Of a stretch of DNA of 64,000 nucleotides, positions 1 to 64,000 are shown one piece after another (within the stretch, counting starts at the first letter, position 1; every line of letters begins with the position of its first letter). The position numbers were made by a program, and so were the translations under genes. Under the pieces are notes generated by a model. That model worked only from the letters and a program-made list of their open reading frames with translations, was not told where the DNA came from and made no database searches. The DNA is from Bugula neritina (Eukaryota > Animalia > Bryozoa), in assembly GCA_964035545.1 (NCBI GenBank), contig OZ037773.1:1455751-1519750 (forward strand). Reading direction: 5' to 3'.

Positions 1-448
1 AATTGCAAAGCAAATAATTAACAGAAACAATTTCTTACTCATCCTTTGCATTCATTTTAAAATTAACACTATTGATGTACCAACTCTGTACAGACATTTC
101 AAATTTATTGCTTTTTGTTCTTTTGTCTTTGTTAACCTCTCAACTTATGCAAACATTTGTAATTGCGGTGACTATGAATAAACTCCCCATTAATTACTTT
201 AATATGATTGCTGGAATGGCACCCTTGTCATATTACTGCTTTTGAGTCTACGTTGTACAATGGAATTATTTTTAATCAGACTTGATTTGATTAACTACAT
301 CTCCTAGCTAGCCTACATCAAGTCTCACATTTGTTTCCCTGCACAAAAAAGCTTTAGTTATATATAGAGCTGTGTGTTTTGTTATATATTTTCTATTGAT
401 GTATTTTATACTGGAAACTTTTCTACACTTATGTTAAAGTATCTATTT

Positions 449-668
449 AAAAACTCACGCTAGTTTATAGTTGCCATCCCTGTGAGAAAACACCTGATGA
501 AAAGGGCTTTTTGCTAAATCCGACTAAGGACTTATTCAGATGGGGCACAGGAGCAATTATGACTGAATGCTTTTCCTAACATTACCAGTGGCCTTTGAAG
601 AGGCTTGAACCCATGATTTCATGTTTACTAAGCAAATGCTCTAACCCCTAGACCACTGCTACTTCCTG
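449..668 (-). mobile_element. tRNA-derived SINE (family copy 1 of 4)
   Basis: Minus strand has A-box-like TGGTCTAGGGGTTAG and B-box-like GGGTTCAAGCC, then the body shared with copies at 33245, 48855 and 58117 (GGCCA(C/T)TGG..TGTTAGG..AGCAT..AGTCAT...CTATAAAC). Imperfect flanking direct repeat TA(A/G)AGTATCTAT(T/A)TA at 435-449 and 670-684. Confidence 0.8.
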
Positions 669-1325
669 ATAGAGTATCTATATATATAGAGTAAAGCAAA
701 CTCTACAAACTACTGGAGTTGTGTGTCCAACTAGTGAGCTGGGTTCTGTCATTAGTATAGCAAGCTGAAGCCTTAACACTATAATATACTTAGCTATGAT
801 CATTACGAATAATTGTTGCATAGTAATTGGTATCTTATAGCTGTGGAGAAAATGAAAATACTTGCAGCAGAAATTAGTTTCATTTGCAATTAGTATTGTA
901 TTATTCTTTTAAAGTAGTCTTTGGTAGCCAACCTATTTTATCAGCTCGATATGCGATCAAGTTAATGCTGAACTGATAGATCAAAGTCAAGTTAGACCTG
1001 TTTTCGTGTATATCAAGCTGGCTGAAGTCAATACATGGCAGCCAATGAATATCTTCCCCAGTAGTTGAAACTAGATTACCATATTGTTGAAGAAGTTCAT
1101 TTGGAGTAAAAGCAACTGGTTATACTATTTAGTCAATCCCAGTGTTGCTGTCTTCCGCAATGTCAGATTTTTGTAAAATAAATCAACCTGTGAAATAGGT
1201 ACTTGAAATATAAACTTGTCAATTTTTTAATGACTTCTTCAGGCGTGCAATGAATAGTTAGGACTTGATCTATCAGGCAAGTAGTCAAGAATACAGTGGA
1301 AAGGTGCGTGCTGTGAGTGGTGACA

Positions 1326-1743
1326 GACATTTCGAAAATGACAATTGGAAAACACCTATTTGGAAAACAGACAATTAGAAAATGGACAATCGGAAAATAG
1401 ACATTTGGAAAATGAAGAATATTCAACATGGCCTAGTTCAGAGGGGTTGTTCGGCATATGGTCAATTCCAAAATTATAGCTTGTAAAGATCTATATAATG
1501 GTCGAATCAGTTAGGCCATCATAGAAGTAGAATTAGTTACCGAGTAGATTTAATTAAAATTTGTTCACATTTACAAAAAACTAATTTGAACCCGATAAGA
1601 TACTAAGTGCCCGTCTGGACTAGGCCATGTTGAGTATTCTTCATTTTCCAAATGTCATTTTCCAAATGTCATTTTCCAAATGTCTATTTTCCATTTGTCA
1701 ATTTTCCAAATGGGTGTTTTCGAATTGTCATTTTTGAAATGTC
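1326..1743. mobile_element. MITE/foldback-like element with ~120 bp internally repetitive terminal inverted repeats
   Basis: 1326-1445 (gacatttcgaaaatgacaatt...caacatggcctagttcaga) is the reverse complement of ~1612-1743 (tctggactaggccatgttg...aattgtcatttttgaaatgtc). No coding capacity; TSD not clear. Confidence 0.7.
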
Positions 1744-1756
1744 ACGAACTCGAGTG

Positions 1757-1923
1757 AGTGTGTGTGTGTGTGTGTGTGCGTGCGTGCGCGCGCAGGCAGT
1801 GTGCGCAGGCAGTGTGCGCAGGCAGTGTGCGCAGGCAGTGTGCGCAGGCAGTGTGCGCAGGCAGTGTGCGCAGGCAGTGTGCGCAGGCAGTGTGCGCAGG
1901 CAGTGTGCGCAGCAGTGTGTGCA
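1757..1923. repeat. (GT)n microsatellite followed by 13-bp tandem repeat GCAGGCAGTGTGC
   Basis: Directly visible; explains the ORFs at 1652-2048. Confidence 0.9.
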
Positions 1924-3249
1924 GTATTTGCTGGATTCATTTACAAGCTGTGCTTCTATTTTTAGCAACTCGATGTAATGTCTTGGCAACCAATGACCTA
2001 CAGTGCTCAGACAATCCTCTCATGGTAGATAGAAACAGCAGTGAATGATCTGTAGTAGAGGGGATATAACATCAACCCTAGCTGTCTCTAGATATTATGT
2101 AAGCAAGTGCCCTACATATTACCTGTACAGCTACGTGGTTTAACATCCAATATCTTCTCATGCAGCCAAGTAGAGCTATAACCTACAGGACATTTAGGTG
2201 CATCACACATGGGATTTCAATAGCCCAAGCTCTTCAAATGTCTATGGGTTTTAGTCCGGGCATAGGTTGAGTTTCGTAAGAGGATTGTAGCTTCTGCCAG
2301 ATTCCTTTACTTCTTAGTTTTTGCATTACCGCGCATCTGTAAAATTGAATGGTGGATTTCTTGATCTGCTTAACAGATGCTATTACACTAAAATACTACT
2401 AGGTGTATCACAAGTGTACATATTGCCCTTATACTGACAATGCTATATATTATATTATATTATGTTATGCAGTCACCACACAATGTATTACTTAGTATGA
2501 GTTATGTTATATATAACATACAACACGCTATATGTAATAGCGTAGAAATACACCATAGTACCTAATATATATCATATTTGATGCCATATCAAAGAAATGC
2601 ACCTTATTATATAATATATATTATTGTATCATATACCATAGCACATAAATTGCATGTCATATTATATATGCATATATAATACCAGATTTAAAACGGACTC
2701 TAATTTGAGTAATTTGAAAAACGTTATCTGAAGCATCAACCCTCTCTCTAGTTGTCATTCACTATATTATTATACTTAGTCTGATGGGCAGGTTATGTGC
2801 GGGTTACTCCTTTCTTAGATCAAACGTGGAACATGTAAACTACAAGCCAGTTCAGCTCATGTTTTTAATTGTAGTCTCAAAATCAGAGTTCAAATCCCAC
2901 TTGCTTATTTGAGGGCAATTACCGCTGCTAGGTTATAAAATATTCTATTAGATCTGAGAATACATGTAGAGAAGGATACAAATATCAATAGTGATTATTG
3001 ACCATTTGTATGCTCTATGTCAAACTAGCACTTTGTTAGGCAAGGCTAAGATGTCAACTATAGGAGGTCATGAGTGTGTATGTTATGTAGATGACAGGTT
3101 ACAGCAGGTGTCTGAAGAGGGCATAAACACTGCTCAAAGCTGAAACAATTAATGCTATAAAGAAACATAAACCTGTCAAATTTATTCAACTCTGCAAAAA
3201 TATGGTACTATAGTACTACACACCCAACTAAAATTGCTCTTTATTGCTG

Positions 3250-3637
3250 AACTACCAGCACTACTAGCACTACTGGCACTACTGGCACTACTGGCACTAC
3301 CGGCACTACTGGCACTACTAGAACTACTAGCACTACTGGCACTACTGGCACTACCGGCACTACTAGAACTACTAGCACTAATAGCACTACTAGCACTACT
3401 GGCACTACTGGCACTACCAGCACTACTAGCACTACTGGCACTAATAGCACTACTAGCACTACTGGCACTACTGGCACTACTGGCACTACCAGCACTACCG
3501 GCACTACTAGAACTACTAGCACTACCAGCACTACTGGCACTACCGGCACTACCGGCACTACTGGCACTACCGGCACTACTGGCACTACTACTACTACTAC
3601 TAGCACTACTAGCACTACTAGCACTACTAGCACTACT
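3250..3637. repeat. 9-bp-based minisatellite (ACTACTGGC/ACTACTAGC)
   Basis: Directly visible; gives low-complexity ORFs on both strands. Confidence 0.9.
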
Positions 3638-3804
3638 AACAATAACTCTACGCATGCAGTTTTACTGGAGGAAAAGCTCTAGCACAACTTGCTACTGTTA
3701 ACAGAATACTTCACAGCAGGCAATGCCCTGGACACGGCTGTGTCCACCCTGTGGCTATTGAAGTCACTAACCTACTAATCTTTATATATAGTAATTATAG
3801 CCTG

Positions 3805-4312
3805 CACTGTGTATAGTCTATACTCTATACTGTATACAGTCTATACTCTGCACTGTATACAGTCTATACTCTGCACTGTCTGCAGTCTATACTCTGCACT
3901 GTATACAGTCTGTACTGTATACACTCTATACTCTGCACTGTATGCAGTCTATACTCTGCACTGTATACAGTCTATACTCTGCACTGTATATAGTCTATAC
4001 TCTGCACTGTATATAGTCTATACTCTGTACTGTATATAGTCTATACTCTGCACTGTGTACAGTCTATACTCTGCACTGTATATAGTCTATACTCTGTACT
4101 GTATGCAGTCTATACTCTGTACTGTATATAGTCTATACTCTGTACTGTATATAGTCTATACTCTGTACTGTATATAGTCTATACTCTGTACTGTATATAG
4201 TCTATACTCTGTACTGTATATAGTCTATACTCTGCACTGTATATAGTCTATACTCTGCACTGTATATAGTCTGTACTCTGTATTGTATATAGTCTGTACT
4301 CTGTACTGTATA
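3805..4312. repeat. 23-bp tandem repeat CTATACTCTGCACTGTATATAGT (left edge of segmental duplication copy 1)
   Basis: Directly visible; the same array recurs at 24120-24731. Confidence 0.9.
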
Positions 4313-5660
4313 TAATAAATACTTTGCTTTGTATAATTACACAGGTTATACTGACAACTTATTGATACAGTTTCATACATTTGATGGCTGTATGCATTCA
4401 TTAATTAGGGAGTTATAACTTAACCTTAAATACAAACAAGTAAATAGTAAATAAAAACAGATTAAACACTACAACATTATTCAGTACATACAAGTTGTGT
4501 TGTTCTTGAAATCAGATTTTGACTAAGCTAAATTACACATATGGTGGGGAGTTGGGGCCACAGCATGCAGTTTGCCTCCATTAGCTACGTCAGCGCAGAA
4601 AATCCACACACGCCAAAATAAGCTGCAATTCAGTGAGCACACCTTTTTGAGTTTCCAGTTCACTATTTTACCTTTTCGTAATTTAATTGTTTTACTTTCT
4701 GTAGTGATATAAAGTCCTTTTTCCACCACAAAAGATGTAGCTATTGAAACAATGGCCCGTAGATAAGCAGGAAATTTATTTTCTGCTGACAACTTGGGTG
4801 TAGTGGTAGGAGTGGTGGTAGGACTTTCACATATTTGTACAACAGATAGGTACTATACTAGCTGCCTTAGAATCATCAGAGATGCAGGTAAAAACAAGGC
4901 ATGACAAACACTGCTTCTACCTCTGCTGCTACTGCTATGGTAGGTACTGAATACAAGGTAGGTAGTGTATACAAGGTAGGTACTGTATACAAGGTGGGTA
5001 TTGCAGATTTTGTTACTTAAATTGATTGTCACTTTATAGATTACTTAGAATAAATGCGAAATACATAGTAATAATATAAGATTGACCCTTTCTCTACTTG
5101 CATAAATACTGCCTAGTAGTATGACTGAATGAAATCAATACACATATTGACTACTCAGGATAGGGAGGGAATAAGCAAGTTATTAACTGACCTCTAATAC
5201 AGCTCAACAGGCACTCAACCCCACTTGTGTTCTGCATTCAGCTCTAATAAACTTTGAATAACAAATCAAATAAGTAATATATGTAATTTGCTATTCACTA
5301 ACAAATTTATTCACAGTACGTATGGCAGTACAAGCATAGCAACTTTATCAAGAAATCTCTTGTTATAATATATGCAATCAACTACATTAGTTTCACAACA
5401 TCTAATATAAAACTGTTTTTGATGATTGAAGTTCTAAAGAAATAAAACCCTTTTTTATGTTGGCATGGAATCTTTCTTTGCTTCTTAAATTTAACTTTTA
5501 ACCAGTACTAACTGGGACAGAGGAAGTTACAGCTGACACCCTCACATAATGGTATACATCATCATGAAATAAGGCTACACTAAAGCTTTTTCATAGCTAT
5601 TTTTGGCTTTGACGGTATCAACTACTTAGCTCCCATATATGGTATGATTTTCTATTATTC

Positions 5661-5773
5661 TTATTTTCAGCCAATCAACAAAAGGCTAATAATATAAGGA
5701 GCCAATGAGAATAAATTATTGTTGTATAAATTGAAAGCAGAGTGACCTCAATTCTCATGCAGCAGTGAGCTTC
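5661..5773 (+). promoter_or_regulatory. Putative core promoter of G1: two CCAAT boxes plus TATAAA
   Basis: GCCAATCA at 5670, GCCAATGA at 5701 and TATAAA at 5725, about 100 nt before the ATG. This block is deleted in the paralog G3. Confidence 0.6.
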
Positions 5774-5825
5774 ATTTAACTGAAAGTGTATCTCATCTCC
5801 AGACAAGAAAATCTGTCCCTCCATC

Positions 5826-7355
5826 ATGAACTCTTATGTATTAGTTGCTTTATTCTTCCTTGGTAAGTTCAGTTTTAATTATTTATTAAATAAAATGTTA
5901 GTTTATAATTAGTGTTACCAAAAACATATAGAGTGTTTAATTGATGCCTGGGTGTGTAAAATCTCTAACAAGTTTCTATGGAAACATATCTCTTTTTAAA
6001 ATATAATTAGAAGGAATAATGTTGGTACCAATTTTGTGAGTGTTTCTGTTCTTTGAAAAAGGAAACTATGCTATTTACTATTTTAGCTGTGAAGTGTGGG
6101 CAAGTCAATTCGACATGAGTGAATTACTCTAGATCATCTTCTATACTTGAGCACTTGTAGTTGTTGCTTTCCATTTGCTAAACCTAGTATAAGGAGTAGT
6201 TACTGTTTTCACAAAAATGTGCGCTTTAAAATTTAATATTTGTGGAATAAAAAAGCATAAAATTTTAGCTGTCTCAGAGTTGGGTCAGACTTGGAGTTGG
6301 GAAATTTTTATTCAGTTCTAATTCTATGGAGTTTTACTTTTATTGACAAGAATTCTTGTAAATGTAATTAAATGAGATTTGGAGAGTTTTAAATAATTTG
6401 CAATTCTTATTCTGATAACAATTGTGACGATTCTCCTCTTTGTACAATAGCATTTGGTAGTATTCATAATAATATTCTCTCAGACTTGCATTTCTATCTT
6501 TGCACTAGGTTTTCTTTAGCACAGAGTCACATGTGGCACAGAGAAATATTCTGTATGCCACCGATATCTTCAACTCTAATCAAGTTCACCCAATGTGGCC
6601 TTGCCATAATATATAACTACTTGTTAAACTGCTTTTGCATGTCAAAACTTTGTTCCAAAACTTACAAATGTTTCTATGTATGAACAAGTTAAGTAAAAAG
6701 ACTAAAATTACTGAAACCGACTGGTTAAGCTAGAGTTGTGCTCTCCGTAGGTGCTGTGGCTGTTAGCAGTGGACTGCAGTGCTATGTGTGTGATACAACT
6801 GATGACTCTACATGTGATGACATGTACAGCAAACCTGCTGGACACCTGCAAGACTGTCCCCCTGACTCTCTTCTTGATGATGGCTGCTCCAAATTAAAAT
6901 CCACAGGAAAACTTTTGGGAGTAAAAGCGTCGACAAGTAAGTTCTCTTGGGATTACAAACTGCTGAACTTGTCAACAGACAACTCTCAAAAAAAATTTCA
7001 ATTTTAAAAATCTACACTTTTTGTTATTTTGAAGTCGTGAGAAGCTGTGGAAGTATTTATGACAACACCCAGTGTGCACAGAAAGACCGTGCTAAAGTAA
7101 ACCTTTTTGGCGTCAAAGGAGAAAGCTGGTCATGTTCCTGCACTGGAGAAGGATGCAACAGTGCATCTGGTCTCTCTCTCACTTTCCCTCTACTAGCTGG
7201 TGAGTAACCGTAGCAACCTAGCCATGTATTAATAACACATGTAGGCACTTCATTTTTATTTTAATATTTCTCTGCTTGTACCAGTTGGTTGATTTAATTA
7301 TTCCACACTAATATATATTTACATTTTAGCTGTTCTGGCCAAGTACCTTATTTGA
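5826..7355 (+). CDS. G1: GPI-anchored Ly6/uPAR three-finger protein, Quiver/Sleepless-like
   Basis: Exons 5826-5862, 6751-6936, 7035-7199, 7330-7355, all GT-AG and phase 1. MNSYVLVALFFLGAVAVSSGLQCYVC...C...C...GCSK...RSC...C...WSCSCTGEGCNSASGLSLTFPLLAAVLAKYLI. Signal peptide, 10 Cys with terminal CxC..GCN, hydrophobic tail, AATAAA at 7539. Confidence 0.9.
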
Positions 7356-8960
7356 AGTTCTCCATGTTATCCAGCTAAGGATGAACATCAAATACTGACT
7401 CTACTGAGGCTGAAATGATGTATATGATGTCTATAGAGTGTATTCTATTTAGTTTCTTGTATTCAACCGTGACAATTATTTGTGTATTCAATCTACTTTG
7501 TATTTTTTTTTCATTATTTTTAATTAATTTCTTTATATAATAAACACTTCATATTTCAACAATGTTCATACTAGAAGGTGTTGGGTAAAACCCAGAGCAA
7601 TTTACTTTCAAGATGTATGTCCAGCATAAATAATTCCAGTCATGTGTTCATTATTCTGTGAAGTTGTCCTCTTGTAAAATATTTGAATGTTCCAGAGAAC
7701 ATACTCTGAAGTTGAAGTGTAGCCCTTCAAAAATCATATTTTTGAGTGAGGTTGCCTTATCATATTAGCTGCAGGTAATGTGACATAGGTGGGGTTGTGT
7801 TGAGTGTTGGCGTTTCTATGTTAAGGGTGGGCAGTAACTGATAACATTGTTGCTTGTTTTGGAAGATACAACATCTAGCACTGGAGCAGCTATAGTTGAA
7901 TAGATTTTGTTCAAATGTGTTGGGAGAACCTAAAAAATATCTTACTGTCGTGCTGGTACAACACTTCCATCACATAGCTAAGATGGCTTTTGATATTCAA
8001 GTAGTTTTACAAGTGAACTAGCAGTGGATTAGTGCAACCCCCATAAGATCACTTGGTAATTGTTCAACTAAATTGTCTGACCTGCAGCTTCATCTAAGAA
8101 GAGAGGACAACCTAAAAGTATTGGATGATATAATGGCTATGGTCTACTAATACTAAGTAGTACCAGCACAGTCGTGCTTAGTTTGCTGGAGTTGTGGTTA
8201 GCGGACTAAAATAGACATAGCTCTATTAATTGTCTGTTTAATCACATTGGGCTGTGAATTCCTTATGCCCTTAATATATTTTCTAATTGGAACGTTTTTT
8301 GCTGCCTTGTGAAGCCATTATGTTTAAAATACTTAATGGAAATTGTTTATTCTAAACTATTTTAGCCCAGTGTGAATTAAAATCAAAAATTTCATTTTCT
8401 CAATATTTTACTAAATAAATCATTTATATGCTGGTGCAGCAAGTTTGTTTGAAGTGCTGTACTAGCGAAACTGAATTGTGACAAATTTCGACCAAACATC
8501 GGTGTCTTTTCATTTAATAAAGCAGTTCAGAAAGGAAACCAAACTCCAAATAGTCAATAAAATATATAAGCTATATTAAATTACGTGTAGATGCTAGTAT
8601 AGTATACAATCAACTGAATATTAAGTGTGCTATGTATATGTAATTGAAACTTATAAGCTTTATACAATATTTTGTGACTGCAGTATTATATTGATTTGCA
8701 TTAGGATGCTGTATATGGCCAGTATAAGTTGAAAATCATGTGCTATGTGGGACAGGCTAAACTTAAGAATACACATGTATATTTTACTAAAACTGAGTTC
8801 CATCTGAGATATGAAGTGAGAGCAACTATTCTTGATCATAAAATCTCCATACATAGCTTATTATTTTTGGTCCACAAACTTTTTAAATTGAACCGATTTC
8901 TTTAAAAAAGAAGCCACGCAAAATTCATTACTACAGATTATTTATGATACGCTCAATCGT

Positions 8961-9268
8961 ATATATTATACACTCAGTAGAATATATTACACACTCAGTA
9001 GAATATATTATACACTAAGTAGAATATATTACACACTCAGTAGTATATATTACACACTCAGTAGTATATATTACACACTCAGTAGAATATATTACACACT
9101 CAGTAGAATATATTACACACTTAGTAGAATATATTACACACTCAGTAGTATATATTACACACTCAGTAGAATATATTACACACTCAGTAGTATATATTAC
9201 ACACTCAGTAGAATATATTACACACTCAGTAGTATATATTACACACTCAGTAGTATATATTACACACT
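8961..9268. repeat. 21-bp tandem repeat TATATTACACACTCAGTAGAA
   Basis: Directly visible; shorter array in copy 2 (~29014-29130). Confidence 0.85.
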
Positions 9269-9680
9269 GAGTGCAGTTTCTCTGTAAGCTAAAGGAAATT
9301 GGGCTGTGGAGTTTTGATCATGCAAATGCACAAAACTATTTTGTTTTCTGTTTTTGTATAGCAGTATCTGATATTACATTGTATTTGTATAAAAAATAGA
9401 ATACACTATTTTGTGTTGTGTTGACTATTAGCAAGTCTTTATATGCATAAACATGAAAAACAGTCTATATATGGTAACAATTGAGCTTATATTATTAATT
9501 ATCTGGCAAAAAGAGGTAATAAGGAGAAATTTACTATCTAAATTCAAATGACTATTTTTGACAAATCAAACAAATTTTGTTAAACAAGACAAGAAAGCTA
9601 GCTGTAGCTATATAGAATATGAAAATATTATGAATACTTATTGCAGCAAGCTAAAGTTGCAAAGTAATACCAGCACCATT

Positions 9681-10005
9681 CAGTAGCTGTCAGTAACTGT
9701 CAGTAGCTTACAGTAGCTGTCAATAGCTTACAGTAGCTGTCAGTAGCTGTCGCTAGCTGTCAGTAGCTGTCAGTACTTGTCAATACTTGTCAATACTTGT
9801 CAATAGCTTTCAGTAGCTGTCAGTAGCTGTCAGTACCTGTCAGTAGCTGTCAATACTTGTCAGTACCTGTCAGTAGCTGTCACTAGCTGTCAGCAGCTGT
9901 CAGTAGCTGTCAGTACTTGTCAATACTTGTCAATAGCTGTCAGTGGCTGTCAGTAGCTTACAGTAGCTGTCAATAGCTGTCAGTGGCTGTCGATGGCTGT
10001 CAGCT
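9681..10005. repeat. 10-bp tandem repeat CAGTAGCTGT
   Basis: Directly visible; shorter array in copy 2 (~29543-29718). Confidence 0.85.
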
Positions 10006-11574
10006 ATGATGAATAAAGAGAAAAACTTATATTTCTTGGATATAATTATGTAGACGTTGAAGCCACATGATTATCCTCCATGTTTTTTGATAATTTATCC
10101 TATGATATGGTATAATGCACATTGTGTTTTATTACGGGTATTATACCGTATTACACAATATAGATTGTATAGTGATATTGTAACTTGCTGCGCATAGCTC
10201 CACCTCTACGCACTTTTCTCCTCCTGGTACATTCACAGCAGCAATGTAGATATGATTGCAGCACCTACAATAAATACACATCTTTATCAACTTACAGTTT
10301 TCTGGTTTTAATACATTATACGACTCCACTCGGGAAGGAAATGAATGTTTTGGCAGAAATAAGTGAAGTTTATTTTTTGACCAGTAAGCAAAGTAGGACT
10401 GGTTCTGATATAAAGAATATTTGACAGTTACTAATGCATTACAGATCAATACAATATACTTGTATTACTATAATATAGTCAAATATGACGTCATATAAAC
10501 ATGACAGGTTGCTATAGTTACTTACCAGCTAGTAGAGGGAAAGTGAGAGAGAGACCAGAAGCACTGTTACATCCGTCGCCATCAGTGCAAGAACATGACC
10601 AGCGCTTTACCAAACCTCCAGTAGCCACATTTATTTCCTGAAAGTTATCTTTGTACGAGCACTCGGAGTTGTTGTACCGGACTCCACAGATTCTGTTAAC
10701 TAGTAGGAAGCAAATTTTTCTACTGAAGCATCATGTGAAACTTTTTAGAGAATATCTATAAGTGCAGCTTTGACTGAACCTGAAGGTTGTTACGGAATAT
10801 GAATACATAAAACTGATAATTAACGCCTAGCTGTGGCAATGATAAAATCTGCTCTGTATTTATATGCCATAATTGTGCAGTTATGGCAGAGCCCAAGTTG
10901 ATGCTAGTTTTATAATTTATGACAATATTAAAAAAAAAGTAAATCTCGCATTTGCAGAAAGGAAGTACTGCAGGTTTAAAGTATTTTGTTTGGCAGCTTG
11001 ACCATAATTTATGTGCGTGCGTGTGTGTAACGGCCAGCATGGCCCTTTTGCAACACATTCTGTTGGTGCAAATATATAAAAACCCAAGTATTAAAAAGGC
11101 ATCCACAAACTGTCCATGCTTAACTTGTCAACCTTATTCTCATTAAATTTTAGTCATATTTGTTTTCCATAGCATTAGCATAATCAGTTTTTAACTAGCC
11201 ATATAAATACTTGTAAGCTGCACATCATGCTTTGTTCTAGACTTGGCCTAGCCATGGTAGGTCAAGTGCTAGAGCCATGACTAGTGCAGCCGTTTTATAG
11301 AACTAGTAGAGCCAATCAGGTAATACAGTTATGTTTAATGATTACTAATATCTTTACATTTTAATAGAAAATGAAATCTTAATTGTTTTACGATGATTTG
11401 GTGACTTCTTATACTACACCTTTGCATATTTTTACTAACATGTTGTTTTATACATTACTATTATGGTTTTCACGTTGCCTTATGGCATCAGTCAAGACTT
11501 ACGGCTCCAATAAAGTACCATCAACACCATAACATATAAACGGCTGCTACAGTGCGTGCGCGCGTGGGTGTTGC

Positions 11575-11672
11575 TAAGAGGAATATGAAATGGGATTAAT
11601 CAATTTGAGTTCCTGGCAACAGACGGCTGACAACAGAGTTGCATGGAGAGCTGCAACCAAATTTAAGCCAAA
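11575..11672 (+). mobile_element. Short RTE-like LINE C-terminal relic (also at ~31317-31412)
   Basis: Translates (frameshifted) KRNMK..INLSSWQQTADNRVAWRAAT, like the RTE W..A.DR..WR motif also seen at 23610-23660. Confidence 0.45.
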
Positions 11673-11683
11673 TTCCCCCCCCC

Positions 11684-11922
<239 letters not shown>

Positions 11923-12667
11923 ATATAAATTTGATAACAAGCTATTGTATATTGCATAATGCAACAAAATTGTCTAAATAGGATTAAAAAGAGTTGGTGA
12001 TAATTTCCCCAAACATATTATATCATAACGTATTACCATATACCTGAGGATACAGTTATCCCACCAACTGAAATTGTTGCTTTTCTCTTGGAACATCCTG
12101 TGTCTTCGGTAGAACAGTTGGTGAGATGGGTTTCTGGCATCATATATTCATCGTCACATTCTGGTTCGGCAAAACACGTATAGCAGTCCAACGCATGACT
12201 TGCAGTGGATATACCTATCAGTATTGAAATAGGAGACATGATACTACATCTATAAGTGTCACATACTTATCATCACATGTCACATACACACCATCATATG
12301 TCACACAGTTTTCATTACATGCCATATACCTTTTGTCACATGTCACATACTTTTCACTGTGCGTCATGTAAACCATTTATCACATGTCACACACCTTTCG
12401 TCATGTGCCACAATTATACTTGTGACCACGTGTCACATATTATATATACTATACTATAACATAGTATATATAAGCAAATAGTATAGTATATACTATAATA
12501 TAGTATATATAAGCATATAGTATAGTATATACTATATACTGTACTATAGTATATAGTATAGCATATAATATTATCTTATATACTACACTATATGCTATAT
12601 TATATATACTACATACTATAGTATAGTATATAGTATAATATACTATACTATATGCTGTACTATAGTT

Positions 12668-13047
12668 TATCACCTTGCCAGCGGATGGCTGAGATTTGAA
12701 TTTCTTCTTTCTCGGTGAGTCTGCATGTCGCCATTCCATTGACCTTCTTTTGCTTTCTGGCTCATAATAATGAACCCAAGTTTCGTCACCAGTGATAATC
12801 CTTTGCAAAAATGTCTCATCTTCTGCATGCATGCTGAGAAGCTCACAACCATCCTCCTTTTACGAGGCAGGAATACATGCTCTCATAAAACGATGGACAG
12901 CAGCTGTGGACAATAGAGGAGACTATATTGAGAAATAAAGTGTGTTCCTAAGTTGTTGCTGATCATTTTGATATATAGTTTAAGTATTCAGAAAATTTAA
13001 AAATTCTCTGATCTTACACAACAGGCGTTACTTTTTGAACCACCCTC

Positions 13048-13050
<3 letters not shown>
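12668..13050. mobile_element. Mariner (Tc1/mariner) relic with internal inversion
   Basis: Minus strand 12670-12847 encodes FLQRIITGDETWVHYYEPESKRRSMEW...KKKFKSQPSAGKV (first catalytic D). Plus strand 12843-12938 encodes the transposase C-terminus SQPSSFYEAGIHALIKRWTAAVDNRGDYIEK*. 3' TIR GGCGTTACTTTTTGAACCACCCTCG followed by TA. Confidence 0.85.

Positions 13051-13098
<48 letters not shown>
13049..13098. repeat. (TA)n tract, left boundary of the rDNA block
   Basis: Directly visible. Confidence 0.95.
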
Positions 13099-13100
<2 letters not shown>

Positions 13101-13189
13101 GTAGTGTGTTCAGATTGTTAATGATACATATATATTTTTTTATTTAAAAAATCTCACACGACTATATAGTTTCGTACAGTAAACTGCAC

Positions 13190-14325
13190 TCGTCGTTGCC
13201 CTACTCTGTCGTCGCCGCGCACCCGTCGTCGCGCGCGCTACCGTCGCCGCGCACCCGCCGTCGTCGTCGTCGTTGCCCTACTCTGTCGTCGCCGCGCACC
13301 CGTCGTCGCGCGCGCTACCGTCGCCGTCGACCGGTCGTCATCGTCGTTGCCCTACTCTGTCGTCGCCGCGCACCCGTCGTCGTCGCCGTCGCCTTACTCT
13401 GTCGTCGCCGTCGCCTTACTCTGTCGTCGCCGCGCACCCGTCATCGTCGTCGTTGCCCTACTCTGTCGTCGCCGCGCACCCGTCGTCGTCCTCGTTGCCC
13501 TACTCTGTCGTCGCCGCGCACCCGTCGTCGTCCTCGTTGCCCTACGCTGTCGTCGCCGCGCACCCGTCGTCAACGTCGTTGCTCTACTCGGTCGTCGCCG
13601 TGCACCCGTCGTCGCGCGCTACCGTCGTTGTCGTCGTCGCCGTCGTCGTCGCCTTACTCTGTCGTTGTCGTCGTCGCGCGCGCTCTGACGCGCGCTCTCT
13701 GCCAGTCGTCGACGTCGCTCTACTCTGTCGTCGCCGTCGCGTCGTCGTCGTCGTCGTCGCGCGCGCTGCCGTCGACCGGTCGTCCTCGCCGTTGCCTTAC
13801 TCTGTCGTCGCCGCGTCCTCGTCGTCGCGCGCGCTACCGTCGCCGTCGACCGGTCGTCGTCGCCGTACTCTGTCTGCGCCGCGTCGTCGCTGTCGCGTGC
13901 GCTACCGTCGCCGTCGACCGGTCGTCATCGTCGCCATCGCCTCACTCTGTCGTCGCGCGCGCTCCGACGCGCGCTCTCTGCCAGTCGTCGTCGTTACTCG
14001 TGCGCCGTCAAGACCGTGCCGCCCTCCAAAAAACACGGACTCCCGTGCCCGATGCGTCTTTTTTCTTTTTTCCACTTTTTCATTTTTTTACTTTTTATTT
14101 TCTTTCTGTTTTCCTCTCTTGTTTCTCTCTCTCCTCTCCATCTAGAAACGCGTGAGGCTGCGCCGGCCTACTGCATTTTCGGACTGACTCGATCGTCGGC
14201 GTCAAAAGGTCTCACGCATTGCACGCCGCGCGAACGCGACGCACGCCACCGCCCCAAACGTCTTCTACTTGCCTCCCTAGGTGAACAATCCGGCGGGGGC
14301 GTCAACACGGCTGACGTTTGCTCGC
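13190..14325 (-). repeat. GC-rich subrepeat array (~40-45 bp units GTCGTTGCCCTACTCTGTCGTCGCCGCGCACCC) plus spacer; probable rDNA 3'ETS/IGS
   Basis: Lies immediately downstream of the 28S 3' end on minus, with the same GC/CpG-rich composition as the rDNA. The subrepeat structure is typical of intergenic spacers (inference). Confidence 0.6.
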
Positions 14326-14749
14326 ACGAACTTTCGGCCGGGCGCTGAGTCTCAACAGATCGCAGTGTGGGGGCTGCTCTACTGAGTACGACACGCCGGC
14401 CGCAATCTAGGTCGTTTACGGATGGTTCCGCACTTTCACACTGATGGGTCGATAGTCGACCTCGAACGCCGGCTGGGCCGTAGCCGCGCCGGCCAGCAGT
14501 CAACGTACATGGCCTGAGCCACCGCGCGCAGAACGCACGATTATCGCTGCCTCCCAGCAGCAAGAGCACGCTACGGAGTATCATCACCGATCTTCCGTTG
14601 GGACGGTTTCTGACTTAGAGGCGTTCAGCCATTAGCCGCCAGATGGTAGCATCACACCATTGATCGGATCGAACAAGCATATGAACCAATTGTCTGAACC
14701 TGCGGTTCCTCTCGTACTAGGCAGGATTACCAGCGTAATGACTTGTGTA

Positions 14750-14784
<35 letters not shown>

Positions 14785-14846
14785 GAACCCAGCTCACGTT
14801 CCCTATTAGTGGGTGAACAATCCAACCCTTGGCGAATTCTGCTTCG

Positions 14847-14884
<38 letters not shown>

Positions 14885-14907
14885 AACGTCGCTATGAACG
14901 CTTGGCT

Positions 14908-14949
<42 letters not shown>

Positions 14950-15347
14950 ACGCCCCAAGCTCTGGGCAGTCGTAAGGATCGATAGGCCCCGCTTTCGCGG
15001 TCTGTATTCGTACTGGAAATCAAAATCAAGTGAGCTTTTGCCTTTTTGCTCTACGCGAGGTTTCTGTCCTCGCTGAGCTCACCTTAGGACACCTCCGTTA
15101 CCTTTTGACAGATGTACCGCCCCAGTCAAACTCCCCGCCTGACACTGTCTTCAGAGCGGATCGCCGTCCCGACACTCGTGGTGCCGCCTCGGCTTACAAC
15201 ACCAGAACGCCGAGCGGGCCGAGGCCCGCTCGCCTTCCGTCTAACTGAATAAGTAAAGAAACTACGGAAGTAGTGGTATTTCATTGCCGACGCCGCGAGG
15301 ACGCCTCCCACCTATGCTACACCTTTCGTGTCTCTTCACAATGTCAA

Positions 15348-15384
<37 letters not shown>

Positions 15385-15391
15385 GTATTTG

Positions 15392-15441
<50 letters not shown>

Positions 15442-15449
15442 TGGGAACA

Positions 15450-15486
<37 letters not shown>

Positions 15487-15500
15487 AAGGCATTTAGCTA
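14326..15500 (-). rRNA. 28S rRNA, 3' part downstream of the R2 site (orphan/pseudogenic copy)
   Basis: Conserved LSU blocks, e.g. plus-strand GCCAGTTATCCCTGTGGTAACTTTTCTGACACC and sarcin-ricin region GGTTCCTCTCGTACT. 3' end ...GCGATCTGTTGAGACTCAGC. Begins TAGCTAAATGCCTTGTCATCTAATTAG. Confidence 0.95.
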
Positions 15501-17762
15501 TTTTTTTTTTTTTTTTTTAAACGCTTGTCTTTCCTCTATCCGAGGGAAGTTAACAGGTTCATTAAGCCATTTTTGATGGTAACCCATGGCTGAGGGGCTA
15601 AATTAATAAGGGGATTTATACCGTCCTGTCTTTCAGGTAAAATGACTGAAAAATCTTAGAAAAATGTTCAACAATGAAAGCTATCCTACAAGTCAACCTC
15701 TTCGATTTCGTTCAACGTTACCGTCCACTTATACCACATATCATATATGTAAACTCCGTACTGCATTGTCTTCAATGACAGTATTGGAAGTTCCCTCACA
15801 CTTAAGAAATCTTTACAAAATTTCACGCTTCTCTTAGATATTGCACCTCTCTAGTTGATTATAAGTCCTCCTATTGAAACCTTCTCTTTCTGGCTTACTT
15901 CTCTTGCGTATTTCCTAACCTTCTCCACGTTGTACTTGTTTACCTTTCCATTATAGGGTACTTCCAGAGCCACATGATCGGAGACGATTGCTATGTCCAG
16001 CACTTTCACCTCTTCCGAGGCTTCGTGCCAGTACACTAAGTCTGGTTTGAGTAACCCTGACGCGTCCCTGATATGTGGCTCCGAAAGCACCCCATACCCT
16101 TGCTTTTCCAACCTTTTACATATGTATTCAACTACGGTGTTATGTCTGTGTACCCGTGGTTCATGTGATCTTGGGCAAGTTTGTAGAATGTGACCTAGCG
16201 TATGTGGGGTATTAACACATACTGGGCAATACGCTGAAACACTTTTGTTAATTCTGTTCCTTAACGTGTTGGTAACTAATGTTTTGTACCTTAGATGGTT
16301 AATTCTGATATAGTCTCTTCCTGTTAATATTCTAGTCGGCTCTCTTGTCCATCTGTGAGCTTGAGGTACTTTATCGTGTTTCGCTAGTCCTTTTCCATCG
16401 ACCGCTTCTATCAACTTTGCTTTCCATATGTTCTCCTCCTCTTTTTTACCCCCTATGCTTTTTCCCAAAATCCTGGGCGGCGCTAGCTCTTTCACATCAA
16501 TGACTGCATCGACTAGCGTGTCCTCATAACCTGACAACCTAACAACTCTCTCAAATCTCAACCTCCTGATTGTATATCTAAATGATGGTATTCCTAACCC
16601 TCCTGTGCTAACTGGTGCATAGAAATTTGCACTAGCAAAATGAGCATGCACCTTAAGCCATTTCTTGCATTCTGATCGCACTATGTAGTCTAGATGCGTC
16701 AGCACTTTTCCTGTGGGAGGCGATAAAATGAGTGCATGATAAAATTTTGGTATTACAAAAGATCTTAATAAAAATAACCTTTGCTGAGGCTTGAGGGGTG
16801 CTTTTGACAGCTTCTTTACTGCTGACTCCAAGCTCTTTGCAGGGTTGGTCCCTAGATTCACCGAACCTATCTGTACACCAAGATACTTGTAAGTGTCTAC
16901 GACACTTAACGCAGGCACCTTAGCGCCAGCCAACTCTAGAAATGGTCTGTCATCACACACCCACTTGCCCCGCAAAACCCTAGTGTTTAACGTTGCACAT
17001 TTGGCCGGATTGGCTTTCAAACCGGCCAAAGAGAATTGCTTTGTCACCAGATCACAATTTACCCGCAACCCGGCACTGTCCTCGCTCAGGATGACTAAGT
17101 CATCTGCAAAAGCCAAAAACTGGATCTTCTCTTCTCCCAACGTGTACCCAATATCTTTTCTAAGCTTATCTGTGCAGTAGTCTACGACAGCGTTGAACAG
17201 ATGCACTGACATCGGATCCCCCTGCTTTATCCCTCTCCTAGATCTAATCGGCTGTGACAATTTTTCATCCAAAACAATTCTGGTACTGCTATTCTTATAG
17301 AAATTATGGCAGTACTTTATGAAATGCTCTGGCACTCCGAGTTTTCTGCAGGAGGTCCACATTGCATCGTGCCCAACGCTGTCGAAGGCCTTCCTTAGAT
17401 CAATAAATGCTACTCTTAGGTTCTTCCCTTTCATTTTCGCTTCCGTAATACATCTCTGTAGGATTAGAGCGTTCAGGAATATCCCATCTCCCTTACGGAA
17501 GCCTTTCTGCCTCTGCGAGATAGGCAAGAGTTTCTCTAGCCTATTTCCCAGAATGCTGTGGAGCAGCCTAGTGAACACCGAACACACAGCAATGGGTCGA
17601 TACTCACTAGGGTCTTTTGTCCCCACAACCTTCGGAACCAGAGTAGTTCTTCCTTCACATATCATCGTTGGTAATCTTCCACACAGGAGCCATAAATTAA
17701 AGAATGAGGCTAGTTCCTCAGCCTTGATGTAATTCTTCAGTCTTTTCCAAGTGTATCCGTCT
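15501..17762 (-). mobile_element. R2 non-LTR retrotransposon, 5'-truncated, inserted at the canonical 28S R2 site
   Basis: Poly(A) (T-run 15501-15518) abuts TAGC(T)AAATGCC. ORF has RT motifs (YRPIAV, QKGFRKGDG, GIKQGDPMS, FADD), CCHC knuckle CPVC..HILQTC, RHN and KPDLV..D restriction-like endonuclease. The 5' end is cut at the (P)DG motif. Confidence 0.97.
15686..17762 (-). pseudogene. R2 RT-RLE open reading frame, N-terminally truncated, one premature stop
   Basis: The 604-aa ORF 15851-17665 extends upstream to the junction (DGYTWKRLKNYIKAEELASFFNLWLLCGRLPT). TAG at 15851-15853 falls in IIN*RGA (expected W); the frame continues to TAG at 15686-15688. Confidence 0.9.
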
Positions 17763-17763
17763 G

Positions 17764-18897
17764 TTTACCTGCGCTTGGTTAAATTTCTTCACTTTGACAT
17801 TCAAAGCACTGGGCAGAAATCACATCGCGGCAACACCGACCAGCGGCCATCGCGATGCTTTGTTTTAATTAGACAGTGGTGTTCCCAGAGTCCGCGCCAG
17901 TTCTGTGCCGTGCGTTTAGGCCGAACGAAGCCGACGCCGGCCCGCGAGAGCCGACGCCGGCGAAAGCCACGCCCGTCCACGGAGGCACGCCGGCGGCGGT
18001 CCAAACGCGCGCGAGCGCGTCCAGTCCAACCGACGCGCGCTCCGCTTCTTGACGCGACCCGAAGCAGCCCGCGCCTCAGAGCCAATCCTTATTCCGAAGT
18101 TACGGATCGGATTTGCCGACTTCCCTTACCTACATTGTTCTATCGACCAGAGGCTGTTCACCTTGGAGACCTGCTGCGGATTTGCGTACGGCCTAGAGTG
18201 AAAATCACACTGCCTCCCTCGGATTTTCAAGGGCCAACGCCGATGCACCGGACGCCGCGTGAGGCGCGACGCTTTACGGATGCAACGTCCCTATCTCTGG
18301 ACAAGCCAATTCCAGGGAGTCCGCTCCTAACAAAGAAAAGAGAACTCTTCCCGGGATCGACGCTGGCGTCTCCGAGTTCGGTTGCGTTACCGCACTGGGG
18401 CCCGAGGGCCCAATCTCCACCACCAGGTTCGGGAATATTAACCCGATTCCCTTTCGATCGGTTCGAGGCTAGCAAGGTCGTTCGCCCTCGTTCTGCGGCC
18501 GCGCGTCGGCTCTGCCACCCTTTAAATGATACAGAAATCTGTGCAACGTCTTTTTCAAAGCCCAGATAGGGTTGGCCGCTCACGTCAGACGGCTCGCAAC
18601 GAACGCCTCCTCCCCGTTCAGAACGGAGTTCTCCGATCTCTTAGGCCCGACTGACCCATGTCCAACTGCTGTTCACATGGAATCCTTCTCCACTTCGGTC
18701 TACAAAATTCTCATTTGTATACTTGCTACTACCACCAAGATCTGCACTGAAGGCGGCTCCACGCGTGCCCTCGCACAACGCTTCTGCGCCACCGACACGC
18801 CCTCCTACTCATCGGGGCCTGGCATTACGCAGGCATTGCCCCGACGGTGCGGTATGGGTCGCACGCTTCAGCGCCATCCATTTTCAGGGCTAGTTGA

Positions 18898-18930
<33 letters not shown>

Positions 18931-19216
18931 AATTCCGACTTCCATGGCCATCGTCCTGCTGTCTATATCAACCAACACCTTTTGTGGTGTCTCATGAGCG
19001 TGCGTTAGGCACCCTAACCGCACGTTTGGTTCATCCCACAGCGCCAGTTCTGCTTACCAAAAACGGCCCACTGGGCACTCTCTGTTCGAGCACGCGACCC
19101 CGATAGGGAAGGGTCGCGCCTCTTACCCATTTAAAGTTTGAGAATAGGTTGAGGACGTTTCGTCCCCAATGCCTCTAATCATTCGCTTTACCGGATAAAA
19201 CCATACGAATCGAGTG

Positions 19217-19258
<42 letters not shown>

Positions 19259-20030
19259 GCGGTTCGATTAGTCTTTCGCCCCTATGCTCAAGTTTGACGA
19301 CCGATTTGCACGTCAGGATCGCTGCGAGCCTCCACCAGAGTTTCCTCTGGCTTCGCCCTGCTCAAGCATAGTTCGCCACCTTTCGGGTCTGAGCACGCCC
19401 GCTTTCGCGCCGTAGCCACTCGCGTCGAGTCGGCCGCGGGCTGGCATTGCGCCGACACGCCAGTGCCGGATCACGCCCATTTTGCCTTAGCTTCGCCTTC
19501 GGGGTTCGTCGAGCCCATCGACTCGCGAGCGTGCTCAACTCCTTGGTCCGTGTTTCAAGACGGGTCGGACGGAGTGCCGGGAACCACGCGACTCGGACCC
19601 TGGACGACGCGCGACGCCGCGCGCTCCGACTGCAGTTCGCCACCGGGGTCCGCCAGCTAGCCGCGTCGAGTCGCTCCCGCTCGCCTTGGAAGACGAGGGG
19701 AGTGCGTCGCAGACGCTCCTCGCCCGTCGAGTCGGCCGACGCCGCTCCGGCCTGTAACACGGCGCGCGGGAGCGCGTCGCTACTTTGCCGCCGGGCTTCT
19801 CGCGACTCGTCAGGCGGTCGCCGCGCTCCGCCGCCGCCAAGTGCACTGTCGCGCGGCGGCGACGGCTAAATGGCGGCGGCGAACTTTGCCCGGTTTCGTC
19901 CGTTTGCCTCTAAACAGTTTCACAGACTCTTGAACTCTCTTTTCAAAGTTCTTTGCAACTTTCCCTCACGGTACTTGTTTGCTATCGGTTTCGCACTAGG
20001 TATTTAGCCTTAGATGGAGGTTACCACCAC
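17764..20030 (-). rRNA. 28S rRNA, 5'/central part (first ~300 nt missing)
   Basis: Conserved blocks, e.g. plus-strand CCAGCTATCCTGAGGGAAACTTCGG, GGTCCGTGTTTCAAGACGGG and TTCCCTCACGGTACTTGTT. Homology stops at TTAGATGGAGGTTACCACC, ~20 nt from 5.8S. Confidence 0.95.
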
Positions 20031-20048
20031 GCGGTTGTCAGCGAATGA

Positions 20049-20203
20049 CGACCCTCAGACAGGCGCGGCCATGGGATGACCCGGGGCCACAATGTGCGTT
20101 CAAGATGCCGATGATCGATGTGTCCTGCAGTTCACATTGCATAACGCAGCTGGCTGCGCTCTTCATCGACGTGCGAGCCGAGTGATCCACCGCTCAGAGT
20201 TGT
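20049..20203 (-). rRNA. 5.8S rRNA
   Basis: AACTCTGAGCGGTGGATCACTCGGCTCGCACGTCGATGAAGAGCGCAGC...TTGAACGCACATTG...CGCCTGTCTGAGGGTCG on minus. Confidence 0.95.
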
Positions 20204-20438
20204 CCCTTGCACAGTCGGGGCTGTGCCTCTGAGGTTTGCGTCGACCCGCGCGCTCGCCCTGGCAGGGGCGGCGGTGCGGGCCCTCGCTCTACGCGCGGCC
20301 AGAGAGAGAGCGAGAGGCGGCGGCCCCCGCCCGGCTACGCGCGCACAATTGCAACGGAGCGAACGTGCGACGCGGCGCGCCCCCGCGGGAGAGGACACCG
20401 CGCGCACGCCGCCGGTGCGCCGATCGCGGCGCGCGCGC

Positions 20439-21568
20439 TATCTGGTTGATCCTGCCAGTAATCATATGCTTGTCTCAAAGATTAAGCCATGCATGTCTAA
20501 GTACAAGCCGCGTACGCGGCAAGACTGCGGACCAGACTCATCCGTGGATAACGTGCGGTAACTCCGGTGCTAATACATGCACCAAGGCTCCGACCCCGTC
20601 CTCGGGCGGAGGAAGGGCGCACTTATTAGACGAAAACCAATGGCCCGGCCTCGCGCCGAGCGTTGGTGGACGACACCCGAGTAATTGCCGCCGATCGCAC
20701 GGCCTCGGCGCCGGCGACGCCTTCACTGAGTTTCTGATCTATCATGCTGTCGACGGTTGGTGCTATGCCAACCGTGGCGTTGACGGATAACAGAGAATCT
20801 GGGTTCGATTCTGGAGAGGCCGCATGAGAAACGGCGACCACTTCCAAGGAAGGCAGCAGGCACGCAAATTACCCACTTCGGACACAGAGAGGTAGTGACG
20901 AACAATACCGATGCGGCGCACTTACGTGTCGCCGTAATCGGAATGAGTACACTTCAAATCCTTTAACGAGGATCCACTTGAGGGCAAGCCTGGTGCCAGC
21001 AGCCGCGGTAATTCCAGCTCAAGCAGCGTATATTTATATTGCTGCGTTTAAAAAGCTCGTAGTTGAAACGTCAGACGCGGGAGGGCGGACGGCCGTACCG
21101 GTCGCACTCGCCCGACCGAGCCAGGCGCGGATGGCGCGCGTCGCTTGCACTTTGCCGTGTGAGCGCGCCGCCGCTGCACGTTCACCTTGAAGAAATTGAA
21201 CCGCTTAGAGGGGGCGAGCAGCTTGAACAGCTCAGCATGGTATGGTGGAACATGGGCTCGTACTCATTTTGTTGGTTAGAGAGTCGGCGAGCCAATGATT
21301 AACACGGACTGCCGGGGGCATTAGTACTCGGACGGGAGAGGTGAAATTCAAGGATCGTCCGAAGACTCCCTACTGCGAAAGCATTTGCCAAGAATGTTTT
21401 CATTAATCAAGAACGAAAGTCAGAGGTGCGAAGGCGATCAGATACCGCCGTAGTTCTGACCGTAAACGTTGCCGCCTGGCAATTGGGCGCACTTCTGTTG
21501 AAGTTGCCGCCAGCAGTATTGCCCGGGAAACCAAAGTCATTGGGTTCCGGGGGGAGTATGGTTGCAAA

Positions 21569-21617
<49 letters not shown>

Positions 21618-22055
21618 GCGGCTTAATTTGACTCAACACGGGAAACCTCACCCGGCCCGAACACTGTTATGACAGACAGGTTGAGAGCTCTTTCTCGATT
21701 CAGTGGTTGGTGGTGCATGGCCGTTCTTAGTTCGTGGAGCGATTTGTCTAGTTAATTCCGATAACGAACGAGATTCTTGCCTGCTAAATAGACGGCGCCG
21801 CCTCAGCACGGCGACCGATCGCTTCTTAGAGGGACAAGCGGCTTTTAGCCGCGTGAAGCAGAGAGCAATAACAGGTCAGTGATGCCCTCAGATCTTCGGG
21901 GCCGCACGCGCGCTACACTGTTTGCATCAGCGTGTTTCTCCCGCGCCGACGGGCGCGGGCAACCCGTTGAACCGCAAACGTGCTAGGGATCGGAGATTGC
22001 AATTGTTCTCCGTCAACGAAGAATTCCTTGTACTGGCGAGTCATCAGCTCGCGGG

Positions 22056-22059
<4 letters not shown>
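20439..22059 (+). rRNA. 18S rRNA, inverted relative to 5.8S/28S, 3'-truncated, with a small 5' internal deletion
   Basis: Starts TATCTGGTTGATCCTGCCAGT and contains GTGCCAGCAGCCGCGGTAATTCC and AAACTTAAAGGAATTGACGG. Stops before the universal ACGTCCCTGCCCTTTGTACACACCGCCC. Lacks GGCTCATTAAATCAG near 20530. Confidence 0.95.

Positions 22060-22106
<47 letters not shown>
22058..22106. repeat. (TA)n tract between 18S and RTE
   Basis: Directly visible. Confidence 0.95.
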
Positions 22107-24098
<1,992 letters not shown>

Positions 24099-26225
24099 TA
24101 TTTCCTATTAGCACTGAACCACTGTATATAGTATATACTGTGTGCTGTATATACAGTCTATACTCTGTACTGTACACAGTCTATACTCTGCACTGTATAC
24201 AGTCTATACTCTGTACTGTATACAGTCTATACTCTGTACTGTATATAGTCTATACTCTGCACTGTATATAGTCTATACTCTGCACTGTATACAGTCTATA
24301 CTCTGCACTGTATATAGTCTATACTCTGCACTGTATACAGTCTATACTCTGTACTGTATACAGTCTATACTCTGCACTGTATACAGTCTATACTCTGTAC
24401 TGTATACAGTCTATACTCTGCACTGTATATAGTCTATACTCTGCACTGTATACAGTCTATACTCTGCACTGTATATAGTCTATACTCTGCACTGTATGCA
24501 GTCTATACTCTGCACTCTATATAGTCTATACTCTGCACTGTATACAGTCTATACTCTGCACTGTATATAGTCTATACTCTGCACTGTATACAGTCTATAC
24601 TCTGTACTCTATATAGTCTATACTCTGCACTGTATACAGTCTGTACTCTGTACTGTATATAGTCTACACTCTGTACTGTATCTAGTCTATACTCTGCACT
24701 GTATATATTCTATACTCTGCACTGTATATAGTAAATACTTTGCTCTGTATAATTACACAGGTTATACTGAATTGCAATATCTGACAACGAATTGATACGG
24801 TTTCATACATTTGATGGCTGTATGCATTCATTAATTAGGGAGTTATAACTTAACCTTAAATACAAACAAGTAAATAGTAAATAAAAACAGATTAAAACAC
24901 TACAACATTATTCAGTACATACAAGTTGTGTTGTTCTTGAAATCAGATTTTGACTAAGCTAAATTACACATAGGGTGGGGAGTTGGGGCCGCCAAATTAA
25001 GCTGCAATTCAGTGAGCACACCTTTTTGAGTTTCCAGTTCACTATTTTACCTTTCTGCAATTTAATTGTTTTACTTTCTGTGGTGATATAAAGTTCTTTT
25101 TTCACTACAAAGCCGAAGATGTAGCTATTGAAACAATAGCCTGTAGATGAGCAGTACATTTATTTTCTGCTGACAACTTGTGTGTAGTGGTAGGAGTGGT
25201 GGTAGGACTTTCACATATTTGTACAACATGCAAGGAAATCTGTGCCCCACAGGTGGTACTATACTAGCTGCCTTAGAATCATCACAGGTGCAGGTACAAA
25301 CAAGGCATGACAAACACTGCTTCTACCTCTGCTGCTACTGCTATGGTAGGTACTGAATACAAGGTAGGTAGTGTATACAAGGTAGGTACTGTATACAAGG
25401 TAGGTACTGTATACATAGTAGGTACTGTATACAAGGTAGGTAGTGTATACAAGGTAGGTACTGAATACAAGGTAGGTGCTGTATACATAGTAAGTACTGT
25501 ATATAAGGTAGGTACTGTATACATGGTGGGTATTGTGGATTTTGTCACTTTGTAGATGACTTTGAATAAACGTGAAATAGTAATATTTTAAGGTTAACCT
25601 TCTCTCTACTTGTCATAACTACAGCGTAGTTGTATGACTGAATGAAATGAATACACATACTGACTACTCAGGATAGGGAGGGAATAAGAAGGTTAATAAC
25701 TGACTTCAAATACAGCTCAACAGGAACTCAAACCCACTTGTGTTCTGCATTCTGCTCTAATAAACTTTGAATAACAAATCAAATAAGTAATATATGTTAT
25801 TTGCTATCCACTAACAAATTTATTCACAGTACGTATGGCAGTACAAGCATAGCAACTTTATCAAGAAATCTCTTGTTATAATATATGCAATCAACTACAT
25901 TAGTTTCACAGCATCTAATATAAAACTGTTTTTGGTGATTGAAGTTCTAAAGAAAGAAAACCCTTTTTTATGTTGATATGGAATCTTTTTTTGCTTCTTA
26001 AATTTAACTCTTAACCAGTACTAACTGGGACAGGGGAAGTTATAGCTGACACCCTCACATAATGGTATACATCATCATGAAATAAGGCTACACTAAAGCT
26101 TTTTCATAGCTATTTTTGGCTTTGACGGTATCAACTACTTAGCTCCCATATATGGTATGATTTTCTATTATTCATTTAACTGAAAGTGTATCTCATCTCC
26201 AGACAAGAAAATCTGTCCCTCCATC

Positions 26226-27414
26226 ATGAACTCTTATGTATTTGTTGCTTTGTTCTTCCTTGGTAAGTTCAGTTTTAATTATTTATTAAATAAAATGTTA
26301 GTTTATAATTAGTGTTACCAAAAACATATAGAGTGTTTAATTGATGCCTGGGTGTGTAAAATCTCTAACAAGTTTCTATGAAAACATATCTCTTTTTAAA
26401 ATATATAATTAGAAGAAATAATGTTGGTACCAATTTTGTGAGGGTTTCTGTTCTTTGAAAAAGGAAACTATGCTATTTACTATTTTAGCTGTGAAGTGTG
26501 GACAAGTCAATTTGACTTGAGTGAATTACTCTAGATCATCTTTTACACTTGAGCATTTGTAGTTGTTGCTTTCCATTTGCTAAACCTACTCCTAGTATAA
26601 GTAGTAGTTACTGTTTTCACAAAAATGTGCGCTTTACAATTCAAAATTCAAATTAAAACTTGCCATAATATATAACTACTTGTTAAACTGCTTTTGCATG
26701 TCAAAACTTTTTTTTCAAAACTTGAACATTTTTCTATGTATGAACAAGTTAAATAGAAAAAATAAAATTACTGAAACCGACTGGCTAAGCTAGAGTTGTG
26801 CTCTCCGTAGGTGCTGTGGCTGTTAGCAGTGGACTACAGTGCTACGTGTGTGATACAACTGATGACTCTACATGTGATGACATGTACGGCAAACCTGCTG
26901 GACACCTGCAAGACTGTCTCACCGACTCTCTTCTTGATGATGGCTGCTCCAAATTAAAATCCACAGGAAAAATTTTGGGAGCAAAATTGTCGACAAGTAA
27001 GTTCTCTTGGAATTACAAACTGCTGAACTTGTCAACAGACAACGCTCAAAAAAATTTCAATTTCAAAAATCTACACTTTTTGTTATTTTGAAGTCGTGAG
27101 AAGCTGTGGAAGTATTTATGACAACACCCAGTGTGCACAGAAAGACCGTGCTAAAGTAAATATTTTTGGCGTCAAAGGAGAAACCTGGTCATGTTCCTGC
27201 ACTGGAGAAGGATGCAACAGTGCATCTGGTCTCTCTCTCACTTTCCCTCTACTAGCTGGTAAGTAGCTATAGCAACCTAGCCATGTATTAGTAACATATG
27301 TAGGCGCTTCATTTTTATTTTAACATTTCGCTGCTTGTACCAGTTGGTTGATTTAATTAATCCACACTAATATATATTTACATTTTAGCTGTTCTGGCCA
27401 AGTACCTTATTTGA
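26226..27414 (+). CDS. G3: Ly6/Quiver-like protein, recent paralog of G1 (ORF intact, putative core promoter deleted)
   Basis: Exons 26226-26262, 26811-26996, 27094-27258, 27389-27414. Nine amino-acid differences from G1 by manual comparison; all 10 Cys retained. Confidence 0.85.
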
Positions 27415-29945
27415 AGTTCTCCATGTCATCCAGCTAAGGATGAACATCAAATACTGACTCTACTGAGGCTGAAATGATGTATATGATGTCTATAGAGTGT
27501 AATCTATTTAGTTTCTTGTATTCAACCGCGACAATTATTTGTGTACTCAATCTACTTTGTATTTTTTTTTCATTATTTTTAATTAATTTCTTTGTATAAT
27601 AAACACTTCATATTTCAACAATGTTCATACTAGAAGGTGTTGGGTAAAACCCAGAGCAATTTACTTTCAAAATGCATAAATAATTCCAGTCATGTGTTCA
27701 TTATTCTGTGAAGTTGTCCTCTTGCAAAATAGTTTAATGTTCCAGAGAACATACTCTGAAGGTGAAGTGTAGCCCTTCAAAAATCATATCTTTGAGTGAG
27801 GTTGCCTTATCATATTAGCTGCAGGTAATAAGTGACATAAGTGCGGTTATGTTGAGTGTTGGCGTTTCTATGTTAAGGGTGGGCAGTAACTGATAGCATT
27901 GTTGCTTGTTTAGGAAGATGCAACATCTAGCACTGGAGCAGCTATAGTTGAATAGATTTTGTTCAAATGTGTTGGGAGAACTTAAAAAATATCTTACTGT
28001 CGTGCTGGTACAACACTTCTATCACATAGCTAGGCTGGCTTTTGATATTCAAGTAGTTTTACAAGTAAACTAGCAGTGGATTAGTGCCACCCCTATAAGA
28101 TCACTGGTAATTGTTCAACTAAATTGTCTGGCATCCAGCTTCATCTAAGAAGAGTGGACAACCTAAAAGTATTGGATGAGATAATGGCTATGGTCTACTA
28201 ATACTAAGTAGTACCATCACAGTCGTGCTTAGTTTGCTGGAGTTGTGGTTAGCAGACTAAAATAGACATAGAGCTATTAATTGCCTGTTTTATCACATTG
28301 GGCTGTGAACTACTTATGCCCTCAATATTTTTTCTAATTGGGACGTTTTTGCTGCCTTGTGAAGCCATTCTGTTTAAGATACTCAATGAAAATTGGTTAC
28401 CCCAAACTGTTTTAGCTCAGTGTGAATTAAAATTTGGGAAAGTTTCTGCAATTCAAAAGTTTCATTTTCTCAATATTTTGCTAAATAAGTCATTTATATG
28501 CTGGTACAGCAAGTTTATTTGAACTGCTGTACCAGCAAAACTGAATTGTGACAAATTTCAACCAAACATTGTTGTCTTTTCATTTAATAGAGCAGTTCAG
28601 AAAGGAAACCAAACTCCAAATAATAAATAAAATATATAAGCTATATCAAAATACGTATAGATGCTAGTATAGTATACAATCAACTGAATATTAAGTGTGC
28701 TATGTATATGTAATTGAAACTTATAAGCTTTATACAATATTTTGTGACTGCAGTATTATATTGATTTGCATTAGGATGCTGTATATGACTAGTATAAATC
28801 ATGTGCTATGTGGGACAGGCTAAACTTAAGAATACACATGTATATTTTACTAAAACAGAGTTCCATCTGAGATATGAAGTGAGAGCAACTATTCTTGATC
28901 ACAAAATCTCCATACAGCTTATTATTTTTGGTCCACAAACTTTTTAAATTAAACCCATTTCTTTAAAAAAGAAGCCACGCAAAATTCACTACTACAGATG
29001 ATTTATGATACGGTATATATTATACACTCAGTAGAATATATTACACACTTAGTAGAATAGGTTACACATTCAGCAGTATATATTACACTCAGTAGAATAT
29101 GTTACACACTCAGTAGAATATATTAAACACCCAGTGCAGTTTCTCTGAAAGCTAAAGGAAATTAGGCTGTGGAGTTTTGATCATGCAATATTGCACAAAA
29201 CTATTTTGTTTTCTGTTTTTGTACTGCAGTATCTGATATTGTATTGTATTAGTATGAAAAATAGAATACACTATTTTGTGTTGTGTTGGCTATTAGCAAG
29301 TTTTTATATGCATAACAGTGAAAAACAGCTTATATATGGTAATAATTGAGCTTATTATCAATTATCTGGCAAAAAGAGTTAATAAGGAGAAATTTACTAT
29401 CTAAATTCAAATGACTATTTTTGACAAATCAAACAAATTTTGTTAAACAAGACAAGAAAGCTAGCTGTAGCTATATAGAATATGAAAATATTATGAATAC
29501 TTATTGCAGCAAGCTAAAGTTGCAAAGTAATACCAGCACCATTCAGTAGCTGTCAGTAACTGTCAGTAACTGTCAGTACCTGTCAGTAGCTGTCACTAGC
29601 TGTCAGCAGCTGTCAGTAGCTGTCAGTACTTGTCAATACTTGTCAATAGCTGTCAGTGGCTGTCAGTAGCTTACAGTAGCTGTCAATAGCTGTCAGTGGC
29701 TGTCGATGGCTGTCAGCTATGATGAATAAAGAGAAAAACTTATATTTCTTGGATATAATTATGTAGACGTTGAAGCCACATGATTATCCTACATGTTTTC
29801 TGATAATTTATCTTATTATATGGTATAATGCACATTGTGTTTTATTACGGGTATTATACCGTATTACACAATATAGATTGTATAGTGACATTGTAACTTG
29901 CTGCGCATAGCTCGATCTCTACACACTTTTCTCCTCCTGGTACAT

Positions 29946-34203
<4,258 letters not shown>

Positions 34204-34549
34204 CAGATTCTCTACAGTATTAACTCTGTCAACAGGTATAGAATTTTTACTCAAAGTTTACCTGTGAGAGCTTAAGTTAGACTAAAAGTGAGAGAAGCTA
34301 TTTTGTTGGTTCTCTGAGCAATGAGATTATTTGCTCAGACTTACTCAGTGTTTGTTACATGCATACCTTTGGTGAATGAAGCACACAGGTATGTTAAGGC
34401 GGTACCTGCAGGTAGATGAGGTAATATACATATCTACTAGCCAGTGCTCTACTACATCATATGCTCATATATGACTCAGATATATCAAAACATGTCTGTA
34501 TTTACTAACCAAAATAAATCAGAGAAATTGTTGGTTATAAAAAAGACTT

Positions 34550-34620
34550 AGCCTCCACTGGGATTCGAACCCGAGACGCTCCGGCTTGCAAGCAAGTGAG
34601 CTAACTATTACACTACTGGG
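34550..34620 (-). other. tRNA-like Pol III relic (A box, TGC anticodon-like loop, B box, T-run)
   Basis: Minus strand: TAGTGTAATAGTTAG..GCTTGCAAGC..GGGTTCGAATCCC then TTTTTT. The acceptor stem does not pair, so it is not called a functional tRNA. Confidence 0.5.
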
Positions 34621-35317
34621 TAAATTTAACACTACATCCCACCTGATTCTAAAGAACTCCACTGGTCTCTCTACTATTACTATACTCCTTTAGTCTTCAG
34701 GCTTCGTGGCCTCTCAATTCTTCCTTAGAGTACTACTTGTAACAAGGTGGATTGCTGTAAGGGAAAGAGTAAAAGTTTATTCTGCACTGCTTGCACTCGC
34801 TATAACAACTGACTGCTTTACAATCAAGCACTCAAAACCATGACTAATAAAATAAGTACATTAACCTTTCACACATAATTGGTAAAACAGATGTGGACAC
34901 TTAGTCAGGATACAACACTACTACTCTTGACTAAAGGCTGAAATATCTTGTAAACCCCCCCCCCTCCCCCCCCCCCCTCGCGTGCTAACCATTACGCCAT
35001 AGGAACTGCTGGGTGATCAAAATACTAGGGGCGCTTTCGGATTCCCTACGCGTAGGGGTAACTGTAGGCCCTACGCAATGACCATTCGGCAACCATCACG
35101 CAATTTTTCGAGGGGCCTAGATTGTTAAACCCCTTTTTCTTGGTCGAAATAATAGTTGAGAAAGTTTAAAGCATTTAACTGTAATGACCGATTTCATGCC
35201 ATAAGGTTTCATGTAGTTTCCAAGCAGATTGATGCTTTAACAAATATCTTTCTTTTAACCACAGTATCTACATAATATTTTAGTATAATGTATATTATAT
35301 TACATAGTGAGCTACAA

Positions 35318-35450
35318 TATATAACAGTATAATACCCTACTAAACAGACAGTCTGTTACAGATTGGTAATCAGCAGAAACTTTGTACCATTTACTTTAGA
35401 GAGCAGAACTAGCTCCGCCATGAGACTACTCTCTGTTTTACTCTTGCTAG
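35318..35450 (+). promoter_or_regulatory. Promoter plus signal-peptide exon cassette (extra copy; exon 35420-35450 MRLLSVLLLLG)
   Basis: TATATAA at 35318, Inr-like CAGT ~31 nt later inside the palindrome AACAGAC-A-GTCTGTT, ATG 35420, donor GTAAG. Near-identical cassettes at ~36303, ~38793 and ~47155. No exon 2 before the next cassette. Confidence 0.75.
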
Positions 35451-36405
35451 GTAAGAAACAGTTAACTTAGAAGTGTTTGAGAATAATCAACCATGTTTTG
35501 TGCAGAACAAGAATAGTGAGCTCTGGTGATCCAGCTACTGTGAACATAAACAACTGCATTTAGTTAGGTCAATGCCAGAAAAGGCTAAAAAGGTAACTGC
35601 AGTATTTACATAATGTACCTATATATATGATAAAATTACCTAACTATATTACAACACTACAGTAACACAATTAGTTATTTAGTGTTATTATTACACATAC
35701 TATAATACATAGTAAGTTAATAAAATAACAAAATTTTACATACTGTATTATTATACACTGTAGTAGTATAGTACACACTGTAGTAGTACACACTGTAGTA
35801 GTACACACTGTAGTGGTATACACTGTAGTGGTACACACTGTACTATTATACACTGCAGTGGTATGCACTGTAGTAGTATACACTGAAGTGGTACACACTG
35901 TAGTACTAAACATTTTAGTAATATTTAAACCATTGTAATATACGTTAGTATTATAAATATTCAAAGGTAAATCGGAGAGATTTTTATTCACTAGCCTCTA
36001 ATTCAAAACAAATCAGGAAAGTGTTGTTAAGCAAACTTTGTGTTTTCAGTAACAGCTGGAAAAGTTTTGAGGCTAAGCAACTTTTCGTAATTGTTATTTA
36101 CTTCATGTCAGTTTTCAAAATGGCATGTTTTTAAGTTGTAGACCCACTGAGCTTTTTCTATTCAACAGAAAAATTTTATTAAATCCAGTAATCTTCTTGG
36201 CAAGGAAACCCCCTAGGGAGATGCTGTGCTACATTACTGTATATATGTACATATATACAGTAATTTAGTAAATGTATATCATTATAAGCTACAGTTAGGT
36301 GTATATATAACAGTATAATACCCTACTAAACAGACAGTCTGTTACAGATTGGTAATCAGCAGAAACTTTGTACCATTTACTTTAGAGAACAGAACCAGCT
36401 TAACT

Positions 36406-37782
36406 ATGAGACTACTCTCTGTTTTACTCTTGCTAGGTAAGAACCAGTTAACTTAGGTGGACAGAAATTATAGCAGCTTCCATCTTTGCATGGATTATCA
36501 ATAAACACATCTCGAGTTACTGCTATACTATAAATTTTTTCAGTATGATTTTGCTACTTGACACTGAATATAACACAATAATGCATAATAAATATACAGG
36601 TTTTATTATAATTATGATGTTTTATCACAACTTTCTAAGCTAAGATGTAGATGTCATAACTTCATCACTGTACTTATACTTTCTTGAACAGCGTGTAAAC
36701 CTTGCTATGGTAGTACAGTGCTATAGTGTTACATTCTACATACTAATGATAAATTCAACACTTATTATATTTTTTTAAATTTTCTAGTAAAGCAGTACTG
36801 GTTGATATGCTAATATAATATTTGTAGTATAATGACCTATTTATTGCATGATAGCCTATATATAAGTATGTTTATAGCCCAAATGTACACATTCAACTCT
36901 AGGGATCAATTATTTGAAAGTAAACAGCTATTTGCACATGTTTGCAATGTCTTGTGTTTCTGTCAACATTTATAAAAGGCAGTGAATGAAATTGATTGAG
37001 TATCATGTGTCTGATTAACTTCCTCCCTATTTATATAATACAATCACAAAGTCTACAAAATAAGCACATATTCATAGGCAGGTGGTATAACCATGAGCTT
37101 CCTGATATAATATTTTAGGTGCGATGACTTTGACTTATGCGTATCAATATTGCAACGTTTGCGACTCCACGCTAGATCCGGACTGTGGTGACGAGTATAA
37201 GCATCAAAACTGGCATACGAAGTCCTGCCCTCCTGGCTTGAGAAATGGATGCAGTAAAGAGAAGATCGGGGGAGAAATTGGTGGCGTTGTAAAAGCAAAA
37301 GGTGCCAAACAGTCTAATTGATTTTATTTGCCAAATATTTAAACAGTTGAAGAGTGAATGCTACACAACAAAACAAAACATAAATTGAGACTGTTAGGAC
37401 TACATTTTTTGCTAGTAATACATCCGAAACAGTTCATTTGATGCACGTTTTTGTGCTGTTTAAAGTTAGAAGATCTTGTGGTGCACCTTTCCCAACGAAA
37501 AACTGCGGAATCCATGAGGGCGAGGATTCTAGAAGAAGAGCTGTGTATCACTACGCATGTTCCTGCATTCATAACATGTGCAACAGTGCATCTGGTATCT
37601 CTGTCACTCTCTCTCTTCTAGCTGGTTAGTAACTATAGTAACCTGTCATGTTCTTATACTTGTCTATTAAAGCACCCATCAAATTTGTGTTGTTGCATGT
37701 GAATAACTTATACAACTCCTTGCAAAATATGAAACAGAATTTGTCTTGCATTGCAGCTGCTTTGGTTAAACATCTGATATAA
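36406..37782 (+). CDS. G5: Ly6/Quiver-like GPI-anchored protein
   Basis: Exons 36406-36436, 37119-37301, 37466-37624, 37757-37782. MRLLSVLLLLGAMTLTYAYQYCNVCDSTLDPDC...GCSKEK...RSC...YACSCIHNMCNSASGISVTLSLLAAALVKHLI*. Confidence 0.88.
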
Positions 37783-38895
37783 AGTTGACTCAACAGTCTG
37801 CATAAGTTCTCAGCATAGACATCTATACATGTGACCAATCACAGCATCTCTAAGAAACATCCAATCAGCAATGAAGAAACATGACTTACATATGGACTTG
37901 GGACATTAAGATAGCTTCTCCCTTCTTTGTTTAAATCATCTATAACAAAGAATTGCATGATTGCTATGGATATTTTCTAACTTTTGCTATCAATAAAATT
38001 ATTAAATTGTTTTCTTCATGATTTTCTGAGTAGAAAACTTCGAAACAGAAATCTAGATTATAGCCCTTAGAACTGTGATTAACTTATGATGCCTGCTTTG
38101 GTCCAGAACAGATTAAAGTGACCTGCTTTTATAGCCCTAAAATTATGATACGAAGCATGTCAGTTCGCAAAGTCTGTTTACTAAATTTTATGCCAAGGGG
38201 ATCAAGAAAATAGTATTAGGATAACAGAAACCTGTTGACCTGTCTAAAAATTATTCCAAAAAAATAAAAAGTAATGTATTTAACTTGATTGCAATTTGAC
38301 TTATAGCAAAATTATTTTTACTTCTTGAATCGCTCTTAATTGTGTCTTACTCATACATGAACTGCAGAATATTTACGCTGTGGAAGATTTACAGTGCAGA
38401 CGACTCATTTGTTGAACACATTTCTTTTAGTTTTGTCATGGTAACTACATGAAAAGCATATATAACGTGCATCTAAAGTTCTACAGTAGAACCAAAATAT
38501 TGTGGGCAGTCATCTACAGGATGCGGCAGCACGCTGTTTGAGATGAGCAACGTTAGATGAAAGACGAGATTTTCAACAGCAATTTGTATTTAAGGGTGTC
38601 TTTAGGTAACTTAGCATTTGATCTAATTAAATTTTTCGTGGTAGACACGCCCTAAATAACCATGATTATTTAAAAATTGCGTAATCTAATTGATCAGTCT
38701 GAACAGCTATTTTTATCCCCTAAAGAAATGTCTCCCTACAAAATTATAGTGTTTGTATTATATTATATAGTAACCTATAATTAAGTGTGTATATATATAA
38801 CAGTATAGTACCCTACTAAACAGACAGTCTGTTACAGATTTGTGTTCAGCAGAAACTTTGTACCATTTACTTTAGAGAACAGAACCAGCTTCACT

Positions 38896-40863
38896 ATGAG
38901 ACTACTTCCTGTTTTACTCTTGCTAGGTAAGAAATCTTTAGCTTTATAAAACTTCACAATATGCTATAGTGTCACAATATGCTATAGTGTCACAATGCTA
39001 GAGTTTCACAATGCTATAATGTCACAATGCTATAGTGTCACAATGCTAGGGTGTCACAATATGTCATAGTGTCACAATGCTAGGGTGTCACAATGCTAGT
39101 GTGTCACAATGTTAGGGTGTTACATTACTATAGTGTCACAATGCTAGGGTGTCACATTGCCATAGTGTCACAATGCTAGGGTGTCACAATGCTAGGGTGT
39201 CACAATGCCATTGTGTCACAATGCTAGGGTGTCACATTGCTATAATGTCACAATGCTATAGTGTCACAATGCTAGGGTGTCACAATATGCTATAGTGTCA
39301 CAATGCTAGGGTGTCACAATGCTAGGGTGTCACAATGCTATAGTGCCACAATGCTAGGGTGTCACCATATGTAAACTTGCTCCAAGAAAATTATGAGTTC
39401 TATATAAAAACTCACCGTGTGTTTGAAACACAATGTGTAGTTGTCGCCTTCAATAAATTACATTTTCTTTATTTCTAAACACATTAAAGTGAAGCTAAGA
39501 GCCAATCAACTTTTGTTGAACAGTTAATATTTGTTAGTGATGCATTGCAAAATAAAGCTGATGTAACTTTGCAGTGCATTAAAAATTGGGCATCAAGTTT
39601 AGCTGTGTGTTGAGTTTGACTGCAAACAATCATCTATGGTAATTGCTAGAATCACAAACCACTGGTTTTTCATTTTCATTTTTAAAGTGGGGGCATTATA
39701 GCATGATGTTGAAAGAAGAAGGGGTGTAAATATGCACCACTGGCATGTTTTAGGTGCAGTTACTGCTAGTTACGGGATGAATTGCTACGTTTGCGACTCG
39801 TTGACAGACCCAGGCTGTGAGGATGATTATAACACACCCATCAAGCACCTCACAGCTTGTCCGGCACATTTGAGTGACGGATGCAGCAAAGAGAAATCTG
39901 GAGGGAAGGTTGATGGCTCTCCAGAAATAAAAGGTGACAATTACTTTGAGCTGTTTTACATAGACACTTTGAAAATTGTGTTGCCAATCTTTATCTTGTC
40001 TGGTATTTCAAATTATATAGGCGGCCCCAGGGCCAGATGCGGCCCCCATTTATGTGGCCCTCAAAGGTATAACAAATAAAACTATTTTGCACACAAATAT
40101 AAATTATAGTGGAAAAAAATCACCTTTCATATGTCTTATTTTTATATACCTATGCTAAAAAATGCAATGACAGTAACTATTGTAGTTTCATTGCATAATG
40201 ATTTATAAAAATTTGAAATACAAATTAAAAATTACTGAAGCTATGCCCCCCCCAGCCCAAGTAAAATTTTACAATGTGGCCTTTGGCATGAAAGATTCTA
40301 TTTTAGTGGCCTTTGCCGTGAAAAAGTTAGACATCTCCGATTTAAACAATAACTTGTGCTTATAAAATTATGAGCAAAACTGTTTTTTCACATTCTTTAA
40401 CTTATTTTGTGCGTATTTTATAAAAGTGAAGAGATCTTGTGGCAAGCAGTTTGAAACTTCTCCGTGCAGAATAATAAAAGGTAAAGATGTCAAGGGAAGA
40501 TACAACATGTACTTTTACGCATGTTCCTGCACTGGAGAAGGATGTAACAGTGCTTCTGGTCTCTCTCTCACTCTCTCCGTACTAGCTGGTAAGTAACCCT
40601 AGTAACCTGGCCATGTTCTTATACTAGAGTGGGAAAATACAGTGTTTATTTGTTCATATTTATTAGAGCTCTTACATTACTTACTCGAGTTATTTAACTA
40701 AAGATTATGTTAGTAGTTTTCTCTAGCTATCTTACGCTAGTTCCACATCTATATGTAATATGTATGTATATGTGACTATGTAACTAACTTATAGAAGTCT
40801 TTGCAGCATATGAAACAGAATTTGTTTTGCATTGTAGCTGCTTTGGTTAAACATCTGATATAA
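38896..40863 (+). CDS. G6: Ly6/Quiver-like GPI-anchored protein
   Basis: Exons 38896-38926, 39754-39933, 40427-40588, 40838-40863. MRLLPVLLLLGAVTASYGMNCYVCDSLTDPGC...GCSKEK...RSC...YACSCTGEGCNSASGLSLTLSVLAAALVKHLI*. Confidence 0.88.
38955..39365. repeat. 16-bp tandem repeat GTGTCACAATGCTAGG in G6 intron 1
   Basis: Directly visible. Confidence 0.85.
40000..40340. mobile_element. Possible degenerate hAT-type non-autonomous element in G6 intron 2
   Basis: Subterminal CGGCCCC/GGGCC motifs (GCGGCCCCAGGGCCAGATGCGGCCCC ... TGGCCTTT..AAAAAGTTAGACATCTCC). Ends are degenerate and no TSD was seen. Confidence 0.35.
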
Positions 40864-43800
40864 AGTTGACTCAACTGCCTGCATAAGTTTTCAGCATAGA
40901 CATCTATACGTGTGACCAATCACGGCACCTCAAAGAAACATCCAATCAGCAATGAAGAAACATGACTCACACGTGAACTTGGAAAACGCTTAACTAAATT
41001 ATTTTTCTACCAAATTACTGTTCACACTATCTAAAAATATAATATTGTATGATTGCTATAAACTTTTCCCTTTCTTTGCTATTAATAAAATTATGAATAT
41101 AATAATTTTCTGGTGTTTTACCGTATAAATTTGCCTAATAGATAGAGATCTAAATTATAGCCCTAAAACTTCAATTACTTTTTTGCGATATCTGCTTTGT
41201 TTCAGAACCATTTTAGAAAGGTTAGTTCTAGTTTTGCAATACAATGAAAGTATGAATTATGGCCACTTTCTTACTGGAACTTTGGTGAAATGAGTAGTAC
41301 AGGTGATTCACTAGGTAAACACACACAGCATAGTTAAGGTCACCCCCAGCAAAAAATCATCTCATAATCTAGTCTCAGTTCCTATATGCTATCGCTCTGT
41401 GGGTGGCATGCGTATTGCCTACTTGCTATAATTTAGCATGAGGTTGAACAATTGCCAACAAACCATCACATTAGCTAGGGCTGCACCTATCATCACTATC
41501 TATTGAGCAAGCATGTGGTCGTGGCACGCCTCAACATCACCTTATTATTACAACAGGCTAATGCATGATTCATTTCATGTACAATATACTTGATGCACAA
41601 AGGAAGATGATTTTCATAACTTCTGTTCAACCAACAATGTAAAACTATTTCAGTTTCTGGAAGCAAGCTAAATGTTTATACTTTACTCAATATTTATCTA
41701 TTTGGCTATTCTAATGAAATAATTATTGACCATAACTTCTGAAATGATAATGCAGATATTATTTAAATAACTTAGAATTCAGATGCAACAAATAGTTTAG
41801 AGAGATACTCTTTTCTCAAAACATAATGTTTTCAGGCTAGACTATTTATCTGTTCAATACTATTGACTAACCTTAAACCAATAATGCCTTTATTATTAAA
41901 CTCATTTTTTAGTTGCACTAACTAAAAGCTAAAATTGATTTCTTAGTGCTGACTCTTAATATCAGTTACAGACGGCCCAATAGCTTATAAGCATAGTGAA
42001 GAGAATTGTGTAGGAAAAATAGTTATGCTATTGAGAACTTTTTGGTAGCTGTAAGGGGCAGATATGCAGTATTTTGTGCGACTGCTTTGAGTTTGGGTAA
42101 AGAATTTGATTGCTGCAAGTTTTTAATAAAACTATAGTACTTGTGTTGTCCCTTTAGTACTAGTATAAGCATTAATCAACACTCATTGAAGTGAGTTGGA
42201 ACTTATATATATTTGCTTCCTGTTGTATACAGTCTAAACTCTGAAGAGTCCAATCAAGCCTACATGGCTTCGAGCTGAATGTCAAAATTGACTATGAGCT
42301 ATATCTTGTTGCTCAACACAGGGCTACTGGGCTACAGTATACTGGTGGCAACTGCTAACGCAGTGTTCACTCAAGCATGATATCATGGACTTGTATACCA
42401 ACTCAAAGCCAAGATTATCAAGTGTTATATGTTTCTAAATTTAGCATCTAATAGAAAAAGCTGTGTCTAGTTGGACTGACTGACACCATGCTTGCCTGAG
42501 TTAAACAGTCAAGATGAAAAGTTTTAATCTTAGCTAGGCAAGTATTGAGATTTTGAAAAGAAAACCTCCTTAAGATAAGATAAAAGATATCCATTGTGGA
42601 TTCAGATTTTTTCCAGTCTGATAGGTGTCATTTAATAAGCTCAAATATTAGTAATGCATTAGCCTATCTGCCATATTTTGATACTGCAGATATAATATTC
42701 CATAAAAAAATTGACTTAAGAATTTAGGTATGTGTAACAAATCAACCGGATTTATTTAAACACCAAATAGCCATTACTAAAGATCACAACAAAAATCAGT
42801 GTGAATCTTAAAGCATAACATAATTACTTTATATCTGTATGATCAGGCATAGAAGTAACAAGTTCAATAAATAAATTGAACATGCAGAAGGTATAACAGC
42901 TGTGATTATTGTGAAGAAACAAATCAGGCCTTTTTATAGAAATACATCCTATACGTATATTACAAACATGGGGGAAATAATAGGTTAGTTTCCTAATTAT
43001 TTTTCTCAAACATTAAATAATGAATAATGGCAAGAATGACTTTGTAAAGAAGCAGAATCTATAGAAAATCAAGCTGCAAAAGCCAAACTAAAAAACACAT
43101 TGCTAGGGTGATTAGCCCTATCGATTATTTTAAGTTTAATTTTAGTTTTTATATCCTTTGATAAAAGTCCTATTTCCACAGGTAGAGTCTTGAGATATAT
43201 AGGTGTCAATTGTAGAGTATTATCCTTTTTGAATATAAAAAAAAGAGTAGAGTGGAGTAGAGAATCTAAAGATCCTATAAGAGCTGCAGCTGACATTATA
43301 GAAAGGATGTCCTGAGTAGATATACTAGCATTTCTTTGACAAAACCTGATCATCTAGTCGTCCACTTCATCTAAAATACAAATACCAGTTTTCTCAATAC
43401 ATGCAAAAGTAATTTCCAACATTTTCAATTTGAATTAACATGCTCGTACATCACAGTTAGTACTATAATATAGTCTATATTTTGTAACATCTACTTATAC
43501 CGTAATTACATAAAAGCTGCTGGTAACTGTTTAAAAGACACAGCTCATAATTACAATTATTACGTTGAATGCTCCCTTAAGATCGCATTTTTCAAATAAT
43601 TCCCCATTATATATGACTGACATGATGACTATACAATTCTTTTGAAACATATGCATTGCTTATATTTCAAGTTGGTCATTCAATGTAAATGTAATTTGGT
43701 ATGCTGCAAGTATTAGTACAATTAGAATTACTTAACAGAAACTCTTCAGTGCAAAAATATATTTTCTATGTGACTATATACTCAACCACAGAACTCTAAA

Positions 43801-46800
43801 TAATTTGAAAAAAGTTATGGCCAGTAATAAATTTGGATTATGTTCTTAAAGTTGATTACATAATTATGATAATAAAACCAACTGACAATTTTGATCTAGT
43901 TTTACATCACTATGACTATTAGTATTACTATGCATTTATTGAACATAAAACTCAAACCTGAAGCTTAGTGATACTGCACAATGCTAATAATAATACAGTT
44001 ATAATAGTAATACTAATACTAATAGTAATACACAGTATAGGCCTACTGTAATATACTAATAGTACAACTATATACAAATACTATAAAATTAATTATAATT
44101 ATTAAATCATTGCTTGCAAGCAATATAAAATAAAAATATGTGAATTTGCTGAAGGAGGCAGTAGTACTCACTTACCCTTGAAGTTAAACTCCTAAAGTTG
44201 ATCAAAGTACACACCTTCATCCTAGGTTCGAGAGGGAAGAGATGTTCTTCACTCAATTTTATCATGATAATCCCATCGCCAGTTGGCACGTTCACTTTGC
44301 AGATTGTAATTTAATATCGAATATTTTTATTTACTGGGCTAGCTTTTACTATAAGTAACATATCAATCTGGGCGAGATCACCAACGCTTATAGCTACGTA
44401 TGATATTACACAGCTCGGTTTATTTGAAGGCAGTGCACTGCAGCTGTGGAATGACTAGGGTAGCATATCCAGGAGTGGATGTAAATTATAAACGTTCTAC
44501 GTGCTTTTTGAAAACATTATAGTGATAGCATGCGATTTAGTCATTGATATAAAATTAAAGTTATTGTTTTAAAATAATGATTTACTTAAAAAAACAGTTA
44601 TTTATTTATTTTATTATTGCTTTTTTTTTTAAAAATTAATTGGTAAAGTTTTGAACATCCCTAATAATACCACAACTATACTCCACTCCTTTAGTTGTAA
44701 CCTAATTAGATTAGAAGTCACATCTTCAATACAAACGAGCTAGGCTTAGTATTTCTGATGTCTGTATACTGCTGCATTAGCTTTAAAGTTTGAACTGTAG
44801 TGAAGGTCTTACTGAATTAGTAGACTGAAAGTGCAAAACCTAGTAAGCTACCAACACTATAAATTGTTATAAGCGAGTAAAGGAAATGAACAGTATATGT
44901 GTACAGAAACTTGTACTCAAATACATTGACACCATAGTTATGGTTATTTGAGATGCAGTTGTATTAAAAAAAAATTGTGAATTGAATACTCATTATAGAC
45001 ATTACATCATGCTGAATCGGGTTACATATTTGACTATTTAAAGCTGTTTTTATAAAAAAACTTAACTATGTTACTTATCAGTGACAAGTAATATAGCATT
45101 TAAATTTAAACCATGAGCTCATTTCAGCTAAAAATAGCAGCCCCTTGTCACTGCACATGAATGGCTGGCCACTGTTTGAGCCATTAGCAAAATAGCTTAC
45201 AGCTATTGCAAGCCTGCTACATGCAAGAATTATGTATCAATCAGAAACTTCTTATTCAATTGCAAGCATACCAAAATTGTATTACCATGATATAAAAAGT
45301 TGCCTACATAGGTGCAATAGTAGAAAAGCTTAAACAGCCTAAATTTGTCAAAAGATGCTAATTTGAGAACAGGTTGAAATTCTCTCTAAACTTTTTTGCT
45401 GCATCTCAGCATAGGGTCTAATTTATCAATATCCTCATCACTACACATACCTCATACTTGGTATACTCATGCACCTGGTATAATAAGATTACTTTTAAAA
45501 TAAAGTTATGCAATTACTACTCAATTGATTAAAAATTCCCTCCAACAATTTTTGTAGACTCCAAAATTTTTTAATATTTTGCATTAACAATACAATAAGC
45601 TTGGTTACAAATTATATATTATTATTATAATTTAGATTGCTGTACAGAACCACAAAATAATGTGCTTTGAAATCACACACAAAAGCTATAAAACTCAGTG
45701 GCTATTACCTCTCATTAGCATTATAAGGTGCTTGGGCTCTCACGCAAGCTGTATAATTACTAAACTGTTTTGGACTAAAAATATATAGGATATAAACTAT
45801 AGAGTATACACTTGAACGCCACTAGCTTGGAAGCTCTGCTTCCTAGTTAGACTTCAGAAATTGCTTCGTTTTAGTACAACTAATTAATCTAGATTCAGAG
45901 TAGATTACACATTGTACAGGGTATCAGCTGTAGGCAGTACAACAACATTGCCATCACCAAGATTCCAACTATTACAGCTACTATAATATAATAACCAGTC
46001 TCATACCGCCTGATTATTTTACTGCAGAGATGAACTTTAACCCTTTGGTTTAGCGCGCACAACATGAATCATAGGCCGCGCGAGCTCCCTGTAATAATTA
46101 TGATGGCTACGATGCAGCGCAGCTCTACCGTGTTCAGCCAAGCATGCAGACTAAGTGAGAAGCAAAATTTCTAATAAAACCAGTGTATAAATTACATGTT
46201 TACACTTATTCTATTGAAGCTATGCAGAAAATTTGAAAAGGTTCCAATAGACAAATATCTTATCACTCCATAGGTCAATTTTCGCCAAGATATATTAATT
46301 AGGGATTGAATTATAATTCGGGCACTGAGACCATGTTTTTTTGAGCAAAAATGGGCAAAATTTGGTAGTTTTTGGGGCATAAAAGTGCAACAGATAACAT
46401 AAATAAAAGTTTTAAAAAAGGTTCCAATAGAGCAGCAAGAGATATACAACATAGTTTTTGAATTTTGTTTCTAGACTCAAAATTGATTGAGTTATGAGTT
46501 GGGCACTGTTTCATATATAATTATAATGGAGCAATGAAATTACTGATTCAGTAGAAGGATGACCTTAATCAAGCTGTGCATTCCTCTTAGTTGTGTCACA
46601 TGAACAACAAGAGAAACTTTCCAAAGTGTATCTGAAGTTCTATAGTAGAACCAATACAAACAAATCTCTAAGACACGTCAGTAACTACTGCTGGTAGAGT
46701 TGATGGTTCAGTATCAACGCTAATAATTGGCATGATAATTTCAACAGTAGTACGCTTGATTTTATATACAAATTGTGAATCATATTGTACAAAGAAACTA

Positions 46801-47258
46801 CTCTTGTTGTACATGTATATAAAATACTGTATATTAAACATCTTTACCATCGTAGTACAGCCAAATGCATGACCCTCACTCTTAGCTGCACTGACTCATA
46901 AAGAATTAACATTTCAAGATCTAAGGAAGCAAACTTCTGTACCAAAGAGCTCTTAGCCTAGTTTCTTCACCTAAGTTAGCATTTATTCTCTCACATGGCT
47001 TCGTGGTAGACACACCTTAAAGCAACATGGTGATTTAAGCATTACATAACCAAGTTGATTAGTCTAAACAGCTATTTTTATCTCCTACAGGGATGTCTCC
47101 CTATAAAATTATAGTGTTTGTATTATATTATATAGTAACCTATAGTTAAGTGTATATATATAACAGTATAATACCCTACTAAACAGACAGTCTGTTACAG
47201 ATTTGTGTTCAGCAGAAACTTTGTATCATTTACTTTAAAGAACAGAACCAGCTTCACT

Positions 47259-50200
47259 ATGAGACTACTCTCTGTTTTACTCTTGCTAGGTAAGAACCAG
47301 TTAACTTAGGTGAACAGAAATTACAGTCATTTGCAAAAGCTTAAGACCACCTTTGTTGAGTAATTTGGGTTACATCAATTTAGGGTAACGTTATTATTGT
47401 GTTTATTGGTCTTTTATTTAGTAATTGGAACAATGATAGGTATATTTTATGTATTTTAGGATCCAGGCAACCACATTTTTATCATAAAATGTTCAATATT
47501 TTTTATTTTTCTTACCTATTCTAATATTTTATTGACCACCATTATTCTTCATTTCCATTTCCAGATGCCTAGGCATGCTTTCAAATAATCTTTTGTAGAA
47601 TTCTTTAAACAAAGTTCGAACCCATGTTGTCTTGATGGCTTCTCTCAGTGCTTTATGGCTTCCAAGTTGTTTTTCTATTATACCTCATTTTTACAACAGC
47701 TCAATTTTTTTCTAATTTGGCTCAGGTCAGAGCTGTTTCCTGGCTAGTCGAGCCATGTCACTTTGCTACTCTTTAGGAGCTCACTGACGATCTTTGACAT
47801 ATGGCGTGAAGCACTATAACGCATTAATATTACTCACTGGTATAAACTCCCACATGTGAATCCTATTTGCTAAATAGCAATGTTTAAGCTTGTCTCATTC
47901 ATGGAAATAAAGTTCAGCGTCATCCATCACCAACATGGCTCTCTAAATCATCTTACTCGGTAGATGGTTCATAGTTATAATGTTATATCAATATTAGCCT
48001 GGTGAAAACCTGATTTGCTATTGTTAATTCTTGCTGCCAATCGTCTCTTCGGATAACCATCTCTTTAGATGCTACAATTTGAGCTCTTTTTGCTGGAGAC
48101 AGTGAAAGCCCCTTCCTATTTTTCATTACCATATATGCTGCTCGTTGACTTTACAAACAATATTTTTCAGGATAAAAATTCATATTTTTGTGTAAAAATT
48201 GATGCCATGCCATGATATCATGTATTATTAGCACAGGGTAATAATTTGATGGTTGTAGATAGGGCAAATATCACCATGTCAAGAGATGAAACGCAGTTAG
48301 GAAAACAGCAATAATTTGAAAGGTGGTGTTAAAGTTTTGCAAATGGCTGTATAGTAGCTTGTAGCGTTAGAGGAGTTATTATTAAACACATCTGGAGTTA
48401 CTGCAACTATAACTACAGTAGCCTGTACATTTTGTCACTCTACACTAAATAAAACACATTTTTCTAATCTAAAATGTAGGTGTTATAACTTCATTACAGT
48501 ACATACACTTTCCTAAACTGCTTGTGCCCATTTTGATTTGAAAATTGTTTGACATCCATTTTATGTTTATGCGTAAGCAAGACTACGTCATAGCATTTTC
48601 TTATACATTTATATGTATGATAAATAGATTAGTAGACAGTGTCTGTTCTGTATTCAACCACTGGCAGATTGAGTCAAACTTCTCAGATGTGTTCAGCAAT
48701 TTTTTTAGAAACTATTCCCTACTAGATTCTACTGAGTGTAAAATATGCAGACAGAAAAATAATTCATGTCTCACACTTATCTGGTGGATAAAATGATTTC
48801 TGTAGAACTGTTATATAGTATAACAACATTTACCCATCATTGCTGGGTTTGTTGAAGAGAACAGCCGCAGTCTTGGGGTTAGAGCGTTTGCTTAGTAGGC
48901 CTATGCACAAAGTCACAGATTCGAGCCCGACAAAAGCCATTGGAGATGTTAGGGAGAGCATCCAGTCATAGTTGTTCCTGTGCCATATCTGAATAATTCC
49001 TTAGCCTAATTTACAAAAAAAAACCTTTTCACTAGAGGTTCTCACAGGGGTGGTGACTATAAACTTGCGTGAGTTTTTTGTTGCTGGGTTTGTTGTAGGT
49101 GCAGTGACTGTGAGTCATGGACTAAAGTGCTATGTCTGTAACTCATCAAAAGACGCATCTTGTTTTGACAAGTACAATGGTAACAGTAACCATCTAGTTA
49201 CCTGCGCATCTGGCGAGGGCTGCTCTAAGAAAAAAACAAAATCTCTGTTCGCTGGTCTCAGTTACGTAGCTGGTAAGTCTTCTTGACTAAAAGATCTTGA
49301 GTTTAAAGAATAATATTTGAATTATCTATACATGCATGTTTTGAGTACACTTTTACAATATCTAACTGGTGGCAGTTTCGACAAATGATTCTGATGGTGC
49401 CATCAGCTTTGATTTTTAAACATTTCTTCATTGGGTTCTAAAGTTGACAGATTTTGTGGCAAAAGATTCGACAACTCCAAATGCCAGGCAAAAATGTCAT
49501 CAGATACTTCTAAGGCAAGATCAACAACTTGGGAATGCTCTTGTACTGATGGCGATAATTGTAACAGTGCTTCTGGTATCTCCCTCACTTTCTCTCTACT
49601 AGCTGGTAAGTAACTATAGAAATCTGGCCCTATACTTATACTAGTAACACATGTAGTGGTGCCACATTAGACCGATTTTCGCACTCGCTAATGACAAACT
49701 CAAAGTAGAAAAATGGTAATTTTGTGTAATTCCATGCAAAGAAAATTTTGAATTGACCAAACAATTTGGCTGATTACTATTTAGAAAGTGCGTTTTTCTC
49801 GTTCCAAATTCCTGTTTTTCTTTTTTGGCGATGTAGCTTTTTCGCTTTTGCAGCAGTATGATTCCAAAAATGTTCTTAACAGATGCTGACACACAGAAGT
49901 TATAGCTGTAAAAACAAAAAGTTGTCAAACTCAGAGTATGATTGGCTAGTAATGTTTCACTCCTTCTGGCAACACATTGTGGGTAGTGGTAGCTCTTGCA
50001 TCAGATTATCATAGCGGTTTCGCACATGAAAATCCGTCTAATGTGACCCCATATTAACTTGGCCATGTTCTTGTACTGGTAGCATATGATCATAGTAGTG
50101 ATGTGAAAATTCAATGTAATGCAAGCAATAAAGTTGTTCAGGAGTGAATTTGAAATAAACCTGACCATATGTGTTGTTCTATTGTAGCTGCCTTAGCCAA

Positions 50201-50288
50201 GTATGTGATAGGAATCTCTCAAAGCTTGAATCTGCTGCCTCAGTTTATGAAAAGTTGTAAGATTGTATTTACATCACTTGTTTCGTGA
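47259..50288 (+). CDS. G7: Ly6/Quiver-like protein with C-terminal read-through extension
   Basis: Exons 47259-47289, 49099-49272, 49444-49605, 50188-50288. ...LKCYVCNSSKDASC...GCSKKK...RFC...WECSCTDGDNCNSASGISLTFSLLAAALAKYVI-GISQSLNLLPQFMKSCKIVFTSLVS*. Confidence 0.83.
47324..48349 (-). mobile_element. Tc1-like DNA transposon, internally deleted and decayed, in G7 intron 1
   Basis: TIRs CAGTCATTTGCAAAAGCTTAAGACCACCTT / AAGGTGGTGTTAAAGTTTTGCAAATGGCTG with TA on both sides. Minus-strand relics WLD*PGNSSDLSQI and ESMPRHL. Empty site preserved in G5 intron 1 (CAGAAATTATAGCAGCTT, ~36462). Confidence 0.9.
48855..49080 (+). mobile_element. tRNA-derived SINE (copy 3) with 15-bp TSD
   Basis: TTGCTGGGTTTGTTG at 48840-48854 and 49081-49095. 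Confidence 0.88.
49658..50050. mobile_element. MITE with ~23-bp TIRs in G7 intron 3
   Basis: GGTGCCACATTAGACCGATTTTC ... GAAAATCCGTCTAATGTGACCCC. Confidence 0.65.
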
Positions 50289-50849
50289 ACTAATAAAATA
50301 TAGTCATGAATGCATCTACGTTGATCTGGGTTGATTATTTAAAATAGAAAACTGATAAAAAGACATGTATTTCTATTAGGTCACTGTAAATGGGGTGGGC
50401 AAGTGAAATTTACATGACAAGGTAGAGTTTGAAGGTTGCTTTCAGATAAGATATATAAGTTTGTGGTAATTCTGGTATATTTTACAAGACAACTGCCAAA
50501 TAACCAGTCTTACGTATATAAAAACAAAAACAAAAATAGATGGTAAAAGTTGCGAGCATAGGAGTTTTCTACCCTCTTAAAGTGCTCAAATAATATTGTT
50601 AGAAAGCAAATTTGATTTTTATAATTCCTCTGAAAATAGTATTAAAGTGATTGAAGCCATCTTGAAAAAGTATATAATTTAAATTTAGACATCGTGATTA
50701 TTAAAATACTAACCATATGGAAATCATGTTAATGGTAGCAAAACTAGCTAACCTTTGAATGAGAGCCACACATAATATAATATGCTTATATAGTAGATAG
50801 TATAAATTAAAAGTTAGTTATAGCAATTCATTACATAGTAGTTGTGTGT

Positions 50850-51056
50850 TAACCAATCAGAAGTTTGCTACAAAAGTGAGCCAACTGACCTCACCAGTCG
50901 GCTAGAAGTATGGAAACAGCTCTAAATCTATGCAAGCAGATTCAGCCAATCAGGTGTTAGCTGAACTAGCCAATAGGATCTGCTGATAAAAACTTGAAGC
51001 ATACAACCAGGTTACATAAAGTGAGAACAGCACCAGGTGTGAGCACAGCCAATCAA
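50850..51056 (+). promoter_or_regulatory. CCAAT-box cluster and TATA-like element upstream of G8
   Basis: CCAAT at ~50853, 50946, 50970 and 51049; TACATAAA at 51013. Confidence 0.5.
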
Positions 51057-51154
51057 CATCTAGCTAGGACAACTACCCCCCCCCCCCCCATAGATCTATT
51101 CACATGAGTATTTGGTAGAGTTATATTAGGAAGTTGAATCAGGAGCTTGACAAC

Positions 51155-52926
51155 ATGAACAAAACTATAGTACTTTTGGTTATTCTAGGTTAGTAAGTAT
51201 TACATAATATAATTATATCACACAACTTGTTTCTGTATATAGGTACTTGAGGTACTCTGTAGCCTGTACTGTATATAGGTACTCAAAGCACTCTGTACTG
51301 TATATAGATACTCAAGGTACTCTATACTGTATATAAGTACTTGAGGTACTCTGTACTGTATACAGATACTTAAAGCACTCTGTACTTTATATATAGGTAC
51401 TTGAGACAGTTTGTACTGCATATAGGTACTTGAGGGGCTCTATACTGTATATAGGTACTTGAGGTACTCTATACTGTCTATAGGTACAGTAAGTGTGACT
51501 CGTGGACTCAAATGCTACCAGTGTCTATCTGATGACTTAGACTCAGACTGTCAGGATGAATACACCAAACCCTCCGCTCACCTCAAGCCCTGCGTATCTG
51601 GTATAGCTGACGGTTGCTCCAAGTCTAAGATTCGAACCAAACTGCTTGGATCGAAGGTTATAACAGGTGAGAGACAGTGGCAGGTGAGTGAAAGTGACAG
51701 GTGAGAGACAGTGACAGAGGAGTGACAGTAGCAAGTGACAGACAGTGGTAGGTGAGTGACAGTGACAGGTGAGAGACAGTAGCAAGTGAGTGAGAGTGAC
51801 AGGTGAGATACAGTAGCAAGTGAGTGAGAGTGACAGGTGAGATACAGTAGCAAGTGAATGACAGTGACAGGTGAGTGACAGTAGCTGGTGAGTGAGAGTG
51901 GCAGGGAGGTTGAGGTTTAAGGTTGTACTAGAAAATGTAGACTAAACATTATTTGCAAGCAACACATATATAATATAAAATATAGAAGATATTAAAAATA
52001 TTTAAAGTTATCTTGTCTCGCGTAATTATGCAAAGTTGTTCCTAGAATAAAAACAAGTTTAAATGACATATGTCTATCAGATCTGTAATTCAGTATATTT
52101 GCTACAAATGCTCATTTTTCCCAATTTTTGAAAGGAAGAGAAAAATTGGCGTGCTTTAAAGGATTTCAATTTTTGTTCGTTTGCTTTTACCACTGCAAAA
52201 CTTTTAACCAGCTTGAAAGGAAAGATTACTAAAAGCTAAGCTCAAGACAACCTTTAGGCTATAAAATTTGATGCTGATACTGTTTAAGCAATATATTTTT
52301 ATGATAAATTACATTTTTTTCTTTAAAAAGTTACATGCTTTTCAAATCTTGCATACATCTTCAAGTTTAAAGAAAATTAGAAAAGCAAACAATAATTTAA
52401 GTTTATGTCTTCTAAAATGAAAGAGCCATAACTAAACAAAATATATTCACCATACAATACTATATTCAATGATTGCTTTATGTTTGTATAAGTTCGGAGA
52501 TCCTGTGGCACACAATATGGGAATACAGAGTGTCAAAACAAGGACAGGTCTATAGGAAGGCTTAACGGTGAAAGAGTGGTGGCCTGGTCATGTTCCTGTA
52601 ATGATGGCGATGGATGTAACAGTGCCTCTGGTCTCTCTCTTACTTTCTCTCTACTAGCTGGTTAGTAACTATAGCAATCTGTTATGTTCTTATACTAGTA
52701 ACACATGTAACAGTGCTTCTAGTCACTCTTTCACTTTCTCTTTATTAGCTAGTGAGTAACAATAGCAACCTGGTCGTTTTCTTCTGCGGATGTGTGATGG
52801 TACACTTTTTCCCCATTCAACAGCTTATAGCTGTTATACTTTATTATTTCTGCAGTTACAAGCACATGGCTAATTCTCTTATTCTCGTATATTTTAGCTG
52901 TGCTAGCAAAGCATCTAACTATATGA
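51155..52926 (+). CDS. G8: Ly6/Quiver-like GPI-anchored protein
   Basis: Exons 51155-51188, 51484-51666, 52493-52660, 52898-52926. MNKTIVLLVILGTVSVTRGLKCYQCLSDDLDSDC...GCSK...RSC...WSCSCNDGDGCNSASGLSLTFSLLAAVLAKHLTI*. Confidence 0.88.
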
Positions 52927-53636
52927 AGAATCGACCCTTGCAGGACCTAAAAGAAGTTAAGCCCACTACACCTTGTAATTTCTTTATACATTATATGCCA
53001 CAAATATATCTTTTTACAGTTGCTAGCTATAGGACCATATGGAATGTGTTTATTGGTGTAATATGTGGCTATGCACATATCCTGTTTGTATGTGCATAGC
53101 TAAGGTTTATTGCATATGCTACTAGATCATGAGTATACTATCAATTTATCTAATGTAATCAAGTTTACAAGAAATAAATGTAGTGTAATAACTCTGACAA
53201 TGCAAGTTAAAGAATTATTTAAACAAAATGAATGCATGAAAGAGACAATGTATTGTGAAGAGTTCAATTAGATACATGGAAGATGCACGATTCCATTAAC
53301 TTTTCATACAAGCTCAACCCACAAATCACTAACCCTCCTATGACAAATGTAAATGGATTCTAAACAAATACAAAAGAGTGGAAACATGATAAATGCATTT
53401 TGACTTAAAGGAATGCTTTCTATAGCAATTCCACTAAATTTGTATCTATAATCAGCAGTTTCTGCTTCTGAAATAATTTTTAAATCTTTAAGATCTTTTA
53501 CACCTTGAAAAGTTTTGATAAGTACTGCTGGTTCTAACCAACACAAAGTTATAAATAAACTTTACGATGTACAAGAAAGTGAAACAGCACCACACAGGGG
53601 ATAATCTTATATAACATTGCATAATGCGATACCTTT

Positions 53637-53795
53637 TAGAATTGTTTTATAAGTAGCTCCAAGTTGAGAGGTGAAGGACAATTTTAGTTTGGGGGGTCTT
53701 AAGTTTGGAGTTGAGTCCCCCAACTCGAAACTTGACACCCCAGACTAAAATTGTTCTTCACCTCTCAACTCAGAGCTGCTTATAGAACCATTCTA
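53637..53795. repeat. Imperfect ~160-bp hairpin, MITE-like
   Basis: TAGAATTGTTTTATAAGTAGCTC..GTTGAGAGGTGAAG.ACAATTTTAGT pairs with ACTAAAATTGT.CTTCACCTCTCAAC..GAGCTGCTTATAGAACCATTCTA. Confidence 0.7.
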
Positions 53796-54420
53796 CCGTT
53801 TAGGTCTTCAAACCATGTTGCATGCCCCGCATGGCAAGAGGCCTAGAAATTATTGGTGATGAAAACTGGGAACAAACACGAGTTTTTGTTACACAATACA
53901 TTCATTGATACCTCTATAACATAGGTTTGCAGTATGCAAACTTAGTCAACGTGGTAGTACAATGATAAGCTACAAATAACAATAGATGGAAACAAATAGC
54001 TAATGCATGCTACTGATACTATATGATTTCCTTGTACAGTATGCTAAATGCTTGCAACTATTATACCATTAAATAATTAGGTTTAATACTCATCGTTATG
54101 ATACCAACAGTCTATGTTTTAGCTGCCAACTTTTAAACAAGTAGGAATGAGTTTCAAACACACCCTCTTCATTTTAACTACTTTTCTAAGGAATAACTAA
54201 CTATTTCCAAAATAAAAAGCCACATTATGTTAAAGAGTGTTATTAGAAGTGCATTCAAATTTATTCATAAAATAACATGATAAATTAGTAATGCAAGGGT
54301 TTTGTGTGAAGAGTTATATTGTTATGTGTATCGAAAGGACAACTCTTCTGCGCCTTCTGTTTTATTTTCATATAATTTATTTTATTCATTGTAAGGTGCA
54401 AACTATTGTTAGTGAGATAT

Positions 54421-57400
54421 TCATTCAAATATAAATGGGATTTGTCTGCTCTTGTTCCATTCGTCAAATACTCTGTGGAATTCCTCATTCTGTGCTACTG
54501 AAAACCAGTTTTTCCAGTCTCCAATTTTTCCTGAATGATCAAAAAAATTTAATTAATTGGCGCATGCTGTGTAAATTCAGTTGTGTGTGTGTGCGTGCGT
54601 GCGTGCGTGCGTGCGTGCGTGTGTGTGTGTGTGTGGTGTGTGTGTGTGGTGTGTGTGTGTGGTGTGTGTGTGTGTGTGCGTGTGTGCGTGCGTGTGTGTA
54701 GTGTGTGTAGTGTGTGTGTGGTGTGTATTGTACATGTATAGCATTGTAAGGATAGAATTTCAAGATCTAATTGTTTCTAACAATAGGGCACACCTCTTAT
54801 TATGCATAAAATAACTATGTCAAAGGCCAAGATGATGTAGTTAATCATATTTTCTATACTGAAAAGAAATTTCTTTGAAAACATGTTAAAGAACTGATGA
54901 ACACATGAATATAAGTGTGACTTGGTTAAAGCTAAGTAATACTTGAGTAGAGCTGAATATGTTTTAAGCAGCAAGTTTACTTGAATATCAAGTAGGCTGT
55001 AGCTGAATGCATTTGATTGTGAAAGCAAGAATGTACGAGTGGTTCGCTCACCCTTCCTATAGAACATGCCGTAGTTCTCTATTAGTTCAGATTCTACTTT
55101 TCCACTGTTGAGCTTGAGAGAAACTTTACCCTTTCTCATTTTCTCAACGTCACAGGCTGCCACGACTTCCTGTATCAGATCTGATGTGTAGGTAACTCCC
55201 ATGTGTTTCGCAATCGACCTTATGCTCTCCTCAGGTTTCTGAATCAACCAATAATTACAAAACTTTTGAGAGCTTATACTTTGAACAATGATTTTGATTT
55301 TCATTTAGCTAATTACATAATCTCATTGTTAGTGAATTGTGACTGAACAGTGAGTGGAGATTGAGTGAGAACAGAGTAACAAGCTAGTGATAGGTAAGTG
55401 AGAACGTACCAACACCAAGTGCTCGTAGTAAACAATAAGGACGTTGGGGTCGTTTTTGCAGTTGTCCCAGATGTCTGCATACATGGCAAGATAGTTGGAC
55501 CAACCAGCTGCAAAATAAATAAATACACAATGCTATAATGCTTAGCCTGAGTCCCTACAGCTTGCAGTGTTTAGGCTCTACAGATTTGAGGTCCACTGGT
55601 TATTTGTCAAACGCATTACTTACCTGCAGACATAATATTTACCTGCAGGCATAATATTTACCTGCAGACATAATATTTACCTTCTTTGCAATGAAGCAGC
55701 CAATTAAAGGTGTCTTTCCACGCCTTCACCTGTTCGCCAGGTTTGAAGTCGTCTTTGTGGTGGTGAAAGAATGAGACAAATGCATCTTTCGGATTTCTTA
55801 AAGTTGCTACAATTTTGGTGTCACTTCGTCTATACACGAAATAATATAATAATATATATTCATAATATGTAGTACAGTCATAATGTATAATAATATAATG
55901 AAATATAGTGACAATATATTAATAGAATAATACATAGCAATACACCAGTGCAAAAGTATTAATTTATGGTAATATGGTAATAGCATAGCAATATATTTAA
56001 TGTTCAGTAAGTATATATGGTAATGTAATAGTATGCAGTAACAGTATACAGTATAATAATACAAGAATATATTATTGCAATACAATACTGCACAGTATTA
56101 TGGTAGTAGCTCGTAATAATATAGCAATGTGTAGTAATAATATAGCAATGTGTAGTAATAATATAGCAATGTGTAGTAATAATACAGCAATATAACAACA
56201 ATTAAAACATATTAAAGCACGTCACGAAGATTCTGTGAAATCTATCCTACATTATAGCCAGACAAAATTTATTAGCATTAGGTATTATTATCCTATCATA
56301 TTTCGCAGGATATAGAATGTTTTTTTGTGGTGTTTATATGCTTGTAGTCAGTAATGTTGGTTAGTTTTAGGCCTATGGTGATACAATGAGTGTAATGGAC
56401 AAACTTGTATATGTAATATAATCTGTCATACAAAGAGTATATATAATATAATATGTAATACAAAGAGCGCATGCAATTTAATATTTAATATAAAAAGTAT
56501 ATGTAATAAAATATGTAATGCAAAGACTATATGGAATACAATATGTAATGCAAAGAGTATATATGATATAATATTTAATACAAAGAGTGTAGTTGACAAA
56601 TATACGTAATATAATATGTAGTACAAAGAGCATACATACCGAAATTTAGGTGGCAGCCAGCTGGGTACAAGGTGAGTATTGATAAATCTTGGCGGGGAGG
56701 TGTTCTGTAGAATCGTGTGGTACGGCTGTATTTCTAACCAGGCAAGTTCTTTGGGGTCCTTCACGTATGCAGCCTTCCCATTTGCTAGCATTCTCATTAT
56801 TTCATACAGCAAGTGTGTGCCTACAATGTTAAAGCTAGCACTACACAGCAAGTGTGTGCCTACAATGTTGAAGCCATCATTATACAGCAAGTGTGTGCCT
56901 ACAATGTTAAAGCTAGCGTTATAAAGCAAATGTGTGTCTACAATATTAAAGCTAGCACTATACAGTAAGTGTGGGCCTACAATATTAAAGCTAGCACTAT
57001 ACAGTAAGTGTGGGCCTACAATATTAAAGCTAGGACTATACAGCGTGGGAATGCCTACAACACTGAAGCTAGCACTATTAGTGTATCAGTTAGCCTGTCT
57101 GTCATATAGGCTGCTCTACTTTAGTAGTATAGTAATAAAAGTCAGACATAAGAATCACTACTTGCTACACCGGCTTGAACATGTATATACAAAAGTCATC
57201 TACTGTTTGGCCCACAAGTATTGCAATGTATACCAGCACTCTACTATGCACACTCCACATCAGCTAAGGTGAGCTGTGAATGGCTGAATATTATCGCTAA
57301 TTTCCAGTAGTAAAAGTTACCTGTCTTCATGACGGCAATCAACAGGAAGTCTCCTTTCTCCATTGTCACCGTCTCCATTTCCTCAAAAGGATCAACTTTA

Positions 57401-58778
57401 GAGTTGAAGAACGTAGACATGTTGAATGTGGCATGTGGCCTGCTAATGACAAAGTCACCACCAAACGGTTTCCAGAAGCCTGTAAATACAAGAGTCGGTA
57501 CTATTAAGGTACACGTTACATTGTGATAGGCACCTCAGTTGGGAGCCATCACTGTTCAACATGTCGCTGTTGCCGGGTGTACCGGAAATGCACACGGATA
57601 TGTATTTTAAAGTATATTCATTACTGACCTACTCTAGGAGAGGAATCAGGCTTCAAGCATGCTTAACATGACAGTTTAGAATAGAATAGATGGCACTTTG
57701 AAGGATGGGGTAAAAAACTGCTGGTAGGGCTATTATTAGAACAGCCCGTATATTTATTTGTAGCCCCAGGTTCTGAAAAAATAGCTAGAAAATTAACCCT
57801 GTGTCAGTATGTACTATGTATACGTTTTATTGGCGTTTAGAAATAGTAACAAGATGACAAGAAAAGATCATTACAGGTCACTTGCGTATGACAAACGTAA
57901 GAGAATACCAAAATATTAACTTGTACTTTTACAAGTGTTACGTCTTAATAGCTTTTCTTTTGGTAATACCAATTCCTCAATCACATAAATGAGCAGCTGG
58001 TGGGAAGAAAATAGCTTGAAGCAGCACTGAGTTGGTGGTGACTGAGTGAATTGGTTCAGGGGTTCTTGAGTTTAGAGTCTGCACATTGATATGTATATAA
58101 ATACTGTATTCGGTCAAGGAGCAGCCGTGGTTTAGGGGTTAAAGTGTTTGGCTTAGCAAACACAACGTCATGGGTTCAAACCCCAGTAAAGGCCATTGGT
58201 GATGTTAGGAAGAGCATCAAGTTATAATTTCTTCTGTACCACATTGATGAATAAGCCCTTAGCCCGCTTTAAAAAAACCCTTTTTATCAGGGGTTTTCTC
58301 AGTGATGGCAACTATAAACTTGTGTGGGGGGGGGGGTTTATTCGGTCACCCGCAGCTCAGTGCTGCTTTTAGCAGTTTCCTGGTGGAAAGTAGAAACCCC
58401 ATTTTTCGGAAGCTCAAGGCTAAGAAATAAACGGGTTCAGTATGCTGCGTATTAGGAAAGTTTTTTACTTTAAAGCCCAGCCTTGCCTACAATTACTTGG
58501 GAAATCAAAGACTTGTTTACTTAGTTACACCAGTCTGTTTTTCTTGAGGCACGAAATTGCATGCAGAGAATCTACAAGCTGTAAACAGTTAGCCTACTAA
58601 CTCTTTTGAGTTATGGTGAAACTGCAACGTAGAGCTAAATATAAAAATAACTTTCTTTACTAAAAGTTGAAATTCAGCTCTCACCTGAGCCCTCATCAAA
58701 GTTGACATATTTGTACTTGTTGGCCAAACAATGGTCTTTCAGACTGTCTGGTAGGACATTCTTCTGTCTTTCCTCCAT
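54421..58778 (-). CDS. Cytosolic (SULT1-like) sulfotransferase, 325 aa
   Basis: Exons 58778-58685, 57479-57321, 56820-56640, 55829-55681, 55507-55410, 55238-55052, 54530-54421, phases consistent. Motifs DFLLIAVMKTGTH (5'-PSB), RFINTHL (catalytic His), RNPKDAFVSFF (3'-PB), YYEHL and FYRKGKIGDWKNWFSVAQNE. Confidence 0.92.
56810..57075. repeat. 39-bp tandem repeat spanning the sulfotransferase exon 3 acceptor
   Basis: Unit CAAGTGTGTGCCTACAATGTTAAAGCTAGCACTA(C/T)ACAG, about 7 copies. Confidence 0.85.
58117..58338 (+). mobile_element. tRNA-derived SINE (copy 4) with 10-bp TSD, in sulfotransferase intron 1
   Basis: TATTCGGTCA at 58107-58116 and 58339-58348; A box TGGTTTAGGGGTTAA, B box GGGTTCAAACC. 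Confidence 0.88.
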
Positions 58779-59246
58779 CTCTGTACAGGATGTTCACTTG
58801 TGACTGACTCACTCAAACTGATCACCAACTCTGCTGCGCACGTACTGCACCCGGTCCAGACACTATCTCATACTGCAGGTCTGATTTATGTTTCAACTAT
58901 GTTTTTATCTGAGAATTATGTGGGACTTTGATCTTGTGTAGTCTCTGGTCCAATTTGTCAATTGCCAAGCATGAAGGGCGGAATGTAAGCTCCTCAAAAT
59001 AACTTGGTGACTGTAAACACGTGCATTGTATTTATAATGATAATGCCCGGCATCTAGTAATGATATCTAATACCCTCATATCGTAACCACATGGCAACAC
59101 AGGGACCTGCAAACAATTAATTTATATACATTCTAGACTCTAGAGGCATTAAATCACGTGACACTTATGACACATTATCACACGTCTGTATTTCACACTA
59201 AGAGTTGTCTGCCTCAAAACTTGAGATTCGAATAATGTTACCAATA

Positions 59247-59392
59247 ACACAGTTTTAAAGTTGCTATTCAACTATATTTTATATGACACACTTAATTGAA
59301 AAAAATAAGACTATGCAAGTTTGCATAGTCTTATTTTTGTTAATTAAGTGTGTCATATAAAATATAGTTGAATAGCAACTTTAAAACTGTGT
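59247..59392. repeat. Near-perfect 146-bp palindrome
   Basis: ACACAGTTTTAAAGTTGCTATTCAACTATATTTTATATGACACACTTAATT...TGCAA-GT-TTGCA...AATTAAGTGTGTCATATAAAATATAGTTGAATAGCAACTTTAAAACTGTGT. Confidence 0.9.
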
Positions 59393-60655
59393 CATCACTG
59401 CAGTAGTTGAACAATTAAATGACCGAATTAACCAGTGATCTGCTCTGTTTCACGTCTGAAGATAATATTAAGCTATTATCCCAGAGGGAGGTTTCGTGTC
59501 AGCCAGTTAAATAGAAAGACGACTCCCAAAGCAGTTTCTTTCCTTACCACTCTTGAATCGCAATTGTTATTAAACTAGTGGAATGTTTAAGCGAAAATTG
59601 CACATAACATTGTGTAGTTAGTTTATATAACAAAGCATGGGTGTAATTGTTGCAACTAATACTGTATTTTATATTATAAAACAGGTAGTTAGTATTACTC
59701 TTGCAATATACATAGTAGAATATACAGAGTAGAGAGTACAGAGTAGAGTATACAGAGTATACAGAGTAGAGTACACAGAGTATACAGAGTAGAGTATACA
59801 GTAGTAGAATATTCAGTATATTATGGTAGTAGAGTATACAGTATATATTGTAGTAGAGTATACAGTATATTGTAGTAGAGTATACAGTATAATATGGTAG
59901 TAGAATATACAGTATACATCTTAGTTAAGTATATATAATAGAAAACTAGATATCAAGCTTGTTCAAGACTTGGCTTAGCCATGGTAGATCAGGTGCATGT
60001 AGAGCAATCAGTTATATAATATTTTCATTTGTATCTTTTCTCAAATCTAAACTTGGATTGCCAACATCTGCATTGTAAAGGTTAGAAAACCATAGTTGTT
60101 TCTAACGTAACCTTACAGCACATGCTACTAGTTTACACATATCAGCAACTTATTGTTCAATTTATTATAACTTTTACATTGCCATTTATGGCACCATTCT
60201 GAACTTGTAGCTCAAACCAAACACTGCTTAAACCGTACAACATGGCTGCCATAACTACACCCCATCTGAGTCTAAGAAAGATGAAACTGTAAAAGGTAAC
60301 GTATATTTTGAATTTGGAAAAAGTGACAGAAAATGATAATAGAAGAGTATAAGAGAATGTAGCACCAATATATAGTAAGAGCCCTCGTATAGGCAAATTA
60401 TATAATATAATATAATATAATATAATATAATAACAATAATATAACAGTATTAACATAATAGCAACAATATAATGTACATTAAAACAACTGAAGTAAAGGC
60501 TTATTTAAACAAAAAACAAAATAACCAAGTATCGATTAATCACTATTAACTTTGACATAGACTGTACACTACTGCGTCTCTGTGTACACTACTGCGTCTC
60601 TGTGTACACTACTAAGGAAAGAAAGGACCTTGACCTCAGACAAAGTGAGCAGATA

Positions 60656-63600
60656 TTAAGCAGGGAAATATTTGACTCTGGAGTAGAGAGTTGAAGGAGG
60701 TCCCCCTTTCTGCCAGACAATGAGACGACCAGAGTTGGTGCAGGCAGCTAGGTACTGACTATCTTGAGCATAGGTGCAGCTGGAATATACCATATTATAT
60801 AATATGATACTGTATTATATCATATTATATGATACTGTATTATATGATGCTATGATGCGATACTGTATTATATGATACCATACCGTATTATATGATATCA
60901 TACCATATTAAATAATATGATGCCATACTGTGTATTATATAACATCGTACTGTATTGTATGATATTATGTTTTAGTACTAAATATATGATACTATATTAC
61001 ACCCTACTGTATTATATGATACTATATTATACTGTACTATACCCTACTATATTATGGCAGAAATGTATAAGAGTGTAACGTACCACATAAAAGGTTCAGA
61101 GAGTCCAGGAACAGAAAGAGTACGAAGAGGTTTCAAGTCCCAGGAGCTCCATAGCCTAGAATATCGTATTATAGTAACTCAGTGTGACTACTGGATGTAT
61201 AGTGATGACTGAGTGTATAGTAATGACTGAGTGTATAGTAATGACTGAGTGTATAGTAGTAGTGACTGAGTGTACAGTGATGACTGAGTGTATAGTAGTG
61301 ACTGAGTTTATAGTAGTGACTGAGTGTATAGTAATGGCTGAGTGTATAGTAATGGCTGAGTTTATAGTAGTGACTGAGTGTATAGTAATGGCTGAGTGTA
61401 CAGTAATGACTGAGTGTATAGTAGTGACTGAGTGTATAGTGATGACTGAGTGTATAGTAGTGACTGAGTGTATAGTAGTGACCAAGTGCATAGTACTAGT
61501 GACTGAGTGTACAGTAGTGACTGAGTGAGACTGACTCAAGATACTAAATGACTCCAAGACTTACTGGAGAGTTCCATTGCTGAGAGCCCCAACTAAAACA
61601 TTCACTGATTTCCCCTCAGGAGCAGATGAGTAGCACAGCCAATTGACTCTGTCTCTCATAGTCAGACTGGATATAGGGCTGGCATTGACTGTGTACACAT
61701 CTATCACACTGCCCCGCCCTAAAATATCATTGTAAGTTTATAGAACTGCGAATATTATAGGAGTTTCAGATTAGAGTCCACAGGAAAAGGTGAAGGACAA
61801 ACCATGTGGCGAGCAGAAGGCGATGTCCCCCATGGTAGAGCTGACTGTAACACAAGTTATCTCTCGCTGTGTTTCACTTTCCATGCACCTCACGTACATC
61901 AGTCTGAAATGTAATGACATGGTAGAAATAATGCAAATCTTGGCATTTAAGCATGAAAAACTTTTTAATTCACAAACTAGCATTCAATTGAATTTCTCAT
62001 TTGCACTGCAATAAACAGAATTTCAACTGTCCCTTTCGACTAGTGTACAGGGTATGCCATGCACTAAAGCTACATTAGTCAGCGATATGCATAAACTCAG
62101 ACTATTCTGTGTAGATGTAAAGGCAACTAACAACAACTGGTGGGCTGATGAGATAATCAATGTCTACTGGTCAATTTATTCACAGCTACAATGTCTACTG
62201 GTCAATTTCTTCACAGCCACAATGTCTACTGGTCAATTTCTTCACAGCCACAATGTCTACTGGTCAATTTCTCCACAGCCACAATGTCCACTGGTCAATT
62301 TCTCCACAGCCACAATGTCTACTGGTCAATTTATTCACAGCCACAATGTCTACTGGTCAATTTATTTATAGCTACAATGTCTACTGGTCAATTTCTCCAC
62401 AGCCACAATGTCTACTAGCCAGCTACTCACTTGTTCAAGTCCCAGATGACACAAAGACCCGACTTGTCAGCCGACACGATGATGCTATACTCAGGGGAGA
62501 CAACTAGAGATGTGATGGCCGAATGATGAGCGGTCAGGGTGGTCACCAGACTCACCCATGAAATCTCACACGACTACAAGCGTATATATGAGAGCAAAGG
62601 CAATGCAATACAAGAGGGATCTAATACTGCTGTTAAAATTTGCTTAGCCTGAGGGCATTGACTTCGTACAGAAAGTATGATCTTTACCTGCTGTTTAGAG
62701 TAGCTCAGCCTGTGAACCTGTATAAACCCAGTGTCTGAGGCTATGAGCAGGAGTCTGCAATCAGCAAGGCTGGCACAAGCAGTCACCTACGCAGTCGATA
62801 GAAAGATGAAACCATCACAGTAAAAGGTAGTAGGAGAGAATAGAGAGTACAGAGTAGAGAGTACAGAGTAGAGAGTACAGAGTAAACAGTAGAGAGTACA
62901 GAGTAGTGAGTACAGAGTAGAGAATACAGAGTAGCGAGTACAGAGTAGTGAGTACAGAGTAGAAAGTACAGAGTAGAGAGTACAGAGTAGAGGGTACAGA
63001 GTAGTGAGTACAGAGTAGAGAGTACAGAGTAGTGAGTACAGAGTAGAGAGTACAGAGTAGTGAGTACAGAGTAGAGAGTACAGAGTAGAGAGTACAGAGT
63101 AGAGAGTACAGAGTAGAGAATACAGAGTAGAGAGTACAGAGTAGAGGGTACAGAGTAGTGAGTACAGAGTAGAGAGTACAGAGTAGTGAGTACAGAGTAG
63201 AGAGTACAGAGTAGTGAGTACAGAGTAGAGAGTACAGAGTAGAGAGTACAGAGTAGAGAGTACAGAGTAGAGAGTACAGAGTAGTGAGTACAGAATAGTG
63301 AATAGAGTAGAGAGAAGTATATAGAGTACAGAGTACATATAATAGACTGAGTATAAATTAACCACACATATGTATATACACACCTGATACATAATTCAAA
63401 CTGTTTGGTATAAAAGAATCTCATAAAAACTTTGACTGACAAACTTGCTGGGTACTATATTGCACGTGTTGTATCACAGGCATGGGTTATCGACAAGGCA
63501 TTGTGGGTAGCTCACCTTGAATGGTAAAGACACAAAGTTGATTGGCTGCTTATCTTTCTGAATCTGTAGCCTGAGAACATTGTCAGAGTTTCCCCAGCAA

Positions 63601-63661
63601 AGTCGGGCAGCCCAAATACAGTCCGTTCTGGCAGACAGTTCATCCCCTGGAGAACAACACA
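60656..63661 (-). CDS. LYST: Lysosomal trafficking regulator (BEACH-WD40), 3'-terminal exons; gene continues beyond the window
   Basis: Exons 63661-63516, 62786-62688, 62573-62431, 61903-61803, 61718-61565, 61155-61084, 60779-60656. Peptides WGNSDNVLRL..PINFV, H.SAITSLVVSPEYSIIVS..GLCVIWDLNKL.YV, TMGDIA, YTVN, S.APEGKSVNVL.G.LSNG.LQLWSSWDLKPLR match the LYST C-terminal WD40 region as I recall it. Confidence 0.88.
61184..61530. repeat. 18-bp intronic tandem repeat GTGACTGAGTGTATAGTA
   Basis: Directly visible. Confidence 0.85.
62158..62416. repeat. 31-bp intronic tandem repeat ACAATGTCTACTGGTCAATTTCTCCACAGCC
   Basis: Directly visible. Confidence 0.85.
62840..63335. repeat. 14-bp intronic tandem repeat GAGTAGAGAGTACA
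   Basis: Directly visible. Confidence 0.85.
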
Positions 63662-63689
63662 CTGGACATTGCAGCATTGTAAATCGTCT

Positions 63690-64000
63690 CATAGTAATGT
63701 ATTCCAGAGTAATGCAAATCATAGTAATGTATATCATAGTAATGTATTTCATAGTAATGTATATCCTAGTAATGTATATCATAGTAATGTATATCATAGT
63801 AATGTATATCCTAGTAATGTATATCATAGTAATGTATATCATAGTAATGCAAATCATAGTAATGCATATCACAGTAATGTATATCATAGTAATGTATATC
63901 ATAGTAATGCATATCATAGTAATGCATATCATAGTAATGTATATCATAGCAATGCATATCATAGTAATGTATATCATAGTAATGTATATCATAGTAATGT
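63690..64000. repeat. 15-bp intronic tandem repeat ATAGTAATGTATATC
   Basis: Directly visible; runs off the window end. Confidence 0.88.

Follow-up and report, generated by a model that had tools for sequence, protein, structure and literature searches.

A partly inverted, R2-bearing rDNA orphon beside a Ly6-like tandem duplication in Bugula neritina, probably captured at a DNA break

The window, by which we mean the whole 64-kb stretch of contig C9 that was analyzed, contains at 13190-22059 (1.47 Mb on the contig) a single 8.9-kb rDNA-derived block made of two arms arranged head-to-head. Genes were called with Rfam, tandem repeats with TRF, and breakpoints were mapped by blastn, with a canonical unit (C6:7138000-7156000) from the same 216-Mb genome as the reference. 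The minus arm comprises IGS, 28S, 5.8S, and 88 nt of ITS1, the plus arm consists of 150 nt of 5'ETS followed by 18S nt 1-1655, and the two meet at 20289. Opposed orientations, with 28S and 5.8S on the minus strand and 18S on the plus strand, had been proposed in the original prediction, and they are borne out by the Rfam calls (18S (+) from 20439; 5.8S (-) at 20049-20201; 28S (-) at 14328-20005) as well as by the breakpoint mapping. Rfam extends the 18S call to 22132, an end produced by forced global alignment; homology ends at 22059.

In the minus arm, the proximal 1.14 kb of the IGS (13190-14327), composed of 42-145-bp subrepeats according to TRF, aligns by blastn to the canonical IGS with 85% substitution identity, and its outer end falls within the subrepeat array, 1.14 kb beyond 28S. 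Then follow 28S nt 2621-3794 (14328-15500; Rfam; 99.2% identity to array units), an insert described below, and 28S nt 304-2592 (17757-20028; blastn; 97.5% substitution identity), where the differences concentrate in expansion segments and a private 27-bp deletion is present. The first 23 nt of ITS2 (20027-20048; blastn) are joined directly to 28S nt 304, a 683-bp deletion of ITS2 nt 24-403 and 28S nt 1-303 that agrees with the loss of ITS2 and the 5' part of 28S predicted from the sequence. The arm closes with the 5.8S copy (20049-20201; Rfam RF00002, 130.8 bits) and the last 87-88 nt of ITS1 (20202-20289; blastn), up to the inversion joint. In the plus arm, the 5'ETS from -195 to -1 (20289-20438; blastn) has lost 46 bp between 12-bp direct repeats, so that a hybrid ITS1/5'ETS spacer lies at 20202-20438, as had been described. 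The 18S (nt 1-1655 of 1850; 20439-22059; Rfam and blastn; 99.0% substitution identity) lacks its 3' 195 nt and a conserved block of 33 bp at nt 94-126, both losses having been anticipated, and its final AT overlaps the adjoining (AT)n tract. The arms share no sequence and together amount to one rDNA unit minus internal losses, the loss at the inversion joint being 2,036 bp, which covers most of ITS1 and the 3' part of 18S. The original prediction raised antisense rRNA as a possible product of transcription; since no sequence of the unit occurs in both orientations, a hairpin RNA cannot form.

The 28S insert is a 5'-truncated R2 retrotransposon of 2,256 bp (15501-17756, minus strand), identified from the Rfam insert, Pfam, and a match to R2Bm. 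Its 3' end carries a poly(A)18 at 15501-15518, next to which lie the 3'UTR and an open frame at 15851-17756 (~635 codons) that spans the RT, a CCHC knuckle, and a PD..D endonuclease, the motifs CPVC..H..C and KPD..D being read in the translation. All three regions resemble R2Bm, with a Pfam RVT_1 match at 1.2e-32 and a match to R2Bm 8gh6 at 5.6e-90 over residues 444-1031 of 1114. The Rfam alignment places the insert between LSU model positions ~2257 and ~2279, with the A-run followed by TAGCTAAATGCC. We take the R2 target in 28S to be between ...TTAAGG and TAGCCAAATGCC, and the copy lies at the canonical 28S R2 site, in sense orientation relative to 28S. At its 5' joint ~22 bp of the 28S target are deleted, the element picks up at around residue 440 of R2Bm, without the N-terminal zinc-finger/Myb DNA-binding region, and no Rfam match to an HDV-like ribozyme was obtained for the copy. 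Judging from these features, it is a dead, 5'-truncated member of the family, a state typical of R2 (PMC2718515). The precise 3' joint, the sense orientation, and the 5' truncation with a small upstream loss of 28S are all shared with truncated R2 copies in 28S genes of Drosophila and other animals (PMC2718515, PMC4370867). Nonetheless, the host 28S is here an orphan pseudogene instead of an array unit, and no relative of this lineage above 84% identity was found in the animal's own assembly, including at least 17 array units. Neither was any R2 found within these units, which are colinear. The element may have come with an array unit that already bore R2, or it may have been gained later.

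The rDNA arrays of this genome lie on C6 and C135. The rRNA gene parts of the block show 97.5-99.2% substitution identity to array units (18S, 5.8S, and 28S), and the spacers are homologous too. The joint between ITS1 and 5'ETS occurs once in the genome, every array unit being split there in the alignment, and all assembled C6 and C135 units are colinear; the expectation that this arrangement is not the norm of the main array is thus confirmed. Moreover, the block carries private substitutions (16 in 18S, 57 in the 5' part of 28S, and 9 in the 3' part) and private deletions of 27, 33, 46, and 683 bp, whereas the array units are uniform. In conserved cores the substitutions amount to ~1%, and G/C-to-A/T changes are in excess in the 5' part of 28S. 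Such private changes, set against near-identical array units, indicate that the copy is not a misplaced array read.

These data bear on the idea of an assembly error, in which rDNA reads were wrongly joined to give the head-to-head structure or were placed on C9 by mistake. rDNA is difficult to assemble, and in the main array on C6 orientation flips occur where N-runs mark scaffold gaps. However, there is no N anywhere in the window, the private substitutions and deletions occur in both arms and are absent from all array units, and a fold-back chimeric read would repeat one sequence in opposite orientations, a pattern absent here. Also, the outer joints show microhomology and lie in unique flanks that are supported by a paralogue. 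An assembly artefact is therefore highly improbable. No allelic copy of the locus is present in the assembly.

The block is thus genuine: a dispersed and dead copy of the 45S rDNA unit of this animal, known in such cases as an rDNA orphon, which is an ordinary kind of genomic fossil. The pattern of changes shows a copy that is out of concerted evolution and undergoing pseudogene decay. In the canonical spacer, promoter-like CAACTATAGG repeats lie ~550-770 nt upstream of the 5'ETS breakpoint (the start site being estimated), and these repeats were not found in the window. The 18S is incomplete, and the 28S lacks its first 303 nt and is interrupted by R2. Without a promoter-like motif for Pol I, and with neither a complete rRNA gene nor a complete R2, the unit is from its sequence best regarded as non-functional.

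The left border of the insertion is a (TA)25 tract (13049-13098; TRF and sequence), separated from the rDNA by a 96-bp fragment of an inverted-repeat, foldback-like element (13099-13194, plus strand; defined from genome copies). The original prediction had the rDNA begin at 13100, and this has to be corrected, positions 13100-13185 being a fragment of this transposon-like repeat. Over 13099-13185 the genome has at least 42 copies at 99-100% identity, as in a young, high-copy element; unlike the fragment, other copies run on past position 87 with GCACTCGTCAGG, and they make palindromes whose turn-round points vary. (TA)n directly adjoins other copies as well, and the left (TA)25 may be part of the element instead of a split resident microsatellite. 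On the right, an (AT)24.5 tract (22058-22106; TRF and sequence) is followed by a 5'-truncated LINE with an RT ORF (22107-23954, plus strand; RVT_1 at 2.6e-39 and genome copies), which shares 99% identity with at least 12 copies; these reach further 5' and end in GCTGACA without an A-tail. This LINE landed later in the same TA tract and is separate from the rDNA event. The rest of the resident tract is an (AT)69 at 23959-24096 (TRF), and the next tandem-duplication unit starts at 24102. (TA)n makes up only ~0.7% of the window, yet it adjoins both ends of the block.

The flanks consist of a Ly6-like tandem duplication and transposable elements; a Ly6 cluster had been proposed as the setting, and this holds at the level of motifs only. 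Self-alignment of the window matches 3785-12439 to 24120-32182 with 86-95% identity, and at the matching end of the paralogous ~20-kb duplication unit an uninterrupted (TA)112 is found (32307-32530; TRF and self-alignment). This tract is an approximate empty site, with 125 bp and 284 bp beside it that have no counterpart in copy 1. Since the paralogous unit has diverged by 5-14%, compared with ~1% for the rDNA decay, the duplication is older. The R2 element, the (TA)n and transposable-element context, and this paralogous site, none of which figured in the original prediction, provide the bulk of the evidence on mechanism.

The four novel joints show microhomologies of 5, 1, 2, and 2 nt. These are, respectively, the TCGTC common to the foldback-like repeat and the IGS (13190-13194), a C overlap at 20289 between ITS1 and 5'ETS, a GG at the ITS2-28S deletion, and an AT between 18S and (TA)n. 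Overlaps of 1-2 nt are at chance level, and TCGTC is frequent in the IGS, so that the 5-nt overlap gives modest support. Poly(A) is absent from the outer IGS joint, as had been stated. The claimed lack of a target-site duplication stands in a weaker form: with (TA)n on both sides and the 96-bp repeat fragment between the left tract and the rDNA, a duplication is undefinable, and (TA)n could hide one. The joints and the repeat filler match the pattern of capture at breaks, for which one expects 0-5 nt of microhomology at the joints, no target-site duplication, and possibly filler and several pieces.

The evidence as a whole makes it probable that a break in a fragile TA/palindrome site took up fragments of rDNA as DNA, with pseudogene decay following. 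This reading is favored by an IGS subrepeat end without poly(A), the lack of a definable target-site duplication, microhomologies of 1-5 nt, and a (TA)n site carrying a piece of palindrome-forming repeat, the (TA)112 of the paralogue being intact. We infer a double-strand break in a long (TA)n tract carrying the hairpin-prone inverted-repeat element, whose repair would have ligated or copied rDNA sequence in. The head-to-head form may have arisen by ligation of two rDNA fragments, or through one copying process that switched template and strand; one event or several may have been involved, and the 683-bp deletion could have occurred during the repair or afterwards. The private deletions of 27, 33, and 46 bp and the ~1% of core substitutions would have followed, and then the young LINE would have entered the TA tract. 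In yeast, rDNA has been documented among the sequences inserted at induced breaks (PMC11372161). Re-integrated extrachromosomal repeats have been proposed as a source of orphons (PMC3225859), and extrachromosomal rDNA was named in the original prediction as a possible donor here.

Twin priming (as defined in PMC2837659) also predicts this geometry, with the 5' piece inverted and its 3'-most point outward. In such a case, the reverse transcriptase of a LINE or of R2 would use a nick in the TA tract to copy a read-through pre-rRNA (~10 kb) of an R2-bearing unit. Priming of one cDNA would take place in the IGS, and that of a second, on the opposite strand, at the internal position 18S nt 1655. 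The block indeed has two inverted fragments with the 5' one inverted (18S nt 1655 outer, 5'ETS -195 inner against ITS1 -87) and an internal loss, just as in L1 twin-priming inversions (PMC2837659). Also, both outer joints show microhomology, the genome contains active-looking LINEs and rRNA-LINE chimeras, and a truncated R2 without a ribozyme would remain within the 28S transcript. On the other hand, and at variance with the L1 cases, the 3' joint has no poly(A) and falls among IGS subrepeats, 1.14 kb beyond the end of 28S, no target-site duplication can be defined, and the repeat fragment intervenes on the left. The 2,036-nt loss exceeds what is typical at twin-priming junctions. Moreover, cDNAs of 8.1 kb and 1.8 kb from an unprocessed Pol I precursor would be needed, and the inverted piece ends ~550-770 nt short of the promoter-like motifs. 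Clear RNA-derived rRNA pieces elsewhere in the genome look unlike the C9 block, since they end at mature termini (one stops exactly at the mature 28S 3' end), which the block does not. For these reasons we consider twin priming very unlikely; if true, the enzyme of a LINE or of R2 would have carried the greater part of an rDNA unit, together with its spacers and an R2 as passenger, to another place in the chromosomes. The preference for DNA capture over twin priming expressed in the original prediction has the same direction as ours and is partly supported overall.

A stepwise DNA history could also be considered, in which a colinear fragment (5'ETS -195 to IGS +1.14 kb) entered the TA tract, the segment 5'ETS-18S-ITS1 was inverted later, and a 2,036-bp deletion followed. 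This would fit arms without overlap that add up to one unit minus internal losses, a locus that gathers later deletions (27-683 bp), and an older rDNA orphon on contig C2 that is colinear. However, it would take three independent events, when a single complex repair is enough. The junction alignments revealed no inverted repeats at either end of the inverted segment, and decay is similar in both arms, so that the events are not separable in time. We regard this sequence of events as unlikely.

Returning to capture at a break, the inserts known from yeast breaks are far smaller than the 8.9 kb of the block. The yeast Break-Ins literature describes double-strand breaks that took up rDNA, mtDNA, and retroelement DNA (PMC11372161; Yu et al. 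2018, cited there). The donor is the same as here, with little or no homology at the joints and several pieces possibly joined per repair, whereas the present insert lies in an animal germ line and its break is inferred, not induced. Finally, rDNA orphons are described as dispersed copies of tandem rRNA genes in Xenopus and human (Childs et al. 1981, cited in PMC3225859). The C9 block is likewise single, outside the arrays, among low-copy and repetitive elements, free of homogenization, and decaying. It differs in being internally rearranged, with the 18S arm inverted, in bearing an R2, and in an insertion site that can be read to the base as a TA tract with a foldback-like repeat.

The block at 13190-22059 departs from a regular rDNA unit in orientation, continuity and completeness. 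As originally described, 18S lies on the plus strand (from 20439 in the Rfam annotation), against 5.8S (20049-20201) and 28S (14328-20005) on the minus strand. Breakpoints were mapped with blastn and MAFFT against a canonical unit taken from the main array (contig C6, C6:7138000-7156000) and annotated with Rfam, in a genome of 216 Mb and 321 contigs. This unit measures 13,342 nt and contains an 18S of 1,850 nt, an ITS1 of 1,928 nt, which is unusually long and occupies 3620-5547 of locus L011 (C6:7138000-7147999), a 5.8S of 153 nt, an ITS2 of 403 nt and a 28S of 3,794 nt, the 28S length being called short. In these terms, the minus-strand arm consists of the first 1.14 kb of the IGS subrepeats (13190-14327), 28S nt 2621-3794 (14328-15500), 28S nt 304-2592 (17757-20028) and the last 87-88 nt of ITS1 together with 5.8S and the first 23 nt of ITS2 (20027-20289), whereas the plus-strand arm (20289-22059) holds the 5′ETS from -195 followed by 18S nt 1-1655. 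The losses that had been noticed from the sequence are all found again, being 195 nt at the 18S 3′ end, 683 bp covering a portion of ITS2 and 28S nt 1-303, and 33 bp of a conserved 18S block (nt 94-126). Two further deletions are observed, one of 46 bp in the 5′ETS, flanked by 12-bp direct repeats, and another of 27 bp in a 28S expansion hairpin. The observation of a rearranged unit is confirmed and refined in this way. For annotation, a warning applies: Rfam reports a full-length 18S here, and its end at 22132 is due to a forced global alignment, as homology ends at 22059.

This arrangement is not the norm in the main array. When window positions 19900-20700 were searched against the complete genome, no second ITS1/5′ETS joint appeared, and the array units all split exactly at window position 20289. 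The assembled array units on contigs C6 and C135 (at least 17) are colinear and nearly identical to one another. The C6 array changes orientation and appears as two converging blocks (C6:7112929 and C6:7185826-7186027); since the flip and the left edge both fall on runs of N, corresponding to scaffold gaps, they carry no biological information and the array orientation in the assembly is unreliable. A breakpoint hotspot at 5′ETS -180 to -195 was dropped on the same grounds, because the C6 left edge (5′ETS -180) and the central flip adjoin the N runs. As for the block itself, an assembly artefact is highly improbable. The window contains no N, and each arm has private substitutions and deletions that none of the array units shows, so that neither arm is a misplaced array read; moreover, a fold-back chimeric read would give one sequence in both orientations, which is not seen.

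The block probably arose by a DNA-level event. This reading is favored because short microhomologies are present at the four novel joints, being 5 nt at the TE/IGS joint (13190; TCGTC, common to the repeat fragment and the IGS), 2 nt at the 683-bp deletion (20028), 1 nt at the inversion (20289) and 2 nt at the 18S/TA tract joint (22059), and because the IGS end has no poly(A), no target-site duplication can be defined, and the insert includes spacers and has ends that coincide with no mature rRNA terminus. Also, the window lacks the CAACTATAGG-type promoter-like repeats, four of which are found in the canonical spacer (~770-1035 of locus L011, C6:7138000-7147999). Their layout resembles that of a gene promoter accompanied by spacer promoters, and by analogy with insect and plant promoters they are read as putative Pol I promoters. 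As they sit an estimated ~550-770 nt upstream of the 5′ETS breakpoint, position -195 was rejected as a transcription start, which would have favored a cDNA origin. The original prediction had preferred DNA-level capture to twin priming, and the joints and the missing poly(A) and target-site duplication broadly support this choice, although the most informative features had been overlooked. Twin priming (PMC2837659) would explain the geometry, but the 3′ end does not fit, no duplication of the target can be defined and an internal loss of 2,036 nt would be required, which makes it a rather improbable origin. A clearly RNA-derived fragment does exist elsewhere, at C2:23512636-23513097 (locus L039, 1037-1498); it comprises 28S nt 3332-3794 at 98.5% identity and stops precisely at the mature 28S 3′ terminus, after which comes unrelated T-rich sequence, as a template-switch chimera would show. 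The same contig also carries an older, colinear and heavily deleted rDNA orphon (C2:15827165-15828483; locus L040, 566-1884), 77-88% identical to the array unit, with 5′ETS, 18S pieces, ITS1, 5.8S and the start of ITS2.

TA tracts and palindrome-forming repeats are fragile sequence classes, and the DNA-level event would have begun with a break within one or the other. During repair of this break, two rDNA fragments would have been united by end joining, or else rDNA would have been copied in while both template and strand were switched. A colinear insertion with subsequent inversion and deletion would be another form of the DNA-level reading, though an unlikely one, as more events are needed. 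In yeast, rDNA has been documented to serve as a donor at breaks that were induced (PMC11372161), and orphons have been suggested to derive from extrachromosomal repeats that re-integrated (PMC3225859).

TA tracts account for only ~0.7% of the window, yet they are present at both outer ends of the block, with (TA)25 at 13049-13098 on the left and (AT)24.5 at 22058-22106 on the right. The left tract is separated from the IGS by 96 bp (13099-13194) that belong to a young repeat family, of which at least 42 copies are 99-100% identical. Elsewhere, this family forms palindromes whose turn-round points vary and which often have (TA)n at their borders (for example, C8:4911296-4913061, C5:14019167-14019605 and C8:8412043-8412254); it may represent an element of the foldback type or result from rearrangement through hairpins. 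The interpretation of 13099-13185 as IGS or random filler was rejected, since it belongs to this high-copy repeat. Further left, a nonautonomous mariner derivative with terminal inverted repeats of ~206 bp, present in at least eight copies at 97-98% identity, contributes its right-hand 380 bp (12669-13048), which end at the (TA)25 tract; participation of this piece in the same rearrangement was rejected because the internal "inversion" corresponds to the long terminal inverted repeats, a feature of the family. On the right, (AT)24.5 is followed by a 5′-truncated LINE (22107-23954), which has no A-tail and shares 99% identity with at least 12 longer copies, then by (AT)69 and the start of the next tandem-duplication unit. 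This LINE is a later, independent insertion into the same TA tract. An 18S-LINE template-switch chimera was rejected because (TA)24 separates the two, TA tracts occur on both sides of the LINE, and the LINE is younger.

The block sits at the end of the first copy of a tandem duplication of ~20.3 kb, in which 3785-12439 pairs with 24120-32182 at 86-95% identity. The 5-14% divergence between the copies implies that the duplication predates the rDNA insert. At the matching end of the second copy, a single uninterrupted (TA)112 (32307-32530) is found, which corresponds to an empty site, only approximate because 125 bp and 284 bp flanking this tract have no counterpart in the first copy. No haplotig with an allelic empty site was found in the assembly. 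The duplication holds Ly6/QVR-like first exons (LxCYxC...GCSK) at 6774 and 26834 on the plus strand and at 12191 and 31924 on the minus strand, for which the Pfam QVR match is below the cut-off (E = 4.6e-4). Three more exons of this kind are located downstream, at 39777, 49122 and 51507.

The 28S is interrupted, in 28S-sense orientation, by an insert of 2,256 bp (15501-17756), which ends in 18 A followed directly by TAGCTAAATGCC, a position known as the canonical R2 insertion site. Its identity was settled by Pfam and PDB matches: the reading frame runs open from the 5′ joint up to its stop codon (~635 codons) and matches RVT_1 (1.2e-32) and the solved Bombyx R2 protein (8gh6; 5.6e-90, residues 444-1031 of 1114), and a CCHC motif and the PD..D endonuclease motif are legible in the translation. 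Based on this evidence, the insert is a 5′-truncated, dead R2 copy. At its 5′ joint, ~22 bp of upstream 28S are deleted, a pattern also described for Drosophila R2 (PMC2718515). No R2 is present in the assembled array units of C6 and C135. The nearest R2-like copies (C9:316804-318539, C9:1745812-1747336, C3:20012001-20013326 and C8:5175900-5180780) are 79-84% identical to the copy in the window, are located outside rDNA and have no 28S flanks that could be detected; a search of the array units for the same truncation variant found none. In one of these non-rDNA copies, an A-run and TAGC precede unrelated sequence. Being the only R2 in a genuine 28S target within the assembly, the copy in the window preserves an R2 lineage not seen in the assembled arrays.

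With no complete rRNA gene, no Pol I promoter-like motif and a truncated R2, the block would not be expected to have a function, judging from its sequence. Antisense rRNA could be produced only by read-through from neighboring genes, and since the unit contains no segment in two opposite orientations, its folding into a long hairpin RNA is not possible. In annotation, the 18S and 28S matches on contig C9 should be taken neither for functional rRNA genes nor for a second nucleolus organizer. The block is an rDNA orphon with a dead R2, of a known kind, well resolved and not surprising. Its value is that of a base-resolved example of orphon formation, with an rDNA donor, a recipient made of TA microsatellite and palindrome-forming repeat, microhomology joints and a paralogous near-empty site in the window. 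Moreover, the private deletions and joints provide unique markers for questions on orphan-rDNA transcription or small RNAs.

Finally, identity to the canonical unit, counting substitutions only, is 99.0% for 18S, 99.2% for the 3′ part of 28S, 98.5% for the ITS1 end with 5.8S, 97.5% for the 5′ part of 28S, 93% for the 5′ETS and 85% for the IGS. The conserved cores suggest a decay of ~1%. Two capture dates for the 28S halves (99.2% versus 97.5%, Fisher p = 2e-4) were rejected because the excess in the 5′ part lies in expansion segments, with zero differences in nt 971-1476; the difference reflects where rDNA varies and not the date of capture. In this 5′ part, changes from G/C to A/T outnumber the reverse by 33 to 7, with half at CpG, and the observed/expected ratio of CpG is 0.35 in the flanking DNA, both consistent with a methylated, decaying pseudogene. 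Also, the 28S flanking the R2 (15481-15500 and 17757-17769) contains four transitions in ~35 bp, three of them at CpG, a density much above that of the rest of the copy, which may be due to methylation spreading from the element.
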